Shown: piece by piece, positions 1 to 37,260 of the stretch
How positions within the stretch are numbered: the first letter of the stretch is position 1
Layout of the letters: every line of letters begins with the position of its first letter
DNA from: a virus
Strand: one strand, 5' to 3'
Virus genome (UHGV): UHGV-0198360
DNA: 37,260 bases
Notes under the pieces: model-generated
Databases searched by the model: none
What the model was told of the DNA's origin: nothing
The model's input: the letters and a program-made list of their open reading frames with translations, nothing else
Made by a program: the position numbers and the translations under genes

Positions 1-1129
1 ATCAACTCAAGTATCGTTGCATGATGAACCGCAGCCAGTACCCCAGAATCACCAGCCTGCACAGAAAGAACATCACTTACGATCGTGCCGTCAGACAATT
101 CTTTATCGCCTACATTAATTGATGCTTCCGGGTAATCGTCATAAAGACCGTTGGCAAGAACACCAATGCCGAATCTGCCTTCCTGCCCCTTAATGTCAAG
201 ATTCCAGGTCGCTGCCGTTATCTTACGCATGGTCGATTTGGGGTTTTCAATGGGCTTCACATTAAGCTTAACGCGGACGTCTGAGGCACCGTTGACCCAG
301 GAGCCAGGGGCGGTCGCATCCCCACTGCCACTAAATCGATACGATGATCCTGAGATCCATAATCCTTGCGCAGAGAGTAATCCGCAATTGATATATGCGT
401 CGGAGACGGGTTGCCCCCACTGGTATCGCGCCTCAATGCTCGCTACAGCCCGGTCCACCCCGGCAATATTATGCACGGAAAGAACTGACGCGCCGTTAAT
501 CGTTACACCATTACCGGGTTCAGAAGCTGTCTCGTTTACTGACTTTATTTCTCCGAACGCTGATATCGTTGATGTTATTTTTCCCCCAGCCTTTCCATTA
601 ACAGAATTGAGCCGGGAGTCATTGCCCTGACAAAATTGTCCCGCTTTATCGCCAAATGGTTGAGAAAGTCCGGTACCGCCCTGCTCTTTCGGAACAACGC
701 CATCAACCTTATCTGCTTTATTGACCACACTACTGATTAACTTTTTCGCTGATGGACCTGTTGTCTGACTGGTGTCAGGCAGCGTGATCGTTACATCACC
801 GTCAGCGGTGAAAAACTGCTGCCAGTTTTGCTTGTCGTAGTTCAGGCCTCGCAGGGCTTCTGCACTTTGTGCCACCAGCGCCGCGGTAACCATATTCAGC
901 GCCACACGAGGAACCGCTGACCAGGCCGCGCCAGATTGTGTTGGCCCGGTGAAATTACTTACCAGCGTCAATGCTGTACCGCTTTCCACTGATTTAACCG
1001 GGAGCGTATAGGGGACGCCGCCGACAGTGACAACAATAAAATCTCCGGCTGCCACCTCGGTGGTAAACGCGGTCCCGTTGCCAGCGACCGCAGCAGAGTT
1101 ATTCGTCAGGGTTAAGGTTCCTGCTGACA
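1..1129 (-). CDS. Tail fiber protein, N-terminal part (3' end runs off window start)
   Basis: Hand translation of minus strand from ATG at 1129-1127 (SD AGGAAAAACT upstream) gives MSAGTLTLTNNSAAVAGNGTAFTTEVAAGDFIVV..., a Gly/Thr/Ser-rich fiber-like N-terminus; not in the ORF track because it has no stop in the window. Confidence 0.55.
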
Positions 1130-1139
1130 TAGTTTTTCC

Positions 1140-2084
1140 TCAGTACATGTTCGGAAGAATTAGAATGGGCATGGCGATATTTCTGTTACGGGTCATATCC
1201 CATGCGCCAGAATAGCGGTCCGCAAACACTTTGTTGTAGGCTGACCTGACGCTACCACCTGACATGACCACGCCTTTGGTTCTGATATTTCCCCATCCAC
1301 CACTCATACGCACCTGAACGCCGGTATAGACTATCTGGCAGAACCCGCCCCCAATATCCTGAAAGGCATCGGTAATCTGGATTTGCCGGTCATAGACAAA
1401 AGGGCGTTTCAGCGTGGAGAACGTGACCTGGCCTGCGGCGTTGGTCATTGTGATACCGTCGCCGCCGACAGGTGCTGTCTGATTGAATATCACCAGGTCA
1501 ATCGTCGCCGTTCCGGCCACGTCGTCCCGCCCGTAGTAGGAAATATCGCGAACGATGATGTCGCTGCCATTAAACCCCACAGACACATTCGGGTTATCCC
1601 ATTTACCAAAAGGAATACCACCCACCGGAAGCGGCGCGCTGCCGCTAACCGTAATGCGCCCGGAATAAGCGCAGGTCATCAGGGCGGCCTGGTTGGAGAT
1701 GGCGGTAAAGTCTGTCGAGTTTGAAATAAACAGCCCTTCGTTATAAGTCGCCGCGGGCAGCAGCTCCATGACGTAGCCTGACCAATCCGGAGTAAGGGCT
1801 TTACCACCGATTGTCTCAGCACCAATGATGACCCCGGCGTCCCCGTTTCGGGTGACTCCTGTCATAATGGCCACATCAAATTCAGCGAAGGAATAGATGT
1901 AAATGGGATTGGTGGGTACAACGATAGCCAGTGAGCCGGGAACAAGTGGCGTATTGACCGGGTACTGCATTGACTGGGATGACCAGCCCGAGAAGGATGT
2001 GCAAAAACTTGGGGCACGCAGCCCTGCAGTAATTGCCATTGCCGGGCGTCCATCATTGTAGTCGATCAGAATTCCTTCAGGCAT
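1140..2084 (-). CDS. Hypothetical tail-associated protein (314 aa)
   Basis: ORF track; lies between the J-like tail tip gene and the tail fiber gene on the same strand; no recognisable catalytic motif. Confidence 0.5.
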   Translation of the reverse strand: MPEGILIDYNDGRPAMAITAGLRAPSFCTSFSGWSSQSMQYPVNTPLVPGSLAIVVPTNPIYIYSFAEFDVAIMTGVTRNGDAGVIIGAETIGGKALTPDWSGYVMELLPAATYNEGLFISNSTDFTAISNQAALMTCAYSGRITVSGSAPLPVGGIPFGKWDNPNVSVGFNGSDIIVRDISYYGRDDVAGTATIDLVIFNQTAPVGGDGITMTNAAGQVTFSTLKRPFVYDRQIQITDAFQDIGGGFCQIVYTGVQVRMSGGWGNIRTKGVVMSGGSVRSAYNKVFADRYSGAWDMTRNRNIAMPILILPNMY

Positions 2085-2092
2085 AGTTCACC

Positions 2093-4813
2093 TTATGTCC
2101 AGCGTCCAACGACAACGCGACCACCTCCCGAGAGATTTACAGTGATCCCGTTGCCGTCAATGCGAGTAACGTTATTCACTCCGTTAAATGCAAACTCACC
2201 ACTGTCGGCATAGAGTTTTCCATGGAATTCTGGGCTACCAGATTTCGGTAAATTCCATCCACGCCCACCACCACCGGGGACGAAGTTCGCAGACTGAAGT
2301 GAGTCGGTAATTTTCGCAAAATCGATGGATGCTTCCTGAATTAATGCGCTGCGAATAAATACCTGCCCGTTATAGACAAAGAATGCAGCCTGCCAGTTAC
2401 CTGGATTGTTACCGGAGTAAATACCGAACTGATCGGCGGCAAATACAACTGTGGATTTATAGCTGTTTCCTGATGGCTCAATAGACATGCCAAATCCGGT
2501 ATTGTATTTAACACCGTCTCGCACAATGCCCATATTCAGGGTGTAAGAGGCTTTCGCTGTTCCGTCACTTTTTACTTCAGCCGTCATTTTCTGGTTGACC
2601 GCAGAAGTCAGGCTTCCTTCCGGTCCTATTTGAGCCTGTACATAGGTGGATAAATCAGCAAGCCCCTGCTCAGCAGTAGCCACCGTGGTTTTTACGACCA
2701 GAATATCAGCGCGTACCTCACCATATTGTTGATACTGATGCTCAACGGAGCCATGATTAGCCAGCGCATTTTCCATAATGCCTTCCAGGTTAGTATCAAC
2801 CCCGGCCTTAATATTCTGGAACGCGTCAGAGTTCTGAATCTGATCATCTATGATGTCAATCAGCCCGCCCGTGTCCATAGAGCACAACGCCGGAACTTCG
2901 ATAAAACCAGATGCACCAAAGGCGTTAACCGTTCTGATGTACCAGTAATAGGTATGTCCAACCTGTAGCTGATTGCTTGTCCATGTGGTTCCCATGCCTT
3001 CGCGGCTTGCATTCCCTTCCACGGTCGCTGTTGAGGTATCAGGTAGTTTCGTTTCACCTGAAGTCCAGAAATCAAACTGCGTGGAAACATTAGTGATCGC
3101 CGCCAGACGCGGGATCAGCGTGACGGCAAAGAAGCCCTGCTCAATATCTACATGGGAAGGTGCTGGCGGGGCTTCAATGCTGAATTCCAGATACCCTTCT
3201 GGCGACTCTGCCCCCATCTGGTTTACAGCAATAACGTGGGCTGTGTAGGTATTTTTCGGTAACCCGGTAAGACGCGTGAACGTCCCCGGAACCTGGACTG
3301 ACATCACCATCTGACCATTGCGGCGAATGACCACTTTGTTGTAGACCACCTGACCGATGTTTTGCCAGGACAGAATGCCCTGCACGACCTGGCCAATTTC
3401 TTCCACGGTGTACTTCAGATTCTGCGGCTGCGCCACTCCGCCTGATGGCAACTGGGTGAACGGCGGCCGCTCAATCGGTTTACCAACAGCGTCGCCCCAG
3501 ACATCTGCGGTTTCCTGCTTCAGCGTCAGTTGCACGCCATTCTGAACGCCGAACTTCCAGTCAGTTACCCGCATCTCAACATTCATGATACCGATAGACG
3601 GGAAATTCACCTTCACATACATTCCCGGGCGGTAACGGTACCCGCTCAGGTTTAACGTAACGTTCATGGTTCTGGCGATGCGGGTGCGCTTTAACTTCAC
3701 ATCTGCCAGACGCTGGGCCTGAAATTCAGAGGTCACAAATCGCAGCTTCATATCCTGCGATATTTCCACGCCGTCTTCCGTCACCCATTCACTGACAGAC
3801 ACAGAAGGGAAATCCGCTTCGGTATAGCCTTGCTGCGGATCGACAAATGTCCCCTTGATAGTGTTAACACGTTCCGCCTGAGAGACTTCCGGCATGATTT
3901 CGATATCACCGGCCAGCTGGCTCTCAGTGATCACCTCTGTCGCAGGACCATAATAAGCCCCGACCAGAAGGCCATGTTTGCCCGCGGTATACGTTACATC
4001 CCCGGCGCATGCTGCCAGCATCCCTTCCAGAATACTGACCTTGTTTTCACTGAGGTCGAACTCACCGTTGATGGTATAGCGCTTCTCAACGGTATTACCG
4101 CCAGTAATCACATCCTCATCACAGATATTCGCCGCTTCCTTAAACTGGTCCCAGAGAATATCGGTGTCGGGCACTTTCAGGTAATTGCGGTAATAGTCCA
4201 GGATAACCAGCGCCGCATTGTTGCTGTAACCCGCCAACCCGGTACGCGGGTCATAAACGGCACGCCCCTGTTTTTCTACTTTGATGTTAGGGATACCTGC
4301 CGGGAATTTTTCAGCGTTGAACTTCAGGGATACGCGTAGCCAGGTGATCCCTTTCCCGATCATGTCTTCTTTCCATGACGGGCAGTTTTCCAGCATGTAA
4401 GGGTCCGCCGTCTGGCGGTTGGTGTGCACCTCGAAAAAGGCATGCTCAGGATAGCTACTGATAGGCTCATCACCCAGCCAGACAGTCTGCACACCGGATA
4501 ACGGGTGCCCCGCCAGAGCAATGGCCAGATGCAACATTTCACCATCATCCTGTTCGCCAGCCTGCTCTTCGGAAAAGAACAGAGTGCCAGCAGATGTGGA
4601 ACGACCATAAACAACGGTTTTGGCACTGGCCGCTGCGCGCAGAACCTGTTTGCGTTCAGACGTATCACGGTAGGAATTCAGCGATGGGGTCTTGGTCAGC
4701 GCCTGAGTGGCAATCTGTGCGGCGACGGTGATAACCATCGCAATGGCATACATTTCATTTGCCGCTGCCACACCTGCGGCAATGGTGGCAACTATAGGAA
4801 CAGCAGCAGGCAT
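2093..4813 (-). CDS. Tail tip / host specificity protein (J-like, 906 aa)
   Basis: Large ORF at the distal end of the tail module; start ATG overlaps upstream stop (TAATG); size and position typical of central tail fiber / host specificity proteins. Confidence 0.75.
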   Translation of the reverse strand: MPAAVPIVATIAAGVAAANEMYAIAMVITVAAQIATQALTKTPSLNSYRDTSERKQVLRAAASAKTVVYGRSTSAGTLFFSEEQAGEQDDGEMLHLAIALAGHPLSGVQTVWLGDEPISSYPEHAFFEVHTNRQTADPYMLENCPSWKEDMIGKGITWLRVSLKFNAEKFPAGIPNIKVEKQGRAVYDPRTGLAGYSNNAALVILDYYRNYLKVPDTDILWDQFKEAANICDEDVITGGNTVEKRYTINGEFDLSENKVSILEGMLAACAGDVTYTAGKHGLLVGAYYGPATEVITESQLAGDIEIMPEVSQAERVNTIKGTFVDPQQGYTEADFPSVSVSEWVTEDGVEISQDMKLRFVTSEFQAQRLADVKLKRTRIARTMNVTLNLSGYRYRPGMYVKVNFPSIGIMNVEMRVTDWKFGVQNGVQLTLKQETADVWGDAVGKPIERPPFTQLPSGGVAQPQNLKYTVEEIGQVVQGILSWQNIGQVVYNKVVIRRNGQMVMSVQVPGTFTRLTGLPKNTYTAHVIAVNQMGAESPEGYLEFSIEAPPAPSHVDIEQGFFAVTLIPRLAAITNVSTQFDFWTSGETKLPDTSTATVEGNASREGMGTTWTSNQLQVGHTYYWYIRTVNAFGASGFIEVPALCSMDTGGLIDIIDDQIQNSDAFQNIKAGVDTNLEGIMENALANHGSVEHQYQQYGEVRADILVVKTTVATAEQGLADLSTYVQAQIGPEGSLTSAVNQKMTAEVKSDGTAKASYTLNMGIVRDGVKYNTGFGMSIEPSGNSYKSTVVFAADQFGIYSGNNPGNWQAAFFVYNGQVFIRSALIQEASIDFAKITDSLQSANFVPGGGGRGWNLPKSGSPEFHGKLYADSGEFAFNGVNNVTRIDGNGITVNLSGGGRVVVGRWT

Positions 4814-5211
4814 TAACGTACCCTCCAGACACTCAACGGTTTAACCCGCAGACTGACAAGACCAGTTTCGCCAGGCACCCACACAACGCCGGAATACACC
4901 ACCCCGGCACATCGCGCCCCGGCATTTTCAATCACGGCAATATCCCCACGCTGCGCCAGTTTCACAGGCACCTCGTCGAGATAACGGGCCAACACCTTTT
5001 CAAGCGAACCGCCACCGCGCAATATCGCCTTTTTCGCCCCATGCTCACTGTCGTAGGTTCCGCGCCAGCCTGCTGCAAAATCCTCGCCGCACATGGCCTG
5101 AGCACAGTCCGCCGCGAACAGGCAGCAGTCATGACTGCCCCATAAAAAAGGCCGCTTTTCAGCGGCCCTTATTACAGTGATTAATCTGTTATGCCAGTCC
5201 GGATGCTTCAT
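4813..5211 (-). CDS. Tail protein, possible NlpC/P60-like cysteine peptidase (132 aa)
   Basis: ORF track; Cys-rich motif GSHDCCLFAADCAQA; position immediately upstream of J-like gene as in GTA/HK97-like tail modules; SD GAGGAAGC before ATG. Confidence 0.5.
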   Translation of the reverse strand: MKHPDWHNRLITVIRAAEKRPFLWGSHDCCLFAADCAQAMCGEDFAAGWRGTYDSEHGAKKAILRGGGSLEKVLARYLDEVPVKLAQRGDIAVIENAGARCAGVVYSGVVWVPGETGLVSLRVKPLSVWRVR

Positions 5212-5217
5212 GCTTCC

Positions 5218-5802
5218 TCACTTATAGGTAAATCCTGGTGCATCTTTTTTACTGCCCCAGTAAATCGAACGTTCAGACATCTGCGCCACATACCGGAATA
5301 TGCGGTCGCCGGGATAAGCGGCCTGCTGCGATTCATCGGTATAACGATCGGGGAAAGGACGCTGCCAGTCTTCAAAAATATTACTGATGGTGTACTGCAG
5401 GGCGTTCGTCCCGCCAGCGGTCGCCCCCGTACTGGATACCCGCCCTTTAAACAGGAGATCAGCAACATGGACAACACCGTTATCATCCATGGCCACCAGG
5501 TAGATTTCGGCATTTCTGCCCACGCATCGCTCATTCAGCGTGGTTGCAAAGAGGGCCATATCCAGACCCGAGAGGGTCATTTTGACCTGCGTGGGGCTGG
5601 TCGTGCTGGTTTCACTGGCATCATCAACAGAACCCATGCGGCCCATGCCGTAATAAACATAGCCACCAAGAACCAGCGTTCCTGTACCGGAATGCACATA
5701 GACGGTACCGGATTCAAACTGAATATTGGCGGCGATCGCGACTGTCACCCTGTCGCGGGATAACCAGTCCACCATCGAGTCAGAAAAAGGGGAATACAGC
5801 AT
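5218..5802 (-). CDS. Minor tail protein (194 aa)
   Basis: ORF track; translationally coupled (TAATG overlap with upstream gene) within tail module. Confidence 0.55.
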   Translation of the reverse strand: MLYSPFSDSMVDWLSRDRVTVAIAANIQFESGTVYVHSGTGTLVLGGYVYYGMGRMGSVDDASETSTTSPTQVKMTLSGLDMALFATTLNERCVGRNAEIYLVAMDDNGVVHVADLLFKGRVSSTGATAGGTNALQYTISNIFEDWQRPFPDRYTDESQQAAYPGDRIFRYVAQMSERSIYWGSKKDAPGFTYK

Positions 5803-6395
5803 TAAAATGCCTCCTCAAGCTCCAGCGTGTAACTGGTAAAAACACCCGGCACACGGTTACCGGCGCCCTGCTGGTTATCCTTCAGTTTGAAAATGCCGTA
5901 GGGTTTCGCAACTTCAATGGCAGCATTAGCAGGTGGTGAGCTACGTAACATCGGCGCAAAGGCAATCATTGCGGTACCGTTCGCCGCGCTCGTCACGTCG
6001 GCTGTAACCATCTTCAGTTCATCGTTAACTGTGAAATAATCGCCCTGTCTGAGCACAACTGTTCCCGGCGCCCAGCCCTTGCTTTGAATCTGGGTCCCTG
6101 TCTGATTAGCTCCATCAACAACGGGCACGCCCGCTGGCGCTCTGCCACTTCTCCCCCAGTCGCGAACTTTTACCCTGCCATACTCACCATCGAGGGAAGC
6201 CACCAGGGCATCAATACGCCTGGATTTTTCGTCCGTCAGGTTATTAAAGGTCAGGGAACATACCCAGCGGGTGCCGGGAAAGCGAGCTGTCTGCGATGAG
6301 CCATTGAAGGGGGAACGAAAAGTTTTGGTATTACTCTCCGGTCGCCAGGTCAGCGACGCGGGACAGACATCTTCCGGCCATTCGAGTACAGCCAT
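5802..6395 (-). CDS. Minor tail protein, possibly distal tail protein (197 aa)
   Basis: ORF track; strong SD (AGGAGAATCT) before ATG at 6395; first conserved tail gene downstream of tape measure. Confidence 0.55.
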   Translation of the reverse strand: MAVLEWPEDVCPASLTWRPESNTKTFRSPFNGSSQTARFPGTRWVCSLTFNNLTDEKSRRIDALVASLDGEYGRVKVRDWGRSGRAPAGVPVVDGANQTGTQIQSKGWAPGTVVLRQGDYFTVNDELKMVTADVTSAANGTAMIAFAPMLRSSPPANAAIEVAKPYGIFKLKDNQQGAGNRVPGVFTSYTLELEEAF

Positions 6396-6559
6396 AGATT
6401 CTCCTGCATTATTCTGCGCACGTTGGCGCTACTGATCATTTGTCAGGATGTTACTGATTTACATACCTGGTTATGGTTGTTACTCAGCCCGTCAGTGGTG
6501 GGACACTGGCGTTTTCTGATTAGGAGGGATGGCTGATTACCTCTGGATAAGGAAGTTAT

Positions 6560-6775
6560 ATGGACGAAGTAAGTGCAAAAGTTCAATTTAATTCAAAAAA
6601 AGAAAGCCTGAAGGAAGTCGCTGATGAATTAAATGATATTAAAATGATCCTTCTTAGCGTAGCTTTGAAATTAGACAATGAGGGTCGCCAGCAAATCATT
6701 AAGGAGTTATCACAGATTGATTCCCCATCGATTCAGCAATGGGTTGGCAATCTCAAAGGACTGCATCAGTCTTAA
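6560..6775 (+). CDS. Hypothetical small protein (71 aa), opposite-strand moron gene
   Basis: ORF track; strong SD AAGGAAG 5 nt before ATG; sits in a visibly AT-rich island; opposite orientation to all flanking tail genes. Confidence 0.5.
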   Translation: MDEVSAKVQFNSKKESLKEVADELNDIKMILLSVALKLDNEGRQQIIKELSQIDSPSIQQWVGNLKGLHQS

Positions 6776-7082
6776 TTCCTAATTTTAAGGTATAAAAACC
6801 ATTCGCGGCCTGATTTGTGGCCGCTTCAATAATCTTCGTGACAACATTTTGAGCATGCCCTTTCGCCCGCTGATTGTACCCTTCCAGGGTAAGTTCTGGC
6901 GTTAAGTCTTCGCTGTACTGGATAGTAGCTACGGTTGCTTTGCCAATTTTCACCGACACGTTACTACCAATGCGCTGCGTAGATGACATGGCCAAATTTT
7001 CTCCGAAAGAAATTCTTACTCCATTTTCTTTCGGAAACCCTACTTTAAATTCAAGTGACTCAATTCGTTGTTCTAAAGTCAT
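6753..7082 (-). CDS. Hypothetical protein (109 aa) in AT-rich island between tape measure and tail tip genes
   Basis: ORF track; SD GGGAGA 5 nt before ATG at 7082; 3' end overlaps the convergent 71-aa gene by 23 bp. Confidence 0.5.
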   Translation of the reverse strand: MTLEQRIESLEFKVGFPKENGVRISFGENLAMSSTQRIGSNVSVKIGKATVATIQYSEDLTPELTLEGYNQRAKGHAQNVVTKIIEAATNQAANGFYTLKLGIKTDAVL

Positions 7083-7123
7083 AACAGTCTCCCGCCTTTC
7101 GGCTTAATGAATATTAATAATGC

Positions 7124-9598
7124 TTACACGCCAAGTAATCGCCTTGCCTGTCCTCTATTAGAGAAATCCTGAAGCAAATCCTTACGCGCCTGTTTTGCAC
7201 CATCATTAGCACCCTGTCGTGCAGCTTCCTGCATAGCCTGCTTCAGTGCGGCATCTCCGTTACCGGAAATAGAGAAATGCTGCTGAATAGTTTGCTGGAG
7301 CTGAGCACCACCACCGCCAACAGAAGAAACCGTGTCATCCACCATACGAACACCGAGGTTACCGTCAGCAGTACGCGTAAGGGGCATAATAGCTTCAGGA
7401 CCAGCTTCTCCCATGAGCCCCGCACCTTTGGCGAAAGCAAACATCGTCGGACTGTTCACGACGCCATTACGGAAACGACTAAGATCAGGCGAATCCATTA
7501 CACCACCCTTGGCGAATTTCAATTGAGATGCCGCACCTGTATAAGCTCCGGACGGTGTTGCACCGCCAGCGGATGCTGCGCCAGCCACTGAACTACCAAA
7601 CATCCCACCAAGTGAACCAAACCAACCGCTATCACCAGCAGATTTAAGCGTGTTGACCATAATTGCCCTGAGCAAGACTTTCTGCAGCTCATTCAACACA
7701 CTGTTCGCCCAACTTGCCCAGTCAGCTTTATTACCACTGAGGGCATCAGCCATGTTATCCACCAGGCCATCAAGGGTGTTACCGACTAAATCTGATACCT
7801 GAGTGTAATAATCGCTGGAAGTATCTACCCAGTTAGCCAGACCATTCTGAGCCCCTGCCAGCCAGTTTCCCTGTAACTCATCCAGTTGGTCATAATGAGA
7901 ACGGTATTTATCGAGTCGCTCAGCAAGCGCTTTGTCCAGTTCCTGGTTATAACGGTCATAATCCTCTTGGCTACGAATATCTCCGCTCTGATACCGCCGT
8001 TGCAAATCCTCTCGCTTCTCCAGAAATTCGCGTTCAATGCTGAGTTGCTCACGCATCCTTTCGCGGGCTTTATCACCGAGTCCTGCGCCAATGACATCTG
8101 CATCAAGAGAAGCCGCTGAATTCGCATTTTCACGCTGAAGGTTCGATACGTATTCAGCCAGTTTTAGATTTTCCTCGTTTGCCTTTTTTACGGAATTTAG
8201 GCGATCAACCTCTGTAGCCAGTTGTTCAAGGCGTTGCTTCTGTGTTTCATTAAGTCCATTTAGCTTTCCGTCAGCGATATCAAATTGTAGTTTTTGCTGT
8301 TCAGTAACTTCTGCGCTTTTCTTTCCAGTGGTGTCGATGAGAGCAATCTGACGGAGGTAACTTGTCTCCATTGATTTAAAAGCTGATTCAATTTTTTTTG
8401 CTGAAGTATCAGTTTTTAATTTCCCGTTTGATTCTCCTGCGTCAAGACCATAATCTGTTTTAGATGAAGAATAATTACCTATGGTTGCTGGATATAGAGG
8501 TAGGTTATTTCCTGCTTTAAGGATTGCTCGGCGGCGTTCAAGCTCTGATCGTTCAGCCCGTTTCCTTTCCACATCCATTCCTAATCTGTTGAAATCTGCA
8601 AGAAAACCTTCGTCATTTAAATCTGCATCAAGGTTTCTTATGCGACGATCAATTTCCTCTATAGATGCATTCTCCCCTACTGCCTGTCCCCCTTTGTAAA
8701 GATCGATGAGTTTTCCTGCTTCCGCTCCAACCTTAACAAGCCAGGTAGCGAGGTCGACCACGCCACTAACAAGGTTGGTGATACCTTTGATAACTTCATG
8801 GTCTTTAAATACATCACCCATGTCGCTAATTGATTTCTGCAGGTTAGAAAGGTCAACCTTTGCTAATCCAGCTGATAATTCAATCTTAACCCCTTTAACT
8901 TGGTTTTCCATATCCTCAAAGATTGAATTAACTTTTACGAGACTTTCTATATCGGTATCATCTGGTGCTACGCCAAATTCTTTCGCAGCCTTAATATATT
9001 TTTGTAATTTATCACCGCCCTGATCAAGCAAAGGAAGCAACTTAGAGAGATCGTTACCCAAGCTTTCAAGAATAGTAGTCTTTTCAGCGTTTGTTTTAAT
9101 CTTGCTTAGCGCATCACTTATGGCTAAAAGTTGCTTATCCGGCGATTCACTCGATAATTTTTTAGCTGATAAACCGAGTGCATCCAATGCATCTACTGCC
9201 TCACCTGATTTATTCAGTACCGAGTCACCAATTTTATCTCCGATATCTTTAAAAATATCAGCCATTTGATCGCCTGAAACACCTGCTTTTTCTGCAGCAT
9301 ACTGCCAAGCAAGTAATGATTGAGTAGACATGTTGAGCGACTTAGCCCAACGGTCAGACTCAGTAATTTGCCTGGAGGTGTTTTTTAACAGGTTGTATCC
9401 AGCCACACCTACGCCAATAGCAGCGGCGCTTGCTGCAGTTGCTGCCCCTGTGAATGCAACAGCTACAGATTTTGCATCCTCTTGAACCTGTTTTCGCCAT
9501 TTCTGCGATGCCCTTTCAGCCTGGCTTAGGCCGCCAACAAAGCCGCCAACTTTGGCAATTAAGTCTATCGTTAATGTACCTAATGATTTACTTGCCAC
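7124..9598 (-). CDS. Tail tape measure protein (824 aa)
   Basis: Long ORF, predicted coiled-coil-rich N-terminal and Gly/Ala-rich C-terminal region; GTG start at 9598 preceded by SD GGAGGA; position after G/GT chaperone. Confidence 0.85.
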   Translation of the reverse strand: MASKSLGTLTIDLIAKVGGFVGGLSQAERASQKWRKQVQEDAKSVAVAFTGAATAASAAAIGVGVAGYNLLKNTSRQITESDRWAKSLNMSTQSLLAWQYAAEKAGVSGDQMADIFKDIGDKIGDSVLNKSGEAVDALDALGLSAKKLSSESPDKQLLAISDALSKIKTNAEKTTILESLGNDLSKLLPLLDQGGDKLQKYIKAAKEFGVAPDDTDIESLVKVNSIFEDMENQVKGVKIELSAGLAKVDLSNLQKSISDMGDVFKDHEVIKGITNLVSGVVDLATWLVKVGAEAGKLIDLYKGGQAVGENASIEEIDRRIRNLDADLNDEGFLADFNRLGMDVERKRAERSELERRRAILKAGNNLPLYPATIGNYSSSKTDYGLDAGESNGKLKTDTSAKKIESAFKSMETSYLRQIALIDTTGKKSAEVTEQQKLQFDIADGKLNGLNETQKQRLEQLATEVDRLNSVKKANEENLKLAEYVSNLQRENANSAASLDADVIGAGLGDKARERMREQLSIEREFLEKREDLQRRYQSGDIRSQEDYDRYNQELDKALAERLDKYRSHYDQLDELQGNWLAGAQNGLANWVDTSSDYYTQVSDLVGNTLDGLVDNMADALSGNKADWASWANSVLNELQKVLLRAIMVNTLKSAGDSGWFGSLGGMFGSSVAGAASAGGATPSGAYTGAASQLKFAKGGVMDSPDLSRFRNGVVNSPTMFAFAKGAGLMGEAGPEAIMPLTRTADGNLGVRMVDDTVSSVGGGGAQLQQTIQQHFSISGNGDAALKQAMQEAARQGANDGAKQARKDLLQDFSNRGQARRLLGV

Positions 9599-9608
9599 GC
9601 TGTCCTCC

Positions 9609-9635
9609 AGGTAAAAAAAAGCCCCGCAAAGCGAG
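9609..9635 (-). terminator. Candidate intrinsic terminator downstream of the zinc-ribbon moron gene
   Basis: Hairpin GCCTCGC-TTT-GCGGGGC followed by T8 on the minus strand (plus strand aaaaaaaagccccgcaaagcgaggc). Confidence 0.5.
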
Positions 9636-9672
9636 GCATTTTAATGCTTATTAAATAGTGTAAATATTACTT

Positions 9673-10392
9673 TTATTTTTTCTTTGCTTGCTCTGGATAA
9701 TCTGAAACATCAAAATCGAACCCCTGTTCGCCAGATTGATAAAATGTCACTCCAATAGTGATTTTTTTATTGCTCTTGATATATTTTTCGAAAGACTGTG
9801 GGTTATCAAGAAAAATCATATCTGATCTTCCAGACGCCTCACTACTTGCAGTCCAGATTTTTACCTTTCCGTTATCGCCCTTCGTTCTTATTGAGCAATC
9901 TGAGTAACCACATACAATCTGACCTTTAGATATCACGACATAGGCATCAGTACCTTGTTTTCTTTTGCGGAAAACCAAGTTGAGTACAGAACCACCATCA
10001 ACGTTGTATGGGAATGGGAAATTAACATGGTTTTTCGATGTATTATAAAAAATCTCCCCAACCTCACCAGTAACGCTATCTTTCGTGGGTTGGTTATGCC
10101 AGTTAATAACTGTAACTGGTTCTTTTTTTACCTCTACTTCTTTTACGACATCATTTTTCAACTTATCAGTGCTTACCTGAGTGCTACCCACTGTTTGGCT
10201 AGGTGCTTCTTTTTTATTGCTTACTTTGCCAATAAACAAAAGAAGGATAAGAACCCCTACAAAAATAAAAAACACCATCATACATCCCGATGGGCCTTTG
10301 TTTTTTTTTGCTATGGGAGCTCCGCACTTTGGACATGATGCGGCCTTATCAGATACCTGTTCTCCACACTCTTTGCATTTAATTAAAGCCAT
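9673..10392 (-). CDS. Zinc-ribbon membrane protein (239 aa), moron between tail chaperone and tape measure
   Basis: N-terminal CxxC...CxxC (CKECGEQVSDKAASCPKCG), then a hydrophobic helix (MMVFFIFVGVLILLLFIG), then a Lys-rich soluble domain; strong SD AAGGAGATCAAGGA; AT-rich relative to flanks. Confidence 0.6.
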   Translation of the reverse strand: MALIKCKECGEQVSDKAASCPKCGAPIAKKNKGPSGCMMVFFIFVGVLILLLFIGKVSNKKEAPSQTVGSTQVSTDKLKNDVVKEVEVKKEPVTVINWHNQPTKDSVTGEVGEIFYNTSKNHVNFPFPYNVDGGSVLNLVFRKRKQGTDAYVVISKGQIVCGYSDCSIRTKGDNGKVKIWTASSEASGRSDMIFLDNPQSFEKYIKSNKKITIGVTFYQSGEQGFDFDVSDYPEQAKKK

Positions 10393-10454
10393 TCCTTGAT
10401 CTCCTTGTTTTTAGATAGGGTAGCAAGGAAAGCGTTTCTAATAAATTCTACTTT

Positions 10455-11143
10455 TCAATTCCACGTCCTCATCGCTTCCTGCAGGCTGATTGGTTCGTTA
10501 GCGGCGACGCGCTCTACCGCTGCTATGTGAGGGGCGAAATCAGTAATGCTGAATGCCGGTGTGTTTGAACCGCGATTAACATTAGCCAGCACAGAAGAAA
10601 TCAACGCTGCTCCCCATTCCGTCCGCATCATAGGGTTCAGGTTTCCGTATTTTTGACGATACTGAACCCACTGCTGAAACTCAAGAAAGCTAAGGCGTTC
10701 CTGCGCTTCTGAAATGGTACGTCCACCAATCCCGTTAAGGACTAGTTCGCACCAGATTTCGTCTTCTGCGCTGAGTCCGTCTTTCCCAGATCGTTAACTT
10801 CCTGAATAGCCACCAGCAAAGCCACTGTAAGATTGCCATCCAGTGCGCCACGTTCCGGATCAGCCTCGCCGGTCACATCAGCAACGGTAAACACCTGATG
10901 CCCGTCTTCATCACAGATTGATGCTGCAATACGACCAGCAACGCCATCAATCTTGCCAAGACCGGCGAGAACATCAGACGTGGCAGTGTGATAACCCAGA
11001 GGGCGAACATAAGTTATGGCAATATGTTCTTCCCCGTCAGCACCTTTCCATTTAATTTCTTTCTCAACAGGACGACCAGTAAAAGCACCTGTTTTTTTCA
11101 GCGTATCAAGAGTCAGTTTCATGTAGTTTTCCGGTATAAACAT
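10455..11143 (-). CDS. Tail assembly chaperone GT fusion, made by programmed -1 frameshift at GGGAAAG (10781-10787)
   Basis: After the slippery site the -1 frame stays open for about 110 codons (DGLSAEDEIWCELVLNGIGGRTISEAQERL...RTWN*), ending at TGA 10455-10457; same arrangement as lambda G/GT. Confidence 0.6.
10742..11143 (-). CDS. Tail assembly chaperone (gpG-like)
   Basis: ORF between major tail and tape measure genes; contains slippery heptamer G_GGA_AAG near its 3' end; start taken at the first ATG (track start 11146 is a TTG). Confidence 0.7.
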   Translation of the reverse strand: MFIPENYMKLTLDTLKKTGAFTGRPVEKEIKWKGADGEEHIAITYVRPLGYHTATSDVLAGLGKIDGVAGRIAASICDEDGHQVFTVADVTGEADPERGALDGNLTVALLVAIQEVNDLGKTDSAQKTKSGAN

Positions 11144-11174
11144 CAATGAGGCGGGGTATGATCCCCGCGTTTAA

Positions 11175-11666
11175 TTAACTGCCTGGCTGTTCTTTAGGAA
11201 TCCATGCCCCCTGGCCAGAGCGCTGGATGGTAGCAGACGTCTGCACGACGGTATTACCCTGGAAGTCAAACGGGAAGTCGGAAACATAACCTTTGAACAC
11301 GTACCAGGTACGATCTGAAGGTAGAATCAGTCCATCAACAGCATCAGGGGAACTCCCCGTTGTTGGTTTAGACTCGCCATCGGACCATCCGATCGCAAAT
11401 GTCACATCACTCTGATCATTTGATTCAGCCATATTACTGAGCATCAGATGGCTGGCATTCTGTGGATCAGCGTTAAGCGTGGCCGTCGCCTGCCCCGGTG
11501 TACGCAGACCCTTTTTATATTTTCGGGTGTTGCGTTCACTGAGGCACGTATCATCAATCTGATCTGCAGGGCTGCCGCCTGGTGAAAATGCCGTAATACA
11601 TTCGATTTCGCTCACGACACCATTCGCGAGCACAAAAAGTTGAGTGCCTTGAGTCACTACTGACAT
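11175..11666 (-). CDS. Major tail (tube) protein (163 aa)
   Basis: ORF track ORF trimmed to the ATG with SD GGAGA ([13 protein letters not shown]...); the longer track ORF would overlap the upstream gene and a terminator hairpin. Confidence 0.7.
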
Positions 11667-11682
11667 AGTCATCTCCGGATAT

Positions 11683-11704
11683 AAAAAAACCGGCTTATAG
11701 CCGG
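11683..11704 (-). terminator. Candidate intrinsic terminator/attenuator upstream of major tail gene
   Basis: Minus strand hairpin CCGGCTATAAGCCGG followed by T7. Confidence 0.5.
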
Positions 11705-11724
11705 TGTGATGTGAGTGGTTTAAG

Positions 11725-12090
11725 CTATCGGTTGACCAGCCAGTCAACGTCAAAGGAATATCGGTATTTGAGGGTTGCAGAGTCTCTGCCCTGTGCATCC
11801 CAGCGGGTAATGTAAGCTTTACGCTGAATGACATCGCGCAATGCTCTCGCCACAGCAAGAGCATCTTCATCGGTGTCGCCATACACATCCACCTGAATGG
11901 AATAACGGTCGATGTCAGGGTTCTGACTCAGGTAATTTTCAGGTTCACCGCCCACGTTCTGCCAGACCGCGTAGGGATACACAAGGTCATCATCATGCAT
12001 GCCAAACGGATAAAGCCTGACCGGGTTGGCACCAAGTAGCTCTTTTACTTTCGGGTCTGTCGAACAGACGGAAAAAACTGGAGCAATCAT
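11725..12090 (-). CDS. Tail completion / tail terminator-like protein (121 aa)
   Basis: ORF track; ATGA overlap with upstream gp10-like gene; position between head-tail joining genes and major tail gene. Confidence 0.55.
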
Positions 12091-12626
12091 GCTGTCGTTC
12101 CTTTTTTGTCGGCACGCCTAACTGCGCGATCGATAGCTTTTTCCATTTCTTCAGCGAAAACGCTGATTACTGCGGTATCAACACCATTCATCGCTGGTCG
12201 CAGTACAGGCTTTGCGGCGGCATGTTCGGTTCCAAATTCGAGAAAACGCCAGTACCAGGTATCGCCGCCAGGATTGCTTTTATCGCCCGGTGTTTTGAAC
12301 GTTTTCCCAGCCCTGCCTTTCCTGACGTTAGCCTTTGTGTTTGCATACTGACTGGCGCCGCCCATTACCCCAACACGAAATGCCAGATCACCCGTCCTGC
12401 GGAATTGTTTGCTGCTGAAGCTGGCGACAATATTTTTATATATCGCCTCTTTGGTGAGGGGATCATCAACTCTGGCTGCGTTACTTCTGGCGCGATCCCT
12501 GATTATATTCGCAGCCTTACGCAGCGCAGAACGCCCGGCTTTATTTCGGGTAACGTCGGAAACAGCCTCCATTTTTCCAAGCAGTGATTCGAGGCCTGTA
12601 AGGTTTACTTCAACACTATCAGCCAT
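12087..12626 (-). CDS. Head-tail joining protein, HK97 gp10-like (179 aa)
   Basis: ORF track; SD GAGGGGG before ATG; order and size typical of HK97 gp10 family. Confidence 0.6.
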   Translation of the reverse strand: MADSVEVNLTGLESLLGKMEAVSDVTRNKAGRSALRKAANIIRDRARSNAARVDDPLTKEAIYKNIVASFSSKQFRRTGDLAFRVGVMGGASQYANTKANVRKGRAGKTFKTPGDKSNPGGDTWYWRFLEFGTEHAAAKPVLRPAMNGVDTAVISVFAEEMEKAIDRAVRRADKKGTTA

Positions 12627-12951
12627 CGTTTACCCCCTCAGAACAAGGAAGCGTCAGATATTCACGACCACTTTTCGGATCCGGGAGCACGCCCTCAATG
12701 TTGTATACTGAGCCACGAAAGAGAATACGGTGCTTTCGGGTAATACCTGCACGGTAACGAATTGTTATGCGCGTTGTTATTTCGCCCTGTGATGCCTGGG
12801 CCGCTATAAACTCCCGTGCTGATAAGGGGGATATTTCGGCCCAGATAGTTGCGACATCGCGCCAGGTATTAATTACGGCTCCCGTTGTAGGGTTCTGTTC
12901 TTTTACCGGCGCCTGCAGGGTAACCCTGTGACGCAATTTCCCGGCTTGCAT
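12619..12951 (-). CDS. Head-tail adaptor / head closure protein (110 aa)
   Basis: ORF track; SD GGGGGTGAT; position between connector and gp10-like gene. Confidence 0.6.
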   Translation of the reverse strand: MQAGKLRHRVTLQAPVKEQNPTTGAVINTWRDVATIWAEISPLSAREFIAAQASQGEITTRITIRYRAGITRKHRILFRGSVYNIEGVLPDPKSGREYLTLPCSEGVNDG

Positions 12952-12952
12952 A

Positions 12953-13165
12953 TCACCCCCTGGGTTTTTGACTCAAGTAAACGGGTCGCTCATCACCTAA
13001 TGAAGTAGTATCAATTTCTTCATCTTCGGCCAGTGACTGGATAATGACATCACACAGAGCTGCGTTTGATTCAGCCAGGCGGCTTATCGCTTCCGTCTGT
13101 TCTCTCTGAGCTGCGGTTTGTTCCCGCAGCGCCGCTATTAGTTCCTTTACCAGTTGCTCGTTCAT
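12953..13165 (-). CDS. Hypothetical small head-module protein (70 aa)
   Basis: ORF track; acidic, helical-looking sequence; tightly packed in head-tail joining gene block. Confidence 0.45.
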   Translation of the reverse strand: MNEQLVKELIAALREQTAAQREQTEAISRLAESNAALCDVIIQSLAEDEEIDTTSLGDERPVYLSQKPRG

Positions 13166-13228
13166 AAGCTATTTTCGCCCACTTTTTTATCCATTCGCGC
13201 CTCTGCGCGCACCCGGAACAGGCCATAT

Positions 13229-13555
13229 TTACACCCCGTAAATTCGGTATGGCTGCAGCAAGGCTTCAACTGCAAACGGAACCTCTGCAACGGTCTGACC
13301 AACGACCACTGATTCTCTGTTGGCATACCAGTGACCTATCAGCAGTAACATGGCCGCTTTAACATCATCATTCAGTAGAATCGGGGCAGGGTCGTCTACG
13401 TAACCAGGGCTGTCTTCTTTTTCATAGAGCGTTCGCCGCGTCCATGTCTGAACGTAACGCGCCGCCGCGCCAGTGTATAAAGTCAACAAGGCATCATCAC
13501 CGGTAAAGTCGGTATCAATGCGGCAGTGCTGTTTCACCACATTTTGATCAAGCAT
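13229..13555 (-). CDS. Head-tail connector protein (gp6-like, 108 aa)
   Basis: ORF track; first gene after major capsid gene and its terminator. Confidence 0.6.
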   Translation of the reverse strand: MLDQNVVKQHCRIDTDFTGDDALLTLYTGAAARYVQTWTRRTLYEKEDSPGYVDDPAPILLNDDVKAAMLLLIGHWYANRESVVVGQTVAEVPFAVEALLQPYRIYGV

Positions 13556-13567
13556 TTTTCTGACCTA

Positions 13568-13590
13568 AAAAAAGCGGCCCGCAGGCCGCA
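13568..13590 (-). terminator. Candidate intrinsic terminator just downstream of major capsid gene
   Basis: Minus strand hairpin GCGGCCTGCGGGCCGC followed by T7 immediately after capsid stop codon. Confidence 0.6.
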
Positions 13591-13597
13591 GTGTTTA

Positions 13598-14809
13598 TCA
13601 GCTACCTGCGCCGGTGCTGAAGGAGCCATACACGAACGCTTCAGGGCGTTTGACGGCCAGCGCCAGACGTTCCTCGCAACGGATGGTGATCATGTTTTTC
13701 TCGAAATCGTCGGCGTTCTCCGTGGAGATAACGACATTCGCATCTTCGCGGTCGAAGATTTGCGCGCCAGCGTTGAAAGCACCAGTCAAAAATTTACCCT
13801 GGAAGGCTGCCGCTTCAGTGGCAACAACCGGCAGGCCCCACAGCGTCGGCCCAGTCAGCGCTGCAGGGTTAGCCAGGATGTAGCGGCCCAGGCTGTCTTT
13901 TGTCAGTTCGATCCGCGCCCAGTCGATGAAGTGAAGAACGTGACCGGATGCAGGGAAGCGCGCCAGTTGCGCCTGCAGCATTGCCAGACGCAGATCGTCA
14001 ATACTGCTCTGCTGTTCAACAGTAAACGCCGGGTTAAACGCTGACGCCTGAGGAACAATGCCATGCAGATGTACACCGGTACCGTCACCGAAGAGAATTT
14101 CCTGCTCTTCCGCGTACTTCAGTCCGTAGCGCATTTCGGCATCAACGGTTGACTGCAGCTGTGCGAAGTCATCCAGGATCTGCTTTGAGGCTTTGAACAG
14201 GTGAGCGATGGTGCTGACGCCCGTGATTTTTGGCGTAAACTCAATATCGCTGTATGGTTTCTGAGTATTTTCAGGAACCACCTTCGCTTTGTTGGTAAAG
14301 CCTGTCTGTTGCACCCAGAAAATAGCCGGGGAGGAAGTGCGGCCAGGCGCAATCAGATCGCGGATGAACAGGCGCTGTTTCGGTGCTGTATCAATGCCCG
14401 GAATTCGCTGGGGTTCGACGACGCCATCAGGCACATCCGCAGAAGTCAGTGCGGCCTTAACCGGGATACTGATACGTTTGCCACCTTCCACGCCGGAGGC
14501 AAAGGTTTTCAGAGCTTCAGCAGAGATGACCTGCTGACCGATTGATTCCACAACATGCTTCGCGTTTGCCAGCGGCATCTGGGCGACATGTTGCTCCAGT
14601 TCGCCCATCGCTGCCTTCAGCGTTTTTTCTGCTTCGCGCAGGGCGTTGAACTCAGAAGCCATTTTATCGACGGCTGCCTTTGTTTCTTCTGACAACTTGC
14701 CTGACTTCTGCGCCTCCTTCACTGCTTCTTCTGCTTTCGCGTTGAACTTGCCGGTTGCCTCTTCAATGCTGGCCGTGACTTTTTTCAGAATATCGTTTAC
14801 TTCAGACAT
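13598..14809 (-). CDS. Major capsid protein, HK97 family (403 aa)
   Basis: ORF track; size, position after prohead protease and N-terminal coiled-coil delta-domain-like region (KAEEAVKEAQKSGKLSEETKAAVDKM...). Confidence 0.85.
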   Translation of the reverse strand: MSEVNDILKKVTASIEEATGKFNAKAEEAVKEAQKSGKLSEETKAAVDKMASEFNALREAEKTLKAAMGELEQHVAQMPLANAKHVVESIGQQVISAEALKTFASGVEGGKRISIPVKAALTSADVPDGVVEPQRIPGIDTAPKQRLFIRDLIAPGRTSSPAIFWVQQTGFTNKAKVVPENTQKPYSDIEFTPKITGVSTIAHLFKASKQILDDFAQLQSTVDAEMRYGLKYAEEQEILFGDGTGVHLHGIVPQASAFNPAFTVEQQSSIDDLRLAMLQAQLARFPASGHVLHFIDWARIELTKDSLGRYILANPAALTGPTLWGLPVVATEAAAFQGKFLTGAFNAGAQIFDREDANVVISTENADDFEKNMITIRCEERLALAVKRPEAFVYGSFSTGAGS

Positions 14810-14818
14810 AAATGGTCC

Positions 14819-15667
14819 TTATTTGACTAACGCCGCCAGGGCGCTTTCAAGTGAATTGATAGTTTCAGGTTTGATATCTTCGGCAGCGCCCGGCGTACCG
14901 TCGTTGGTGGTGACAGCGCCAGGCATGCCACCGGATAAGGCTTTAATGAGTTTTCGGCGCTCAGAGCGCGGGGTGTTGGTCTTGGCCAGCAATGCATCAA
15001 GTTTGCGAAGCGCGGCTGCAGGCGATTCGTCGCCGTCGCTGACAGCATCAGCAGAAAGCAGGCTGTCTGCCAGTCCCTTCGCCACAGCATCACTGCCACC
15101 GATATAACTTTCGGCGTCCATCAGTTTCTGAACGGCGGCAATATCAAGGCCGGAGCGCGCCGCGTAGATATCAGCCATTGCGGTATCGAAGGGCTCCAGT
15201 GACTGTGCCAGTTCAGCAAAGTCATGGCGGTTTCCCATCGCGTATACCCAGCAGTTGTGGATCATCAGAAAGGCACCGCGGCCAATCTGAATATCATCCC
15301 CGGCCATCGCAATTATCGAGGCGGCACTGGCGGCAATGCCCAGCACCTTCACAGTTACACGGCCTTCGTATTCGCGGAGAAGGTTATAAATAGCCAGACC
15401 TTCGAACATGTCGCCGCCCGGGGAGTTGATATTCACCGTAACGTCGGCGCCATTCATCGCCCGAAGTGCACCGGCAATACGTTTAGCTGTTACCCCTTCG
15501 CCCCAATAGTCCTGTCCGATAACATCAAAAACAGAAATGCTGTTATCGTCGGTGGCCGCCGCTTTGATCCCGCCGTCCCAGCGGTCCAGTGCAGACGGTA
15601 ATGTTTCACAGGTAACGCGCGCGCAGGGGCGACCCGCCGGTGCTACCGGAAGTTGTTTTTTGCTCAT
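14819..15667 (-). CDS. Prohead protease, ClpP/S49-like (282 aa)
   Basis: ORF track; ClpP-like motif INSPGGDMFEGLAIYN; located between portal and capsid genes. Confidence 0.8.
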   Translation of the reverse strand: MSKKQLPVAPAGRPCARVTCETLPSALDRWDGGIKAAATDDNSISVFDVIGQDYWGEGVTAKRIAGALRAMNGADVTVNINSPGGDMFEGLAIYNLLREYEGRVTVKVLGIAASAASIIAMAGDDIQIGRGAFLMIHNCWVYAMGNRHDFAELAQSLEPFDTAMADIYAARSGLDIAAVQKLMDAESYIGGSDAVAKGLADSLLSADAVSDGDESPAAALRKLDALLAKTNTPRSERRKLIKALSGGMPGAVTTNDGTPGAAEDIKPETINSLESALAALVK

Positions 15668-15680
15668 CAGGAAAGTGCTC

Positions 15681-16985
15681 CTAAGCGGCCTGTTTCAGCG
15701 GAGATTGTTCAAAGGAAATATCGGGGAATACGTGGTTATGCAGCTCTCGCAGGGCCAGCGCCTGAACAGCAGGGTTGCTGCTTTCGAGATTTTTCAGTTG
15801 CGTCAGGTTGAGCTGAACGGTGTAAATATCGCCCCCTTCAATTGGCGGCATGTTCTCAAGACGACGAACGTCATTACGGGACATCCAGCCATTCTGAAGC
15901 GCGCTGGTATAGTATGCCGCGCGACCGGCACTATCTGCTCGCAGTAGACCTTCAACAGAGAATTCTGCAAACACTTCGTCATCGCTGTCGAGTAAGCACC
16001 GGCCAATTTCCTGCTCAATATTCACCAGCAGCGGTCGAAGAGTATGAGTCAGGAACTGCAGGTTCATACCCTCAAGGCTGGATGCCCAGCTGCTTTGTTT
16101 CGTGGTGTGGCCAACCATGAAAGGAGGTACACGAAACCAGCGGCAGATCTCCTCAATGCTAAATGCGCGGCTTTCGAGCATCTGAGCATCTTCCGGATTC
16201 ATGGTAACGCCCTGATACTTCAATCCGCCTTCAAGTACCATGATTTTCCCGGCGTTTTTTGAACCGGTAAATGCAGCCATGTAGCTCCGAAGTCTTTCAC
16301 GTTGTTCGTCACTCAGCGCATTATCAGCGGAGAGAAAACCTGAACTCTGAAGCCCCTGTTCAAATATCTTCGCAGCAGACTCCTCAACCGCCATTGCTGA
16401 ACCGATCACATCCCGTCCGGTTTTCATCGGCATCATGCCGCAAACACCGTCCAGACCGAACCCGCGAATGTGCATGATGTTTTTGACGGAAATGACGCGC
16501 TCGCTACCGTTTTCAGTGTATTTGTATTCCAGCGCCCCGGAAGTGAGACGTTTAACCACCATGTTCTGCGGCAGCAAAGGTACCAGCGAAACCAGGCGAT
16601 TTGCGATGAATTTCTTCTCAATGAAGGCGTTCCCGCGTAGGCAGATACTGGCGACCACCATCAACATAAAGCGTGATGGCGTCATTTCTGAATTGGGACG
16701 GCGGCACAGTATCGAATAGGCCGGGTGATCGGTTGCTGCTTTTCGTGAACCGTCAGGCTGTCGAATGTATATTTTCAGCGGAAGGGTTGAAATAGACTCG
16801 CTTAACAGCCTTACGCATGCCCACACAGCCGATAGTTGGATGGCTTTATCGGCCGTTACCACCTTTCCGCTGCTGCTGGTACCAAACCATTCCTCCCAGA
16901 ACGTGCCGGTAGTGAGGCTGATAGGCACACCGAGCCAGTTAAGCAGAGCGCTTTTCACCCTGCCTGGCTGTTTGTTTTTTTTCAT
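15681..16985 (-). CDS. Portal protein, HK97 family (434 aa)
   Basis: ORF track; size and position immediately after terminase large subunit with ATGA overlap. Confidence 0.8.
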   Translation of the reverse strand: MKKNKQPGRVKSALLNWLGVPISLTTGTFWEEWFGTSSSGKVVTADKAIQLSAVWACVRLLSESISTLPLKIYIRQPDGSRKAATDHPAYSILCRRPNSEMTPSRFMLMVVASICLRGNAFIEKKFIANRLVSLVPLLPQNMVVKRLTSGALEYKYTENGSERVISVKNIMHIRGFGLDGVCGMMPMKTGRDVIGSAMAVEESAAKIFEQGLQSSGFLSADNALSDEQRERLRSYMAAFTGSKNAGKIMVLEGGLKYQGVTMNPEDAQMLESRAFSIEEICRWFRVPPFMVGHTTKQSSWASSLEGMNLQFLTHTLRPLLVNIEQEIGRCLLDSDDEVFAEFSVEGLLRADSAGRAAYYTSALQNGWMSRNDVRRLENMPPIEGGDIYTVQLNLTQLKNLESSNPAVQALALRELHNHVFPDISFEQSPLKQAA

Positions 16986-18721
16986 CAGAAACCTACCATG
17001 ATGGGATTATTGAAGAATCCGGAAAGATCCTGCTGGTCGTTGCCACCGTTAACCAGAACGCGGCTCATTGCTGTGAACAATGCCGCTGGGCCATCAATCT
17101 TGGCCTCTGGTGTGGACTTGTTCGGGAAAATGTTCTCGTTCCGGTCAGGTTTGACGGTTACGTTGGACATCATCCAGTTCATTACCGGGTGATCGCTGTG
17201 ATGGAAGCGGCCACCATATACCAGTGCTTCGACCTCTTTCATCGCCTCAGAGAAATTGCGAACCGTCTGCGGCACCTCCACCAGTGGCAACCCTTCTTCT
17301 GCCAGCGCAAGGCTGAACTGCGTAGCACTCCAGGGATCGAAGCCAATTTCTTTCAGACTCTCGCCAGCAATCCACACCTGCAGCTCTTCCTTAATCTGAG
17401 CATGGTCGATTACATCCCCGTCTGTAAGGATCAGCTTGTCCATCCCGGCCCACTTACGATAGAGCTCTGCCATCTGGCGTGAACATTTCTCAAGGCGTCC
17501 CTCCGGCAGCCAGAATTTAAAATCTGCATGGACATGACCATCCGGAGCGCGCCAGACTTTAGCGGCCGCACAGATATCAATTTTGTTTGAAAGGTCAACG
17601 CCTACCCAAGAGGGATAGGTTTTAAGCTCGTGCTGCGGGGCGATAAACTCGCATTTTTCCCATTTCATCATGTCCATCCAGGCAGACTCAGCGGTAACCC
17701 AGATATTCATGTGCTTGGTGAAAAAGTTAATCCTGGCGGAAACCTGCTCTTTCGCCTTTTTAGCCAGACGGCGCAGGTCATCCCAGCGCTTACAGATACC
17801 CAGCCCCGGATTCGCCTTCTGCCAGACTTTTTCATCAAAGGGATCGTCACCTTCGTCTAAGGTGTAGATGATGGCAAAAAACGTATCGTCTTTTACCAGT
17901 CCGCGCAGCACCTTGATGGCGTAATCACGAAGTTCGTAGCAGATGCCTTCTTTGTTGAAGCCAGCGGTGGTGATACCAAAAAGCAGAGATTGCAGACGCG
18001 CGCCGGTTGCCGTCTCCAGAACGTCCCATACGTCGCGGGTTTTGTGAGCATGCAGCTCGTCAACGATGGCGCAGTGAATGTTCAGGCCGTCGAGGTTGTT
18101 CGCATCTGATGATAATGGCTCAAACTTGGAGGCCGTTTGCTCCTGGTAGATAGCGAGCTTGTTGAATTCGAAGATCCGCCCAAGAGTGGCTTTTGCCTTC
18201 TTGACCATATTCTTCGCGTCTTCAAAAACAATTCGCGCCTGGTCACGGGTGGTTGCAGCGGAATAAACCTCCGCCCCGCCCTCGCCGTCGGCACCAGCCA
18301 TATACAACCCCACGCCAGAGCACAGTGTTGATTTGGCATTTTTACGGGCCACCTCAACATCAGCTGTACGGAAGCGGCGAACCATTACTGGACGACCGCT
18401 GCCGTCATTACGCAGGACGGTTTCTCCTGTTTCCTCATTAACCAGCGGGATAACAAAACCAAAAATATTAATCAGTATGAAAACATGCCAGTCCATCAGC
18501 TCAATAGGCTGGCCTGCCAGCGCGCCTTTTACGTGAGGCACAAAATTATAGAAATTCAGAATGTGCTGCGCGCGCGGCTCACTGAAGAAAATTCCACGCT
18601 CTTCGCCATGTGCCAGATCGTCAAGAAAACGCTGACAGGCAAGGCGCACATACTCACAGGCAATAATTTCCCCCGCCACTACCCTCTCGGCGTAGCGGAT
18701 GCCTTCTGCAACCTTAGCCAT
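16985..18721 (-). CDS. Terminase large subunit (578 aa)
   Basis: ORF track; size and position between terminase small subunit and portal; stop/start overlaps on both sides. Confidence 0.85.
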   Translation of the reverse strand: MAKVAEGIRYAERVVAGEIIACEYVRLACQRFLDDLAHGEERGIFFSEPRAQHILNFYNFVPHVKGALAGQPIELMDWHVFILINIFGFVIPLVNEETGETVLRNDGSGRPVMVRRFRTADVEVARKNAKSTLCSGVGLYMAGADGEGGAEVYSAATTRDQARIVFEDAKNMVKKAKATLGRIFEFNKLAIYQEQTASKFEPLSSDANNLDGLNIHCAIVDELHAHKTRDVWDVLETATGARLQSLLFGITTAGFNKEGICYELRDYAIKVLRGLVKDDTFFAIIYTLDEGDDPFDEKVWQKANPGLGICKRWDDLRRLAKKAKEQVSARINFFTKHMNIWVTAESAWMDMMKWEKCEFIAPQHELKTYPSWVGVDLSNKIDICAAAKVWRAPDGHVHADFKFWLPEGRLEKCSRQMAELYRKWAGMDKLILTDGDVIDHAQIKEELQVWIAGESLKEIGFDPWSATQFSLALAEEGLPLVEVPQTVRNFSEAMKEVEALVYGGRFHHSDHPVMNWMMSNVTVKPDRNENIFPNKSTPEAKIDGPAALFTAMSRVLVNGGNDQQDLSGFFNNPIMVGF

Positions 18722-19218
18722 TAATCCCTCGCTTTCATAAACTCGGTCAGCGGGTCAACCACGTCAGGACCTTTTGCATTCACCTTAGAGCGGCTGGCTG
18801 GCGTCATGCCAAACTCACCGAGCATGGCGCGAAGACGTTTCCAGGCGTCAGCTTTCATGATGGCGGCCGGGTGAGCCTTGATCATGCGTATTTCTCGCTC
18901 TTTGCCTTCGTCTGGATCTTCGTCGCTATATACGGCGTAGGTGTAGCCTTCTCTCTCCAGCGTATCGCAGTGATGCCGGTACTCGGTGTATACCTCAACC
19001 AGAAGCTCAAGTGCTCTCGCGTCCAGCTGCGACATGACGCCAAGCGCATCGAGCTCTTCGGCCATACGCTTGAACCAGTATTTCCCCTGCTTGTCGAAAT
19101 GCTTCGGTGTTGGGGGTACCCCAGCAGCAGGCTTTGGTTCGTTTTCATTGATCGGTCGTTTTGATGGGTTACCCCTCACCAAACGTAGATGTGTCGGGGT
19201 TTTCGGTGGTCCAGACAT
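18721..19218 (-). CDS. Terminase small subunit, P27-like family (165 aa)
   Basis: ORF track; N-terminus LRLVRGNPSKRPINENEP typical of P27-family small terminases; directly upstream of large subunit. Confidence 0.75.
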   Translation of the reverse strand: MSGPPKTPTHLRLVRGNPSKRPINENEPKPAAGVPPTPKHFDKQGKYWFKRMAEELDALGVMSQLDARALELLVEVYTEYRHHCDTLEREGYTYAVYSDEDPDEGKEREIRMIKAHPAAIMKADAWKRLRAMLGEFGMTPASRSKVNAKGPDVVDPLTEFMKARD

Positions 19219-19375
19219 AATCGAAAACTCCTATTAATCATCGAATGGGGGACCCCATAAAAAAGTTTTCTAACCTGCGGCGATGTGAAAAGAGGTTAGG
19301 CGGCGGTCCTTTGGCGCGTCGTTCCTGAACTTTCAACCCGCCCTCCCCCTCTGTCGTTGCAAGTGAGAATTTATA
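19219..19375. other. Candidate cos / packaging-site region
   Basis: Non-coding gap between HNH and terminase small subunit genes containing GC-rich GGCGGCGGTCCT, similar to the lambda cohesive-end sequence GGGCGGCGACCT; inference only. Confidence 0.3.
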
Positions 19376-19726
19376 TCATTTGAGCCTATCGACCGCTGTC
19401 TTTGCCCTGTGGCAGGGCTTGCAGAGGCTTTCGAGGTTGGACAGGTCATCGGTCCCCCCATTTGCTTTGGCGGTGATGTGGTCCACCGTCTCAGCGGGTG
19501 TATACCTTCCATTTCGCAGGCATTCCTGACAAAGGTGTTTATCTCTGTCGAGAACGATTGGGCGCAGCCTGTCCCACTTGCTGCCATAACCTCGCTGATG
19601 CCTGCTCTGTCCTCGCTGATGCTGCTGCCAGCCTTCGTTAAGGTGCTTGGGACAATAGCCTGAGCGGTCAGTGGTTGTGCCAGGGCAGCCACGCTTGCGG
19701 CATGCTCTCGGTATTAACGCAGGCAT
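19376..19726 (-). CDS. HNH endonuclease, packaging-associated (116 aa from ATG)
   Basis: ORF track; C-terminal HNH motif (VDHITAKANGGTDDLSNLESLCKPCH); start moved to the ATG in a TGATG overlap with upstream stop, SD GGAGG 8 nt upstream. Confidence 0.75.
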   Translation of the reverse strand: MPALIPRACRKRGCPGTTTDRSGYCPKHLNEGWQQHQRGQSRHQRGYGSKWDRLRPIVLDRDKHLCQECLRNGRYTPAETVDHITAKANGGTDDLSNLESLCKPCHRAKTAVDRLK

Positions 19727-20316
19727 CAGGCTAACCTCCACGCCCGGCGGCGTTCTGTTCGTGGAGCTGAGTCAGGGTGACGCTCAACCGGTTCGCCGTC
19801 TGCATGGTCCACCAGCGACCAGCAGGGATAGACGACAACGCCACCATAAGCATCGCCCACGGCATAATCGGCAGGCTTACTGCAGTCCCATTGAGACAGC
19901 ACACGGCTGATGCTTTGAGGCGGTATGCTGTAGCACACGCCATGTATCAGGCGTTGCAGCATAATGAAGTCAGACCTCACCTTATCCGCATTAATCAGGC
20001 GTTCAGCTATCTGCATTTGGTATTGCGGTGGCCGCCCAGTGCCCAGATAAAAACTAAGCATGTCGCCAGGGAAACGAGCCAGCCAGCCCGTAATCTTGTC
20101 TCTGAATCCACGTACAGGCAGCGCGTCGTCTTCCAGCACCACTACCCGGCAAGGTTGCTCAGCAGCCCATTCGATAGCGCGCCGGTGATTCCAGTTCGCA
20201 CCGTGATTCCCTTCATCGATAAGCAGGTGTGCGCCAAGTTCGCCAGCCAGCAATGCAGCTGAGGCATAGCGGGAATGGTGACCAATCACAACATACTTCA
20301 CTTGTGTTTCCACCAT
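19726..20316 (-). CDS. Hypothetical protein, possible small glycosyltransferase-like enzyme (196 aa)
   Basis: ORF track; strong SD AAAGGAGA; beta-strand then acidic VVVLEDD motif reminiscent of DxD glycosyltransferases; assignment tentative. Confidence 0.4.
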   Translation of the reverse strand: MVETQVKYVVIGHHSRYASAALLAGELGAHLLIDEGNHGANWNHRRAIEWAAEQPCRVVVLEDDALPVRGFRDKITGWLARFPGDMLSFYLGTGRPPQYQMQIAERLINADKVRSDFIMLQRLIHGVCYSIPPQSISRVLSQWDCSKPADYAVGDAYGGVVVYPCWSLVDHADGEPVERHPDSAPRTERRRAWRLA

Positions 20317-21755
20317 GCGGTCTCCTTTCCGAAGCCATCCGTTTTAAAGATGGTATGCACCAGAGGGCCGGTAACGATTCGATTACCGAATGACTTTGCA
20401 GCCATCCCGAAAGCGCCCATGTCCACCAGCGTGGCGGGAGCTGCTTCCATCTTCCAGAAGCGGTGGCTTTCAATAAGGTAATGCTGACGGATGATCCGGT
20501 GGGCGAACTCCATTACATCTTCACGGTAGCCACCAATCAGGCCAGCATTAAGCAGTTGCTCATCCCGGTGCAGTTCGAAGAACTCGCTATAAGCTTTGCC
20601 GTGGTGATTGTCCTTCATCCATTCGTCAAAGTAGGTTTTGTGCTCGGAGCCAACGTAAATTTTACCCGGCGCCATCTCTGCCCAAGGCTCACGCAGCATT
20701 TCAACGTCTGTCCCGTCAGTACACCAGACAAGATGGTATTCAGGGTGGGCACGAAGATACTGATAGATGTGAAGCCAGCGAGCAAAGTATGGGCTCATGC
20801 CCAACGGCGGGACTTCAAACAGACCGGCGCCAGTTGGCGACTCTTTTAATTCGTCAGCCAGGACAATCGGCAGCGCGCCGGATATTGAATCTGCCCAAGC
20901 CTGAAGAGCCTGCGGGTCGGGTTTCATCTTCCTGCCTCGCTGTGGGTCTGGCTGGCTTGTGAGCAGCGTCGTAATCACTAGATTTGGATTTCTGCTGTAC
21001 GAGGCAAAGCCTGTATAACCGCTGTCGCGTCGAGCGTTGAAGATGCCAACGTTTCTTTTTACCAGTGCCTCTCGGTCAGGCCGTGGTATTGAGCGCACGC
21101 CCTCTTCGTACTCGTCCATTGAGTGAATCAGCTTTTCAGAGCCAACTACATCAGCGAACGCCCACGACGTTAAACCAGCGTTGTGAATCCGAAGCGCCAG
21201 ATCGGGATGCTCGTACATGCCGCGACCGTATACCGGATCGAATCCGCCAACCTTCTTGATGGCGCTGCGGTGGTAGTAAAGCATCACCCCGCGCTGACCA
21301 GTGTAAGCAACATGCTTATCATCACGGTACAGCTCCGCCATGTCGTTCAGCTTATTGCGACCAGCCAGATCCAGAAACTGGTAAGCCAGGTGCGGCTCTG
21401 GTGATTCGATGTAGGGAAGATGCCAGTTATCGGCGATGGGCCAGGCATCATCATCCCATAAAAACAGATGCTCGCACCCGACATCCATCAGGGCTGACAG
21501 GCTGGCGTTCTTCGAGGCAACAATGCCGAGTGATGTTTCATGGCGAAGCAGTTGCACGCCGTCGGGTGCTATCGCTGCAGGTTTTGAACCATCATCGACA
21601 ACCACCAGCAGCGCACCGGCTGGCAGATGCTTCTGGTGCTGCTCAACAGCACGCTTTAAAACGTCCGCCCGGTTGTGGGTGGTAATCGCAATGCCAATCC
21701 GTGACGCTGAAGCACAGGCAGGCAAATACGGGACACCATCAATAGTGACCTGCAT
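20298..21755 (-). CDS. Glycosyltransferase family 2-like protein with extra C-terminal domain (485 aa)
   Basis: ORF track; N-terminal GT-A-like motifs (GIAITTHNRADVL, VVVDDGS, LWDDDAW); SD GGAGA before ATG. Confidence 0.55.
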   Translation of the reverse strand: MQVTIDGVPYLPACASASRIGIAITTHNRADVLKRAVEQHQKHLPAGALLVVVDDGSKPAAIAPDGVQLLRHETSLGIVASKNASLSALMDVGCEHLFLWDDDAWPIADNWHLPYIESPEPHLAYQFLDLAGRNKLNDMAELYRDDKHVAYTGQRGVMLYYHRSAIKKVGGFDPVYGRGMYEHPDLALRIHNAGLTSWAFADVVGSEKLIHSMDEYEEGVRSIPRPDREALVKRNVGIFNARRDSGYTGFASYSRNPNLVITTLLTSQPDPQRGRKMKPDPQALQAWADSISGALPIVLADELKESPTGAGLFEVPPLGMSPYFARWLHIYQYLRAHPEYHLVWCTDGTDVEMLREPWAEMAPGKIYVGSEHKTYFDEWMKDNHHGKAYSEFFELHRDEQLLNAGLIGGYREDVMEFAHRIIRQHYLIESHRFWKMEAAPATLVDMGAFGMAAKSFGNRIVTGPLVHTIFKTDGFGKETAWWKHK

Positions 21756-21772
21756 AATTTCTCCATCAGGGT

Positions 21773-22000
21773 TTATTGACGCTTAATGGTGACCTTCCCG
21801 TAAAGCGACCGCCGTTTCACTTCGCCGTTCTCTGCCGTCATATACCCGCGCTCATCGGGTACAGCGGCAATCACCTCGCCTTTTTCATCATCAGCAGTGA
21901 AAACATGCTTAACCTCTACACCGTCGAGATAAACGGTGTATCGTTCCTGAGCGAGATTAATTTTTCTGCCGGGATCGTCATCTAATACAGTGAGACGCAT
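21773..22000 (-). CDS. Hypothetical protein (75 aa)
   Basis: Track ORF trimmed to internal ATG (MRLTVLDDDPGRKINLAQERY...) preceded by SD GGAGGA; avoids overlap with upstream gene. Confidence 0.5.
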   Translation of the reverse strand: MRLTVLDDDPGRKINLAQERYTVYLDGVEVKHVFTADDEKGEVIAAVPDERGYMTAENGEVKRRSLYGKVTIKRQ

Positions 22001-22019
22001 AAATCCTCCACAGGATTCC

Positions 22020-22253
22020 TTAAGTGAAAGAGATGCCAAAACTAACCAGGACGGTTTTCTTTTCCTCAATCCGGCGATTAAGTTCAGCCACTGCATGTGG
22101 GCGAATAGCATCAACAAAGGCTTTATCCTGATAGGTAGACTGAATTGTCACACCAAGCCCATCACCACTTTCCAGTATGCCTTTCTGTCGTTGTAGCTCT
22201 TTTATCCCGTTGTTGATGTAATATGCTTCGGTCAGATTTTCGACATTCATCAT
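22020..22253 (-). CDS. Hypothetical protein (77 aa)
   Basis: ORF track; start ATG overlaps Rz stop (ATGA). Confidence 0.45.
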
Positions 22254-22783
22254 TCAACCCTTTTGTTATTCGACTCTCTTACCGAGTCGTAAACACGCTC
22301 ACACGTCATTCCAGCGTTGTAGCGGTCGTCAGCGATTCCAGCATATCGTTTAGCCTCTTCTGCAAGGCGTCCGAGCATGTTGGCAAGCAATCCTGCGTTG
22401 GCTCCGCCTGTTTTGCTTCTGACGGCAGCGGCAAGATCTGAGGTGTGCTTTGCTGCGTCCAGGCGGGCGGCAAGCTTTGTTGCTTCGGTACGCAACTGGC
22501 TAACAATGGCAGACAGGCCAGCAGCAGTGGCAGCAGATTTAGCGGCTTGTGCTTGTGCATCTTTAACAGCCTCATCACGGGCAATAATTCGCCCTTGTTC
22601 AATCATGCGGGCGGCGGTCTGGGCGTTCGCTTCCTGTGAAGATTCCACGCTATTGCGGTCAGCCCACTTCTTTTGCCAGCCCCGCTCACTCCAGACATTC
22701 CCGGCAAGAAACGCGCCAGCTAACATCAGCAAAACAATGATTGTATTCCACCGCGCCTTAACAAAAGCAAAGACCGCTGTCAT
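22250..22783 (-). CDS. Rz-like i-spanin (177 aa)
   Basis: ORF track; N-terminal transmembrane helix ([14 protein letters not shown]), Ala/Gln-rich coiled-coil periplasmic domain; immediately downstream of endolysin. Confidence 0.75.
22306..22560 (-). CDS. Rz1-like o-spanin, embedded in the +1 frame of Rz
   Basis: Embedded ORF with lipobox LLASC followed by a Pro-rich sequence; start taken at the internal Met of the track ORF ([23 protein letters not shown]...). Confidence 0.6.
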
Positions 22784-23397
22784 ACCAGCAACGCCGCCCG
22801 CGCTTTGTTATAACGACTATTTCTGTCAGCCAGCCCGTTCTGGCCACCGTTGATGATCTGCGTGACACGAACAACATCACCTGAATACATAAGGCAACCA
22901 CGTAAGGTGAAGTACCATGCCGCCGAACGAGCCGCATGTCGCTCTTGCGTCAGAAGTTCTGGCGTACTGACAAGGTCAAGCTTCAGCGCCAAACCGCATT
23001 TGGTGTAGTTCTCGCGGCCGGTGATTTGAAGCAGGCCACGACCGCGATATTTCCAGCCATCACCCGGGCTGTTATTTCCCATGCGGTCACCATAAACCAG
23101 ATTGGCTATTTGCGGCTGGTGGGCCACTTGCTTACCATCTACTCGCCCCAGCATTTCACACTGATACGGTGTCAGGCGTTTACCAAAGGTTTTCTTTAGC
23201 CCGTCTACCGAGTAGTTGAAGCTCTCGACCAGCGAGGTAAAACCAGCAGATTCATGCCCAATTTGTGCAATGAACATAGCCAGATCGTTTACTGCTGTGA
23301 TTCCAAACTCTTTCATTGCCGCATCAATGTGCGGAAACCAGCGTGCAGAAAGCCCGGCGCTGATACCAGCCGCCTGCTGAAATTGTTGTTGGTTCAT
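22780..23397 (-). CDS. Endolysin, glycoside hydrolase family 19 (chitinase-like) type (205 aa)
   Basis: ORF track; motif [12 protein letters not shown] and overall pattern typical of GH19-type phage lysins; overlaps Rz start. Confidence 0.7.
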
Positions 23398-23406
23398 GGG
23401 GATCCT

Positions 23407-23742
23407 TTACTTGGCGTCGCCACCAAAGCGAACATTGAAAACGCGTGTGGCCACCGAGCGCACCTGCTCAACGCCAACGAACCCCAGCGCGCCACCGATA
23501 GCAATGGAAAGTGACTGCGGAAGACTGAAATACTCGAGTGCGGAAACAGCCGTCAGTGTCATGGCGCCACACATCAACCCTTCCAGCACCATCTTTTTCC
23601 AGCCGCCGCCACCATATGCAATCCGCAGTACAGCCATCGCTACCGATAAAAGAACTGCGCCAATTGGCGTATCACCGCGCCACCAGCTATGAAGTAACTC
23701 AATTAACTCCGTCCAGGAGTGAGGGTCGTTGTGCATTTTCAT
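23407..23742 (-). CDS. Holin, lambda S-like with MKM dual-start motif (111 aa)
   Basis: ORF track; N-terminus MKMHND parallels lambda S Met1-Lys2-Met3; hydrophobic segments; SD GGAGGTG; directly upstream of endolysin. Confidence 0.7.
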   Translation of the reverse strand: MKMHNDPHSWTELIELLHSWWRGDTPIGAVLLSVAMAVLRIAYGGGGWKKMVLEGLMCGAMTLTAVSALEYFSLPQSLSIAIGGALGFVGVEQVRSVATRVFNVRFGGDAK

Positions 23743-23909
23743 GGTCTCTCACCTCCGATTCTTCGGATGGCGCTGTGTGATGAAAGGAGGATCAGGCTTC
23801 TGGGCTCTTATGCAAAGGTGAAAGTAATGGTGATTCCCAGAGCCTGAAATAGAAAAGGCCGCCAAATGGCAGCCTATAGATTATGTCCCGCGTTTTACTA
23901 GAGAGTGAA

Positions 23910-24152
23910 TTAAGCCTCTAGTTCATTTAAATAGCGATGACCCTTTGACGTGATTCTATTCACTATCCAGCTGTCGTCACGTTCAGACGTACTCTGCACA
24001 GCATTTACCAGTCCCAACTCAGCGAGATCAGAAATAGCAAAATTTACCGCTTCCGCTGGTATGTGAGGCAGATTTAAAGATTGAATTACTTCATGTGGTC
24101 CAAGAGCGCTTGCGCGACGCAGAATTTCGATATGAACAGATGTTAATTTCAT
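23910..24152 (-). CDS. Hypothetical protein (80 aa), cargo gene between tR' and holin
   Basis: ORF track; AT-rich; lies at the position occupied by stx and other morons in lambdoid phages. Confidence 0.45.
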   Translation of the reverse strand: MKLTSVHIEILRRASALGPHEVIQSLNLPHIPAEAVNFAISDLAELGLVNAVQSTSERDDSWIVNRITSKGHRYLNELEA

Positions 24153-24233
24153 TATGCCGCCTTTGTGTTGTCGTTTTGCTTGCGGCTATTGTAACACATT
24201 GATTTTGACGTAGATTGAATGGCCTAGCACCCA

Positions 24234-24258
24234 AAAAAACCCGCTCGGTGGCGGGCTT
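24234..24258 (-). terminator. Candidate tR'-like intrinsic terminator downstream of late promoter
   Basis: Minus strand hairpin CCCGCCACCGAGCGGG followed by T7. Confidence 0.6.
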
Positions 24259-24268
24259 CTTAACTCTG

Positions 24269-24296
24269 AACATACAATGCCCATCGTTAATGTCAA
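24269..24296 (-). promoter_or_regulatory. Candidate late promoter (PR'-like)
   Basis: Minus strand TTGACA - 16 nt - TATGTT located 44 bp downstream of the Q-like gene stop and just upstream of the terminator. Confidence 0.55.
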
Positions 24297-24339
24297 ATAT
24301 ACACAAAAACGGCAACATTGCAAACATCGTGACGCTAAA

Positions 24340-25170
24340 TTACGCGATATTTATCACATCTTCACTTTTAGTCACCCGGTTCAGTTGAGAACTTGAATAA
24401 CTCTCCTCCTGGAAACATTTGGTCACCAAGATTTCATAGAATGGTTTCCAGCTATAACGCCACGTCCGGTCTGGCAGACTGGGCAACTCGGAAAAAACAC
24501 CGCGATAGGCAACCGATGATTTTGGCCTGCTGTATCCCCGACCTTCACAGCGCTTACATTCTTTGTAAACCGGTACGCCCTGCAGTTCTGTCGCTTTACG
24601 GTCAATAGTCTTACCTGTGCCGCCGCACTGGCATCGCTTACTTAACTTTCCGGTGCCATGGCAGCGGGAACATAACGTATGATCAGTGTCAGTTACATCG
24701 CGCTTAACCTCAAAGTCAGATGGTGACTGTCTCAGGTCTTTTGCCCATTGTGGCAATCGCATTGTGTAATGGCTTTTAGTCACGGTTTTAGTGGTTGTAA
24801 GCAACCCTTTACCACTACATTTTGGGCATGCCACACAATCAGCTGCTGATGAGGAATAATCGTTATAGGCAAACCGGGCAAGGATACGCATGCAGAGGGG
24901 AAACTTTTTCCCTGATGCTTTACGAATAGCCATGGGAGCATGCTCTTTCGCGTACTCCGTTAGCCAGGCAATTGACGCCTCCCTGTCCTGGCTGCTGATA
25001 CAAGCTTTACCCAGAAACATTGCCAGCCCGATGCCCGCATCAGCCTGAGTCATCCCCAGTGCCGCCATTACATCAGTCACAGTAAGTTGCTCACTTGCTG
25101 TCGCTCTGCTGGTATCTGAGATGTGCATGCCTTTAGGCGCAAAAAACTTTAAAACATTGTCCAGATTCAT
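24340..25170 (-). CDS. Late antiterminator Q-like protein with four CxxCxGxG zinc-finger repeats
   Basis: ORF trimmed to ATG at 25170 (SD GGAGA); repeats CPKCSGKG, CSRCHGTG, CQCGGTG, CKRCEGRG; position immediately upstream of late promoter/terminator and lysis genes. Confidence 0.6.
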   Translation of the reverse strand: MNLDNVLKFFAPKGMHISDTSRATASEQLTVTDVMAALGMTQADAGIGLAMFLGKACISSQDREASIAWLTEYAKEHAPMAIRKASGKKFPLCMRILARFAYNDYSSSAADCVACPKCSGKGLLTTTKTVTKSHYTMRLPQWAKDLRQSPSDFEVKRDVTDTDHTLCSRCHGTGKLSKRCQCGGTGKTIDRKATELQGVPVYKECKRCEGRGYSRPKSSVAYRGVFSELPSLPDRTWRYSWKPFYEILVTKCFQEESYSSSQLNRVTKSEDVINIA

Positions 25171-25186
25171 ACGGTCTCCATACTTC

Positions 25187-26146
25187 TTAAGCTGTCGCAA
25201 TTACGCCGATCGCCAGCGCCCGATCCATAAAACGCAGTAGCAGCTCAAGCTGCGTACCATGCTTTTGCTCGAATGCCGGTACATCGGCGTGTAACTCATC
25301 GTGGCACTCTCTGCACAGAGGGATCACGAAGAGGTCATGGGCTTTTGTTGCTGTACCACCCATACCGTGCCCTACGATATGGTGCGGATCATCTGCTGGC
25401 CGTCGGCAACACTCACAGGGTTGTGTTTTAACCCAGCGGGTGTACGTCTCATTTATCCAGCGGCGTCGCTTTGGCCTGAGCATGAAAGACTCTGGCGACT
25501 CTGGATCAACAGAGAGCGTGAGGATCTTCTTCGCCTTCTCCTGAACGAGTCTGGTTGCTGACGAGGAAGGCACTATGTCGCTTTCCCTCATGACAGAACG
25601 GATCTTCTCATCCGGAAGGCGCAGCCCTTTGTGCGCAACGCTTTCCGGAATAATATCAGCCAGGTCGTTTCTGACCATCCACCAGCACAGTTCCGGAAGC
25701 GTCAGGATATGCGACTCGGGAAAACCAGAATCACGCCGAATGACTTCCAGAATCCAGGATACCAGGTTTCCGGCCGCTATACCTGCAAGCTGTTCGGTAT
25801 GCTGCCCCGACAAAGTGTGATCGCAATGCCAGCACAGGCGAATACTTCCTGGTGGGTGCCGCATTGTTGTGAAGTTCTTGTCGTGCCACGATGAATGTGG
25901 CCACTGGCATTCAAACCGATTACTCAACCATTGCTCAAGGGAAGAAATCCCACCGGCACGCTGAATAACCCTCTCATTCTCGAAGACCTGACGCATTACC
26001 GGATCATCAGTCAGCGGCTGAATGGCTGCCGGAACAGCCCCGGTACTGAATGACGCCATTTCTTCTGGTTCAGGCTCGAGCAGAACGCGACCACGCATGA
26101 AGAGGTGCATCAGTTCCGCACCAGGACGGAACAACACAATCCCCAT
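25187..26146 (-). CDS. DUF968-like protein with C-terminal HNH-like Cys/His motif (start uncertain)
   Basis: ORF track (342 aa from GTG at 26215); C-terminal CECCRRPADDPHHIV...CRECHDELH; several in-frame Met candidates and none has a strong SD. Confidence 0.5.
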   Translation of the reverse strand: MGIVLFRPGAELMHLFMRGRVLLEPEPEEMASFSTGAVPAAIQPLTDDPVMRQVFENERVIQRAGGISSLEQWLSNRFECQWPHSSWHDKNFTTMRHPPGSIRLCWHCDHTLSGQHTEQLAGIAAGNLVSWILEVIRRDSGFPESHILTLPELCWWMVRNDLADIIPESVAHKGLRLPDEKIRSVMRESDIVPSSSATRLVQEKAKKILTLSVDPESPESFMLRPKRRRWINETYTRWVKTQPCECCRRPADDPHHIVGHGMGGTATKAHDLFVIPLCRECHDELHADVPAFEQKHGTQLELLLRFMDRALAIGVIATA

Positions 26147-26178
26147 ACGATGGGCGATCTCGGGGGTAAGCAGAGCTC

Positions 26179-26862
26179 TCACGCGACCTGCCCCCTGGCA
26201 ATGTGTTCTGCCCACAGTCCACCAATCCAGCGCACGCCTTTCGCCGTGAAACGTGCCTGGCTGAATGCATGATTTGAGGTTACGGATGTGCCGGTTTTCA
26301 CTTCAAAACGGCCCGCATCAATATGCTGATGCCGTGGGGTCATCGTTCCGCCAAGGCGATACATAATGTCGTTCTCAAGGAGGAATAACCGCAGATCTGG
26401 CTCTTTGGCCTTAAGCAGTTTTGCCACCTGGCGGAATGACATTGACCCACTGGCTGTACAGTACCGATCAACAAACGCTACCTTCGGCGCCGCGGCAGCC
26501 AGTTCGTTAGTCAACTGCTGTTTTTGTTCTGCAAGGTCAGCTGCAAGACGTAGGGCTTCAGAGAATGATTGAGGAATCGTCTGCTGCTGTGCCTGCTCAA
26601 GCTCCTGCCAGCGATCAACCAGACGCGCGGTAAACTCCGGCGACAGCTGCGCGACAACGATATAACTGTCCCGCTTCCCTATCAGATAAACCGATACCGA
26701 CTGATTGAGGTGATTTTTAACTTCCCCCATTGGGGGGAGTTCAATAACACCGCGCTCTGCCAGGCGTTCAATGGACCGTTTAACATGGTCATGTCGTGAT
26801 TCCACCAGCTCAGCAATATCGCTGCTGGACATGGTTAATGCTGTTGTTGCTAACTGGCTCAT
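26179..26862 (-). CDS. Rha-family phage regulatory protein / antirepressor-like (227 aa)
   Basis: ORF trimmed to ATG with SD GGAGAAAAGT; N-terminus MSSSDIAELVESRHDHVKRSIERL matches the Rha-family pattern. Confidence 0.6.
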   Translation of the reverse strand: MSQLATTALTMSSSDIAELVESRHDHVKRSIERLAERGVIELPPMGEVKNHLNQSVSVYLIGKRDSYIVVAQLSPEFTARLVDRWQELEQAQQQTIPQSFSEALRLAADLAEQKQQLTNELAAAAPKVAFVDRYCTASGSMSFRQVAKLLKAKEPDLRLFLLENDIMYRLGGTMTPRHQHIDAGRFEVKTGTSVTSNHAFSQARFTAKGVRWIGGLWAEHIARGQVA

Positions 26863-26875
26863 ACTTTTCTCCATA

Positions 26876-27262
26876 TCAGGCGGCTGCACCCGCCGGTTCA
26901 TATCTGCTGATCGTTATCTCTACCCGACCTTTCGGCACTACGGGTCCCCATTCCACCAGCATGCGCTTAATCTGGCTGTCGTCTTCCCAGACACCCGCAT
27001 GCGTCAGCGCGTCAAACAGGGCTTTGTTGTAATTATCGATATCCCGGCGGCGCGCATCCGGCGGGTACAGAGTGATTTCTACCGCTGCCAGTTCAGTCGA
27101 TGGCTTCGGGAGACGTCGTAATTGCTCAATGATCGCCACGCAGGCAGCGCTCTGGTATTTACGACCATCAGCGCTAATGAGGTGACGACCGGCCAGCGGC
27201 CCCTTATTAGGGGCGCGCCAGTACGTGTTCACGCTCGGAGGGAACGGGAGCACAAGTTTCAT
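26876..27262 (-). CDS. rusA: Holliday junction resolvase RusA (128 aa)
   Basis: ORF trimmed to ATG (SD AGGAGGTGGC, ATGA overlap with methyltransferase stop); MKLVLPFPPSVNTYW and Asp-rich catalytic region typical of RusA. Confidence 0.8.
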   Translation of the reverse strand: MKLVLPFPPSVNTYWRAPNKGPLAGRHLISADGRKYQSAACVAIIEQLRRLPKPSTELAAVEITLYPPDARRRDIDNYNKALFDALTHAGVWEDDSQIKRMLVEWGPVVPKGRVEITISRYEPAGAAA

Positions 27263-29076
27263 GCCACCTCCTGCTGTTGCACTGCACACAGTTCCGGAAG
27301 ATTTGCCTCCACCAGCGCCCTGGCGAATGGTGGTGGTACCGCATTACCGCAGCGGGCTACCTGCTTATCTTTTGCATAGAGATTTCCACGGTAGTCCTGA
27401 TCAATAACGTAACCATCCGGGAAGCCCTGCGCTTTGTAGAGTTCATGCGGCTGCAACATGCGCATTCCGATATCAACGATCTGGTATTTAACCCCATCGA
27501 TCGTTACCAGCCATTCATCGTCACTTTCCCCGCAATACGTCTCGAGAAATGTGCGTACCTCACCCACGTGTTGGCCACCAGCGGTGATTGTTGGCATTGG
27601 CACATCAAGGCGTTGCCCGTCGCGGCATGTTCCACGCAGTTTCACCAGATGAGAGGCAACTACCGCATGATGGTCGACAGTGGTCACTGAATGCGCGGGT
27701 TCATCCATACTGACACCCGGCCCCGTATAGTTACCGCCGTAGTGTTTCGCCAGGAACGCGCCCACCAATTGTGATTTACCGCCACCACCAGCTGTAATTG
27801 TGGCGCTCGGTTCGTCTGCCCGGTGGCCGACGCTGGCCCCAAACTGGCGGGCTATCACTGGCGCAACAAGACAGGCGCGGGATTGCTTCAGAATGGTATG
27901 AGCAGGTTTATCCAGCGGGCGCGGTTTAGCCTGGTATTCACTACCACCATTACCCGCCAGAAATGGTGTTAGTGCAGCCTCAACAATCCCGAGAGCATGC
28001 CCATTCCCACCCGGACGTTTTGATGTGCCAGCGGTTACCGTCGGGACAGGTTCGGTAACGGGCTGCCCGGTTGCGCCAGTGCGGAATTTTGTCAGATGTG
28101 GAACAGCTAACGCGTAACCGTGGGTTTTAGTAATAGTTTGCAAAGGCTCGTCCAGCTTCTGACCGCGGAAACAGTCGTAACTCGTTTTGGTGCTGGTGTG
28201 ATTGCACTTCACGATAAACGGCGACGCACTTTCGATAACAAAGCGCTGTATGCCGCGCGCGATCCGCTTCAGAGTGTTCTCCGCCAGCGGTTTTTTGCGG
28301 TCGAAGATGGACAGGGCCGGAACATTCCAGTCGATACATTCCGCAGCGGTACGCCATGGCATCAGCCTGCCACTTTGCACCTCCAGCGACTTAGGATCCC
28401 CATGGCTAACAGCAGGCCACTGGATTGGGCAACCATCGCAACGCATAACCATGAAGAAGCGTTTGCGGATCGTCGGCGCGCCGTAATCACACGCGCGTAG
28501 TTCGCGATAATCAACATCATATCCGAGCCCATCCACCAGCTTTTGCGCCTGCTCGCTACCTCTTTCGATAGACAGAAACTCACAAACCTCAGCCAGTGCC
28601 GGGTGATCAGCAGGAATGCCAGTGGACAGCATGCCGACAAATGCATTGAATGTTTCGCCAGTGCGGGCAGGATCCGGACGCATTTCATCGGCCAGCAGCG
28701 GTCCCCACGTTTTGAACTCTTCCACGTTCTCCAGCATCATCACGCGCGGTCGCTTTGCCAGTGCCCAACGCAGAACAATCCAGGCCAGACCGCGTATCTC
28801 TTTTTTCACTGGCTTTGCGCCTTTTGCCTTCGAGAAGTGTCGGCAGTCCGGGCTAAACCATGCCAGGCCGACAGGATTACCGCCGGTGGCAGCTACCGGA
28901 TCCACGTCAAAAACGGATTCACAATAATGCAGTGTGTCCGGGTGGTTCGTCTTGTGCATCGCAATGGCGTTTTCGTCGTGGTTGATCGCAATATCCACGC
29001 TGCGCCCGATCGCCAGTTCAATACCCGTTGATGCGCCACCGCCACCAGCAAAGTTATCAACAATAATCTCACGCAT
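27259..29076 (-). CDS. DNA cytosine-5 methyltransferase (605 aa)
   Basis: ORF track; motif I DNFAGGGG, PC motif region SPDCRHFS, ENV motif MLENVEEF. Confidence 0.8.
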   Translation of the reverse strand: MREIIVDNFAGGGGASTGIELAIGRSVDIAINHDENAIAMHKTNHPDTLHYCESVFDVDPVAATGGNPVGLAWFSPDCRHFSKAKGAKPVKKEIRGLAWIVLRWALAKRPRVMMLENVEEFKTWGPLLADEMRPDPARTGETFNAFVGMLSTGIPADHPALAEVCEFLSIERGSEQAQKLVDGLGYDVDYRELRACDYGAPTIRKRFFMVMRCDGCPIQWPAVSHGDPKSLEVQSGRLMPWRTAAECIDWNVPALSIFDRKKPLAENTLKRIARGIQRFVIESASPFIVKCNHTSTKTSYDCFRGQKLDEPLQTITKTHGYALAVPHLTKFRTGATGQPVTEPVPTVTAGTSKRPGGNGHALGIVEAALTPFLAGNGGSEYQAKPRPLDKPAHTILKQSRACLVAPVIARQFGASVGHRADEPSATITAGGGGKSQLVGAFLAKHYGGNYTGPGVSMDEPAHSVTTVDHHAVVASHLVKLRGTCRDGQRLDVPMPTITAGGQHVGEVRTFLETYCGESDDEWLVTIDGVKYQIVDIGMRMLQPHELYKAQGFPDGYVIDQDYRGNLYAKDKQVARCGNAVPPPFARALVEANLPELCAVQQQEVA

Positions 29077-30391
29077 GGGTTACCCCCTGCATGCTGCCGA
29101 CAAGACCACGCGCAATTGTGATGATTTCGCTGGTGGCCGTTCGTTCCAGCCAGAGTTGATTGATGTTGGCTTTCAGCTTGTTCTGCTGTGATTCATCCAG
29201 CATGTCAGCGCCGTCTACCTGGTCGAATACAATTCCAACCTCCAGCGGCCAGATACGGGACTCGGGAAGCGGATCCGATACTGGTTTAGCTTTCTCACGG
29301 ATGTGCATGCGGATCTGGCGAATATTGGACCAACTGGAAACATCCAGGCTTCCCATAGCTGCAATGAAATCAGTACTGTTCATGCCATATTCACCAGATG
29401 CTTCGAGGGCAACAGTACGAATACGTTCCGACATATCCAGGCGCGCAGCAGCGTCATCGAATTCAATCGACAACAGCCACTCATCCACACCGAACAAAAT
29501 ACTCTCACGAATAAGCAGCTTCGCTTTGTCGATCGTTAATGGTGATACCTGAGTGAATTCCGGTGCTTCGACAGAATCCGCCGCCCAGGTATGCCCAAAC
29601 TTCGATTCACTGAATGTGTATTCTTCTTTATCGCCGAACGCAGCTCTAACGCATGCCCACGCCTCGACACCGCTGATATCAAAAATATCTTTCTGGGTAA
29701 GTGGCAACTCTGCTTCTGGCTTGTCAGCTACAGATGGTATGGCAGTTGCAGGTTGAGACTTGCTGGCAGCAAATTGCGCCAAAGTCATAAACGCCCGCCC
29801 TTTTGCCTCCAGTTCAGTACGGTTGATATAGCTGAACCGCTCACCACGCCATGAGTTATCGAATACAGCTATGGCACCGGCAAAAAACGCGCTGGTGGGC
29901 TTCTGTTTTTCGTCAGCAGGTACAAACCACACTGGCAGATCGAACCCAATGCGCCCGCGAATGAATACAATGTGATCGGCATCTTCCGGCCACCACGTTT
30001 CACTTGGCGCGGCTTTTATCAGGAATACATAGCGACCGCCCTTCTCGCGCTGGGCTGCTGCGTACTTCATGATGTGCGTCATACCAGTGATCGCCTGTTT
30101 CTCGTGGTACTGCGAACGGCTATACGGTGGGTTGCCATAACCTGCACCACCCAGTTCTGCCAGACGTTCAGACCAGTCCTGGGTCAGCGCGTTATCTTCG
30201 GCGGTGTACCATGCCGGGCATTTCGCGTTGTCGTCGTCAGCAAACAAGTCCAGAACTAATGGGCCAAATAACGCGTTGATCCCCCAGAAAAGCAGATCAG
30301 GTGTCCTCCACTGATCTCCAACTTCTTTCAATTCGTGAGCTGGTTTACTGCGCAGTTCTGCCAGCGCCTGGCAATATTTATTTGGCATCAT
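29069..30391 (-). CDS. Phage Dam-like N6-adenine methyltransferase domain fused to a ~250-aa domain of unknown function (440 aa)
   Basis: ORF track; NPPY motif (GYGNPPYSRS) in N-terminal third; C-terminal part unrecognised; ATGA overlap with upstream replication gene. Confidence 0.6.
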   Translation of the reverse strand: MMPNKYCQALAELRSKPAHELKEVGDQWRTPDLLFWGINALFGPLVLDLFADDDNAKCPAWYTAEDNALTQDWSERLAELGGAGYGNPPYSRSQYHEKQAITGMTHIMKYAAAQREKGGRYVFLIKAAPSETWWPEDADHIVFIRGRIGFDLPVWFVPADEKQKPTSAFFAGAIAVFDNSWRGERFSYINRTELEAKGRAFMTLAQFAASKSQPATAIPSVADKPEAELPLTQKDIFDISGVEAWACVRAAFGDKEEYTFSESKFGHTWAADSVEAPEFTQVSPLTIDKAKLLIRESILFGVDEWLLSIEFDDAAARLDMSERIRTVALEASGEYGMNSTDFIAAMGSLDVSSWSNIRQIRMHIREKAKPVSDPLPESRIWPLEVGIVFDQVDGADMLDESQQNKLKANINQLWLERTATSEIITIARGLVGSMQGVTHA

Positions 30392-31254
30392 GAGCGGAAC
30401 CCCGAATTTTCTGGCAGTGAATAGTCAACATTTTGGAAGTTGGCGCGGCTGGCTGAGTTAGTCGCCCATTTACCGTTAACGCGTTCAGGTCGCCCAGCGG
30501 CAGACCATTTGGTCGCGCTTTGCAGGTAACCGGGGAAGTTTTTTGGAATAAACAGAGTTGCCGGGCGGAGGTATTGAGCCTGCTCGCTATCACGCCAATC
30601 AGCGTTTTTGTAATCCACCACAAGGCACAGATCATCAACAGTGAACTGTTCCCGCAGACGGGCGCGAATGTTCTCCAGCGACGTGCTGCATACCTGGTAG
30701 CGTGAACCAGTTGTCTGGTTCAGGTAAGACAAAACCTGTCTGGCCTGATCAGTAATCACAACCTCAGGGTCGGGTTGCGCCGCAACCGGACAAGAGGGTT
30801 TTGAAGTTACTTGTGGATCTTGTTTTGATTTTACTGACGGATCCCCGCCAGATTCTGACGGGTCAAAACCGCCTTTTTTGCCAGATTTCGACGGGTCAGT
30901 TTTTGAGGCGTCAAAATTTGATGCGTCAGATTTTGACGTGTCAGAATCTGACAGTTGAGAAAATGCGGCAGCCTGAAGTTTCGCCACATTCAGGCGGTAC
31001 ACGTTCGAAGCATTACGGTTACCATTACGGCGCTGTGTACGCGTGAGCCAGCCATCTTTTTCAAGCTTTGCGATTGCCGTTCTGATAGTGCTCGGCCCTG
31101 CGCCAAGCTGGCGAGCAATAGTTTCAATGGACGGCCAGCACACACCCTCATCGCTGCTGAAATCAGCGAGACGGGCCATGATCGCGACACTAGACAACTT
31201 CATGCCCGACGCCGCGCAACCATCCCATACGTAGCCGGTTAATTTAGTGCTCAT
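30388..31254 (-). CDS. Replication initiator (lambda O-like; N-terminal HTH, C-terminal conserved phage domain) (288 aa)
   Basis: ORF track; SD GGGAGAT; N-terminal winged-HTH-like region; internal iteron array encodes a low-complexity linker (SDSDTSKSDASNFDASKTDPSKS). Confidence 0.7.
   Translation of the reverse strand: MSTKLTGYVWDGCAASGMKLSSVAIMARLADFSSDEGVCWPSIETIARQLGAGPSTIRTAIAKLEKDGWLTRTQRRNGNRNASNVYRLNVAKLQAAAFSQLSDSDTSKSDASNFDASKTDPSKSGKKGGFDPSESGGDPSVKSKQDPQVTSKPSCPVAAQPDPEVVITDQARQVLSYLNQTTGSRYQVCSTSLENIRARLREQFTVDDLCLVVDYKNADWRDSEQAQYLRPATLFIPKNFPGYLQSATKWSAAGRPERVNGKWATNSASRANFQNVDYSLPENSGFRS
30826..30953. repeat. Iteron-like repeat array (candidate origin of replication) inside the initiator gene
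   Basis: Copies of the ~12-bp motif GATTYYGACGKG at 30851, 30883 and 30928, plus palindromic TCAGAATCTGA and TCAAAATTTGA elements. Confidence 0.55.
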
Positions 31255-31423
31255 GATCGTCCGTTATCTCCCTGAACTTTTGCCTGAAATGCTCAAGTGG
31301 GCTGAAGCATTCGTGTGGATATCCATCACGCAGGTAGATAACGCGCTGTGTTTCTGGCTCCCAGCGGATAACACGAACTGGCACTCCGCGATGATCTTTG
31401 AACCTTCGGTTAAGTTCGCGCAC
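31244..31423 (-). CDS. Possible small protein (~59 aa, GTG start) between YdaT/CII-like and initiator genes
   Basis: Hand-translated frame (VRELNRRFKDHRGVPVRVIRWEPETQRVIYLRDGYPHECFSPLEHFRQKFREITDDHEH*); SD GGAGGG 10 nt upstream; below the ORF-track length cut-off. Confidence 0.3.
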   Translation of the reverse strand: MRELNRRFKDHRGVPVRVIRWEPETQRVIYLRDGYPHECFSPLEHFRQKFREITDDHEH

Positions 31424-31595
31424 AGGCGTTTTGCCCTCCGGTTGTAGACCCCCACAATTGAAACCGCCCTACTGTGGTTACACGGAACCCAGCGGTTTGA
31501 TAATCTGCGTTCATACCGAAACAACGGAGTACCCGAAACCGGGATCATCCTGAGTTGCGGTAGACGGTTAAAAGCCGTTAAACTGCTCATGCGGA

Positions 31596-32147
31596 TTATT
31601 TCTCCATACTCGAAGAGTTGTTCGCCAAGGCGCCCGGAGCTGCACACTCGCGGGCGTCACTCTTTTCAGCGACACAAAAAACTCGATAAAGAAGCGCTAC
31701 GTGCTCCTGGAACTTCGCGATAACCTGATAGCTGTTTTCCTCAATCTGAGCGCGCTCATCTGCGTCAATCACCCCATCAGCCGTGGCTTTACGTACAAAA
31801 TTAGAATGACGGCCTATCCATTCGATGGACTCCATCAGGCGCTGGTTGATATCGGCGTTATCCAGATCATCAACATCTGCCAGCGGTACAAATACGCCCT
31901 GAGAATGGCGCGCAACGGCATCAGCGATATGAGTTGAACCACCAGCACGTTGTAAAACCATTGCCCAGCCCAGCGGGAAGATCTGATCGCCGTCAACACG
32001 AAGGCGGTTAAACAATGCGTTCTCTGTCACACCCAACCATTCCGCCGCCTCGGCATAACCACCAGGTAGATCGGTGATCGTTTTTTTTATCGCGGCCACC
32101 AGCCAGGCTGGCTGACGTTCGACTTTCCAAACAGGTTCGTTACCCAC
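31596..32147 (-). CDS. YdaT / CII-like regulatory protein (183 aa)
   Basis: ORF track; GTG start with SD AAGGGG; HTH-like segment AEWLGVTENALFNRL; second gene of the rightward early operon after Cro-like gene. Confidence 0.5.
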   Translation of the reverse strand: MGNEPVWKVERQPAWLVAAIKKTITDLPGGYAEAAEWLGVTENALFNRLRVDGDQIFPLGWAMVLQRAGGSTHIADAVARHSQGVFVPLADVDDLDNADINQRLMESIEWIGRHSNFVRKATADGVIDADERAQIEENSYQVIAKFQEHVALLYRVFCVAEKSDARECAAPGALANNSSSMEK

Positions 32148-32175
32148 GGTTAACCCCTTAATTCTGTGGTTTTAA

Positions 32176-32373
32176 TCACGCAGCCGAGTGGCTACGCTTT
32201 TCATAAAGTGATTGGTCAACTTTCAATACACCTTTGGTCAGCGCTTGGATCTCAAAAGCTCGTCCCTTTGGAATAATTTCATCCCATCCCGACACGGACG
32301 CATGAGAGATATTCAAAGCCTTAGCGGTTTTCCCTACGCCACCGAAGTAAGAAATAACGTCATTCTTTTTCAT
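32176..32373 (-). CDS. Cro-like repressor (YdaS-type HTH protein, 65 aa)
   Basis: ORF track; HTH GGVGKTAKALNISHASVSGW; divergent from cI across an operator region. Confidence 0.7.
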   Translation of the reverse strand: MKKNDVISYFGGVGKTAKALNISHASVSGWDEIIPKGRAFEIQALTKGVLKVDQSLYEKRSHSAA

Positions 32374-32472
32374 TTTTCCCTCTGGAGTTAAGTAATGCAG
32401 TGCACTGATAGTAGGATATCTTACATTGATTGGTCAAGCACTCCTACATCAGATAATGGTAGGATTACCTAC
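32374..32472. promoter_or_regulatory. Divergent promoter/operator region (OR-like; PR for cro, PRM for cI)
   Basis: Minus strand TTGACC - 18 nt - TACTAT upstream of cro; plus strand GATAAT about 15 nt before the cI start; operator-like ATAGTAGGATATCTTACATT (32408-32427) and inverted TCCTAC...GTAGGA (32442-32464). Confidence 0.55.
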
Positions 32473-33129
32473 ATGAAAATGAATGATCGAATCCGAAGCA
32501 GACGAAAAGAGCTAAAGATGACGCAATCCGTCCTGGCAAAGCTCGTCGGGGTTAATCGCGTCACTATCACCGGTTGGGAATCCGGTGACTACAAACCGGG
32601 TGGTGAAAACCTCCAGGCGCTTGCGGCTGCATTAGAAAAGACACCGCAGTGGTTACTGGATGGAAAGGATGATGGAAGTCAGCAGCCACCAACTATGGAC
32701 CCGGAGCAAAGATTCGGAATTAGGTCAGTTCCCGTTCTCACATGGGTACAGGCCGGGGAATGGACGGCCAATTGCGTAGCGATCACAGAGCGGGACATTC
32801 ATGACTGGGTCTATACTTCGGCTGCCGTTTCTGAAAGTGCATTTGCACTCATTGTTCGCGGCGACTCGATGACCAACCCTACAGGTGCACCAAGTATTCC
32901 CGAAGGTTCTATTGTCGTTGTAGAACCTGATTTTGGTGATGCCAGTCAAGCTAATGGTAAAATTGTTATTGCACAGCTTATGGGCAGTGATGAAGCCACT
33001 ATTAAAAAGTTCGTCATCGATGGGCCGCTGAAATACCTAGTACCTCTTAACCCCAATTACAGGACTTTAGAAGTCAATGGCAACTGCCGATTGGTAGGAT
33101 TAGTAAGACAAGTAATAATGGATTTATAA
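32473..33129 (+). CDS. CI-like repressor with LexA-type S24 autopeptidase domain (218 aa)
   Basis: Track ORF trimmed to ATG at 32473 (SD AGGA); N-terminal HTH (MTQSVLAKLVGVNRVTITGWE), C-terminal S24 motifs (GDSM, KIVIAQL). Confidence 0.8.
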   Translation: MKMNDRIRSRRKELKMTQSVLAKLVGVNRVTITGWESGDYKPGGENLQALAAALEKTPQWLLDGKDDGSQQPPTMDPEQRFGIRSVPVLTWVQAGEWTANCVAITERDIHDWVYTSAAVSESAFALIVRGDSMTNPTGAPSIPEGSIVVVEPDFGDASQANGKIVIAQLMGSDEATIKKFVIDGPLKYLVPLNPNYRTLEVNGNCRLVGLVRQVIMDL

Positions 33130-33130
33130 G

Positions 33131-33156
33131 AAAACCGGGAATACCCGGTTTTTTTT
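33131..33156 (+). terminator. Intrinsic terminator after cI
   Basis: Hairpin ACCGGGAATACCCGGT followed by T8. Confidence 0.65.
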
Positions 33157-33162
33157 CGCCCC

Positions 33163-33219
33163 TCAATGTAAGTTATCCAACATTTCCACTTGACCCCAAA
33201 TAGTAAGTTATCCTACATT
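33163..33219 (+). promoter_or_regulatory. PL/OL-like promoter-operator region
   Basis: TTGACC (33190-33195) - 18 nt - TACATT (33214-33219); operator-like repeats AATGTAAGTTATCCAACATT (33165-33184) and ATAGTAAGTTATCCTACATT (33200-33219) resembling the OR site. Confidence 0.55.
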
Positions 33220-33324
33220 AATAACATTAACAGCGAACGGGCAGGACGCCCACGAAGTAGCCGCCGGTGGCGTATGAATAACCGGATGATTCGCTGAGCA
33301 TGACTAAAAACTGAGGGTTACACG

Positions 33325-33537
33325 ATGAATGCAGCACAACGGCGCAAGGCTTATCGCAAGCACCCCAAGGCTGGGGAAGTGGTGGTTTTACGTGGGGTTC
33401 CTCGCACAGTTCTGGGACCGTGCATGTTCAATATCTTTACCGGCGAAGAACGCAGCAAGCCATCAGTGAACCGCGTCAAGGTACAAATGACTGGCGGTTC
33501 TACAGCTGCTCCACTGATACGCAATTTGACGTTTTAA
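33325..33537 (+). CDS. N-like antiterminator candidate with arginine-rich N-terminal motif (70 aa)
   Basis: ORF track; SD GAGGG; N-terminus MNAAQRRKAYRK resembles lambda N ARM (MDAQTRRRERRAEK); first gene downstream of PL-like promoter. Confidence 0.5.
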   Translation: MNAAQRRKAYRKHPKAGEVVVLRGVPRTVLGPCMFNIFTGEERSKPSVNRVKVQMTGGSTAAPLIRNLTF

Positions 33538-33766
33538 CAGCAGACAGGTGTCTTCGGGAGGGGTAACAGAGGCGCGGCCTGATTAACCGCAACTCATAGT
33601 CAAATTCCTATAGCTGGTGGCGATACCCAAGCCAGGAATACCAAAACCAGCAGGAGTGTTAGGGAACAGGGTCAATCCCCCCCCTTAGCACCCCGCCCGA
33701 AGATACCTACCACCGCGCCTGATGTGGTTAAAAGCAGGCCAAAGCAATAACAAGTAACTCCCTGTT

Positions 33767-33815
33767 CTGGCGGCCCGGTGTTTTCCCGTTTGTCCGGTCA
33801 CCGCCAGCCTTTTTC
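33767..33815 (+). terminator. Candidate tL1-like terminator downstream of N-like gene
   Basis: Inverted repeat CTGGCGG...CCGCCAG with internal CCGG/CCGG stem, followed by CCTTTTTC. Confidence 0.4.
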
Positions 33816-34154
33816 AGGGCACAACGACGAGAGCATTGACGAGCAAGGCATAAGTGCTGGTTCGATTCCAGACAGTCCCATTCAGTTGGGAGGGTTGGGC
33901 AGGGAAAAGGTTCGTTCGATTCGAACACCGGCAGTGCTCTCTTCGTTGTGGTGAATGCGCAGGCTGATGCGCTAAACCGTGAGGGAGTGTCCCGAAAGGG
34001 TGCGTCACTGGTAATCAACCCATGCCGGAATATCGCAGTACCGGCCACCACAACCAAATCACGCTTAGGACCGTGATAACCGTAGTTCCAGTATTGCTGT
34101 GAGTAGTCTTGGCGGTACCAGGGTCTTCAACCTTATGCAAGGGGGACGAAGATA

Positions 34155-34382
34155 ATGTTCTACCTCGGTACCGCCCTTTTTACGCAACAGAAAAGGGCAT
34201 CACCGGGCGACGGGCTCATAACCCAATCCACCCGGGCAAAAAGAAAGCGGTATCTGCAAGCCGCCGACCAATGCAGGTGCCCTTCTCTGTTGTGTATGGA
34301 GAAAGTTCGGCGGTGGCAGCCGCCACAACTTCGTGTATGGACTAAAACCTTGTGCAGAGGAAAGTTAAATGAAATTACCTAA
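34155..34382 (+). CDS. Possible small basic protein (75 aa) upstream of rdgC
   Basis: ORF track; SD GGGGGA 8 nt before ATG; stop overlaps rdgC start; composition somewhat atypical. Confidence 0.3.
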   Translation: MFYLGTALFTQQKRASPGDGLITQSTRAKRKRYLQAADQCRCPSLLCMEKVRRWQPPQLRVWTKTLCRGKLNEIT

Positions 34383-35286
34383 GTTCCGTAACGCAATCGT
34401 GTACCGCGCCACACTACCTGGCATTGAAGCAATTGAAGGCCATCTTCTCGAACTCCCCTATTCTGAGATAGGTGAGACTGAATTGTCGCGAACATCTTTT
34501 GTGCCTAATCCAATCACCGGCGAACTGGTTACCCCTATTACTGGCGGTTACGCCATAGTTGTACGTCGCGATCAGAAAATTATTCCGCAGCATGTGCTTA
34601 TGAAAGAAGCCACGGCACGTATTCAAAATATTGAGAACATGTCCGGGCATAAATTAAAACGTGCCGAGCGTTTAGCCATTATTGATAGTGTTCTGGCGGA
34701 GTTATGCAAAAAAGCATTTGTGAAGTCGACGCTGATCCTGGCGCTGTATAGCACTGATGAAAAATTACTGGTGATTAACACGACCAACAAGCAAATCGCC
34801 AGCATGGTGTGCGCAATGCTGATTAAGGTTGTCGGTTCAGTGAAAACAGAAACAATCAACATTAGTGATATCAAGAATGGACTGACTACACGCCTGAAGA
34901 ACTACATCAATGGTGCAGCCAATGCATTCGAAGGATTCACTGTCGGGAATTATATTCAGCTATCACGCTACGCAGATCAAAAGGAAGTTATTCGCTACTC
35001 AGCTGAGCATGAGTCAATTCAAAGCGAACTGGCCGATAGCCTTAGTAGTAGTTTCACTGCTGATAAAATGGAGTTATCCGGTTGCGGTGTGACCTTCATT
35101 CTGACCGAAAATTTCCATTTTTCGCGCATCAATACCCAATCTCAGACATTTAATGATGAAGATGACAAAGCATTCCAGTGGCGTCATCAGGCAGGCGCTG
35201 ACCTTTTCCAATTCAGCAAGGTAGTTAATTTGATGTGTGACCTTCTTTCATACAAAGAAGAACAGCCACAAAAACCAGCAGCATAA
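34369..35286 (+). CDS. rdgC: Recombination-associated protein RdgC-like (305 aa)
   Basis: ORF track; SD GAGGAAA; size (~303 aa) and N-terminal pattern (MKLPKFRNAIVYRA...) matching RdgC-type proteins. Confidence 0.6.
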   Translation: MKLPKFRNAIVYRATLPGIEAIEGHLLELPYSEIGETELSRTSFVPNPITGELVTPITGGYAIVVRRDQKIIPQHVLMKEATARIQNIENMSGHKLKRAERLAIIDSVLAELCKKAFVKSTLILALYSTDEKLLVINTTNKQIASMVCAMLIKVVGSVKTETINISDIKNGLTTRLKNYINGAANAFEGFTVGNYIQLSRYADQKEVIRYSAEHESIQSELADSLSSSFTADKMELSGCGVTFILTENFHFSRINTQSQTFNDEDDKAFQWRHQAGADLFQFSKVVNLMCDLLSYKEEQPQKPAA

Positions 35287-35365
35287 CAAACCTATCGAAA
35301 TTACCCCATGGCAATGGGTTGGGTTGCTGTACGCCAAATCTGGCGATATCTGGTTCGGAGGTTAA

Positions 35366-35620
35366 ATGAATCACCTCGAATTTATTGAGAAGAACGTCAG
35401 GGAAATCCTTATTAAACAAGGCTTTTCCTCTTCAGTAGCGCAGGGGGGGGCGTGGCAAGCGCTTGATTTATATAAGCGCATGTCACAAGCCAGTAAAAAG
35501 GGTGCAATTTTTGATGACGTGATGAGGCATGCGAAAGCATGGGCAGATAAACAGGTTTCGAAAACTGAAGTCACGAAAAGTAAACGCAATCAACCTAAAA
35601 ACCAAGGTGGCCTGTTTTAA
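35366..35620 (+). CDS. Hypothetical protein (84 aa)
   Basis: ORF track; strong SD GGAGGTTAA. Confidence 0.5.
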   Translation: MNHLEFIEKNVREILIKQGFSSSVAQGGAWQALDLYKRMSQASKKGAIFDDVMRHAKAWADKQVSKTEVTKSKRNQPKNQGGLF

Positions 35621-35672
35621 ATATTCAGGCCAAGAAATTTGCGCGGTGCAGCGCGCCAATATGGAGAAAACC

Positions 35673-36212
35673 ATGAGCTACATTCAGACATTATCCGGTA
35701 AAAAATTTAACTACCTGACCGCCACAATCGACGATATCGATGTTGAGGATATCGCGACTGCTCTTTCCAACATCTGTCGATTCGCTGGGCATCTGCCAGA
35801 GTTCTACAGCGTGGCCCAGCACTCTGTGCTTGTAAGCCAGATAGTGCCGCCAGAGTTCGCCTTTGAAGCGCTGATGCACGACGCTGCGGAGGCATATTGC
35901 CAGGATATTCCAGCCCCGCTCAAAGCCTTGCTGCCTGACTACCAGCGCATGGAAACTTATATTGATGGTCTTATCCGCTTTAAATTCGGTATCTCGCTTG
36001 AACAAGCTGCTGTCGTGAAATATGCCGATCTAACCATGTTAGCTACCGAGCGCCGTGATCTGGAAATCGATGACGGTTCAAAGTGGGAAATTCTCGAAGG
36101 TATTCCCTGCTCTGATCTCGTTCAGGTTATCCCTCTCCGTCCTGGTCAAGCCTATGGCCTATTCATGAACCGCTTTAACGAACTGGTGGAGCTGCGCCAA
36201 TGCGCCGCATGA
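35673..36212 (+). CDS. HD-domain phosphohydrolase (YfdR-like) (179 aa)
   Basis: Track ORF trimmed to ATG with SD GGAGA (MSYIQTLSGKKF...); His...HD motif (AQHSVLVS...LMHDAAEAY). Confidence 0.6.
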   Translation: MSYIQTLSGKKFNYLTATIDDIDVEDIATALSNICRFAGHLPEFYSVAQHSVLVSQIVPPEFAFEALMHDAAEAYCQDIPAPLKALLPDYQRMETYIDGLIRFKFGISLEQAAVVKYADLTMLATERRDLEIDDGSKWEILEGIPCSDLVQVIPLRPGQAYGLFMNRFNELVELRQCAA

Positions 36213-36376
36213 AGGTAAAAGAACTCGTTGCGGAGGCTTTTGCCTCCGTTGCTGAATTGCCACCAAAGCATGCACCGCTTATGCGCGAAGTCGCCACCAG
36301 ACTGGAAGCTACGTTCGCAGCATTAAAAGAGTCTCTGGTGCAACTGGAACAGGAACGTAAAGGTAAAACGCCATGA
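36197..36376 (+). CDS. Possible small protein (59 aa), translationally coupled at both ends
   Basis: Hand-translated (MRRMKVKELVAEAFASVAELPPKHAPLMREVATRLEATFAALKESLVQLEQERKGKTP*); ATG overlaps upstream stop, stop overlaps downstream ATG (ATGA); below track cut-off. Confidence 0.4.
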   Translation, partial: PMRRMKVKELVAEAFASVAELPPKHAPLMREVATRLEATFAALKESLVQLEQERKGKTP

Positions 36377-36627
36377 CCGTATTTGAATATCTCCAGGCTC
36401 ATCCGAATACCACCAGCGGTGAAATCGCCAAAGGTATGAACAAAACGACGCCCGCGGTCGCTGGCGCATTATCGCAACTCTATGGCACCGGCCGGATCGT
36501 GAAGTCTGGTGTTCGCAAGGGCATTCCAACATACCGTGTTAACGATATGCCGTTTGGGTGCAGTAACAGCCTAACCATGATGTTTAACCAGTTATTGAGC
36601 AGAGTCAGAAAAGGAACAGTCCAATGA
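36373..36627 (+). CDS. Small winged-helix-like DNA-binding protein (84 aa)
   Basis: ORF track; HTH-like segment TTSGEIAKGMNKTTPAVAGALSQL. Confidence 0.5.
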   Translation: MTVFEYLQAHPNTTSGEIAKGMNKTTPAVAGALSQLYGTGRIVKSGVRKGIPTYRVNDMPFGCSNSLTMMFNQLLSRVRKGTVQ

Positions 36628-36655
36628 CCGAACTTAACAAACAGGAGCGTGCAGC

Positions 36656-37216
36656 ATGACAGTGCATACAATTAAGCAATGCCGTCCTGACCAGAAAGAA
36701 ACCGAGTATTTCTGGAAGTTGTTTCATGCGGCACAACGCAATGACGCTCGCTGGCACGGTAGTGAAAGCAGCATTATCGCTGATGAGCTATCCCGAACGG
36801 ATTTAGATCGTAACCAAAAACTGTTTCTTCTCCGCGCCTGGCAAGTGCTTGTAGACGACAAAGGTGGATTCGGGCGCTTTATTGGTGCCTTTGATACTTA
36901 CGTCTACAACATGCAGGACCCGGATGATGACTGCGTAGCGTGGAAGCCTGAACTTAGCAAACTGCTGTGTGACGGGCAATTGTTGGACGTGGTTATCGAT
37001 GCTTATCAGTCTGCTCGGCAGCGCATAGCAGAACTGGAGACGCGGACTATAACCGTGAAGTTTGAGCCAATACCTATGGAAGAACTAGGCAACCGTCGAG
37101 ACGGTAAAAAGCACCCGTATATGTTTGGGGCTGGCTATAACAGCGCTGTAGTTCACTGTGAAAGCGTATTGCATCAGGCATGTGCCGCCGCTGGCTTTGG
37201 CGTGAAGGGTGAGTGA
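36656..37216 (+). CDS. Hypothetical early-left operon protein (186 aa)
   Basis: ORF track; SD AGGAG; no motif recognised. Confidence 0.5.
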   Translation: MTVHTIKQCRPDQKETEYFWKLFHAAQRNDARWHGSESSIIADELSRTDLDRNQKLFLLRAWQVLVDDKGGFGRFIGAFDTYVYNMQDPDDDCVAWKPELSKLLCDGQLLDVVIDAYQSARQRIAELETRTITVKFEPIPMEELGNRRDGKKHPYMFGAGYNSAVVHCESVLHQACAAAGFGVKGE

Positions 37217-37217
37217 G

Positions 37218-37260
37218 ATGGCAGAAGTAACTCTTCGCAATGCCGACTGTTTCGACGTCT
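37218..37260 (+). CDS. Start of a further early-left gene (5' fragment, MAEVTLRNADCFDV...)
   Basis: ATG 1 nt after upstream stop with SD-like GAGTGAG; open to window end. Confidence 0.3.
   Translation, partial: MAEVTLRNADCFDV

Follow-up and report, generated by a model that had tools for sequence, protein, structure and literature searches.

In the database annotations, gp22 and gp23 of phage HK97 are a 'moron product' and a 'reverse moron product', the gp22/gp23 pair of HK022 carries the label 'srb', and the gp24/gp25 pair of ES18 the label 'possible moron'. The genome paper of HK97 and HK022 is reportedly that of Juhala et al. in 2000 (J Mol Biol 299:27). No functional data on these moron-pair genes were found in the searchable literature; the terms 'reverse moron', 'moron promoter' and HK97 gp22/gp23 returned nothing relevant in the literature searched, and the meaning of 'srb' in the HK022 annotation was not found. 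As far as the accessible text of PMC3594210 goes (after Juhala et al. 2000), a moron is extra DNA between genes that are adjacent in relatives, and its further criteria are an own promoter, an own terminator, a deviating base composition, and expression from the repressed prophage. In the same accessible text, the HK97 moron gp15 is a membrane protein that is expressed from the prophage and serves superinfection exclusion. Small genes that oppose a late operon are also known elsewhere. Tab of Pseudomonas phage JBD26 is an 83-aa protein whose gene lies within the late operon in opposite orientation and under its own promoter, while anti-Tab is encoded on the late strand and binds Tab; it was shown experimentally that the target of Tab is the C-terminus of the tape measure protein (PMC10884400). 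The taiEcA and atiEcA genes of phi80 form a noncontiguous operon, in which a reverse gene expressed in the lysogen is counteracted by its small late neighbour, and overexpression of Q lowers TaiEcA (PMC11364771). The tha and ith genes in S. aureus have the same kind of layout (PMC11087260).

I performed a computational analysis of a convergent pair of small genes in the window, which means here the whole 37,260-nt stretch of the UHGV virus genome UHGV-0198360. The features are listed in Table 1. The two ORFs share 23 bp (6753-6775) at their 3′ ends, and this geometry, both SD sequences, and the flanking tape measure and distal tail genes are as the original prediction had claimed. It had also been claimed that the plus-strand gene is the only one pointing against the late operon. 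This fits the ORF map and the PHROG-annotated continuous minus-strand operon, and the statement covers these two rather than each small plus-strand ORF. Both small ORFs are real genes, beyond chance, because both proteins match a PHROG family over nearly their whole length (phrog_6806 with an E-value of 8e-29 for the 71-aa protein; phrog_11851 with 1e-53 for the 109-aa protein), because the dN/dS of the 71-aa ORF is 0.13 in frame versus 0.26-4.0 in the five other frames, and because the 109-aa protein has a confident model (pLDDT >90 for residues 10-85). Hereafter, the plus-strand gene is called the cargo and the minus-strand gene the partner. The best explanation is that the block between the tail genes is an accessory cassette of the HK97 gp22/gp23 type, that is, a 'moron' plus a 'reverse moron', in a lambdoid prophage. 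It is highly probable that the locus has the architecture of a cassette with an independent unit and a late partner. The full explanation, an HK97-type accessory cassette with a cargo expressed from the prophage and a partner expressed late, is reasonably probable.

Table 1. Features of the cassette and its flanks (positions in the window)
Feature	Position	Strand	Details
Distal tail protein gene	5802..6395	-	Left flank of the pair
T0 remnant	6416..6429	-	Left-end intrinsic terminator of the cassette, degenerate; GCGC-N6-GCGC, no T-run
Putative sigma-70-type cargo promoter	6450..6477	+	GTTACT 6450-6455, 16-nt spacer, TATGGT 6472-6477
Conserved structured 5′ leader RNA	6484..6559	+	Covariance model R1
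Leader element UCAGCC	6484-6489	+	Invariant TCAGCC in the copies
Leader hairpin P2	6490-6511	+	CGUCAGUG/CACUGGCG; covariation
Leader hairpin P3	6523-6544	+	GGAGG/CCUCU, conserved 12-nt loop GAUGGCUGAUUA; partly supported
P3-loop GGCUGA	6531-6536	+	Complementary to UCAGCC; possible pseudoknot
Leader SD AAGGA	6549-6553	+	6 nt before the cargo ATG (SD-like, read from the sequence)
Cargo ORF ('reverse moron')	6560..6775	+	ATG, 71 aa, phrog_6806
Partner ORF	6753..7082	-	ATG, 109 aa, phrog_11851
Unconserved partner C-terminal tail and stop	6753..6803	-	Alignment A4
Conserved partner part, residues 1-93	6804..7082	-	phrog_11851
GC-rich hairpin	6805..6824	.	GCGGCC-N8-GGCCGC; 29 nt past the cargo stop, inside the partner ORF
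Spacer, 41 nt	7083..7123	-	Separates the tape measure stop (7124-7126) from the partner start; holds SD-like GGGAG (7093-7089, 6 nt before the partner ATG, read from the sequence)
Tape measure gene	7124..9598	-	Right flank of the pair

Is the pair an insertion? In the window, 728 bp (6396-7123) lie between the tape measure and distal tail genes. In contrast, empty sites were found in Serbin, VLCpiS6a, and KS_W4, where the tape measure stop is only 1-3 nt from the distal tail start (for Serbin, this start was taken from a tblastn match). The same modules were found at other genome positions in other phages. By this comparison, the block is extra DNA relative to phages sharing the tail gene order, and it lies between otherwise adjacent genes as the first moron criterion describes. 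The empty sites and the modules elsewhere bear out the idea that the block was acquired horizontally. The AT-rich island of the original prediction survived in part. The GC content of 0.40-0.44 across 6400-7200 is indeed lower than that on the distal-tail side (0.53-0.55), but the tape measure stretch from about 8000 to 10400 is equally AT-rich (0.37-0.43), and thus the pair does not form an island with sharp borders.

A leader RNA that is common to many small prophage cargo genes is the main new result. Covariance model R1 has a single match in the window, immediately upstream of the cargo ORF (122.9 bits, E-value of 4e-25). It also matches upstream of HK97 gp23 (73 bits, 1e-14), and this is the only copy that R1 finds in the HK97 tail region. 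The single-sequence fold of the window leader is unremarkable (z = -1.0); the structural support comes from the comparison of copies. In hairpin P2, six of the eight pairs have changes on both sides; the covariation is 0.155 versus 0.094 when shuffled (0/500), and the pairing collapses when slid. As judged from this comparison, the leader has a covarying secondary structure on the mRNA strand, for which the support is strong in P2 and partial in P3. In a comparison with an anchor that fixes neither side, the two halves of the possible pseudoknot, CAGCC and GGCUG, are essentially invariant, and the outer U-A pair is often broken. The UCAGCC/GGCUGA pairing is conserved but lacks covariation. The GGA motifs in the P3 region and at the SD might be candidate CsrA sites. 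Rfam has no match over the window at the gathering score and none in the leader at E-values up to 10, and a literature text search with the leader sequence found no paper. The leader of about 80 nt is apparently an undescribed structured plus-strand RNA.

A putative sigma-70-type promoter lies just upstream of the leader. The -10-like element (TAnGGT or TATGTT) is located 6-7 nt upstream of the invariant TCAGCC, in register, in 100 leaders including divergent ones. The -35 element is weak, and a consensus promoter scan of the window did not flag the cargo promoter. The cargo transcript is predicted to start at about 6483-6485. Another helix, P1 (CAGGGT...ACCCTG, 6444-6469), was rejected as a part of the RNA, as it lies upstream of the -10-like element and is lost in divergent copies; it may be promoter or operator DNA. 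In my reading of the alignment, the commonest P1 variant gives A.C on the plus strand. Downstream of the cargo stop codon, the GC-rich hairpin encodes AATNQAA in the partner ORF. This hairpin is terminator-like on the minus strand, its T-run on the plus strand is poor, and it is kept in SP-016 and SPN3UB. A comparable hairpin is present in 101 of the 156 distinct cargo downstream regions, and 27 of these 101 are T-rich on the plus strand. It is likely that the hairpin serves as the terminator of the cargo transcript and also as the recombination junction of the cargo and partner modules.

The left end of the cassette carries another terminator, T0. In most other copies, T0 consists of AGCCGC or AGCCACC paired with GCGGCT or GGTGGCT and followed by T6 (alignments A1 and A2), and an intact T0 is annotated as a terminator in the ES18 and HK97 records. 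In the subfamily of the window, with the distal tail start at 6395, the stem is weakened and the T-run is gone. Might the conserved non-coding block then be a small RNA or a 3′ UTR of the minus strand ending at T0? The strong minus-strand intrinsic terminator ending most copies and the minus-strand fold of the window (z = -1.9) would fit such an RNA. However, the window itself has a degenerate terminator, and the leader block lies at a fixed distance from the SD and start codon of the plus-strand ORF in all copies. In addition, G.U-type variation is tolerated on the plus strand only. One pair is standard on the plus strand in 91 of 92 sequences and on the minus strand in 27 of 92, while a second pair, with variation of the G.U type, gives 79 on the plus strand versus 50 on the minus strand. 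On this strand asymmetry, the leader as a minus-strand sRNA was rejected, and the minus-strand reading as a whole is extremely improbable.

How widespread is the leader? The census found it in more than 119 viral contigs, in 52 loci of about 45 species among the matches listed, and in about 38/42 distinct metagenome sequences. It stands before the genes of at least 110 different small cargo proteins across Enterobacterales, which fall into 18 clusters and include DUF1883, zinc-ribbon, and retropepsin-like proteins. In SP-016, SPN3UB, HK633, SaltyDalty, and CharmingMan, the leader stands before differing ORFs, and it is also found before HK022 gp23 ('srb; moron') and ES18 gp25 ('possible moron'). 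In 135 cassettes compared, a few partner types recur at no fewer than four genome sites, each time in the same convergent position, while many of the cassettes have no small partner at all. The partner family of the window adjoins at least seven cargo clusters, and its cargo family adjoins two different partner families. Such reassortment argues against a strictly cognate inhibitor. Some combinations are constant: the DUF1883 cargo goes with a phrog_21096 partner, and the MGSMSELEK cargo mostly with the MISYEVEFPT partner. A J-mimic (decoy) motif is present in some partners and absent from the partner of the window.

These data bear on the possibility that the two genes are merely independent neighbours, the cargo being a factor for lysogenic conversion, host modulation, or anti-defence and the 109-aa protein being an unrelated late accessory protein. 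The reassortment of the families and the many cassettes without a partner would be expected for neighbours of this kind, and the diversity of the cargo suggests a general expression platform rather than one system. On the other hand, the few partner types recurring convergently at several sites and the constant combinations speak for a relation between the two genes. I regard independent neighbours as unlikely, yet as an explanation to be taken seriously.

The cargo protein of the window has 16 homologues in Salmonella and Citrobacter, all of which are annotated as 'hypothetical'. It is charged, and its model consists of three amphipathic helices (residues 2-37, 40-51, and 56-70; pLDDT 79.7). 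Apolar residues run on for about 12 positions at most, broken by lysines, and there is no membrane-spanning stretch. Neither the 71-aa nor the 109-aa protein has a match above threshold in Pfam, NCBIfam, or PADLOC, of which the 2023 PADLOC models predate Tab. The same searches were empty for several other cargo proteins, except for DUF1883 in one unrelated cargo family, while the ES18 partner matches DUF1327.

In the partner protein, an N-terminal MTLEQRxExLE peptide precedes a four-stranded beta-sheet (residues 10-59), which is followed by a long helix (residues 66-100). The protein is homologous to HK97 gp22 as judged by profile comparison (HHalign probability 92.3%, E-value of 5.5e-7), with Foldseek TM-scores of 0.56/0.52, and it is 36% identical to an unannotated ORF of HK633 (E-value of 2e-12). 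The 41-nt spacer leaves no room for a promoter, and thus the partner would be read from the late transcript. A Q-like antiterminator gene is located at 24340-25200, and the minus-strand late operon is continuous. Does the partner simply serve in the structure or assembly of the tail, facing an incidental plus-strand ORF? Its late-strand position between the tape measure and distal tail genes might suggest so, as might faint matches to TIGR01665 (E-value of 0.08) and phrog_31849 (0.035). However, the protein is absent from phages with the same tail module, its homologues lie elsewhere (I|J in HK97; ahead of the terminase region in HK633), and its family is always found beside a leader-driven reverse gene. 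A tail component is highly improbable on these grounds. A conserved tail component, with the plus-strand ORF absent in relatives, had been named as the outcome contrary to the original prediction, and this is not what the comparison showed.

The overlap itself was then compared among the cassettes. The partner ORF overlaps the cargo ORF since it reads through the 3′ side of the hairpin into the antisense of the cargo 3′ end. Alignment A4 is conserved only up to the hairpin-encoded AAxxQAA and diverges directly past the hairpin, where the homologues have at least ten unrelated tails of differing lengths; most homologues cover only 85% of the query. The tail of the window partner has a pLDDT of 49-60. 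Residues 86-106 of the partner match PHROG 9873, which is the SPN3UB partner beside the same cargo family. In the 135 cassettes, the extremes of the stop-to-stop distance are a gap of 128 bp and an overlap of 54 bp. Since the overlap varies in length and the overlapped tail is unconserved, of low confidence, and dependent on the neighbour, this is no designed regulation. On this comparison, the 23-bp overlap is incidental, a side effect of the way in which modules are joined at the hairpin.

Type I toxin-antitoxin pairs with 3′-overlapping genes, such as txpA/RatA and bsrG/SR4, occur in Gram-positive prophages, and the original prediction had suggested a small toxin/immunity-like pair. Convergent overlapping genes in a prophage do resemble such a toxin-antitoxin or toxin/immunity pair with antisense-paired 3′ ends. 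However, the overlap is not conserved (-128 to +54 nt) and falls in the unconserved tail of the 109-aa ORF, the charged three-helix cargo protein has no membrane-spanning stretch and both proteins look soluble, no toxin-antitoxin match was found in PADLOC, Pfam, or NCBIfam, and the cargo and partner families reassort. The toxin/immunity idea was not upheld, and a pair of this type is very unlikely. The antisense regulation proposed with it fared differently in its two parts. The 23-bp overlap is not regulatory, but an antisense interplay with late transcription is plausible because the plus-strand gene is an independent unit against the late operon. Interplay between a reverse gene and late transcription has been shown in analogous systems (PMC11364771, PMC11087260).

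How would an HK97-type cassette of this kind work? In the lysogen, the cargo would be transcribed from its own weak sigma-70 promoter, from about 6484 to the hairpin. The partner would be made only when Q-antiterminated late transcription crosses the cassette. This late transcription would be antisense to the cargo mRNA and should damp the cargo, as in a 'noncontiguous operon'. [quoted passage not shown] That the cargo has a defence-type role, which is drawn from the same analogy, is tentative and falls slightly short of an even chance, and it is rather unlikely that the partner is the antidote of the cargo.

The pair adds one more case to a cassette type annotated since 2000 and never explained. 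One leader, searchable by a covariance model, marks hundreds of cassettes, through which the small accessory proteins of prophages in Salmonella, Citrobacter, E. coli, Pantoea, Xenorhabdus, and others can be mined directly. Since HK97, HK022, and ES18 carry the element, the proposed on/off logic, with the reverse gene on in the lysogen and the partner on in the late lytic phase, can be tested quickly. It is possible, if doubtful, that the leader represents a cis-acting RNA of a new class, with a compact 5′ UTR folded into a pseudoknot and used as a portable regulated platform for a hypervariable range of small prophage proteins in Enterobacterales, and that the leader and the partners make up a large, so far unrecognised family for defence and counter-defence, or a similar conflict, on the principle of the noncontiguous operon. 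In the same reading, the hairpin whose GGCUGA loop pairs with UCAGCC has a 3′ side that was likened to the anti-SD end of 16S rRNA, and the covarying hairpin was considered optional. If the cargo is anti-phage or anti-defence, the Tab/Tai/Tha principle would extend to enterobacterial genes that are far more numerous and diverse, and a new structured RNA family would be added to it.

The known systems resemble the locus to different degrees. As far as the accessible text describes it, HK97 gp15 is likewise a small accessory gene next to the tape measure gene in a lambdoid tail operon, but it is a membrane protein without a convergent partner or leader similarity. Tai/Ati shares the layout with the window, a reverse gene interrupting a Q-controlled late operon beside a small late gene, and the likeness is one of layout only; TaiEcA is about 26 kDa with the tag while the cargo has 71 aa, and the 26 phage records that carry the leader do not include phi80. 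In Tha/Ith, the strand roles are inverted relative to those proposed for the window, the inhibitor being the antisense gene. Tab is also a small reverse-strand gene (83 versus 71 aa) inside a late operon, with an own promoter where that of the window is putative. Like anti-Tab, the partner is a small late-strand gene right after a structural or packaging gene and faces the reverse gene. The Tab logic is constitutive prophage expression versus late expression, and the likeness of the window to it is one of layout, read from the genes alone. Tab differs in the host clade and in its site between terminase genes, and it has no known shared leader. A tblastn search of 50,697 phage records with the 71-aa protein gave no Pseudomonas phage at E-values up to 10, the presence of JBD26 among these records being unconfirmed.

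The cassettes of HK97, HK022, and ES18 are the closest. They share with the window a convergent small-gene pair between tail genes, the same leader before the reverse gene (by the covariance model in HK97; by blastn in HK022 and ES18), and the same position of the left-end terminator, which is degenerate in the window. The sites differ, being between the tape measure and distal tail genes in the window versus I|J or M|L in the three phages. By BLAST clustering, the cargo is not a homologue of HK97 gp23: it belongs to cluster 0, while a close gp23 homologue (L060, MSFNKEDQ...) forms a separate singleton cluster. Because the cargo is the variable part of the cassette, this does not speak against membership in the cassette type, and the late-strand partner of HK97, gp22, is a homologue of that in the window.

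The 71-aa ORF (the cargo) and the 109-aa ORF (the partner) are convergent and have 23 bp in common. The original prediction of such a pair with good SD sequences was confirmed in its coordinates and in its SD-like sequences. Both are real genes: each protein matches a function-unknown PHROG across nearly its full length, the dN/dS of the 71-aa ORF against its SPN3UB-type relative is 0.13 (0.26-4.0 in the other five frames), and a confident structure model was obtained for the 109-aa protein. Three helices are predicted for the 71-aa protein (pLDDT 79.7), for which the searches gave no informative fold or family match. This exact protein is recorded in Salmonella enterica, and Citrobacter and Salmonella hold close relatives of both proteins, all labelled "hypothetical". 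The window is a lambdoid prophage with one minus-strand late operon, which runs from the lysis genes and a glycosyltransferase gene through the terminase, portal, head, and connector genes to those for the major tail protein, chaperone, tape measure, distal tail, tail protein, and J.

Positions of features in the window and in related loci
Locus	Feature	Position	Strand	Details
Window	314-aa membrane protein gene	1140-2084	-	phrog_1265
Window	J	2093-4813	-	part of the late operon
Window	Distal tail protein gene	5802-6395	-	phrog_1302
Window	Leader	6449-6583	+	covariance model, 122.9 bits
Window	Cargo ORF	6560-6775	+	71 aa; SD-like sequence at normal spacing
Window	Partner ORF	6753-7082	-	109 aa; SD-like sequence at normal spacing
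Window	GC-rich hairpin	6805-6824		after the cargo gene
Window	Tape measure gene	7124-9598	-	Pfam Tape_meas_lam_C, phrog_2854
Window	239-aa ORF	9673-10392	-	GC 0.37-0.39; function-unknown
Window	Tail assembly chaperone gene	10742-11146	-
Window	Glycosyltransferase moron	20298-21755	-	phrog_1579
Window	Q-like antiterminator	24340-25200	-
Window	CI-like repressor	32395-33129	+
SPN3UB (L002)	Paired leader copies	3023-3157 and 6113-6247
SPN3UB (L002)	Partner with tail-tip-like motif	3317-3523	-	motif of ~25-30 residues
L045	Paired leader copies	279-413 and 4404-4538
FSL SP-016 (L001)	Leader-driven ORF	3259-3480	+	73 aa; unannotated
HK633 (L005)	Partner ORF	1633-1968	-	111 aa; unannotated

The junction of the tape measure and distal tail genes holds 728 bp in the window. 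In Serratia phage Serbin, Klebsiella phage VLCpiS6a, and Escherichia phage KS_W4, which have the same tail gene order, the distal tail homologue starts only 1-3 nt from the tape measure stop (for Serbin, the start is that of the tblastn match). The suggestion of acquired cargo was thus borne out. Since the junction is empty in these phages, the 109-aa protein is not a core tail component, and a structural role for it is poorly supported. The proposed low-GC island stood in part: GC is 0.40-0.44 over the pair, but the tape measure gene is equally AT-rich over its 5′ two-thirds, so that the island has no sharp bounds.

Within the tape measure gene, DNA similarity to FSL SP-016 is confined to the 3′-terminal ~320 nt (7124-7441); the rest of the gene (7442-9598) is AT-rich, and its product has 824 aa versus 918 aa in FSL SP-016. 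This suggests a mosaic junction within the gene, adjoining the cassette. The 239-aa ORF, between the chaperone and tape measure genes, has the position of the gp15 moron in the tail operon of HK97; PHROG matches, both to function-unknown families, are limited to the N-terminal ~85 residues and to residues 88-237. Here the tail operon may have gained a second accessory insertion. Another accessory gene, of the PHROGs class moron/host-takeover, encodes the 314-aa membrane protein directly downstream of J, where the tail operon ends. The glycosyltransferase moron has the lysis genes on one side and the terminase genes on the other. In many other phages (L006, L007, L011, L012, and further loci), unlike in the window, a leader-driven cassette directly adjoins a glycosyltransferase-like gene, apparently of the same kind by annotation ("glycosyltransferase" in SaltyDalty and CharmingMan).

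It was found that ~130 bp upstream of the 71-aa ORF match several otherwise unrelated phages. FSL SP-016 has this leader and the minus-strand gene around a different, unannotated 73-aa plus-strand ORF, while in SPN3UB the leader and the plus-strand ORF family, located between tail genes M and L, face another minus-strand gene. Between I and J of HK022, the leader precedes gp23 ("srb protein; moron gene product"), and between M and L of ES18, it precedes gp25 ("possible moron"); HK633, SaltyDalty, and CharmingMan have it outside the tail operon. The cassette recurs, and its modules are independent. The clearest link is to HK97, where gp22 ("moron product", on the late strand) and gp23 ("reverse moron product") lie between I and J with a 123-bp overlap. 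Like the window cargo, HK97 gp23 is preceded by the leader (covariance model, 73 bits, E 1e-14), and gp22 is a profile homologue of the 109-aa family (HHalign 92.3%, E 5.5e-7; Foldseek TM 0.56). Thus, the window pair belongs to the "moron plus reverse moron" cassette of HK97 and HK022, whose genome paper is Juhala et al. 2000 (as cited in PMC3594210). It is a further case of a cassette type known so far from annotation and not from functional work.

A phage or genome can carry at least two leader-driven cassettes at separate sites. Paired copies occur in SPN3UB, whose second copy precedes SPN3UB_0029 just upstream of the tape measure gene, and in L045; several Xenorhabdus genomes have multiple cassettes (L217/L218, L242/L250). 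Public annotation has missed cassette genes, such as the FSL SP-016 ORF and the HK633 partner, a homologue of the 109-aa protein (E 2e-12). The annotated distal tail gene of FSL SP-016 has an N-terminal extension into the left end of the cassette, where a terminator remnant immediately precedes the putative promoter and the leader.

In an alignment of 100 non-redundant leader copies (A3), the plus strand shows first a conserved -10-like hexamer (TAnGGT/TATGTT) and, 6-7 nt later, UCAGCC, which is invariant. Hairpins P2 and P3 come next, joined by a linker that varies; P3 has a 12-nt loop (GAUGGCUGAUUA) that is conserved, and it is followed by an SD of the AAGGA type and then by the start codon. 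The distance between this structured leader and the start of the cargo is constant. Both-sided changes occur in six of the eight P2 pairs. Over the whole structure, pairing is found in 97.1% of cells versus 93.7% in shuffles, and covariation is 0.155 versus 0.094, a value equalled by none of 500 shuffles; sliding the partner columns drops pairing to 30-50%. A minus-strand sRNA in this region is poorly supported and is ruled out by the strand bias of the variation: G.U-type changes are tolerated on the plus strand only, and one position forms a standard pair in 91 of 92 plus-strand sequences but in 27 of 92 on the minus strand. UCAGCC is complementary to GGCUGA of the P3 loop, and both segments are kept in a minimal subclass without P2, found mostly in Xenorhabdus and Photorhabdus. 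The two segments are conserved without covariation in the leader alignments, so that a pseudoknot is only inferred as possible. The 3′ side of P3 (GAUUACCUCU) resembles the 3′ end of 16S rRNA (GAUCACCUCCUUA), which is a lead only.

By pattern scan, the leader core was found in more than 119 viral contigs and at 52 loci of ~45 Enterobacterales species, in genera including Citrobacter, Enterobacter, Kluyvera, Pantoea, Erwinia, Pectobacterium, Xenorhabdus, and Photorhabdus. The core hairpin occurs in 60 metagenome contigs, with the full leader context in ~38 of 42 distinct sequences extracted. The leader is rare in E. coli (13 of 5,426 complete genomes), and none of these copies is annotated as RNA. 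The window has one copy, which matches no Rfam family, and the sequence is absent from the searchable literature. Downstream of the leader, 110 distinct proteins in 18 BLAST clusters were found, most of 63-99 aa: helical mini-proteins (with the window cargo and the HK022 gp23 type in one cluster), DUF1883, a zinc-ribbon family, a retropepsin-like protein, and a few larger proteins. Thus, the leader is a general platform for diverse cargo. Shared by very diverse small prophage genes across Enterobacterales and, it appears, undescribed, it is an unexpected and useful outcome of comparing cassette copies.

The ORFs facing the cargo are of few types among 135 non-redundant cassettes. An MTLEQRVEALE-type N-terminus was found in 44; roughly 25 are of the MISYEVEFPT type, which is phrog_11851, the family of the 109-aa protein, without the MTLEQRVEALE-type peptide. 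In the window and in the inspected copies between gpM and gpL, the partner closely follows a late gene, leaving no room for a promoter. Cargo and partner are linked only in part: the window's partner family stands beside at least seven cargo clusters, and its cargo family beside two partner families. A phrog_21096 partner ("...NGETIW.RD...KDGTQQKII.ALE") accompanies DUF1883 cargo in every case (L044, L052, L134, L136, L140, L145, L201), the clearest cognate linkage among the cassettes compared. The main rival, that two functionally unrelated accessory genes share a common hot spot, is less likely. The emphasis on a toxin/immunity pair was misplaced, and a toxin-antitoxin reading is poorly supported.

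The weight placed on the 3′ overlap was likewise unwarranted. In an alignment of 109-aa homologues (A4), conservation extends from residue 1 to a hairpin-encoded EAAxxQAA near residue 93, beyond which the proteins split into at least ten unrelated tails of differing lengths; most homologues cover just 85% of the query. The tail of the window protein has pLDDT 49-60 and matches that of an otherwise different SPN3UB partner beside the same cargo family. The overlap ranges from -128 to +54 nt across the 135 cassettes. Thus, the GC-rich hairpin is the junction of two modules, and the 23-bp overlap is just the extent of the open partner frame inside the neighbouring module.

The SPN3UB_0032 partner and an unrelated one (L070) match the same ~30-residue stretch of Pfam Phage_Tail_Tip (PF09327, lambda J type) below threshold (E ~0.0015; 18.6-18.7 bits, cut-off 22). 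In tblastn, J proteins of distant phages gave hits to SPN3UB_0032 in their C-terminal part (E 0.03-0.9). As a weak lead, some partners may mimic a tail-tip segment. Because Tai escape mutants are located at the J C-terminus, such partners could conceivably act as decoys. No J-like motif is seen in the partner of the window.

A cassette architecture, as an independent unit with a late partner, is very probable. In the lysogen, the cargo would be transcribed from its own putative promoter. Upon induction, Q-modified polymerase would pass the hairpin and the left-end minus-strand terminator. Most copies have a strong form of this terminator, but in the window, with the distal tail gene immediately beyond, it is degenerate. 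This late transcription would yield the partner and, running antisense over the cargo mRNA and promoter, may lower cargo expression. By analogy with known systems, the cargo might have a defence-type role, at somewhat less than even chances, and it is doubtful that the partner is its antidote. JBD26 Tab (83 aa) is encoded on the opposite strand and expressed constitutively from its own promoter, while anti-Tab lies on the late strand and binds Tab (PMC10884400). The taiEcA/atiEcA genes of phi80 form a "noncontiguous operon", and TaiEcA is lowered by Q overexpression (PMC11364771). The tha/ith genes of S. aureus phages are a further precedent for the layout (PMC11087260). No homology of the window genes to the Tab, Tai, or Tha pairs was found with PADLOC or by tblastn of the 71-aa protein, and phi80 is not among the phage records with the leader. 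The likeness is one of layout: the window pair may work like these systems, without being counted among them.

Follow-up and report, generated by a model that had tools for sequence, protein, structure and literature searches.

The window analysed here is the whole 37,260-nt stretch of UHGV virus genome UHGV-0198360. It carries a prophage, probably of Citrobacter, with a tail operon of the HK97/HK022-like type (Table 1). From the slippery heptamer in the gene for tail assembly chaperone G, the -1 frame enters the PF06223 T domain and ends at position 10455, giving the GT product. The gap between GT and the tape measure protein (TMP) gene amounts to 856 nt, compared with about 20 nt in HK022, and is taken up by a single 239-aa reading frame, here called ZN. 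The inserted segment is made up of a 62-nt spacer bearing a Shine-Dalgarno (SD) sequence, a single gene and, immediately ahead of the SD of the TMP gene, an intrinsic terminator. The original prediction had listed a strong SD and a terminator hairpin as belonging to the gene itself, and both were recovered.

Table 1. Features of the GT/TMP junction and its prophage context, in window coordinates.
Feature	Position	Strand	Basis
Q-type antiterminator of the prophage	24340..25200	-	PF03589, E 2.3e-45
Tail assembly chaperone G; translation probably begins at the ATG at 11122	10742..11146	-	PF16459, E 1.6e-32; phrog_1749
Slippery heptamer G GGA AAG, lambda-type, for the -1 frameshift making GT	10781..10787	-	read from sequence
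T portion of GT; its C-terminal 58 aa appear as an ORF	10455..10631	-	PF06223; phrog_5297
Left (upstream) cassette boundary: 62-nt spacer and T stop codon (10455-10457)	10393..10460	-	blastn break points
SD sequence AAGGAG, 8 nt before the cargo ATG	10401..10406	-	read from sequence
Cargo CDS (ZN), 239 aa, ATG start	9673..10392	-	ORF; 282 homologues; dN/dS 0.16; AF2 model
N-terminal zinc ribbon, aa 1-30 (C6, C9, C20, C23), predicted cytoplasmic	10303..10392	-	PF13240; net charge +4 in N-terminal flank
Single transmembrane (TM) helix, aa 36-56	10225..10287	-	hydrophobicity; AF2
Lys/Glu/Thr-rich linker, aa 57-97, predicted disordered, fastest-evolving	10102..10224	-	pLDDT; dN/dS
Beta-rich C-terminal domain, aa 98-239, periplasmic; near-invariant Cys pair C161, C166	9676..10101	-	
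Terminator-like hairpin GCCTCGC-TTT-GCGGGGC + T8; 7-bp stem (6 GC pairs), 3-nt loop	9613..9637	-	top scan match
Right cassette boundary: SD of TMP gene, GGAGG (9604-9608), and GTG start (9596-9598)	9596..9608	-	sequence; blastn
TMP gene, 824 aa	7124..9598	-	PF09718; phrog_2854

A protein search yielded 282 homologues of the 239-aa protein, and comparison with a 92%-identical copy gave a dN/dS of 0.16 at a dS of 0.22, the latter being similar to the dS of the neighboring genes. On the basis of these homologues and this ratio we regard the minus-strand ORF as a real gene. None of the 5,426 complete E. coli genomes searched matches it at the DNA level, and Rfam gave no match anywhere in the window. 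A run of nine As within the coding sequence was considered as a site of phase variation and ruled out, as it contains nine As in 20 out of 20 matched loci. The hairpin behind ZN has the best score among 10 such sites between positions 7000 and 12000, where shuffled sequences lead one to expect 4.2 ± 2.2 sites. A terminator hairpin occupies the identical position, with differing stem sequences, at all homologous ZN loci examined, and in HK97 the annotated terminator is found at the equivalent place after gene 15. Regarding the upstream side, a consensus scan gave no sigma-70 promoter on the minus strand in front of ZN. In our own PWM scan of the regions upstream of 17 homologous genes the best candidates were equalled by 5-90% of shuffled sequences, and none was convincing or positionally conserved. 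As no candidate rises above the shuffle background, ZN might be made only together with the late operon, whose transcripts should, by analogy with lambdoid biology, pass the terminator into the TMP gene through Q antitermination.

The architecture of the protein had been described as an N-terminal CxxC...CxxC zinc ribbon, one TM helix and a Lys-rich soluble domain, and the first two elements are borne out. Pfam Zn_Ribbon_1 (PF13240) matches aa 5-27 with 29.4 bits (GA cut-off 25), and all four cysteines are invariant among 56 homologues. The sole hydrophobic segment spans aa 37-55 with a mean Kyte-Doolittle value of 3.05 (next best segment 0.85), and the AF2 model, with a mean pLDDT of 84 over the whole protein, places a helix at aa 36-54. 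The linker of about 40 aa is modelled at a pLDDT of only 47-58, and just 13% of homologue residues in it match the window residue, the lowest value among five regions; its dN/dS of 0.26-0.59 compares with 0.05-0.20 for the domains. The C-terminal domain of 142 aa, in contrast, is modelled confidently as a beta-rich fold. The high lysine content stands (30 of 239 residues), but the soluble domain lies in the periplasm and not in the cytoplasm. This placement follows from natural variants: at five loci the GT/TMP slot holds a signal peptide followed by a domain like the C-terminal domain of ZN, and the two of these that were aligned, L165 and L181, show 36% identity to aa 97-238 (E 1e-27 and 1e-28). 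The conserved Cys pair, and the fusions and the IalB-like fold described below, point the same way. The slot also holds mini-proteins of 58 and 75 aa that consist of zinc ribbon and TM helix alone. ZN itself has no signal peptide with a lipobox, its N-terminus being the zinc ribbon; a 'GPSGC' motif flagged as lipobox by a regular expression is an artefact. Taken together, ZN is predicted from sequence and model to be a single-pass inner-membrane protein with the zinc ribbon in the cytoplasm and the beta-rich domain in the periplasm.

The family had not been recognised from the sequence, and searches gave the same picture. For the C-terminal domain no significant match was obtained in Pfam, NCBIfam, PADLOC or by PDB sequence profile, and among PHROGs only phrog_1848, to which no function is assigned there, was found (E 1.8e-6). 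No model of a known anti-phage defence protein in PADLOC-DB 2.0 matched significantly; the sole match was ZorB/MotB (E 0.035), and together with a weak MotB similarity in the PDB profile search (E 0.1) and one to FtsH_ext it is confined to the TM helix and linker. A BFVD fold search returned uncharacterised phage proteins only. The closest solved fold is that of the inner-membrane/periplasmic IalB (PDB 3dtd), a weak resemblance at 10-13% identity, and Pfam gave no IalB match among the 18 families listed at E<=1 for ZN, nor any in 38 diverse family members. The C-terminal domain thus appears to define an undescribed and uncharacterised family.

This family is large, with about 1,960 clusters at E<=1e-30; in IMG/VR, 184 homologues were counted. 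Rare members are fused to TonB_C or SH3_3. Most members are chromosomal, some of them among housekeeping genes, which suggests that the ancestral role was not phage exclusion; no conserved partner gene was found beside the chromosomal homologues. Distant phages, too, have full-length homologues as the gene just ahead of TMP, with ZN/TMP identities of 39/38%, 34/27% and 30/28%, and one distant homologue precedes a TMP of a different Pfam family, TMP_3. ZN and TMP stay adjacent over the whole range between 99% and about 30% identity, and the divergence of ZN broadly parallels that of TMP. The two do not always change together, however, as identical ZN proteins occur with TMPs that are just 86% identical. 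A different arrangement was noted in Pseudomonas phages, where 23 contigs carry a homologue. A repressor gene was matched in 18 of these, and there cI and the homologue share a strand, with the homologue 1.3-3 kb further downstream; in the one contig examined it comes after a STAND ATPase.

The segment had been called AT-richer than its flanks, and this was confirmed in part. With a GC content of 0.376, positions 9601-10400 form the lowest of all 800-nt bins, the remaining bins ranging from 0.42 to 0.56, and GC3 is 0.329 in ZN compared with 0.41-0.60 in the upstream genes. However, the contrast exists on the upstream side only. On the other side the 5' half of the TMP gene is as AT-rich, with a GC3 of 0.315 (3' half 0.409); the small ORF after TMP is low as well (0.382). 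Homologues of ZN in distant phages remain AT-poor relative to their own flanks. Because of this, and because the synonymous divergence of ZN equals that of its neighbors, we do not take its AT-richness as evidence of recent arrival.

A search among related prophages seeded with ZN returns only ZN-bearing loci and had suggested that ZN is present in all close relatives; a cargo survey seeded with chaperone G revealed other cargo in relatives that are just as close and refuted that impression. Among 73 informative IMG/VR viral contigs the slot is empty in 28, with a junction of 0-21 nt, and filled with unrelated cargo in another 28. ZN is thus lacking or swapped for another gene in 56 contigs, among them some whose G is 91-98% identical. 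HK022 likewise has a short junction, and the insertion of the 239-aa gene at this place, as originally predicted, is real. At one genome per species, 6 of 15 loci are empty and 9 occupied. Unrelated genes take the place of ZN in prophages whose G is 91-98% and whose TMP is 75-91% identical. The swapped segment extends over about 9598-10460: in blastn comparisons with relatives carrying other cargo, homology ends at 10460/10461, which is 3-4 nt short of the stop codon of T, and returns at the terminator or the TMP start, between 9597 and 9645. Other cargo in the slot comprises proteins with two TM helices, BamE-like and other lipoproteins, some of them with true lipoboxes, and secreted proteins. 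One cargo encodes a membrane protein on the opposite strand and must therefore have its own promoter. An exception to the trend towards envelope proteins is locus L139, the cargo of which includes a DnaQ-like exonuclease. By these comparisons the ZN segment is an exchangeable accessory cassette, or moron, and not a part of the tail. Its site is the junction of GT and TMP. It may be no more than a place that tolerates insertions. In HK97/HK022-like tail modules the GT/TMP junction is a rich hotspot filled mostly by envelope-protein genes, and as such a useful hunting ground for new exclusion functions.

Superinfection exclusion by ZN is plausible only by analogy with gp15 of HK97, which occupies this slot, and from the location of ZN in the envelope. 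ZN would reside in the inner membrane of the lysogen, and would probably be made late in infection too, when Q-antiterminated transcripts cross the cassette. It may interfere at the point where the TMP or tail tip of an incoming siphophage builds a DNA conduit across periplasm and inner membrane, either through binding to that component of the phage or by taking up an envelope factor of the host on which the phage depends. The outcome would be superinfection exclusion with the outer-membrane receptor retained. An envelope-level block of phage DNA entry is, by this analogy, the likeliest role of ZN, held tentatively and with a probability clearly short of one half. For the reading as a whole, namely a moron in the HK97 gene 15 slot that encodes an inner-membrane protein and excludes superinfecting phage at DNA entry, our confidence comes somewhat closer to an even chance without reaching it. 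In its favor count the exchangeable cassette, the precedent of gp15 in the slot, the envelope nature of most other cargo, the periplasmic domain, the neighborhood of TMP in distant phages and of cI in Pseudomonas phages, and the dN/dS. Against it count the failure of any upstream promoter to score above shuffled sequence, the lack of homology to gp15, SieA or Ltp and of a PADLOC match, the mostly chromosomal family, the cases in which ZN and TMP change separately, a merely permissive junction and the exonuclease cargo of L139. The analysis shows that the segment is a cassette, that ZN is a real gene, how its domains are arranged, that the C-terminal domain is periplasmic and where the gene lies; that the lysogen expresses ZN, that ZN excludes phages and what it acts on are what we infer here.

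Several other explanations were weighed against a block of DNA entry. ZN could be a factor of lysogenic conversion or host fitness, its periplasmic domain altering properties of the envelope, for example how it withstands stress, serum or colicins, how it adheres, or processes linked to the cell wall and Tol-Pal, in the manner of Lom, Bor and the IalB-domain proteins. The IalB-domain protein RgsG is periplasmic and tied to Tol-Pal and polar growth (PMC7327166), and the size of the family, its non-phage and even housekeeping contexts and the lack of a conserved partner gene would fit such a role. It would, however, leave unexplained why ZN is kept immediately upstream of TMP in very different phage lineages and why the proven occupant of the slot is an exclusion protein; moreover, the likeness to IalB is one of fold only. 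We consider a host-fitness role unlikely, though worth keeping in mind. A slightly less probable explanation is a function late in the lytic cycle, with ZN transcribed only together with the tail operon and either masking an entry factor on dying cells and on the debris they leave, so that progeny save their DNA, or tuning late envelope events. The position of ZN within the late operon in identical orientation, the lack of a detectable promoter of its own and the Q antiterminator, which should drive late transcription past the hairpin, all agree with this. On the other hand, the Pseudomonas homologue lies beside cI on the repressor strand and outside the late operon, one slot cargo is read from the opposite strand, and a terminator that separates ZN from TMP, pointless for a purely late gene, is kept at every ZN locus examined.

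Two further explanations carry little weight. The original prediction had likened the architecture to that of abortive-infection effectors, and small prophage-encoded membrane proteins can indeed act as toxic effectors, with infection triggering membrane damage and cell death before progeny are made. The only matches pointing in this direction are those to ZorB and MotB, which are not significant. ZN crosses the membrane once and lacks any domain of a pore former, nuclease or NTPase. Its conserved part, the one resembling an effector, is periplasmic and occurs also as a secreted protein, and the family members stand alone without partner or antitoxin, so that this role is very improbable. We give still less credence to a component of tail assembly or DNA delivery, that is, a conserved TMP partner that happens to be encoded alongside TMP. 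Such a partner would account for the long-range adjacency to TMP, for the roughly parallel divergence of the two and for the low GC3 common to ZN and the 5' half of TMP. However, ZN is missing from HK022 and from the 28 related contigs with an empty slot, unrelated genes replace it between closely similar G and TMP genes, and the copy in one contig is frameshifted. Furthermore, tails assemble in the cytoplasm, whereas the bulk of ZN is periplasmic and membrane-anchored, and the Pseudomonas phage homologue sits in the immunity region.

Extending the DNA-entry block to the whole family leads to a speculative proposal, which we think is more probably wrong than right by a wide measure. ZN-type proteins might form a sizeable and so far undescribed envelope family from which siphophages have drawn, time and again, TMP-directed blockers of DNA entry. 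The blocker gene would be kept next to TMP on its upstream side in tail modules that are otherwise unrelated, among them one with another TMP Pfam family, and inhibitor and target would move and diversify as one cassette. The periplasmic domain would then work either tethered or secreted, and the zinc-ribbon and TM mini-proteins would represent a second, membrane-embedded effector of about the size of gp15. A parallel for an inhibitor-target cassette is llp of phage T5, which travels with its receptor-binding gene.

To our knowledge very few proteins have been described that keep phage DNA from passing through the inner membrane, and none of them has a solved mechanism. If ZN is such a blocker, its well-folded periplasmic domain would be structurally more tractable than the 62-aa gp15, natural variants for dissection (tethered, secreted and anchor-only) and thousands of family sequences would be at hand, and the linkage to the TMP gene could be used for mapping the specificity of inhibitor and target. 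If it is a host-fitness factor instead, a family of about 2,000 clusters without assigned function would be mapped, and the weak IalB likeness would be a lead for both families.

Among known systems, the closest in position is HK97 gene 15, which we take to be the first element named a moron and which occupies the slot equivalent to that of ZN. Both genes lie between GT and TMP in the same order of spacer, one gene, terminator and TMP start, and both products are predicted single-pass inner-membrane proteins. The gp15 protein is expressed from the prophage, is located in the inner membrane and blocks genome entry, and its exclusion activity has been demonstrated (PMC3594210), while that of ZN is inferred. 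Homologues of both gp15 (PMC3594210) and ZN are mostly chromosomal. In contrast to ZN, which has 239 aa and a conserved bulk in the periplasm, gp15 has 62 aa, an N-terminal TM helix and neither zinc ribbon nor periplasmic domain. It matches PF13974 (YebO, E 1.2e-8), for which the 239-aa protein gave no match at E<=1, and the two share no architecture. HK97 is no longer subject to gp15 in hybrids that have received the genes for tail tube and TMP from HK022, and TMP changes also overcome Ltp of phage TP-J34 (PMC10883804).

P22 SieA, TP-J34 Ltp and Tuc2009 Sie2009 are prophage-encoded envelope proteins acting after adsorption, to which ZN may be likened; no homology of ZN to these or to gp15/YebO was detected. 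The specificity of Ltp maps to TMP (PMC10883804) and that of SieA to gp16/gp20 (PMC3952083), all proteins of the trans-envelope conduit. With Ltp, ZN would have in common that a folded domain outside the cytoplasm is tied to the membrane by an anchor, but Ltp belongs to a Gram-positive host and is a lipoprotein, and SieA has three TM segments. The genes of SieA, Ltp and Sie2009 are located in the lysogeny region and ZN in the tail operon, while the Pseudomonas homologues of ZN are again found in the lysogeny region. Tab, Tai and phage-FimU were considered as relatives from the literature and rejected: their genes are placed elsewhere in the genome, the proteins act in the cytoplasm or on pili, and there is no similarity to ZN. 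The IalB/COG5342 proteins (PDB 3dtd) are inner-membrane or periplasm-associated as well, but bear a signal peptide where ZN has zinc ribbon and TM anchor. With its N-terminal 30 residues ZN is a bona fide member of the PF13240/PF13248/DZR anchors, and phrog_14275, phrog_38187 and phrog_6586, to which no function is assigned, resemble it in joining a zinc ribbon and a TM helix to an extracytoplasmic domain that varies. These labels apply at the level of the domain, however, whereas the ZN family is defined by its C-terminal domain.

The window is a lambdoid prophage with its late genes on the minus strand, in the order portal, ClpP-type protease, HK97-fold capsid, connector genes, major tail protein, G, T and tape-measure protein (TMP). 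Because a slippery heptamer lies within the G reading frame and the -1 frame continues from it into the T domain, the G/GT chaperone label of the original prediction is right. The T stop codon and the TMP start are 856 nt apart, and this slot contains one ORF, encoding the cargo protein ZN. The nearest ZN copies are found in Citrobacter, with a C. braakii protein being 99% identical and a C. portucalensis locus 93-100% identical over the whole module. The major-tail ORF (11175-11888), listed with 237 aa, probably has its true start at 11666, as homologues comprise 163 aa. GC-rich hairpins with T runs are present at 11689-11705 (minus strand, before the major tail gene) and 11151-11168 (between major tail and G), and matching places in HK97 are annotated as ‘putative terminators’.

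Coordinates of features at the GT/TMP junction and of further genes in the window
Feature	Position	Strand	Remark
Portal gene	15681-16985	minus	first in late gene order
Chaperone G	10742-11146	minus	PF16459
Slippery heptamer G GGA AAG	10781-10787	minus	within G reading frame
T extension of GT	to 10455	minus	PF06223; stop codon 10455-10457
ZN Shine-Dalgarno AAGGAG	8 nt upstream of ATG	minus	
ZN ORF	9673-10392	minus	239 aa
Terminator-like hairpin	9613-9637	minus	7-bp stem with 6 GC pairs, followed by T8; directly ahead of GGAGG of the TMP gene
TMP gene (lambda-type)	7124-9598	minus	PF09718; GTG start 9596-9598
Q antiterminator gene	24340-25200		

The ZN gene is real and more than a chance ORF. 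A database search yielded 282 homologues, and comparison with a 92% identical copy gave a dN/dS of 0.16 at a dS of 0.22; since the dS of the neighbors TMP, tail tube and p197 is similar (0.24-0.37), the gene is under purifying selection and has a recent history in common with its neighbors. It does possess the strong Shine-Dalgarno sequence and the terminator hairpin of its own that had been ascribed to it. The hairpin is the best-scoring of 10 terminator-like sites in a 5-kb scan (expected 4.2 ± 2.2) and was found at the equivalent place in every homologous locus examined, with a differing stem sequence. No promoter was demonstrable upstream of ZN, either by a consensus scan or by a PWM scan of 17 homologous upstream regions against shuffles. 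The AT-richer island originally noted stood in part: the 800-nt bin holding ZN has the lowest GC content of the window (0.376, other bins 0.42-0.56), but GC3 is about as low in the 5’ half of TMP (0.315) and in the small ORF after TMP (0.382) as in ZN (0.329), and the compositional block therefore spans approximately 6750-10400, beyond the insert alone. Within the ZN coding sequence, shortly before the transmembrane (TM) helix, an A9 homopolymer (10303-10311, coding strand, encoding AKKNKG) is a possible slippage site; its length was constant in 20 out of 20 matching loci, which gives no indication of phase variation.

Relatives were collected with chaperone G as query, not ZN itself. Among one-genome-per-species contigs 15 loci were informative, with the slot being empty in six, while four carry ~154-aa two-TM proteins, three lipoproteins (two of them BamE-like), one full-length ZN and one a 75-aa protein of zinc ribbon and TM only. 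The 73 informative IMG/VR loci comprise 28 empty slots (junction 0-21 nt), 28 with unrelated cargo, 10 with the zinc-ribbon/TM/domain form, five with a secreted-domain form and two with an anchor-only form. Even loci with G 91-98% identical to that of the window hold other cargo, namely secreted proteins of 95, 125 or 166 aa or a two-TM protein. Nucleotide homology of such relatives to the window stops at 10460/10461, just 3-4 nt short of the T stop codon, and picks up again at either the terminator or the start codon of TMP (range 9645-9597). These break points match the originally delimited 9600-10454 almost exactly and establish the segment as an exchangeable cassette; the observation of an inserted gene is thus confirmed and its reading as a moron supported.

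Slot content varies further. Six relatives (L142, L144-146, L150, L153) carry an insert of ~420 nt with a GC content of 0.28-0.30; in the one examined (L142) its product is a multi-TM protein of 95 aa encoded on the strand opposite to the tail operon, and the insert must therefore be an independent transcription unit with its own promoter. The 1.4-kb cargo of L139, which encodes a 151-aa TM protein besides a 247-aa DnaQ-like exonuclease-motif protein with a TM helix at its C-terminus, indicates that the slot is not limited to simple envelope proteins. In one IMG/VR contig (L046, identical to L123) the loss of 1 nt from a G4 run of the TM-coding region (~4140) splits the ZN gene, which is then a pseudogene unless the deletion is a sequencing error. 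A 109-aa ORF (6753-7082, minus strand, phrog_11851, no assigned function) between TMP and the next tail gene lies in an AT-rich bin (6401-7200, GC 0.42). Many relatives lack it, two IMG/VR contigs have a version with 68-91% identity, and in Enterobacter loci L007 and L008 an opposite-strand DUF6602 gene takes its place; this site looks like a second moron slot.

The zinc ribbon and single TM helix were correctly recognized: the Pfam profile Zn_Ribbon_1 scores above its threshold over residues 5-27, with all four Cys invariant, and the sole strongly hydrophobic segment (aa 37-55) has an N-terminal flank of net charge +4. An alignment-based AlphaFold2 model (mean pLDDT 84) shows a zinc-ribbon knuckle, a helix (36-54), a disordered linker (57-97) and a beta-rich domain (98-235, pLDDT 90-97). 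In five related prophage contigs (L165, L181, L184, L192, L195) the slot encodes two proteins, a TM protein of 73-90 aa and, after it, one of 167-175 aa with a cleavable signal peptide, whose mature part is 36% identical to ZN aa 97-238 in the two aligned (L165, L181; E 1e-27 and 1e-28), an arrangement resembling a split or alternative form of the ZN function. Another slot occupant of 166 aa with signal peptide is a more remote homologue of the domain (E 2e-5). Together with a near-invariant Cys pair (C161, C166) fitting an oxidising compartment and rare fusions to TonB_C and bacterial SH3 domains, these homologues place the C-terminal domain in the periplasm, and ZN is a predicted bitopic protein, N-terminus in and C-terminus out, with a folded domain on a flexible tether. 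Conversely, zinc ribbon-TM mini-proteins of 58 or 75 aa, 54-70% identical to ZN aa 1-58/67, make up the slot content of at least 21 contigs (L026, L087-L109), with the terminator present and no remnant of the periplasmic domain at these loci; they appear maintained rather than decaying. As originally stated, the family is not a recognized one: ZN and 38 diverse relatives gave no Pfam, NCBIfam or PADLOC match for the C-terminal domain, and its BFVD matches are uncharacterised phage proteins only.

A profile search of 1.84 billion representatives yielded 38,678 matches at E≤1e-3, 6,178 at E≤1e-10 and 1,960 at E≤1e-30, the best 150 being mostly full-length (about 205-300 aa). Chromosomal members occur in variable islands, also among housekeeping genes, and those examined share no conserved neighbor gene. 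In distant lineages full-length homologues are located immediately upstream of TMP (ZN/TMP identities to the window 39/38%, 34/27% and 30/28%, locus GC 0.39-0.45), once upstream of a TMP of another Pfam family (TMP_3), and in two contigs with a GC of 0.65 a homologue comes after the genes for tail tube and chaperone. No gene of the module evolves faster than ZN in the enterobacterial group, and TMP ranks second: over four loci at increasing distance, identities to the window are 99/92/71/50% for ZN, 99/97/75/63% for TMP and 100/96/94/85% for tail tube. The coupling is loose, as identical ZN proteins occur with TMPs just 86% identical. In the 5’ half of TMP (8400-9598), the first ~750 nt have the low GC3 of the cargo and are mosaic, being 67-68% identical in the other-cargo relatives L119, L132 and L140, compared to 73-90% in the 3’ part; cargo and TMP 5’ end may sometimes be exchanged jointly.

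A different location was found in 23 Pseudomonas phage contigs and in D3-like isolates such as vB_PaeS-D14O and Marin, where cI precedes the homologue by 1.3-3 kb; a repressor gene was matched in 18 of the 23 contigs, and in these the two genes are on one strand. In this D3-like set (L001, L002, L053-L075) it is ~36% identical and surrounded by variable genes, among them a BRCT-domain protein gene in Marin and a putative anti-CRISPR gene in D14O; in the one contig examined (L053) it is downstream of a STAND/AAA_16 ATPase gene. Such surroundings suggest an accessory or defence island. The TMP of the same phages is ~35% identical to that of the window.

The original prediction had likened the architecture to superinfection-exclusion and abortive-infection effectors, of which the former reading appears plausible. 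Given the function of HK97 gp15 in the same slot, the mostly envelope-directed nature of other slot cargo, the recurrent TMP linkage and the cI-side placement in Pseudomonas phages, ZN may act at the envelope against DNA delivery by an incoming phage, a proposal we hold tentatively and at somewhat less than even probability. The predicted hairpin would isolate the ZN gene from the TMP gene, and Q should carry late transcription past it. As no promoter was demonstrable, a purely late role in protecting progeny and an envelope or fitness role unrelated to phage are both serious rivals to action against incoming DNA. An abortive-infection effector is unlikely. So is a tail component, in spite of the position next to TMP: close relatives carry different cargo with homology breaking at the slot edges, so ZN is not a conserved tail-assembly component of all relatives.

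That a moron at the GT/TMP junction can encode a membrane protein is not new; we found no description of this cargo family, of its periplasmic domain weakly resembling IalB (an inner-membrane/periplasmic protein), of its modular variants or of its recurrence next to TMP genes. This slot represents the archetypal site of a moron. In HK022, whose chaperone shares 76% identity in DNA, the GT/TMP junction measures ~20 nt and the gene numbering omits 15. In HK97 the place is taken by gene 15, which bears the annotation ‘moron product’ and precedes a terminator and the TMP gene. The term moron was first applied to this element, whose product gp15 is expressed from the prophage, inserts into the inner membrane and blocks genome entry of HK97 and HK75 with receptors unaffected (PMC3594210). 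HK97 hybrids with the tail tube and TMP genes of HK022 escape gp15, and Ltp of TP-J34 is overcome by TMP changes (PMC10883804). With 62 aa, YebO family membership (PF13974) and no zinc ribbon, gp15 is not homologous to ZN. Like gp15/YebO, the ZN family is one of bacterial envelope proteins that phages have borrowed.

Follow-up and report, generated by a model that had tools for sequence, protein, structure and literature searches.

Two overlapping genes in the late region of an HK97-like Citrobacter-type prophage encode glycosyltransferase-like proteins that are likely to O-glycosylate the C-terminal serine of the phage's own capsid and tail tube subunits. The prophage was analyzed as a window of 37,260 nucleotides (UHGV virus genome UHGV-0198360), in which the larger and smaller genes are here called GT-L and GT-S. 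Because the enzymes are homologous to those of mycobacteriophages and the head and tail tube proteins share the same Gly-Ser ends, the phage particle itself is probably glycosylated. An earlier note on this DNA had left open whether the substrate is phage DNA, virion proteins, or receptors of the host envelope. Comparative evidence singles out the virion proteins, through enzyme homology, the same synteny, and a [G/T]-Ser ending of capsid and tail tube proteins that co-occurs with the two-gene cassette.

Organization of the cassette in the late operon

Both open reading frames were found where the earlier note had placed them, on the minus strand. GT-L (20298 to 21755) encodes 485 amino acids from an ATG with GGAG 5 nt upstream, and GT-S (19726 to 20316) encodes 196 amino acids from an ATG with AAGGAG 5 nt upstream, the two genes overlapping by 19 nt. 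The GT-S stop codon in turn overlaps the probable start of an HNH endonuclease gene at a TGATG junction, with GGAGG upstream of HNH. This gene (19376 to 19726, minus strand; 116 amino acids from the overlapping ATG; PF01844, E = 1.6e-15; phrog_144) is a packaging accessory gene beside the genome end. Between HNH and terS lie 157 noncoding bases lacking any ORF (19219 to 19375, assigned to no strand). In HK97, Che8, and Rita, the ends of the linear genome fall between these same two genes, and by analogy with HK97-type genomes the gap probably holds cos. Translational coupling had been proposed to both the HNH and the terminase genes; the overlap bears it out for HNH, and it does not extend to the terminase because these noncoding bases intervene.

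The order upstream of the cassette is holin, endolysin, Rz, and two small ORFs, and downstream it is HNH, terS, terL, portal, protease, and MCP, which agrees with the position first described, between lysis and packaging genes. The lysis cassette (22250 to 23742, minus strand) lies directly upstream of the glycosyltransferase region and consists of holin (23407 to 23742; phrog_126), endolysin (22780 to 23397; phrog_181), and Rz (22250 to 22783; phrog_312). Neither small ORF between Rz and GT-L (22020 to 22253 and about 21773 to 22000) has an assigned function, and both were rejected as members of the cassette, as they were not conserved with it in ENT39118 or E. coli 21AR0133. Further upstream is a late control region (23856 to 25200, minus strand) that includes a Q-like antiterminator gene (24340 to 25200; phrog_127, E = 2e-91). 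Consensus scans also placed a promoter-like site at 24296 to 24269 and a terminator-like hairpin at 23875 to 23856, both on the minus strand and with predicted function. The same type of scan found no minus-strand promoter-like site between 22300 and 19300. From its position downstream of the Q gene, the promoter-like site, and the hairpin, with no promoter-like site of its own, the cassette is assigned to a putative Q-dependent late transcript, between Rz and the HNH-cos-terminase block. The label of cargo, or moron, given to the two genes is less apt, since both lack a promoter and a terminator of their own and their function seems bound up with that of the structural genes.

In related phages, the junction between GT-L and GT-S is a hot spot for insertions. 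The 500- to 1,300-bp inserts found there were considered as a source of an additional sugar-modifying gene, and this was rejected; they are heterogeneous, include HNH-like ORFs, and encode no transferases.

Sequence features of GT-L and GT-S

Profile searches of the kind the earlier note had called for classified both proteins within PHROG families, GT-L in phrog_1579 (E = 8e-226) and GT-S in phrog_854 (E = 1e-70), and bore out their description as glycosyltransferase-like through homology to mycobacteriophage virion glycosylation enzymes. The same classification failed in Pfam for GT-S against PF01755 and for the C-terminal domain of GT-L. Neither protein has a hydrophobic segment (maximum KD(19) of 1.05 for GT-L and 1.00 for GT-S, versus 1.81 for the holin).

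GT-L, named "glycosyltransferase family 2 protein" by NCBI, has two domains. The predicted N-terminal GT2-like GT-A domain (21021 to 21704, minus strand; about residues 18 to 245) contains the motifs VVVDDGS and LWDDDAWP, with conserved acidic pairs at D54/D55 and D101/D103. The C-terminal domain (20301 to 21008, minus strand; residues 250 to 485) contains HLVWCTDGTDV and LLNAGLIGG, with a conserved acidic pair at D347/D350. The earlier note had called this domain unrecognized, and sequence and profile searches of its family against Pfam, NCBIfam, and the PDB indeed returned no match. The domain forms a conserved family in its own right: 526 cluster representatives were found at E ≤ 1e-3, some fused and some standing alone as proteins of about 210 to 235 amino acids, and a W, D..D, a G, and a terminal HK are invariant. 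Its sequence shows a hydrophobic strand with D-x-x-D, together with an N-x-G motif. It is probably a second nucleotide-sugar transferase domain, of an uncharacterized family. Matches of this family to GT34 were weak (2/51, E = 0.007), and hhalign detected no relation between it and the GT-S family. AlphaFold2 models of the two proteins, built from alignments of 78 close homologs, were of low confidence (pLDDT of 52.1 and 56.9). The best Foldseek matches to the whole GT-L model were the two-GT-A-domain polymerases PmHS2 and K4CP, at a TM score of only about 0.2.

GT-S is GT25-like. Its acidic motif, described earlier as DxD-like, is a conserved E62-D63-D64 within the sequence VVLEDDA-P, which is invariant across phyla. 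The protein shares the N-H-R ... V-L-E-D-D motif of the region in which mycobacteriophage homologs pass the PF01755 (GT25) cutoff of 24 bits (Che8 gp110, 32.3; Rita gp103, 31.0; Corndog gp38, 24.5). In contrast, neither GT-S nor any of its 77 enterobacterial relatives (0/78) matched PF01755, even at E ≤ 1. Searches of the PDB by sequence and by profile returned no matches, whether the query was GT-L, GT-S, the C-terminal domain family of GT-L, or a GT-S alignment spanning phyla. Members of CAZy GT25/PF01755 include the lipooligosaccharide (LOS) β-1,4-galactosyltransferases Lic2B, LgtB, and LgtE, along with the collagen galactosyltransferase COLGALT1. Unlike the LOS enzymes, GT-S is proposed to act on a protein C-terminal serine.

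Alternatively, the cassette could be a relic that no longer functions in this prophage, as insertions at the GT-L/GT-S junction of relatives and an internally deleted cassette in one of them (L021) might suggest. Such decay is very improbable here: both ORFs are uninterrupted at full length, each has a good ribosome-binding site, they are 78 to 99% identical to hundreds of intact homologs, all catalytic-type acidic motifs are invariant, and the proposed target proteins retain their tags.

Homology and synteny with mycobacteriophage glycosylation systems

The relatives of the cassette in phage records are overwhelmingly mycobacteriophages, which account for 662 of the 719 records matching GT-S and 568 of the 610 matching GT-L. 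GT-S is 34% identical to Che8 gp110 over 192 amino acids (E = 2e-28) and can be aligned along its whole length with Rita gp103 and Corndog gp38, the EDD motif being invariant. Over its full length, GT-L shows 43 to 44% identity to the glycosyltransferase of about 478 amino acids found in Cluster F mycobacteriophages (Rita gp101, Fruitloop gp99, and PMC gp100). Che8 gp110 and Corndog gp38 are described as the two glycosyltransferases essential for capsid glycosylation (PMC12363180, citing Freeman et al. 2023, Cell Host Microbe 31:1216). The Rita capsid is also reported to be glycosylated, in a source that cites a genome announcement and a poster (PMC11256854). Mycobacteriophage glycans are placed at the C termini of capsid and tail tube subunits by a source that says only "C-termini" (PMC12619734).

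The closest architectural match to the window cassette is the Rita-type pair of Cluster F1 (gp101, 478 amino acids; gp103, 207 amino acids). Both phages carry a two-domain large glycosyltransferase (43.5% identical over GT-L residues 3 to 485) and a small gp110-type enzyme, then HNH and the genome end. The large-small-HNH order of the window (GT-L, GT-S, HNH, gap, terS) is that of Rita (gp101, gp102, gp103, HNH gp104, genome end). The two differ in that the 70-amino-acid gp102 separates the Rita glycosyltransferase genes, versus the 19-nt overlap in the window, and in that their structural proteins are unrelated in sequence.

Che8 and Corndog share phage-encoded soluble GT-A-type enzymes with the window. 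In Che8 the glycosyltransferase genes (gp108 to gp110) are likewise found at the right end of the genome, ahead of HNH (gp112), with one small ORF (gp111) between, whereas in Corndog they lie among the head genes. GT-L is homologous to neither Che8 gp108 (GT2 plus methyltransferase) nor Che8 gp109 (GT2), and the window cassette has no methyltransferase domain. The host of the window phage, unlike those of Che8 and Corndog, is a Gram-negative enterobacterium, and glycosylation that is demonstrated in those two phages is predicted here. To our knowledge, actinobacteriophages are the only phages for which virion glycosylation by enzymes of the phage has been demonstrated, and the wider phage population reportedly shows little sign of it. 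No relevant report on glycosylation emerged from a literature search covering HK97-like phages, enterobacterial phages, and the named phages that carry the cassette.

These relationships bear on whether the enzymes might act on the host envelope instead, modifying LPS core, O-antigen, or another surface glycan for lysogenic conversion, superinfection exclusion, or avoidance of progeny readsorption to debris. Annotation would allow it: the Pfam GT25 family matched by the mycobacteriophage homologs is described as "LPS biosynthesis protein," and the NCBI name places GT-L in glycosyltransferase family 2. Cassette-bearing prophages occur in many enterobacteria, and in relatives a variety of accessory genes occupy the position between Rz and the genome end (in HK97, one for a KilA-N protein). 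However, outside the enterobacteria the closest relatives are found in hundreds of mycobacteriophages, and LPS is absent from the hosts of these phages. The prophage-borne GtrABC systems of P22 and Shigella phages are also enterobacterial glycosyltransferases, but these are membrane proteins acting on undecaprenyl-linked sugars or O-antigen, expressed in the lysogen and usually encoded near the attachment site. The cassette instead encodes soluble proteins, and its genes overlap within the late operon and have neither a promoter nor a terminator of their own, rather than being expressed from the prophage. No Gtr-like PHROG or Pfam match was found, and PHROG, Pfam, and hydropathy analyses found no membrane segment in GT-L or GT-S and no GtrA-, GtrB-, or GtrC-like partner or flippase. 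Envelope modification would also leave the co-occurrence with [G/T]S on capsid and tail tube proteins unexplained, and we consider it quite unlikely.

Glycosylation of hypermodified bases in phage DNA, as a means of evading restriction, is a classical role of phage glycosyltransferases. The window does encode two large DNA methyltransferases (27259 to 29076 and 29069 to 30391), and in some phages cytosine methylation followed by oxidation is described as yielding a glycosylatable base (Pyle et al., preprint). Yet no hydroxymethylase, TET/5mYOX dioxygenase, or other enzyme producing a glycosylatable base was among the window genes scanned, neither protein resembles T4-type DNA glucosyltransferases in PDB or Pfam searches, and the homologs with experimental evidence act on proteins. 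DNA as the substrate is therefore exceedingly improbable, and modification of either LPS or DNA is poorly supported.

Gly-Ser ends of capsid and tail tube proteins co-occur with the cassette

In the window, the major capsid protein (MCP; 13598 to 14809, minus strand; 403 amino acids, phrog_10) ends in GSFSTGAGS, and the major tail tube protein (MTP; 11175 to 11666, minus strand; 163 amino acids from MSVVTQG, phrog_158) ends in WIPKEQPGS. The predicted glycosylation sites are the terminal serines, encoded at 13601 to 13603 and 11178 to 11180, respectively. Chance expectation for such an ending is low, because among the window's 230 six-frame ORFs with 50 or more amino acids, only 3 end in -GS: MCP, MTP, and one 62-amino-acid antisense ORF. 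The mycobacteriophages have similar ends. In both Che8 and Rita, MCP ends in NKTGS and MTP in YSDGS; Corndog gp41 ends in LVGS and gp49 in KGDS, so the capsid ending is -GS in Che8, Corndog, and the window alike, and the tail tube ending is -GS in Che8 and -DS in Corndog.

The relationship between endings and cassette was compared across 108 loci, comprising 80 IMG/VR loci and 28 prophage loci found via GT-S, the latter mostly from different enterobacterial species. In the IMG/VR set, MCP ended in [G/T/N]S in 45 of 46 loci with the cassette (GT+) versus 2 of 14 without it (GT−), and MTP was tagged in 42 of 44 versus 2 of 11; since the compared loci are related mosaic genomes, Fisher tests on such counts overstate independence. 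Among the 28 prophage loci, the same ending was present on 20 of 21 identified MCPs, the exception being a protease-MCP fusion ending in -AS (L114), and on all 21 identified MTPs. In the pooled data, both proteins ended in [G/T]S in 55 of the 58 GT+ loci where both were found. Relatives without the cassette mostly had other endings or an Ig-like domain. The rare change from GS to TS tends to affect MCP and MTP of one genome together (four TS/TS loci versus three mixed).

Within single protein families, the C terminus is precisely what differs by cassette status. MTPs of the HK022 gp12 type end in PK(E/A)Q(P/A)GS in most GT+ phages versus PKVVTP in GT− phages; the GT− homologs of the window MTP, HK022 gp12 and mEp235 gp12 (69% identical), end in WVPKVVTP. 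The HK97 gp12-type tube domain, at 92 to 94% identity, ends in ENIESGS in GT+ phages versus an Ig-like domain of about 90 amino acids in GT− phages. Tagged MCPs keep the cassette even where HNH, terS, and terL are replaced by versions of 31 to 40% identity.

There are exceptions in both directions. HK97 and HK022 lack the cassette and have an MCP ending in SSGS, and three GT− loci (L012, L028, and L083) have tagged proteins, so the -GS tag alone is not diagnostic. Conversely, MCP is untagged in GT+ locus L081, and the HK022 gp12-type MTP ends in VPKAAA in GT+ loci L018 and L021, the second of which has the internally deleted cassette. Such cases would fit a different cytoplasmic target during lytic growth, such as a host protein, a defense component, or a small molecule, with the C-terminal endings a lineage trait of structural modules that travel with the cassette. 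Tagged MCPs without the cassette (HK97, HK022, L012, and L028), an untagged MTP with it (L018), the origin of all association data in related mosaic genomes, and a GT-L C-terminal domain with no assigned function are all compatible with such a target. Against it, the tag occurs on nonhomologous or very distant proteins, spanning three tagged MCP families (the protease-MCP fusion being a fourth, ending in -AS) and five MTP families, and it recurs in Che8, Rita, and Corndog, the structural proteins of which show no sequence relationship to those of the enterobacterial phages. Together with the differences within single MTP families and the scarcity of -GS ends by chance, this makes a target outside the virion unlikely.

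Proposed pathway of virion glycosylation

Glycosylation of the virion by GT-L and GT-S would take place late in the lytic cycle, when a Q-dependent late promoter would drive both genes along with those for lysis and virion structure and the two products would act as soluble cytoplasmic enzymes. GT-S is the candidate initiating protein O-glycosyltransferase, placing the first sugar on the protein, and GT-L, with its GT2-like domain and second conserved domain, may extend the glycan. An O-linked oligosaccharide, presumably composed of sugars from host nucleotide sugars, would thus be built on the C-terminal serine of MCP (STGAGS) and MTP (KEQPGS), so that the finished particle would display hundreds of surface glycans. 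We infer the terminal serine as the modified residue; this choice, and the role given to the large enzyme, follow what the work on mycobacteriophages reportedly found, as given in secondary citations.

A broader proposal, for which we judge the chances to be slightly below even, is that Enterobacteriaceae phages of the Hendrixvirinae type, including the long-studied coliphages HK542 and mEp390, have glycosylated heads and tails made by this two-gene cassette. As a minimal acceptor, a short, flexible C terminus with Gly/Thr-Ser at its end would suffice, able to move between unrelated capsid and tail tube folds and to be exchanged in evolution for Ig-like decoration domains. This would amount to natural cytoplasmic protein O-glycosylation on a two-residue tag in E. 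coli-like cells, and HK97 gp5, the textbook capsid protein (ending in SSGS, from a phage without the cassette), would be a latent substrate. If the prediction for the window phage is borne out, virion glycosylation would reach temperate phages of gut and environmental Enterobacteriaceae (the cassette is present in prophages of about 20 genera), and the cassette plus a [G/T]-Ser C terminus would serve as a sequence rule for modified structural proteins. It would also offer a genetically tractable E. coli system for phage glycan enzymology and ecology, and possibly a compact tool for glycosylating capsid-based nanoparticles or therapeutic phages.

Several roles can be considered for the glycans, including immune shielding in the gut, adherence to mucus or surfaces, and particle stability. 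They could shield particles from antibodies, as in mycobacteriophages, or take on an adhesion or stability role like that of the Ig-like domains that the tag replaces, which could explain tail tube proteins lacking the Ig-like domain of close relatives. Ig-like (Big_2-type) decoration domains, as in HK97 gp12 and lambda gpV, directly follow the tube domain, as does the -GS tail, which would place both on the tail exterior. Functional equivalence of the two is speculation, since one is a folded protein domain and the other a tail of 5 to 6 residues predicted to carry a glycan; in sequence, they are alternative endings of the same HK97 gp12-type tube domain.

Two glycosyltransferase-like genes in the late operon

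The window represents a lambdoid prophage of the HK97-like (Hendrixvirinae) type, and between about 1 and 32200 its genes lie on the minus strand. Citrobacter portucalensis is the source of the best protein matches (P0001 is 99% identical), and the closely related locus L097 encodes a large glycosyltransferase-like protein (GT-L) 94% identical and a major tail-tube protein (MTP) 100% identical to those of the window. An earlier note had described two glycosyltransferase-like genes here, leaving DNA, virion, and envelope as possible substrates. Both open reading frames were found as described, with ribosome-binding-type sequences: GT-L (minus strand, 20298-21755, 485 aa) has GGAG ahead of its ATG, and the smaller GT-S (minus strand, 19726-20316, 196 aa) has AAGGAG. 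Together they form a cassette of overlapping genes, the GT-L stop lying 19 nt past the GT-S start. The proposal that the cassette consists of pseudogenes is contradicted by frames that are intact and highly conserved.

The probable start of an HNH endonuclease gene (minus strand, 19376-19726) overlaps the GT-S stop in a TGATG sequence, but 157 non-coding bases (19219-19375) precede terS, which is followed by terL, portal, protease, and the major capsid protein (MCP). Because of this arrangement, the translational coupling previously claimed for both neighbors holds for the HNH gene and fails for the terminase. Since the linear genomes of HK97, Che8, and Rita end exactly between HNH and terS, the window's cos site probably lies within the 157-base gap.

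Upstream of the cassette are a Q-like antiterminator gene (minus strand, 24340-25200, phrog_127), a promoter-like site (24296-24269), and a terminator-like hairpin (23875-23856). After the hairpin come, in order, holin, endolysin, Rz, two small open reading frames annotated without function, and then the cassette. No coding-strand promoter-like site was found inside or just ahead of the cassette, which by position is part of the late transcript.

The cassette junctions are insertion hot spots. Although the genes overlap in the window, about two thirds of relatives have 500 to 1300 bp inserted between GT-L and GT-S (L014, L015, L020, L022, L023, L027, L029, L053, and others). These inserts are heterogeneous, some with HNH-like open reading frames of 177 to 226 aa, and some loci have about 300 bp inserted between GT-S and HNH.

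Family assignment of the cassette enzymes

RefSeq phage records already name these genes "glycosyltransferase" or "glucosyltransferase," so their existence is not new. GT-S matched phrog_854, "glucosyltransferase" (E = 1e-70), and no Pfam or NCBIfam model. Che8 gp110 is 34% identical to it over 192 aa (E = 2e-28), and Rita gp103 and Corndog gp38 align with it end to end, with N-H-R, VVLEDDA-P, S-YLG, and SLVDH-D motifs in common. All three of these mycobacteriophage homologs pass the Pfam GT25 (PF01755) threshold, so GT-S can be considered GT25-like by transitivity only.

GT-L matched phrog_1579, "glycosyltransferase," over its whole length (E = 8e-226), and aa 22 to 109 resemble Pfam GT2 weakly (18.8 bits, below the 23.3 cutoff). 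Its C-terminal half (aa 250 to 485) forms a domain in its own right. When 1.84 billion cluster representatives were scanned in full, 526 relatives of this half were found at E ≤ 1e-3; among the best 150, about half are standalone proteins of 210 to 235 aa, and the remainder carry the domain in the C-terminal half of 450- to 490-aa proteins. An alignment of 51 domain sequences contains an invariant Trp and an invariant D-x-x-D right after a hydrophobic strand (HLVWCTDGTDV), together with an LLNxGxxGG motif and a terminal His-Lys. No relative of the domain was found in Pfam, NCBIfam, or PDB, and no relationship to GT-S was detectable. From these sequence features, we infer that the domain may be a second sugar transferase. 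Neither GT-L nor GT-S has a membrane-spanning segment.

Glycosylation of phage DNA by these enzymes is poorly supported, as neither is similar to DNA glycosyltransferases. The window does encode two DNA methyltransferases, but it has no hydroxymethylase or dioxygenase, and thus no route to a glycosylatable base.

Relationship to actinobacteriophage virion glycosylation

Both enzyme families occur mainly in actinobacteriophages. In a tblastn search of 50,697 phage genomes, GT-S matched 719 records, including 662 Mycobacterium and 21 Gordonia phages and only about 30 phages with enterobacterial hosts. GT-L matched 610 records (568 Mycobacterium phages), with the match spanning at least 80% of the protein in 383 records at 42 to 44% identity. 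Homologs are also present in unannotated jumbo phages of ~299 kb, where GT-L is 57% identical over its full length (L005, Serratia/Klebsiella KpZh_1, 299 kb, 5001-6455) and GT-S is 44% identical (KpSz_1, 254926-255492).

Two glycosyltransferases, Che8 gp110 and Corndog gp38, are described as indispensable to capsid glycosylation (PMC12363180, citing Freeman et al. 2023), and a glycosylated capsid is reported for Rita (PMC11256854). Che8 gp108 and gp109 are unrelated to GT-L; its counterpart is instead the glycosyltransferase of ~478 aa found in other Cluster F phages, for example Rita gp101, which is 43.5% identical over aa 3 to 485. Rita has the order gp101 (glycosyltransferase), a 70-aa open reading frame, gp103 (glycosyltransferase), gp104 (HNH), and genome end, and Che8 has gp108 to gp110, gp111, gp112 (HNH), and genome end. 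Gene order is thus kept across both phyla. Virion glycans are described as protecting mycobacteriophages from antibodies (PMC11256854, PMC12363180).

These relationships bear on whether the cassette modifies the host envelope or lipopolysaccharide, a role suggested by the prophage setting and by GT25 being named for "LPS biosynthesis." Such a role does not fit enzymes whose relatives are mostly from mycobacteriophages, which come without membrane components, and which are embedded in a late operon, and it does not account for the link to the C-terminal endings described below.

A shared C-terminal ending on capsid and tail-tube proteins

The C termini of MCP and MTP were inspected because PMC12619734, citing Freeman 2023, places mycobacteriophage glycans at the C termini of capsid and tail-tube subunits. 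Che8 and Rita capsid proteins end in ...VVFNKTGS and their tail-tube proteins in ...AEQYSDGS; in Corndog, the endings are ...VPLVGS (capsid, gp41) and ...DIKGDS (tail tube, gp49). The window's capsid protein ends in ...GSFSTGAGS, and its tail-tube protein in ...WIPKEQPGS. Only 3 of 230 open reading frames of at least 50 aa in a six-frame translation of the window have a GS ending: MCP, MTP, and a 62-aa antisense frame that is surely spurious. Based on these endings, the modified residue would be the shared terminal serine.

Co-occurrence of the ending with the cassette

A capsid-centered sample comprised 80 IMG/VR loci with MCPs 85 to 100% identical to the window's. MCPs with a [G/T/N]S ending were found in 45 of 46 loci with the cassette versus 2 of 14 loci demonstrably lacking it, where MCPs end mostly in ...TVPAPAGA. 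A [G/T]S ending was present on the protein occupying the tail-tube slot in 42 of 44 loci with the cassette versus 2 of 11 without it. Fisher's test gave P values of 8e-10 (MCP) and 4e-7 (tail-tube slot), values that overstate independence because the loci are related. Cassette and tagged MCP also remained together in seven loci in which HNH, terS, and terL are swapped for 31- to 40%-identical versions.

A cassette-centered sample comprised 28 prophage loci from a collection with one genome per species, representing about 20 genera (including Citrobacter, Kluyvera, Kosakonia, Enterobacter, Superficieibacter, Phytobacter, Dryocola, Atlantibacter, Buttiauxella, Scandinavium, and Erwinia). Here, [G/T/N]S endings were found on 20 of 21 identified MCPs and all 21 identified MTPs. 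These MCPs include the 645-aa protease-MCP fusion family phrog_617, and one other protease-MCP fusion ends in ...GAAS. A fifth MTP family, phrog_584, is represented by two loci in which the cassette adjoins the tail genes. A 17.9-kb contig from an assembly labeled as the alphaproteobacterium Martelella alba (L104; GT-L 69% and GT-S 71% identical) carries a typical enterobacterial-type prophage segment, which probably reflects contamination rather than a real Martelella host.

When both samples were pooled, both proteins ended in [G/T]S in 55 of the 58 cassette-bearing loci where both were found. TS is rarer than GS and is often shared by the two proteins of one genome (four TS/TS loci, L079, L107, L109, and L101, versus three mixed, L104, L112, and L113), which hints that acceptors are co-adapted with enzyme specificity. 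Among named phages, HK542, mEp390, and ENT39118 have the cassette, with MCPs ending in ...SSGS and MTPs in ...A[SA]GS; ECP1 is another cultured phage with the cassette. mEp235 lacks it, and its MCP and MTP end in ...SAGGGA and ...VVTP, respectively. The enzymes may act on another cytoplasmic target, but this would leave the data on C-terminal endings unexplained.

No report of the tie to the actinophage virion-glycosylation system, of the same acceptor ending on capsid and tail tube, or of the joint presence of this ending and the cassette in enterobacterial prophages was found in the literature, and all three seem to be new.

Contrasts within tail-tube families and exceptions

The most telling results are contrasts within families, because the protein family is held fixed. 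In cassette-bearing phages (L011, L023, L035, and others), the HK97-gp12-type tube domain (92 to 94% identity) ends in ...KGKPENIESGS at 147 aa, whereas in HK97 (gp12, L091 6733-7437) and other phages without the cassette it runs on into an Ig-like domain of ~90 aa, for a total of 234 aa. The Ig-like domain and the short ...ENIESGS tail look like alternative tail decorations. Similarly, HK022-gp12-type MTPs (69% identical to the window's) end in ...WVPKVVTP in HK022 and mEp235 and in ...W[IV]PK(E/A)Q(P/A)GS in most cassette-bearing phages. The Ig-like domains of lambda gpV and HK97 gp12 are exposed. The tag sits where relatives attach an externally displayed domain, which fits a surface-exposed acceptor, and this exchange suggests that the glycans would act on the outside of the particle.

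As a marker, the tag is not strictly required and does not suffice, because some loci without the cassette have it and one locus with an intact cassette has an untagged MTP. HK97 and HK022 lack the cassette (tblastn was negative, and a KilA-N gene occupies the slot in HK97), yet gp5 of both (L091 and L093, each 4028-5185) ends in ...GTFSSGS. Their head module, with the same gp5 ending, is common to the cassette-bearing phages HK542 and mEp390. The gp5 proteins may be latent substrates, or these phages may have lost the cassette. Loci L012, L028, and L083 lack the cassette yet have tagged proteins, with no remnant of cassette DNA. L018 has an intact cassette and an untagged MTP (...VPKAAA). L021 has the same MTP ending and a cassette with an internal deletion of ~400 bp from the end of GT-L to the start of GT-S (about 3209-5533), and its putative glycosylation system may be decaying. 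Where genomes are mosaic, a tag can persist after the enzymes are gone or arise before they arrive.

Proposed mechanism of virion glycosylation

During late transcription, both soluble enzymes would build up alongside the structural proteins. Of the components, only the GT-S type occurs in Che8, Corndog, Rita, and the enterobacterial phages alike. GT-S would recognize a flexible C terminus of the form ...x-[G/T]-Ser and move a first sugar from a host nucleotide sugar onto the serine hydroxyl, after which GT-L, with its GT2-like region and second conserved domain, would extend the glycan. The cassette is not accompanied by genes for sugar-nucleotide synthesis, and host pools would therefore be the sugar source.

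Other features of the window

A second, large HNH-family protein (342 aa, minus strand, 25187-26215, phrog_96) is encoded directly upstream of, and overlapping, the Q-like gene. The two large methyltransferase genes adjoin each other on the minus strand in the early region, beside RusA and replication genes: 27259-29076 encodes 605 aa (phrog_116/23072), and 29069-30391 encodes 440 aa (phrog_111), the N-terminal part of which is PAPS-reductase/ParB-like. In the early-left region, a plus-strand gene at 35529-36212 hits phrog_318, "deoxyribonucleoside 5' monophosphate phosphatase" (E = 1e-96), and adjoins a recombination exonuclease gene (34369-35286). GC content falls to 0.39 to 0.42 at about 8000-10500, compared to about 0.52 elsewhere. 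This segment, which spans the 3' portion of the tape-measure gene as well as a 239-aa open reading frame (9673-10392) with PHROG matches of unknown function only, may have been recently acquired.

Follow-up and report, generated by a model that had tools for sequence, protein, structure and literature searches.

A probable lambda-type late switch carrying a one-gene moron between tandem terminators in a putative Citrobacter prophage

Layout of the region and its Q protein

Our analysis indicates that the interval between the Q gene and the holin gene of virus genome UHGV-0198360 is probably where a lambda-like prophage switches on its late operon, with a one-gene moron lodged between two tandem terminators. 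The window, that is the whole stretch of DNA that was analyzed (37,260 nt), probably comes from a prophage of Citrobacter, and all the features listed in Table 1, from Q through the holin, lie on its minus strand. An earlier note had recognized here a Q/PR'/tR' late-control region with cargo in the slot of stx and other morons. This reading is supported by homology and by the relatives, and its two landmarks were found again: a Q-like gene upstream (Pfam Antiterm PF03589, E=2.3e-45) and an AT-rich ORF of 80 aa before the holin (GC about 43% compared to about 50-57% for the flanks). The holin, whose translation displays a Met-Lys-Met dual-start motif, is the first gene of the lysis cassette, and holin, endolysin and spanin follow downstream of the terminators.

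Table 1. Predicted features from the Q gene to the holin gene (positions in the window)
Feature	Position	Strand	Remarks
Q gene, lambda-Q family	24340..25170	-	276 aa; Pfam PF03589
Probable late promoter PR'	24296..24323	-	-35 TTGCAA 24323..24318, 16-bp spacer 24317..24302, -10 TATATT 24301..24296
Most likely '-35-like' element TTGACA	24291..24296	-	aligned with lambda TTGACT
Sigma-dependent pause element AACGAT and GGG discriminator (AACGATGGG)	24280..24288	-	identical to the lambda 9-mer
tR'1, intrinsic terminator	24233..24258	-	stem 24258..24237, U-run 24239..24233
Invariant 20-bp block TCAATCTACGTCAAAATCAA	24199..24218	-	about -37..-18 of the cargo promoter; candidate operator/factor site
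Putative cargo extended -10 promoter Pmor, TGtTACAAT (TGTTACAAT)	24188..24196	-	start would lie near 24181
Cargo gene, 80-aa protein with predicted winged helix	23910..24152	-	short DUF2513 branch, phrog_32916; RBS AGG 24162..24160
tR'2, second tandem late terminator	23846..23875	-	before the lysis genes
Holin, lambda S family	23407..23742	-	Pfam PF05106, E=9e-32

The numbers of promoter-like patterns (five compared to 2.9+/-1.6 in shuffles) and of terminator-like patterns (three compared to 3.4+/-1.7) in the region do not exceed those found in shuffled sequences. Therefore, the weight of the evidence lies in homology and conservation and not in the pattern scan. PF03589 is the lambda-Q family (PMC9388147), and the Q protein also matches the lambda Q structure (PDB 7UBM, E=2.7e-43) in two aligned blocks that flank a Cys-rich insertion of about 64 aa in the zinc 'arm'. 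The Q proteins of the relatives were likewise called at 276 aa.

Probable late promoter, pause element and leader RNA

The DNA that follows Q can be aligned with that of lambda over the stretch from the -35 to AACGATGGG inclusive. TTGCAA-16-TATATT is collinear with the lambda PR' (TTGACT-17-TAAATT) and is probably PR'. The spacer between its -35 and -10, GTTGCCGTTTTTG, is nearly invariant within this Q subfamily and unlike the spacer of lambda; its position makes it a candidate Q-binding element. AACGATGGG, which is identical to lambda +1..+9, occurs downstream of every lambda-type Q examined and only once in the 37-kb window (0.40 copies expected). In the Q-loading complex, the -35-like site that directly precedes the pause element is occupied by sigma region 4 (PMC9388147). 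By analogy, the TTGACA found here is most likely the '-35-like' element for the repositioned sigma region 4; TTGACA or TTGACG is present in all 34 distinct relatives, and in the window it precedes AACGAT by 2 bp compared to 1 bp in lambda. Since the GGG of lambda lies at +7..+9 (PMC5001585), +1 corresponds to the first A of the pause element. By lambda numbering, late transcription would start at about 24288 and the terminated leader RNA would be about 53-56 nt long.

The earlier note had named another promoter, TTGACA-16-TATGTT. This pattern is indeed present (24296..24269, minus strand) and is the best sigma70 match of the interval (10/12, with a consensus -35); furthermore, TATGTT is the commonest variant among the relatives (18/34). 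However, its identification as PR' is most likely wrong, the alignment with lambda putting PR' 27 bp upstream: the named -35 falls on the -35-like element of lambda, the named -10 lies in the initially transcribed pause region and AACGATGGG is included in its 'spacer'. Were it nevertheless PR', transcription would start at about 24262 and the terminator hairpin would come a few nucleotides into the RNA, which we consider very unlikely. Such a start would leave AACGATGGG and the -35-like site upstream, beyond use by a lambda-type Q, and would give an RNA of only about 25-29 nt with its hairpin from about +4, without room for the +16/17 pause before the terminator. Moreover, the essential A2 and T6 of the TATGTT -10 are kept in only 19 of the 34 distinct relatives and lost in the 15 others (TATGTC, TATAAC, TGTGTT), whereas 33 of them retain the TTGCAA of the -35 further upstream. 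Finally, relatives encoding a Q of 250 aa have neither hexamer, yet retain AACGATGGG. A consensus-looking promoter can thus mislead, because the sigma-binding elements of the paused complex mimic promoter hexamers. The terminator that the same note placed within about 30 nt of its promoter does exist as a hairpin followed by U7, but at about +31..+56 of the transcript that would start at PR'.

As a 10/12 match, TTGACA-16-TATGTT could also fire. TATGTT was also considered as the vestige of an 82-type pause element imported with the cassette (Q82-type relatives have TGaTATGTT-GCC). This was rejected because relatives with this lambda-type Q subfamily conserve GGGC(A/T)TTGTATGT(T/C) also when they have no cargo.

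If the region works as in lambda, RNA polymerase would start at about 24288, sigma70 would re-bind AACGAT and the complex would pause near +16/17. Without Q, transcription would end at tR'1 and an RNA of about 55 nt would be released. If Q has bound the promoter spacer and been loaded onto the paused complex, transcription would be expected to read through tR'1, the cargo gene and tR'2 and to continue into the holin, endolysin, spanin and structural genes.

The region shares with the lambda Q/PR'/6S RNA/tR' system a PF03589 Q, the order of -35, spacer, -10, -35-like TTGAC(T/A) and identical AACGATGGG, and an intrinsic terminator followed by an S-family holin, an endolysin and a spanin. It differs from lambda by its leader (about 55 nt compared to 194 nt), by the Cys-rich insertion of about 64 aa in the arm of Q, by the sequence of its spacer, by one extra bp before the pause element and by cargo located between two tandem terminators. 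The extra bp between the -35-like element and AACGAT and the dissimilar spacer are caveats on the PR' homology. The value of the present work is mostly that of a clean annotation: the homology of the pause element with that of lambda allows a lambda-type late switch to be recognized in the sequence.

The short PR' transcript of Stx phages is an sRNA, StxS (PMC7547250); a constitutive short terminated PR' RNA would likewise be expected here. Scanning 22000..26000 against Rfam (E<=1) yielded no match for the leader RNA that would point to a regulatory role. The sole sub-threshold match, a Trp-leader lying on tR'1 (21.5 bits compared to a threshold of 41 bits), was taken as a terminator artefact.

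The cargo slot between tandem late terminators

The tR'1 hairpin and its U7 (-14.8 kcal/mol, z=-3.4) have a conserved stem and a variable loop in the relatives. The second hairpin and its T-tract (-14.9 kcal/mol, z=-4.6) had been reported in the earlier note as a terminator following the cargo. The structure is there, but it does not belong to the cargo: with a free loop and G-U changes, tR'2 precedes the holin in relatives that carry other cargo or none. Nine cargo-less relatives retain both terminators about 20 nt apart; these tandem late terminators thus delimit the cargo slot.

Among the 61 loci with this Q, the distance from the pause element to the holin ranges from 87 to 2169 nt. The slot contains the winged helix-turn-helix (wHTH) gene in seven of them, a HemY-N-like gene in three and no cargo in nine, the rest harboring other cargo. 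These loci document that the cargo hot spot of this enterobacterial prophage group is located between the two tandem late terminators. The wHTH gene itself is always found between the Q gene and the holin, in loci encoding two Q families (PF03589 and PF06323) and at least three holin families. The comparison of these loci thus shows the cargo cassette to be mobile among late regions whose Q proteins are unrelated, a small winged-helix family traveling with its conserved, predicted private promoter among unrelated Q proteins and holins. The late promoter of phage 82 has an extended -10-like element, GCC at +15..17 and an AT-rich stretch up to a pause at +25 (PMC5001585). The PF06323-Q relatives with the same cargo carry TGaTATGTT-GCC-AAAGTTTT, which fits this layout, whereas the arrangement of the window is of the lambda type.

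Like in Stx phages (PR' - tR' - stx - S), the cargo slot follows PR'/tR' and precedes the holin. However, the cargo encodes here a predicted winged helix of 80 aa instead of an AB5 toxin and has its own predicted promoter and a following terminator. No tRNA genes were found, another difference from the Stx-phage late region.

Lambdoid morons, as reportedly described by Juhala et al. in 2000, are promoter-gene-terminator units, such as bor and lom of lambda or the morons of HK97 and HK022. Similarly, the gene studied here is located between conserved genes, is present or absent at the same site among close relatives (seven with the wHTH gene, nine without cargo), has a lower GC content than its neighbors and has a predicted promoter of its own and a downstream terminator. 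This terminator, tR'2, is part of the tandem late terminators of the phage and not of the insert, unlike in the other lambdoid morons. We regard the cargo gene as a typical moron, at a site already known as a hot spot.

The cargo gene, its predicted promoter and its protein

The ORF is intact, with 79-89 codons, in all of the 45 or more loci, and its dN/dS is 0.29-0.68 with dS up to 0.51. That it is no gene at all, the interval being a non-coding leader, could be argued from its shortness, from a score against DUF2513 (PF10711; 27.8 bits) that falls below the Pfam gathering threshold (29.6 bits), so that no named family is reached, and from the lack of any tblastn match in 50,697 GenBank phage records. 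We give almost no credence to this explanation, given the intact ORF, the dN/dS below 1, the RBS, the confident predicted winged-helix fold (pLDDT 92) and the match to phrog_32916 (E=2.4e-21). As judged from its conservation, the ORF is a real, conserved gene.

All 10 aligned members of the family match DUF2513 at E<=0.01 (best 3.4e-28), and by these matches the family is a divergent short branch of DUF2513. It is very small, with seven representatives at E<=0.001 among 1.84 billion. The protein shares with DUF2513 and MarR-like proteins a winged helix, a '...LxxxGLV...' recognition helix and an 'ITSKG' strand-helix motif, but it is compact, with 80 aa where DUF2513 proteins have about 100-120 and MarR about 140, and is devoid of the N- and C-terminal dimerisation helices of MarR, and it was not assigned to the MarR family. 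The NCBIfam search gave nothing useful, the scan of genome contigs with the family alignment no confirmed relative, and the BFVD fold search only weak, unnamed wHTH matches. As the earlier note had stated, the protein shows no toxin features: its only matches are to wHTH proteins and DUF2513, with no toxin domain or signal peptide, and the single PADLOC match was weak and of no meaning.

The earlier note overlooked a conserved extended -10 that is the predicted promoter of the cargo gene itself. Its conservation across four diverged lineages strongly supports this prediction on comparative grounds. TG, T-12, A-11 and T-7 are invariant and only position 3 of the hexamer varies; TGNTAYAAT occurs once in the window. 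No -35 was recognisable for this promoter. Just upstream, only one position of a 20-bp block varies among the 21 distinct sequences that 45 loci provide, while the DNA on either side is variable and protein identity is as low as 51%. In lambdoid contigs, it is only found together with the cargo gene. The window contains no further copy of it with up to three mismatches, and inspection by eye revealed no dyad symmetry but only TCAA direct repeats. Two extra matches to the block in IMG/VR were attributed to chance: the contig is AT-rich and the ORF in which they lie is unrelated. The block and the -10 together contain the exact IHF core consensus, WATCAANNNNTTR, and both variable bases are within its NNNN. 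This overlap with an IHF core could explain the conservation of the block without involving the 80-aa protein.

The cargo could instead be the first Q-dependent late gene, devoid of its own promoter, TGTTAYAAT and the block serving for example as an IHF site, as a further sigma-dependent pause or as the boundary of a recombination module. The absence of a -35 match, the IHF consensus and the fact that the conserved cassette has the block at its left edge are in line with this proposal. However, lineages at 33% identity lack the block and still have TGaTACAAT or TGgTAAAAT 27-29 nt before the ATG, that is at the same distance; the pattern of fixed and free positions is that of a sigma70 -10; and a terminator right after a gene that already lies behind a terminator makes most sense if this gene is transcribed alone. 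Consequently, we regard this proposal as improbable and infer that Pmor is a conserved promoter of the cargo gene, by which the latter would qualify as a moron and not simply open the series of late genes. The space between tR'1 and tR'2 would then hold a self-contained cassette consisting of the 20-bp block, the extended -10 (TGTTACAAT), the RBS and the 80-aa gene. Pmor would express the gene in the lysogen, and tR'2 would keep both Pmor transcription and any leakage through tR'1 out of the lysis genes.

Our best guess, and a tentative one, is that the cargo protein is a small DNA-binding regulator that would act on the invariant block (autoregulation) and perhaps on other targets. Its best structural matches are DNA-binding domains of the MarR, PadR and ArsR types, and its most conserved part is the HTH segment, in line with an invariant DNA block at the predicted promoter of its own gene; the structural alignments cover only the wHTH core (65-76 residues of chains of 130-160 residues). 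DNA binding and autoregulation are far from certain because the protein is mildly acidic (pI 5.7; 5.2-6.3 in the family), because its wing is acidic and variable, and because the block lacks dyad symmetry. The family-wide acidity and the wing would also suit a winged helix that acts through protein contacts and serves a partner protein or a host factor as adaptor or regulator. This protein may even be the remnant of a two-gene cassette with a membrane-protein effector of 231 aa: in the lineage at 51% identity, the gene is followed by one encoding a 231-aa protein (phrog_30208) with a hydrophobic C-terminal half, flanked by two similar GGCTGCC hairpins. Winged helices such as the N-terminal domain of MotA are also among the structural matches. 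However, the best of these matches are DNA-binding domains, the HTH segment and the block are conserved, and the one-gene form is the commoner and is under purifying selection without any partner. Action by protein contacts is therefore rather unlikely in our opinion, and the DNA-binding regulator remains our preferred reading.

More speculatively, and with a low probability, the 80-aa protein would found a position-specific family of winged-helix regulators expressed during lysogeny, whose only location would be the slot that the two tandem late terminators form in lambdoid prophages. It would bind the invariant 20-bp site right after tR'1, possibly together with IHF, and regulate its own gene; it would further act on late transcription or lysis (for example by serving as a roadblock or fail-safe when PR' read-through leaks), on superinfecting phages or on host genes. 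Separately, the constitutive PR' leader of about 55 nt might act in trans as an sRNA similar to StxS. Control of late prophage transcription, of lysis or of host genes by the protein, if proven, would make it a new regulator of lysogenic conversion, but nothing in the present data demands it. In the megablast comparison of the region with phages, the only match was short (about 113 bases, 79% identical), unannotated and located in the leader between tR'2 and the holin.

Organization of the late control region and its Q protein

The general interpretation of the earlier note holds, and all the sequence features that it lists are present. The locus is a late switch of the lambda type, in a good state of preservation, and a small probable moron occupies its known cargo hot spot. 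The kinds represented (Q-lambda cassette, moron, DUF2513-like winged helix) are already known. The whole region is encoded on the minus strand. The mechanical ORF list extends the Q-like gene to a TTG at 25200, but annotated relatives have 276 aa, which corresponds to the ATG used here. The 80-aa ORF does lie in an AT-rich stretch between tR' and the holin (~43% GC compared to 50-57% around). A pattern scan of the region did not reveal any excess of promoter-like or terminator-like sites over shuffles and, therefore, the interpretation must rest on homology.

Features of the late control region
Feature	Coordinates	Strand	Details
DUF968 gene		minus	upstream of the Q-like gene
Q-like gene	24340..25170	minus	276 aa, ATG at 25170
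Gap, Q to 80-aa ORF			187 nt
tR'1 hairpin + U7	24258..24233	minus	fold -14.8 kcal/mol, z=-3.4 vs shuffles
20-bp block	24218..24199	minus	~-37..-18 of the predicted cargo promoter
80-aa ORF	24152..23910	minus	cargo
Gap, 80-aa ORF to holin			167 nt
tR'2 hairpin	23875..23856 (terminator-like pattern); 23875..23846 with the T-tract	minus	fold -14.9 kcal/mol, z=-4.6 vs shuffles
Holin, lambda-S family	23742..23407	minus	Pfam, PHROG
GH19 endolysin, then Rz-like spanin		minus	3' of holin; Pfam, PHROG

Q falls in the lambda-Q family by its matches to PF03589 (E=2.3e-45) and to the chains of lambda Q in PDB 7UBM/7UBN (E=2.7e-43); the alignment has two blocks, one on either side of a Cys-rich insertion of ~64 residues. 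PF03589 corresponds to lambda-Q, PF06530 to Q21 and PF06323 to Q82, and in such a cassette the Q gene is followed by PR', a sigma-dependent pause element, a terminator and the late genes (PMC9388147). Relative to lambda Q, the insertion (residues ~113-175 of the protein) emerges where the zinc 'arm' begins and brings two extra CxxCxGxG motifs, giving a total of four that resembles the DnaJ double zinc centre; Pfam DnaJ_CXXCXGXG scores 30.1 bits on Q, under its cut-off. More than 230 relatives are found in IMG/VR. Since the arm of lambda Q contacts DNA and sigma region 4, the enlarged arm might alter Q loading.

The holin begins with Met-Lys-Met (23736..23742), as does lambda S (S107/S105 dual start), and a small hairpin, CCGAAGAAUCGG, adjoins its Shine-Dalgarno (23743..23800, minus strand), reminiscent of the lambda sdi structure.

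Probable position of PR'

The earlier note assigned PR' to TTGACA-16-TATGTT, a motif that the pattern scan indeed finds after Q (24296..24269, minus strand). However, lambda (43800..45600) and the window align collinearly across PR', lambda reading TTGACT-17-TAAATT-TGACTC-AACGATGGG and the window TT(T)GCAA-16/17-TATATT-TGACATT-AACGATGGG. The shared AACGATGGG is present as a single copy in the 37-kb window (24288..24280; 0.40 expected), within the spacer of the previously proposed promoter. In lambda, the GGG is located at +7..+9 and the pause at +16/+17 (PMC5001585); therefore, +1 is the first A of AACGAT. We conclude that PR' is probably TTGCAA-16-TATATT (24323..24296), with a predicted start near 24288. 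The TTGACA (24296..24291) is aligned to the TTGACT of lambda that directly precedes the pause element; this is the -35-element-like site to which sigma region 4 moves in the Q-loading complex (PMC9388147). The TATGTT sits at +15..+20, i.e., in the pause region. The initial promoter call is most likely wrong by 27 bp, and the reason is instructive: in the paused complex, the elements bound by sigma resemble a promoter. This motif might fire as a secondary start, but the resulting RNA would have only ~25-29 nt, and a lambda-type Q could not modify such an RNA.

Among 80 IMG/VR loci encoding this Q (76-99% identity), 73 carry AAYGATGGG after Q (one of these matches being spurious), the true PR' sequences corresponding to 34 distinct versions. 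Of these versions, 33 retain TTGCAA as the upstream -35, and all 34 have TTGAC(A/G). The upstream -10 is TAAATT (the lambda form), TATATT, TAGATT or similar; for the variants GTAATT and TTAATT, a one-base shift gives TAATTT. By contrast, the -10 proposed earlier retains its essential A2 and T6 in only 19/34 versions (variants including TATGTC, TATAAC, TATATC and TGTGTT). Loci encoding a more distant 250-aa lambda-type Q have neither hexamer of the previously proposed promoter and keep TAAGAT-tttctc-AACGATGGGG.

The terminator expected after the promoter was found. Counted from the predicted start, its stem begins at ~+31 and its U-run ends at +56, so that the terminated leader RNA would be ~53-56 nt. 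The PR' spacer GTTGCCGTTTTTG is nearly invariant in this Q subfamily and occupies the position of the Q-binding element of lambda; since its sequence is unlike that of lambda, we only infer that it is a candidate Q-binding element. The only Rfam match in the region, a sub-threshold Trp-leader over PR'/tR'1 (24231..24320, minus strand; 21.5 vs 41 bits, E=0.5), is almost certainly spurious and caused by the terminator.

Tandem terminators and mosaicism of the cargo slot

The pause element and the holin are separated by 87 to 2169 nt in the 61 loci that combine this Q with a recognizable holin. Nine of them (e.g., L082, L104, L070) lack cargo and display tR'1, ~20 nt, GGCTGCC-loop-GG(C/T)GGCC-T5-7 and then the holin leader. 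This hairpin is also found ahead of the holin in the window, in loci carrying other cargo and in L128, a locus whose cargo protein shows 33% identity. The stem of tR'2 is kept and tolerates G-U changes; its loop sequences vary freely. As tR'2 occurs in cargo-free loci and with other cargo, the basic order is PR' - pause - tR'1 - tR'2 - holin. This comparison of loci indicates that the cargo is inserted between two tandem terminators and that the second one is not its own: the hairpin previously described as bracketing the cargo is present, but belongs to the late operon of cargo-free relatives as well. All cargo in this phage group is located between tR'1 and tR'2. Tandem terminators were reportedly described in the lambda late operon by Luk and Szybalski in 1983. 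In a lysogen, tR'2 would halt transcripts from the cargo promoter before the lysis genes.

At every locus inspected, the family gene is directly 3' of the Q gene and ahead of the holin, a placement shared by L128 and L129 (33% identity). The adjacent Q is a 276-aa or 250-aa lambda-type (PF03589) or a 229-aa Q82-type (PF06323), and the holin is of lambda-S (PF05106) type, of P21/HP1 type, or holin_8 + holin_3_7. The mosaic is directly visible in E. coli genomes. In one strain, Q and PR' are the same but the sequence diverges just after the pause element and a 178-aa HemY-N-like gene is present; in another, the cargo gene and holin seen here come after a Q82-type Q. The leader of Q82-type loci reads TTGCAA-17-CATATT, then TGaTATGTT-GCC-AAAGTTTT (L002 2880..2990; equivalents in L012, L016 and L017), which fits the published phage 82 PR' layout, where an extended -10-like element is combined with GCC at +15..17 and with a pause at +25 (PMC5001585). 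In these loci, the leader is followed by the tR'1 stem of the window with a different loop.

A 51%-identity lineage (L035 3501..4830 and L036-L046) carries a cassette of two genes. The first encodes an 89-aa winged-helix protein; after a U-less hairpin, GGCTGCCAATTGGCAGCC, comes the second, for a 231-aa protein (phrog_30208, no Pfam match) with a strongly hydrophobic C-terminal half. The usual tR'2 follows, and then the holin. The cassette of the window may be a one-gene version of it. The 231-aa gene is flanked by two similar GGCTGCC hairpins, which look like repeats that could mediate its gain or loss.

Between the spanin and terminase genes, a 485-aa ORF (20298..21755, minus strand) shows weak glycosyltransferase-like N-terminal matches (NCBIfam E~2e-6) and is accompanied by small ORFs (21773..22253). 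The genes at this position differ in other prophages that share the Q/lysis module, and this interval looks like a second cargo slot.

The cargo gene, its predicted promoter and its protein

Alignment of the region from tR'1 to the start codon (45 loci, 21 distinct sequences) revealed a conserved 31-nt stretch, TCAATCTAC[G/A]TCAAAATCAA[T/A][G/A]TGTTA[C/T]AAT, in which no more than four positions vary, although variation is free in the mRNA leader and in the 10-12 nt upstream and protein identity drops to 51%. Its 3' part is an extended -10, TGnTAYAAT (24196..24188, minus strand), the sole match in the window. The TG, T-12, A-11 and T-7 are fixed and hexamer position 3 alone varies, as expected for sigma70. 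L128 and L129 carry TGaTACAAT and TGgTAAAAT 27-29 nt ahead of their start codons, without the 20-bp block found upstream in the window. This good comparative evidence predicts that the cargo gene has its own promoter, and the unit would thus be a moron.

The 20-bp block displays neither a sigma70 -35 match nor dyad symmetry. It occurs once in the window. In IMG/VR, 22 of its 24 matches adjoin this gene, the only setting in which lambdoid contigs carry it; the remaining two lie inside an unrelated ORF. The winged-helix protein may use the block as its own operator; the HTH segment is the most conserved portion of this protein. Alternatively, the block may be a host-factor site. AATCAA-NNNN-TTA at 24204..24192 (minus strand; AATCAATGTGTTA) is an exact IHF core consensus, one of only two in the whole window; it overlaps the -10 of the predicted cargo promoter, and two of the four positions that vary in the 31-nt stretch are in its NNNN.

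A Citrobacter 'hypothetical protein' has exactly the sequence of the 80-aa protein (100% identity). Only seven clusters among 5.8 billion sequences and seven proteins at E<=0.001 in a profile search of 1.84 billion representatives were retrieved, so the family is very small. The protein matches phrog_32916 (unknown function; E=2.4e-21) and scores 27.8 bits against DUF2513 (cut-off 29.6), a domain matched by 10/10 aligned relatives at E<=0.01 (best 3.4e-28). All loci examined keep the ORF intact (79-89 codons), with a pairwise dN/dS of 0.29-0.68 (dS up to 0.51); it is thus a genuine gene, subject to moderate purifying selection. In agreement with the earlier note, no toxin signal was detected for this protein or region, nor any defence or RNA-family signal or tRNA gene. 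The association with the 231-aa protein, the acidic pI of the family (5.2-6.3) and the acidic, variable wing raise the possibility that the cargo protein works via protein contacts rather than DNA. The L002 and L017 alleles differ by seven nonsynonymous and no synonymous changes (not significant, ~p=0.16), a hint of diversifying change in the protein.

Follow-up and report, generated by a model that had tools for sequence, protein, structure and literature searches.

A phage N6-adenine methyltransferase with a modular tail and its linkage to an orphan cytosine methyltransferase in a replication operon

What does an adenine methyltransferase with a long, unrecognised tail do at the position where lambda encodes its helicase loader? 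The UHGV virus genome UHGV-0198360 raises this question in a stretch of 37,260 nucleotides, the whole of which is termed the window below. The initial annotation described two adjacent orphan methylases between the replication initiator and RusA and, from the gene order, implied that the tail of the first could stand in for a loader. The two minus-strand ORFs, at 29069-30391 (440 aa) and 27259-29076 (605 aa), agree exactly with that description in their coordinates, and also in their domains and flanks:

30388..31254, minus strand: O-like replication initiator, 288 aa, with an N-terminal winged HTH and Phg_2220_C
30847..31001, no strand assigned: five to six iteron-like 19-nt repeats (GYCAGATTYTGACGNGTCA) within the initiator gene
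29069..30391, minus strand: Dam-fusion protein, 440 aa, a predicted Dam-type N6-adenine methyltransferase followed by a linker and modules M1, M2 and T
29777..30391, minus strand: Dam-type catalytic domain, aa 1-205 (PF05869, TIGR01712)
29708..29776, minus strand: low-complexity linker, aa 206-228, length-variable in the alignment, pLDDT <50
29543..29707, minus strand: module M1, aa 229-283, delimited by alignments, pLDDT ~90, dN/dS 0.04-0.13
29276..29542, minus strand: module M2, aa 284-372, pLDDT 89-94, dN/dS 0.03-0.19
29072..29266, minus strand: module T, aa 376-440, three helices, pLDDT 86-89, dN/dS 0.08-0.24
27259..29076, minus strand: predicted C5 cytosine DNA methyltransferase, 605 aa (PF00145), between T and RusA
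27442..28434, minus strand: expanded variable (putative target-recognition) region of the C5 enzyme, ~330-343 aa, between motifs VIII and IX
26876..27262, minus strand: RusA Holliday-junction resolvase (Pfam RusA, E 5.5e-16)

The initiator matches HTH_36 (E 8e-12) and Phg_2220_C (E 1e-25) in Pfam, with DnaD_N weak, and its PHROG label is 'primosomal protein / replication initiation O-like'. A repeat search finds six copies of the iteron-like family (74-100% identity), together with nested inverted repeats; lambda carries its ori within the O gene, and by analogy the tract at 30847..31001 is probably the origin of replication. The initiator stop and the Dam-fusion start share an ATGA overlap, read from the sequence, and the stop of T overlaps the start of the C5 gene by 8 nt in a different frame (ATGCGTGA). 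The RusA ORF spans 26876-27289; its true start is probably the ATG at 27262, which follows a GGAGG and shares an ATGA overlap with the C5 methylase stop. We envisage translational coupling of all four genes (O-like initiator, Dam-fusion, C5 methylase and RusA). Past RusA lie Ant, DUF968 and Q, and the locus as a whole would constitute a DNA-modification cassette within the early-right replication/nin operon of a lambdoid prophage of the Citrobacter/Salmonella/E. coli type.

No restriction endonuclease gene lies beside either methylase, whose neighbours are the O-like initiator and RusA, or in any of the related loci inspected. Likewise, Pfam searches of the early/nin-region ORFs within the window returned no restriction endonuclease, lambda-P, DnaC/IstB or DnaB, and the visible part of the module holds no canonical loader elsewhere; because the leftward early operon continues past the window end (37260), these absences, which the initial annotation had also reported, hold for the visible part. 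In type II restriction-modification systems a cognate endonuclease adjoins the methylase; here both methylases are orphans.

The N-terminal part of the 440-aa protein is, by its profile matches, a full member of the PF05869 / TIGR01712 phage N6-adenine methyltransferases, and m6A activity is predicted for it. Pfam Dam covers residues 19-199 (E 5.5e-43; 147 bits, cutoff 28.1; positions 3-167 of the 169-position profile), bearing out the earlier view of a Dam-like part limited to the N-terminus (about 200 residues), and TIGR01712 'phage_N6A_met' scores 205.9 bits against a cutoff of 97.05. Catalytic motif IV reads GNPPYS, with NPPY starting at residue 87, and is kept in every aligned homologue that spans the catalytic domain, the dN/dS of which is 0.04-0.09. 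The protein resembles the orphan Dam enzymes of phages, a family exemplified by those of HP1, T1 and VT2-type phages, in its above-threshold N-terminal 205 residues, its NPPY, its early-region location within a temperate phage and its lack of a restriction partner. It differs in length: stand-alone PF05869 enzymes have only ~165-195 aa (profile length 169; one 194-aa Dam), whereas here 235 more residues follow in three library-unrecognised modules. The identical 440-aa sequence is public as 'phage N-6-adenine-methyltransferase' from Salmonella enterica and an uncultured Citrobacter, and near-identical cluster members come from other Citrobacter and E. coli.

That the rest of the protein is unrecognised was upheld by the domain search and structure prediction which had been proposed for it. 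A Pfam search with residues 202-440 alone gives no match even at E<=10, the ~240 residues match nothing among Pfam, PDB and viral-structure entries, and PADLOC returns methylase profiles and no other match; the PADLOC and PHROG profiles do contain the Dam+T form, labelled 'methyltransferase' only. AlphaFold nonetheless gives a confident model of the tail. Alignments resolve it into three uncharacterised, non-catalytic helical modules (M1, M2 and T) that have been shuffled independently of one another. All three are acidic (pI 4.3-5.0) and under purifying selection (dN/dS 0.03-0.24), in contrast to the relaxed linker that precedes them (0.25-0.97). M1 (pI 4.3) has the conserved motif ...WAC..AAFG.K.EYTFSESKF.HTWAADS..., and M2 is modelled as a helical bundle packing on M1. 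The architectures comprise Dam+T (293 aa; phiNP, ST64B, Citrobacter), Dam+M1 (~325 aa; e.g., P0166, with M1 alone after Dam), Dam+M1+M2 (397 aa; Atlantibacter) and the complete Dam+M1+M2+T (440 aa). In P0163, a stand-alone Dam (194 aa) is followed, with a 4-nt gene overlap, by a separate M1-containing protein. M1+M2 also occurs at the C-terminus of ParB-like proteins (P0124, P0127, P0135 and gp48 of Pantoea phage AH07), and the ParB-like protein bearing it adjoins a DpdA-type DNA-modifying enzyme. The module search found 43 clusters only among 1.84 billion representative proteins. As M1-M2 is acidic, it is probably a protein-protein interaction module.

T, with the motif WP.EV..VF.Q......L....Q..LK..IN..WLE......II..A, is commonly free-standing. 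Most of the 120 matches listed, of 1,349 proteins in the search, are stand-alone 85-aa ORFs, which have an additional N-terminal helix and a basic helix (HHQRRLKHHINR). T is also fused to two other adenine-methylase families, viz., MT-A70 and a small DPPH methylase, and its homologues span 37-86% identity.

The 605-aa protein downstream is, judged by its motifs, a complete C5 methyltransferase. PF00145 scores 73.1 bits (cutoff 22) over three stretches separated by a long variable region, and the narrower TIGR00675 'dcm' model scores 54, under its cutoff of 100.65. The catalytic motifs stand in canonical order: I (FAGGGG) at aa 9, IV (PDC) at 76, VI (ENV) at 116, VIII (RKR) at 204, IX (QGFP) at 550 and X (GNAV) at 577. 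The exact sequence is WP_161668384.1 of Citrobacter werkmanii. Its variable region, expanded 4-5-fold, holds six P-x-x-[ST]-[IV]-T copies at a spacing of 32-48 aa, and that of its homologues ranges over 209-430 aa with 2-7 copies. These T-[IV]-T motifs suggest several target-recognition units and a broad or multiple specificity, a reading rather than a demonstration since self-BLAST of the region gives no significant internal similarity among the six copies. The description of the methylases as back to back stood as regards adjacency; the C5 gene itself is an optional cassette between T and RusA. It is missing from two prophages that are 95-97% identical elsewhere, those of E. coli Nissle 1917 and E. 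coli 1943, and homology to the Nissle prophage ends 49 nt upstream of the T stop, to pick up again at RusA.

T is linked to this cytosine methylase with great regularity. Its stop overlaps or abuts the start of a C5 homologue (-8, -4 or +2 nt) in 47 of 53 species-representative loci, it ends at the C5 start in 78/78 evaluable IMG/VR contigs (C5 homologue at >=76% identity), and it is present in each of the seven phage records whose C5 homologue has ~75% identity or more. Conversely, the T-less variants have no C5 gene downstream, and stand-alone T+C5 pairs occur in phages in which the initiator is followed by a Phage_lambda_P or IstB/DnaC loader. T is a predictor of the C5 gene rather than of Dam, and its occurrence follows that of the C5 methylase and not that of the initiator. 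The other six of the 53 loci have T but no C5 gene, as do ST64B and the prophages of Nissle and E. coli 1943, so that T there has either a second role or the status of a recent remnant. Beside more distant members of the C5 family (in Aeromonas, Vibrio and Pseudomonas phages) T is undetectable, and it is therefore no universal requirement of the fold. From its phyletic and positional distribution, the likeliest role for T is as an accessory partner to the cytosine methylase.

Two further points belong here. The C5 enzyme of ZF40 may carry a fused T-like segment at its N-terminus, a match found by hhalign at E 8e-5 but a weak one, as HMMER yields only E 0.16-1.9 and a profile from the only two available sequences yields 47% probability. 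Separately, tight T-C5 linkage is also what would be expected if the 3' end of T merely held the translation-initiation region of the C5 gene.

That the ~240-residue tail is a helicase loader or recruiter replacing lambda P in an initiator-only module is highly improbable. A gene position directly downstream of the initiator is all that it has in common with the lambda P and DnaC loaders. It shows no sequence or fold likeness to lambda P, DnaC/DnaI or DciA: the loader profiles for lambda P (PF06992), DnaC/IstB (PF01695) and DciA are among those that residues 202-440 fail to match in Pfam at E<=10, a PDB profile search with the tail returns nothing relevant, and its AlphaFold model has no structural match to any solved loader. 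Moreover, the modules are dispensable among phages with initiator-led replication modules of the same type, with M1-M2 missing in phiNP and ST64B and T missing in the Atlantibacter prophages, while in SfIV the Dam gene is missing from this position and only a PerC-like protein follows the initiator; with these losses, no tail module is constant. (The SfIV initiator has the HTH_36 N-terminal domain in common with the present one; Phg_2220_C is undetected in SfIV and ST64B.) T, for its part, is found in phages that already have lambda-P or DnaC loaders beside their initiators. Replication modules that lack O/P-type pairs are, besides, ordinary in lambdoid and Stx phages (PMC8951638). A replication function for the tail of the adenine methylase is thus disfavoured and not supported, and we have dropped the idea that the Dam-fusion gene supplies the helicase loader missing from initiator-only lambdoid replicons.

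The tail could instead be a DNA-binding or target-recognition extension of a minimal, TRD-less Dam, altering its specificity or processivity and unrelated to the C5 enzyme. The shortness of the stand-alone PF05869 enzymes, the joining of M1 to Dam or its encoding by the next, coupled gene, and the basic helix of stand-alone T are in keeping with this idea; yet the modules are all acidic, M1-M2 is also borne by a ParB-like protein, T occurs on unrelated methylases or free and predicts the C5 gene rather than Dam, and no known TRD (a finding that, by the initial annotation, would have refuted its own reading) or DNA-binding fold was matched, which makes a DNA-binding or target-recognition tail unlikely. 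A little more credible, though still doubtful, is a regulatory or coupling role for T, either as a controller-type small protein that times C5 expression or as an upstream ORF whose translation enables C5 initiation. The invariant stop/start overlap, the position of the C5 cassette boundary inside the 3' end of T, and the size of stand-alone T, comparable to that of restriction-modification controller proteins and with an additional helix that could dimerise, would all suit such a device. However, T has no HTH family match, it would be unusual for a transcription factor to occur as a domain fused to the ends of three different enzymes, and pure coupling would not hold 65 residues at dN/dS ~0.1 over 37-86% identity. 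We give still less credence to M1-M2 and/or T as counter-defence domains, e.g., McrBC/Mrr inhibitors that travel with methylases as heavy C5 methylation exposes phage DNA to such restriction. Small, acidic, helical, lineage-restricted modules always beside DNA-modification genes, and so few clusters in so large a protein set, are typical of fast-evolving accessory genes, but their net charge is nowhere near that of the DNA mimics Ocr and Arn, for example, and the PADLOC matches, limited to methylase profiles, lend the idea no direct support.

We consider it reasonably probable, taking the parts jointly, that the locus is a DNA-modification cassette in the replication operon, with T as the partner of the C5 enzyme and M1-M2 as a second accessory module. 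T would be an accessory partner of the long-C5-methylase clade, supplied either as a C5-coupled 85-aa ORF or fused to an upstream amino-methylase, the PF05869 Dam here and an MT-A70 or small DPPH methylase elsewhere. It would bind the C5 methylase and be needed for its activity, stability or targeting, and, when fused, would hold the two kinds of methylase, adenine and cytosine, together in a single complex. M1-M2 would similarly serve DNA-modifying proteins (Dam, or the ParB-like protein beside a DpdA-type enzyme). From the known behaviour of phage orphan methylases, we infer that both enzymes act on replicating phage DNA, so that the progeny resist restriction in the next host. A more ambitious proposal, which we regard as rather unlikely, is that M1-M2 and T dock phage DNA-modifying enzymes in one complex tethered to the initiator or replisome of this loader-less, initiator-only lambdoid module, coupling modification mechanically to replication; if true, this complex would be a bacterial-virus analogue of the replication-fork targeting of eukaryotic maintenance methylases. 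It would cover both the Dam and the multi-target C5 enzyme here and the ParB/DpdB-like protein with the DpdA-type transglycosylase in Pantoea phage AH07.

Known systems offer partial parallels to the preferred reading, in which T assists the C5 enzyme. The two-polypeptide C5 enzymes M.EcoHK31I alpha/beta and M.AquI, in which the gene for a small polypeptide adjoins or overlaps the main C5 gene, provide the working analogy for T. Their small subunit is needed for activity and supplies a missing catalytic motif; T, unlike it, would be a non-catalytic accessory because the 605-aa protein has motifs I-X. The multispecific C5 methyltransferases of Bacillus phages (M.SPRI, M.Phi3TI, M.Rho11sI) are likewise phage orphans with a greatly expanded VIII-IX region and repeated T-[LIV]-type motifs of varying copy number; their variable regions have no detectable sequence relationship to the present one, and we know of no T module in them, whereas the enterobacterial clade has an obligate upstream T. 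Phage P1, likewise temperate and enterobacterial, also expresses N6-adenine and C5-cytosine methylases as one unit, in Dmt (GenBank: 'bifunctional DNA methyltransferase'); there one polypeptide holds both, the C5 domain lying N-terminal to a Dam of the D12 class (PF02086), whereas the present locus uses two ORFs. The C5 part of Dmt is related only remotely to the 605-aa methylase, and hhalign finds no T-like segment in Dmt (E 0.63).

For temperate phages, orphan methylases are one of the chief means of evading restriction, and upon induction these enzymes also rewrite the methylome of the host. They are already known as a kind, of which this locus is a variant with added modules. What is new is the definition of three uncharacterised protein modules and a testable rule, namely that T lies directly upstream in every close relative of the long C5 methylase. 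This points to a two-component cytosine methylase and possibly to a combined adenine-cytosine methylase complex, and current annotation masks such systems as 'phage N-6-adenine-methyltransferase', 'PAPS reductase' or 'hypothetical protein'. Should the variable region encode several specificities, the C5 enzyme could be a useful broad-spectrum 5mC tool. E. coli Nissle 1917, used as a probiotic and as a chassis strain, also carries the Dam-fusion gene.

The C5 cytosine and Dam-type N6-adenine methyltransferase genes of this lambdoid prophage lie side by side between an O-like initiator gene (HTH_36 plus Phg_2220_C) and the gene for RusA, and both reading frames occupy the minus-strand positions assigned to them in the initial annotation. 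RusA is followed by an Ant/Rha antirepressor, a DUF968/HNH protein and Q. The initiator, the adenine methylase with its long C-terminal tail (hereafter Dam-fusion), the C5 methylase and RusA are four translationally coupled genes, with stop and start codons overlapping at each junction. The RusA start is better placed at the ATG at 27262, behind a GGAGG, than at the listed GTG at 27289, which is probably wrong.

Features of the methylase pair, its junctions and the upstream repeat array
30847-31001: iteron-like 19-nt direct repeats, five to six copies (GYCAGATTYTGACGNGTCA), with nested inverted repeats, inside the O-like initiator gene
30388-30391: stop/start overlap of initiator and Dam-fusion, ATGA
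29069-30391, minus strand: Dam-fusion, 440 aa; PF05869 over residues 19-199 (Pfam, E 5.5e-43)
29069-29076: stop/start overlap of Dam-fusion and C5 methylase, ATGCGTGA
27259-29076, minus strand: C5 methylase, 605 aa; PF00145 match in three stretches (Pfam)
27259-27262: stop/start overlap of C5 methylase and RusA, ATGA, with GGAGG before it

Both the Dam and the C5 domain belong to known families and are unexceptional within them. The full-length Dam-fusion passes TIGR01712 (NCBIfam; 206 bits against a cutoff of 97, residues 16-197) and its NPPY motif starts at residue 87, the Dam-like part being confined to the N-terminus, as had been read initially. The C5 methylase carries a complete motif set (FAGGGG at residue 9, PDC at 76, ENV at 116, RKR at 204, QGFP at 550 and GNAV at 577). 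Within that part of the early region which the window covers, neither a restriction enzyme partner nor a homologue of lambda P, DnaC or DnaB is detectable, again in line with the initial annotation, and a PADLOC search returned methylase profiles only. Public databases hold proteins identical to Dam-fusion from Salmonella enterica and an uncultured Citrobacter, labelled 'phage N-6-adenine-methyltransferase', with near-identical cluster members in other Citrobacter and in E. coli; the identical C5 methylase is WP_161668384.1 of Citrobacter werkmanii. The 161-aa 'PerC family transcriptional regulators' in the 90%-identity cluster of the 440-aa protein show no sequence similarity to it and were set aside as a probable clustering artefact, stemming from a fused or mis-called member. 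In ST64B, 118970_sal3, Flotzy and Eeyore, public annotations of Dam-fusion read 'phosphoadenosine phosphosulfate reductase', a label apparently propagated from PHROG 33262; the window's homologue of these genes has no PAPS-reductase domain. Elsewhere in the window, two minus-strand ORFs (485 and 196 aa; 19726-21755), flanked by the lysis genes on one side and the terminase region on the other, have no Pfam match.

The rest of Dam-fusion had gone unrecognised in the initial annotation, which proposed a domain search and structure prediction for it. Residues 202-440 searched alone have no Pfam family even at E<=10, NCBIfam on the whole 440 aa matches the Dam model only and nothing over the tail, and the tail alignment, used as a sequence profile against PDB, yielded chance matches only. 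Homologue alignments resolve the tail into a low-complexity variable linker (residues 206-228), followed by three modules, M1 (229-283), M2 (284-372) and T (376-440), which occur in differing combinations.

Architectures of Dam-fusion and its homologues
Dam+T, 293 aa: phiNP, ST64B sb44 and many Citrobacter
Dam+M1, ~325 aa: P0166, P0168 and P0173, from metagenomic contigs (ENA/Logan)
Dam+M1+M2, 397 aa: Atlantibacter
Dam+M1+M2+T, 440 aa: the window, Nissle and Flotzy

Between phiNP and the window, the Dam domains are 80% identical and the last ~65 residues are shared at 67% identity. In pairwise comparisons with seven homologues, dN/dS is low in the modules (M1, 0.04-0.13; M2, 0.03-0.19; T, 0.08-0.24) and in the Dam domain (0.04-0.09), and higher in the linker (0.25-0.97); M1, M2 and T are real protein modules under selection. 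The AlphaFold model of residues 226-440 is confident (mean pLDDT 86.6) and helical, with M1 and M2 packed as one domain, a disordered hinge, and T as a three-helix unit. The full-length model is poor over the Dam domain (mean pLDDT 63) and was therefore left out of fold searches. With pI values of 4.3-5.0, M1, M2 and T are all acidic. HMMER, run exhaustively against 1.84 billion representative proteins, recovered only 43 related clusters, and the modules are thus narrow and lineage-restricted; within the 43, the multi-repeat proteins P0148 and P0153 were judged spurious, repeat-driven matches.

M1 and M2 together also form the C-terminal end of the ParB-like proteins P0124, P0127 and P0135. 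One such ParB-like protein is gp48 of Pantoea phage AH07, which occupies the slot of Dam-fusion: at this locus (L007 4122-6196) it is followed by gp49, a homologue of the DpdA-type queuine/archaeosine transglycosylase, and then by RusA, which suggests that gp48-gp49 is a 7-deazaguanine DNA-modification pair with the same accessory module. In another lineage, a stand-alone 194-aa Dam overlaps by 4 nt a 344-aa protein starting with M1.

The module T is linked to the C5 methylase. A T profile search yielded 1,349 proteins. Of the 120 listed, the majority are 85-aa stand-alone products, annotated as 'hypothetical proteins', in which T is joined to one additional N-terminal helix. At all loci first inspected, this stand-alone ORF runs 4 nt into the start of a C5 methylase gene whose 620-655-aa product belongs to the family of the window's enzyme. 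With one genome counted per species, 47 of 53 loci have T abutting a C5 homologue, at a spacing of -8, -4 or +2 nt.

Adjacency of T and C5 methylase by class of locus
No PF05869 Dam upstream (stand-alone T, or T fused to an MT-A70 or DPPH methylase): C5 adjacent in 32 of 34
Dam+T: C5 adjacent in 13 of 15
Dam+M1+M2+T: C5 adjacent in 2 of 4

Read from the C5 side, the linkage is tighter still: T ends at the C5 start in all 78 evaluable IMG/VR contigs with a C5 homologue of at least 76% identity (34 Dam+T, 26 Dam+M1+M2+T and 18 others), and is present in 7/7 sequenced phages having a C5 homologue at or above about 75% identity. Directly upstream of the C5 gene, T is also found fused to MT-A70 and to a small 'DMCCGSRMFW...FDPPH' methylase, which adds two unrelated families of amino-methylase. 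No C5 gene was found downstream of T-less Dam-fusion variants, and T is undetectable with the more distant C5 relatives of Aeromonas, Vibrio and Pseudomonas phages. Since the C5 gene of this clade never occurs without T and T sometimes occurs without C5, the asymmetry of the linkage argues that this clade's enzyme depends on T. Neither the modules M1, M2 and T nor the association of T with this C5 clade turned up in Pfam, PDB, BFVD or the literature searched (Nissle prophage methylases, PF05869, ST64B sb44, multispecific enterobacterial C5 methylases and initiator-solo modules).

In Pectobacterium phage ZF40 (gp20-gp21, L073 2279-4905), a small DPPH methylase without T precedes a C5 enzyme extended at its N-terminus by 70 residues, which can be aligned with T in register (hhalign E 8e-5, 60% probability; also 2e-4). 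HMMER reached only E 0.16-1.9 for this extension against T, and the last homologue search produced a single relative; the alignment is suggestive of a T carried at the N-terminus of gp21. In P0267, a related metagenomic sequence, the same segment is out of frame with the methylase, possibly a frameshift or fusion polymorphism. The nin regions with stand-alone T and C5 (Citrobacter-type prophage loci L009-L012, 8409-9036) often encode a D12-class Dam, DUF551, a DNA polymerase III theta homologue and DinI, and look like small islands of DNA-metabolism morons; in the Salmonella loci L013-L015 a RecA homologue lies downstream of the C5 gene.

The C5 gene itself is an optional cassette. Prophages of E. 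coli Nissle 1917 and E. coli 1943 carry a 95-97% identical Dam-fusion with RusA directly after it and no C5 gene; the Dam-then-C5 order of the window recurs in Citrobacter phage phiNP and Escherichia phage Flotzy. Nucleotide homology to the Nissle-type prophage ends ~49 nt before the Dam-fusion stop (29069-29117), within the last helix of T, and the C5 methylase thus behaves as a cassette running from the 3' end of T to the RusA start.

Dam-fusion sits where lambda has its helicase loader, and the early region offers no recognisable one, from which its tail might be read as a stand-in loader. That reading fails. No tail module is constant among phages with this initiator-led type of replication module: M1-M2 is missing from phiNP and ST64B and T from Atlantibacter, and SfIV, whose initiator shares the N-terminal HTH_36 domain and has no Phg_2220_C match, lacks a Dam gene and has a PerC-like protein alone after the initiator. 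Moreover, the phages first inspected for stand-alone T and C5 already possess canonical loaders (Phage_lambda_P or IstB/DnaC) beside their initiators, and the acidic modules track DNA-modification genes. Lambdoid and Stx phages commonly have replication modules without an O/P pair (PMC8951638). The window's replicon most likely recruits host DnaB-DnaC via the initiator itself, the one pointer to this being the initiator's DnaD-like features. The repeat array within the initiator gene codes for a repetitive D/S/K-rich linker of the protein and is the probable phage origin, just as the lambda ori lies inside the O gene.

P1 Dmt, two-polypeptide C5 enzymes and the multispecific Bacillus-phage enzymes come closest to this arrangement. 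P1 Dmt joins C5 and D12-Dam in a single polypeptide, in contrast to the two ORFs of the window, and was ruled out as a fused version of this pair by its different Dam class, different domain order and lack of T. In two-polypeptide C5 enzymes such as M.EcoHK31I, the small subunit provides a missing motif, whereas the window's C5 methylase has the full set, and T would not be such a subunit.

We propose that upon induction the early-right operon would express the initiator, Dam-fusion, C5 methylase and RusA together, in a single coupled unit. The Dam domain would add m6A, with GATC the expected target from characterised family members, and the C5 enzyme would add 5mC, probably at several motifs. 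T is predicted to bind the C5 enzyme as a non-catalytic accessory; as T is the C-terminus of the adenine methylase, this binding would tether both enzymes. M1-M2 would be a second accessory module, and its presence in a ParB-like protein beside a DpdA-type enzyme suggests that it serves DNA-modifying machinery generally in this phage group. The methylation may confer an anti-restriction benefit.

In classical monospecific C5 enzymes the stretch from motif VIII to motif IX is roughly 85 aa long; it spans 343 aa in the window's enzyme and 209-430 aa in its homologues, an expansion shared with the multispecific Bacillus-phage enzymes. Six P-x-x-[ST]-[IV]-T motifs (two to seven in homologues) recur along it at intervals of 32-48 aa, which we take to resemble the tandem target-recognition domains of those enzymes. 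Self-BLAST found no significant internal repeats in the variable region, and multispecificity is therefore put forward as a hypothesis by analogy. Two natural deletion variants, a 473-aa C5 methylase with only two variable-region motifs in Kluyvera cryocrescens (L058) and P0015, a 405-aa chimera joining Dam-M1-M2 straight to the C5 methylase C-terminus, are possible natural experiments on this region.

Follow-up and report, generated by a model that had tools for sequence, protein, structure and literature searches.

A probable replication origin within the linker-coding part of a phage replication-initiator gene

The placement of a replication origin within the gene of its own initiator is textbook knowledge for bacteriophage lambda, and the same terms are used for P22 and phage L. 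In ori-lambda (NC_001416), the dyad-symmetric initiator sites are located mid-gene, just past the codons of the DNA-binding domain. Four iterons of 18 bp, at spacings of about 20-24 bp, occupy codons 117-145 of gene O; next come an A-rich tract and a palindromic stretch, the whole being transcribed from the early rightward promoter. Gene O is followed by that of the P helicase loader. The lambda repeats impose a low-complexity linker on the encoded peptide (PMC7466680). The Stx phages 933W and P27 have a lambda-type O with six iterons; relatives vary in iteron number, and the O linker gains residues with every additional iteron (PMC7466680). Gene 18 of P22 and gene 18 of phage L encode initiators that are not of the lambda type and contain their own sets of repeats inside the coding region, the six imprecise 11-bp repeats of phage L having been proposed as an origin from the sequence alone (PMC8022706). 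Both P22 and phage L also encode a DnaB-type helicase (gene 12).

In Dam-dependent origins such as E. coli oriC (the 13-mers) and oriR of plasmid P1, short repeats bearing GATC are located in or beside the unwinding region, near the initiator sites. The iteron replicons of plasmids (Rep_3, RepA, pi, TrfA) have a winged-helix initiator and an array of sites by an unwinding element; their iterons are direct repeats of 17-22 bp, located outside rep and recognised by monomers. A search of the full-text literature found no description of an origin for the HTH_36 / Phg_2220_C family of phage initiators, and no experiment on binding, unwinding or replication for any member of this family.

We analysed an initiator gene of this family in the virus genome UHGV-0198360, a stretch of 37,260 nucleotides referred to below as the window. 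The genes are arranged in the order cI, cro, CII-like, DUF4222, initiator, Dam fusion, C5 methylase, RusA, Ant/Rha, DUF968, Q and holin. This order, from cI, cro, the CII-like gene and DUF4222 through to Q, puts the initiator gene at the position of lambda O in a lambdoid Citrobacter prophage; cro is of the P22 type. Pfam and a survey of the neighbouring genes revealed no P-, DnaC- or helicase-like gene between the initiator gene and Q, so that the locus differs both from lambda, in which P follows O, and from P22 and phage L with their gene 12 helicase. The place of lambda P is occupied by the Dam of the phage, which is fused to a 240-aa domain without assigned identity.

The initiator matched HTH_36 at residues 23-70 (E 8e-12, 45.2 bits for a cut-off of 25) and Phg_2220_C at residues 174-245 (E 1e-25, 89.7 bits for a cut-off of 27) in Pfam, as well as TIGR02220 (74.2 bits, cut-off 66.65). 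In PHROG it matched families named 'primosomal protein', 'replication initiation protein' and 'replication initiation O-like', with E values down to 3e-81. With both domains above the curated cut-offs, the protein is a member of the HTH_36 / Phg_2220_C phage replication-initiation proteins, and the domain encoded by codons 1-98 is the presumed reader of the repeats described below. As to the DnaD-like initiators and loaders, for example those of the SPP1 G38P type, a match to the PHROG family 'DnaD-like helicase loader' was obtained (E 1e-6 to 3e-6), and the DnaD_N match in Pfam, at 21.7 bits, was under the cut-off of 27. The C-terminal tail of the protein is the conserved ...VDYSxP..GFR(S/G). 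The initiator is neither DnaA nor RepA, and it falls outside the Rep_3 family of plasmid initiators, Pfam giving no Rep_3 match and only a sub-threshold match to RP-C (18.6 bits, cut-off 24.4).

Comparison with lambda O showed that the gene is O-like in a restricted sense. The name, which had been used in the original prediction made for this DNA, holds for the position and the architecture of the gene and fails for homology: similarity to lambda O was undetectable by BLASTP (E 0.94), and the initiator gave no Pfam match to Phage_rep_O (PF04492) at E <= 0.01, whereas lambda O itself matched that family at 5.7e-36. The annotation 'replication protein O' is carried by relatives in phiNP, SfII and SfIV and in many prophages of E. 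coli, one of them in strain Nissle 1917. Citrobacter freundii has a recorded protein identical to the initiator, and the closest genome locus is that of C. murliniae; the N-terminal half of the gene was matched in about 1,850 of 5,426 complete E. coli genomes. An AlphaFold2 model of the initiator, for which the alignment was shallow (31 sequences, all at >=82% identity), had a mean pLDDT of 55, with only the C-terminal helical domain modelled with confidence. The sole use made of this model was that no structure is predicted for the linker. No fold match to the model was obtained with Foldseek against the PDB (best E = 1.3), and a PDB sequence search with the initiator returned marginal matches of the MarR type only.

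Tandem Repeats Finder detected an array of 4.7 copies with a period of 15 bp at positions 30882-30952, and a repeat search added one copy at 30846-30868 together with many nested inverted repeats. The core of the repeat, TCARAWTCTGAC, is on the coding (minus) strand, and its six copies lie within positions 30847-30951, which correspond to codons 102-136. When up to one mismatch was allowed, the core gave eight matches on both strands for 0.53 expected, a number reached by none of 100 shuffled sequences, and none was found outside positions 30847-30952 in the whole window, the promoter region included. The first five units read TGTCAGATTCTGACA, CGTCAAAATCTGACG, CATCAAATTTTGACG, CCTCAAAAACTGACC and CGTCGAAATCTGGCA on the coding strand. 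The units are internally dyad-symmetric, as in TGTCAGATTCTGACA and CGTCAAAATCTGACG, and the first is a perfect palindrome of 15 bp. These five are abutting dyads of 15 bp inside the gene, in contrast to the longer and more widely spaced iterons of lambda and to the direct repeats of plasmids.

The original prediction had proposed copies of a motif of about 12 bp, GATTYYGACGKG, with palindromic variants, in the low-complexity part of the gene between positions 30826 and 30953. Counting of this motif bore out the repeats: it occurs exactly three times on the plus strand (30851, 30884 and 30929), and with one mismatch five times in the window for 1.08 expected, none of 100 shuffles reaching five. 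Each unit is itself dyad-symmetric, and the repeats do fall in the low-complexity linker part of the gene, the gene itself being on the minus strand. The length of about 12 bp gives way to a measured period of 15 bp, or five codons, which in frame explains the D-x-S-K-S repeats of the peptide, as had been proposed. The proposed interval contains the array, but the element that is constrained as DNA is wider (Table 1).

Table 1. Positions in the window of the features of the initiator gene, of the candidate origin, of cI and of the candidate cro-side promoter
Feature	Position	Strand	Basis or remarks
cI, LexA-type	32395-33129	plus	neighbour list
Candidate cro-side promoter	32437-32408		promoter prediction
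Replication-initiator gene, 288 aa	30388-31254	minus	ORF; winged-helix N-terminal domain, low-complexity linker, Phg_2220_C C-terminal domain
Codons 1-98, winged helix-turn-helix DNA-binding domain	30961-31254	minus	Pfam HTH_36, GntR and MarR matches
Candidate origin: full extent of the DNA constraint, codons about 99-163	about 30766-30960		synonymous-codon identity above that of both flanking domains (values in text)
Five contiguous 15-bp iteron units	30880-30953	read on minus	cores at 30940-30951, 30925-30936, 30910-30921, 30895-30906 and 30880-30891
A6-tract spacer AAAAAAGGCGGTTTTGACCCG between units 5 and 6	30859-30879	minus	A6/T4; core-to-core 33 bp
Sixth unit TCAGAATCTGGC	30847-30858	minus	lies within TTTGACCCGTCAGAATCTGG, the 'box' of highest conservation
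Two A-rich 24-bp direct repeats, GATC-headed, proposed unwinding element	30796-30843	A-rich on minus	repeat family D4; GATCCGTCAGTAAAATCAAAACAA, GATCCACAAGTAACTTCAAAACCC
GC-rich dyad GGTTGCG-G-CGCAACC	30773-30787		inverted repeat I4; distal edge of block

On the coding strand, units 1-5 are followed by the spacer, the sixth unit with its box, the two 24-bp repeats and the GC-rich dyad. The 33-bp step between the fifth and sixth cores recurs among homologues, in which it is also seen as 48 or 63 bp where degenerate units are skipped. The stretch of the 24-bp repeats contains about 38-42% G+C over 48 bp, as against about 52-58% in its flanks, and each repeat begins with a GATC (30840-30843 and 30816-30819, 24 bp apart). 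GATC is not enriched in the window as a whole (134 for 137 expected). In the homologues, the aspartate codon before proline is GAT rather than GAC by 124 to 3 where GAT creates a GATC, while GAC is mostly used inside the units; this preference indicates that GATC is preserved. Several copies of the box unit, and likewise of the GATC repeat, occur 24 bp apart in the Proteus/Providencia branch, so that both behave as repeat elements. The arms of the dyad, GGTTGC and GCAACC, are kept in homologues with the same C-terminal type and its centre is variable. A candidate DnaA box, AGATCCACA, at 30811-30819 on the minus strand was rejected, its resemblance being weak and most homologues having GATCCATCA at this place; the layout resembles that of oriC and P1 oriR in having GATC within short repeats, but it includes just two GATC sites and, unlike oriC, has no DnaA-box-like sequence that is kept in homologues.

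We then compared 80 loci with relatives of the N-terminal domain and linker, taken as one genome per species, with identities of 45-98% and spanning the Enterobacterales from Citrobacter to Proteus, Providencia and Morganella. The 78 full open reading frames among them were aligned as proteins, codons were threaded onto the alignment, and for each column the sharing of codons was scored among pairs with the same amino acid. Synonymous-codon identity was 0.42 in the winged-helix domain (codons 2-97), 0.81 in the linker (codons 99-162) and 0.46 in the C-terminal domain (codons 165-288), while amino-acid identity was 0.75, 0.55 and 0.36, respectively. The linker differed from the domain on either side (Mann-Whitney p about 5e-21 and 1e-20, respectively); compared with the winged-helix domain, it has the lower amino-acid identity and the higher DNA identity. 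Synonymous identity in the linker compared with the rest of the gene was 0.86 versus 0.42 for serine, 0.92 versus 0.57 for lysine and 0.94 versus 0.41 for valine. The core codons of the units (Ser, Lys, Ser, Asp) mostly had values of 0.9-1.0, with 0.62-0.84 for Asp, whereas the 3-bp spacer codon, the fifth of each unit, had a synonymous identity of 0.40-0.62 and an amino-acid identity of 0.23-0.37. The stretch of the 24-bp repeats again had a synonymous identity of 0.9-1.0, and the constraint on these repeats and on the dyad equalled that on the iteron sites. The lambda O loci collected for the same test were all 80 at 99-100% identity to lambda, with no divergence to measure.

The box TTTGACCCGTCAGAATCTGG, which is usually read as F-D-P-S-E-S-G, is retained with a shifted frame in phiP27 and in the Citrobacter locus L091, where it is read as VLTLQNLDP and VFTRQNLTP, respectively. 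An overlapping gene was rejected as a source of the constraint: stop codons interrupt each of the other five frames in most or all homologues, and none of the five is open throughout (at best in 23 of 78). The codon identities, the shifted frame of the box and the lack of an open alternative frame together indicate that selection preserves the DNA of the block and not the peptide.

Comparison of more distant loci showed how the array changes with the protein. The core is kept down to about 50% identity of the N-terminal domain, and its centre is altered to TCAAATATTGA at 45-47% identity (L093 and L094; Mixta and Morganella). At 35-43% identity, SfV, Min27, Klebsiella ST13-OXA48phi12.5 and Vibrio phages have unrelated 15-bp dyads, which are located at the same position of the gene with a period of 21-24 bp (for example GGGCAGGAGCTGCCC, TGCCACCAGATGGCA, GTGCAGGAGTTGCAC and GTGACAAAATGTCAC). 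The same N-terminal domain and units are joined to other C-terminal regions in SfIV, phiP27 and EKP1. The number of units ranges from 2 to 9 among the homologues, in steps of 15 bp; in the prophage of E. coli Nissle, a single additional unit comes with five additional residues, in parallel with the variation among Stx phages. The C-terminal types were counted from individual comparisons, as single-linkage clustering over-merged them through a shared terminal tail. Judged from these sequences, the array goes with the N-terminal domain, and a change in this domain is accompanied by a change in the array.

The block is probably the prophage's origin of bidirectional (theta) replication, located inside the linker-coding part of the initiator gene. 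The candidate origin that the original prediction had located by its repeats thus gains in silico support from selection at the DNA level, from the linkage to the N-terminal domain and from the lambda-like position. The arrangement it had likened to lambda is also that of the annotated ori-lambda in the position and order of the sites: the iterons begin just past the codons of the DNA-binding domain and are succeeded by A-rich repeats and a dyad, as they are in lambda by the A-rich tract and the palindromic stretch, and the encoded linker is of low complexity in both. Further differences from lambda concern the initiator, which is unrelated in sequence (HTH_36 and Phg_2220_C instead of Phage_rep_O), and the A-rich tract, which is much more A+T-rich in lambda than are the two 24-bp repeats here. 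The locus likewise differs from P22 and phage L in the sequence of the repeats and in the family of the initiator, and from the Stx phages, which carry true lambda O proteins and lambda iterons.

The alternative that survives best, although we consider it unlikely, is that the block consists of sites for the initiator, or for another protein, which serve for example in autoregulation, copy control, handcuffing or exclusion, and that the origin is elsewhere. Constraint on the DNA and dyad symmetry show just that something reads the DNA, and the A-rich element is weak, both of which this alternative would accommodate. However, it does not account for the position and order of the elements, which copy those of ori-lambda, or for the A-rich GATC repeats and the dyad being as constrained as the iterons. 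The motif is moreover found neither in the promoter region nor in the remainder of the window, and the replication module showed no second candidate rich in repeats.

It is still less likely that the block is a linker at a module boundary, or a recently exchanged segment, whose DNA would be alike because N- and C-terminal domains are shuffled there and not because of a protein reader. Different C-terminal regions are indeed joined just downstream of the block, and the number of 15-bp copies varies. Against a mere recent exchange, the spacer codons and the copy number are free while the core positions are frozen, a pattern that points to a constraint specific to the motif. In addition, amino-acid identity is lower in the linker than in the DNA-binding domain, and the unrelated dyad arrays found at the same place in distant relatives are not predicted by a generic joint. 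A recombination linker and an origin can both hold for the same block.

The two remaining explanations are very improbable. A linker of Ser, Asp and Lys selected as peptide alone, with DNA repeats as a functionless by-product of replication slippage, would fit the in-frame 15-bp units, the D-x-S-K-S repeats that their five codons encode and the predicted lack of structure, but it is already largely refuted by the near-invariance of the synonymous codons, by the reading of the same DNA in another frame in phiP27 and L091 and by a choice of aspartate codon that depends on context. An RNA element acting in cis, whether as mRNA structure, as site of translational pausing or as antisense RNA target or template, was rejected, since the folding of the single strand, which is far better than that of shuffled sequences (z = -5.2), is a trivial outcome of tandem palindromes, 2-9 copies would alter any global fold, the sequence is conserved rather than compensatory pairs, no promoter or terminator was predicted in or beside the block, and Rfam gave only chance-level matches to miRNA hairpins, far below threshold.

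If the block is the origin, replication could proceed as follows. The initiator would be made by transcription from the cro-side promoter, which would run through the origin element as in lambda. Dimers of the N-terminal winged-helix domain may then bind the dyad sites, in which the half-sites (G)TCA and TGA(C) are about 10 bp apart, a distance that fits a winged-helix dimer. The sites would be filled as five abutting ones at a spacing of 15 bp and a sixth 33 bp further on, and the resulting complex, comparable to the 'O-some' of lambda, would stress the adjacent A-rich repeats and lead to their opening. The Phg_2220_C domain might recruit the host helicase DnaB, with DnaC; this is a guess, made because no P-, DnaC- or helicase-like gene precedes Q. 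Three features count against the origin reading, namely the only moderate A+T-richness of the proposed unwinding element, the unusually tight packing of the sites at 15 bp, which may not allow all of them to be occupied at once, and the lack of a helicase loader encoded nearby.

A more speculative extension, to which we give a rather low probability, is that the origin is gated by methylation and works without a loader encoded by the phage. The pair of GATC sites would then be a switch of opening or sequestration on which the phage Dam acts, and the Phg_2220_C domain or the conserved C-terminal tail would recruit the host DnaB/DnaC directly. If true, the control logic of this lambdoid module would be nearer to that of oriC or P1 oriR than to that of lambda.

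The analysis narrows the probable origin to about 200 bp for a widespread group of enterobacterial prophages, which includes relatives in E. coli Nissle 1917, the Shigella serotype-converting phages SfII and SfIV, Citrobacter phiNP and Klebsiella prophages, and it provides a directly testable consensus for the predicted binding site of the initiator. The occurrence of an origin-in-gene design with an initiator that has no detectable similarity to lambda O suggests convergence or a very old modular inheritance. Less ordinary are the near-frozen synonymous sites across a bacterial order, the survival of a motif despite a shift of frame, the dyads of 15 bp that abut one another and the pair of GATC sites that codon choice preserves near a phage Dam gene. 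Within the gene, conservation of the DNA is highest in the 'disordered linker', which calls for caution in taking such conservation as a signal at the protein level. Possible uses include the typing of replication modules, lambda-dv-like vectors and the prediction of prophage incompatibility and exclusion.

No clean mini-replicon emerged from a search of PLSDB. A 16-kb circular record was considered and set aside; it is a lambdoid immunity-to-lysis fragment with a 46%-identical initiator, which may represent a lambda-dv-like plasmid or else an artefact of assembly, and it was not used as evidence. The PLSDB matches were mostly prophages within megaplasmids or mislabelled chromosomes.

The tandem-repeat comparison (TRF) of the unit array, at positions 30882-30952 of the window and in its homologues, showed that a period of 30 bp was favored over one of 15 bp in several homologues, with 81-88% matches versus 75-81%. 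CCG and GCA (Pro/Ala) take turns as the spacer between units, a hint that pairs of units form a super-repeat spanning about three turns of the helix.

The pair of GATC sites associated with the A-rich repeats is kept across the homologues through the choice of GAT as the Asp codon (124:3), while no enrichment of GATC was found over the whole window. This pair may be a control point for methylation or of the SeqA type. The conserved box CGTCAGAATCTGGCGGGGATCC of the window resembles CGTCAGAGAATTCTGGCGAATCC of lambda (lambda 39161-39183; positions 1162-1184 of our lambda record, L095), which is located just to the right of the AT-rich tract of lambda. The peptides encoded by the two boxes are also similar (SSENSGE in lambda and PSESGGD in the window), and the resemblance between these boxes may be due to chance.

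Features of the initiator region and of the adjacent genes
Feature	Position	Strand	Details
DUF4222 gene	31244-31423	minus	59 aa; 11-nt overlap with initiator start
Box CGTCAGAATCTGGCGGGGATCC	30837-30860	minus
GATC site	30816-30819		At head of A-rich repeats; 24 bp from the other site
GATC site	30840-30843		At head of A-rich repeats
C-terminal peptide ...VDYSLPENSGFRS (or ...VDYSQIPAGFRG)	30388-30430		Last initiator codons; also in initiator loci L002 and L013
Dam methyltransferase fusion (phage), gene in the "P position"	29069-30391	minus	PF05869 at aa 19-199

The extreme C-terminal tail is common to the initiators of SfIV, SfV and the window, the C-terminal domains of which are otherwise different, and may serve as a short motif on which a host protein docks. 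Annotation of genes and Pfam domains from the initiator to Q (24340-30388) revealed no gene for a helicase, a helicase loader (P/DnaC) or a primase; this interval contains the Dam fusion, a C5 cytosine methylase of 605 aa, RusA, Ant/Rha and DUF968. When the initiator carries another C-terminal domain, it is followed by DnaC-like genes in phiP27 and by primase-helicase genes in EKP1 and SI8.

The approximately 240 residues joined to the Dam part of the fusion gave no Pfam match. In our survey of 80 homologous loci, 31 had a Dam gene downstream of the initiator at a distance of no more than 1.5 kb; the two genes were directly adjacent in 19 loci, and the C-terminal extension of the Dam gene was present in 17. 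On the other side, a DUF4222 gene abuts the start of the initiator in 60 of the 80 loci (tblastn), and this tight linkage suggests that the small DUF4222 protein has an accessory role in the replication module. A literature search for a published function of DUF4222 found none.

One related initiator, with 46% N-terminal identity, is encoded by a circular E. coli "plasmid" of 15,977 bp (record L096, NZ_CP148542.1, taken whole), which consists of a lambdoid cI-cro-initiator-DnaC-like ... Q-lysis segment. This record represents either a replicon of the lambda-dv kind that exists in nature or an error of assembly. Typical enterobacterial versions of the initiator were also observed in five assemblies or phage records with non-enterobacterial labels, namely Chryseobacterium (L024), Vagococcus (L027), Martelella (L056), Pseudomonas lundensis (L081) and Elizabethkingia phage EKP1 (L007), and these labels are likely the result of contamination or mislabelling.
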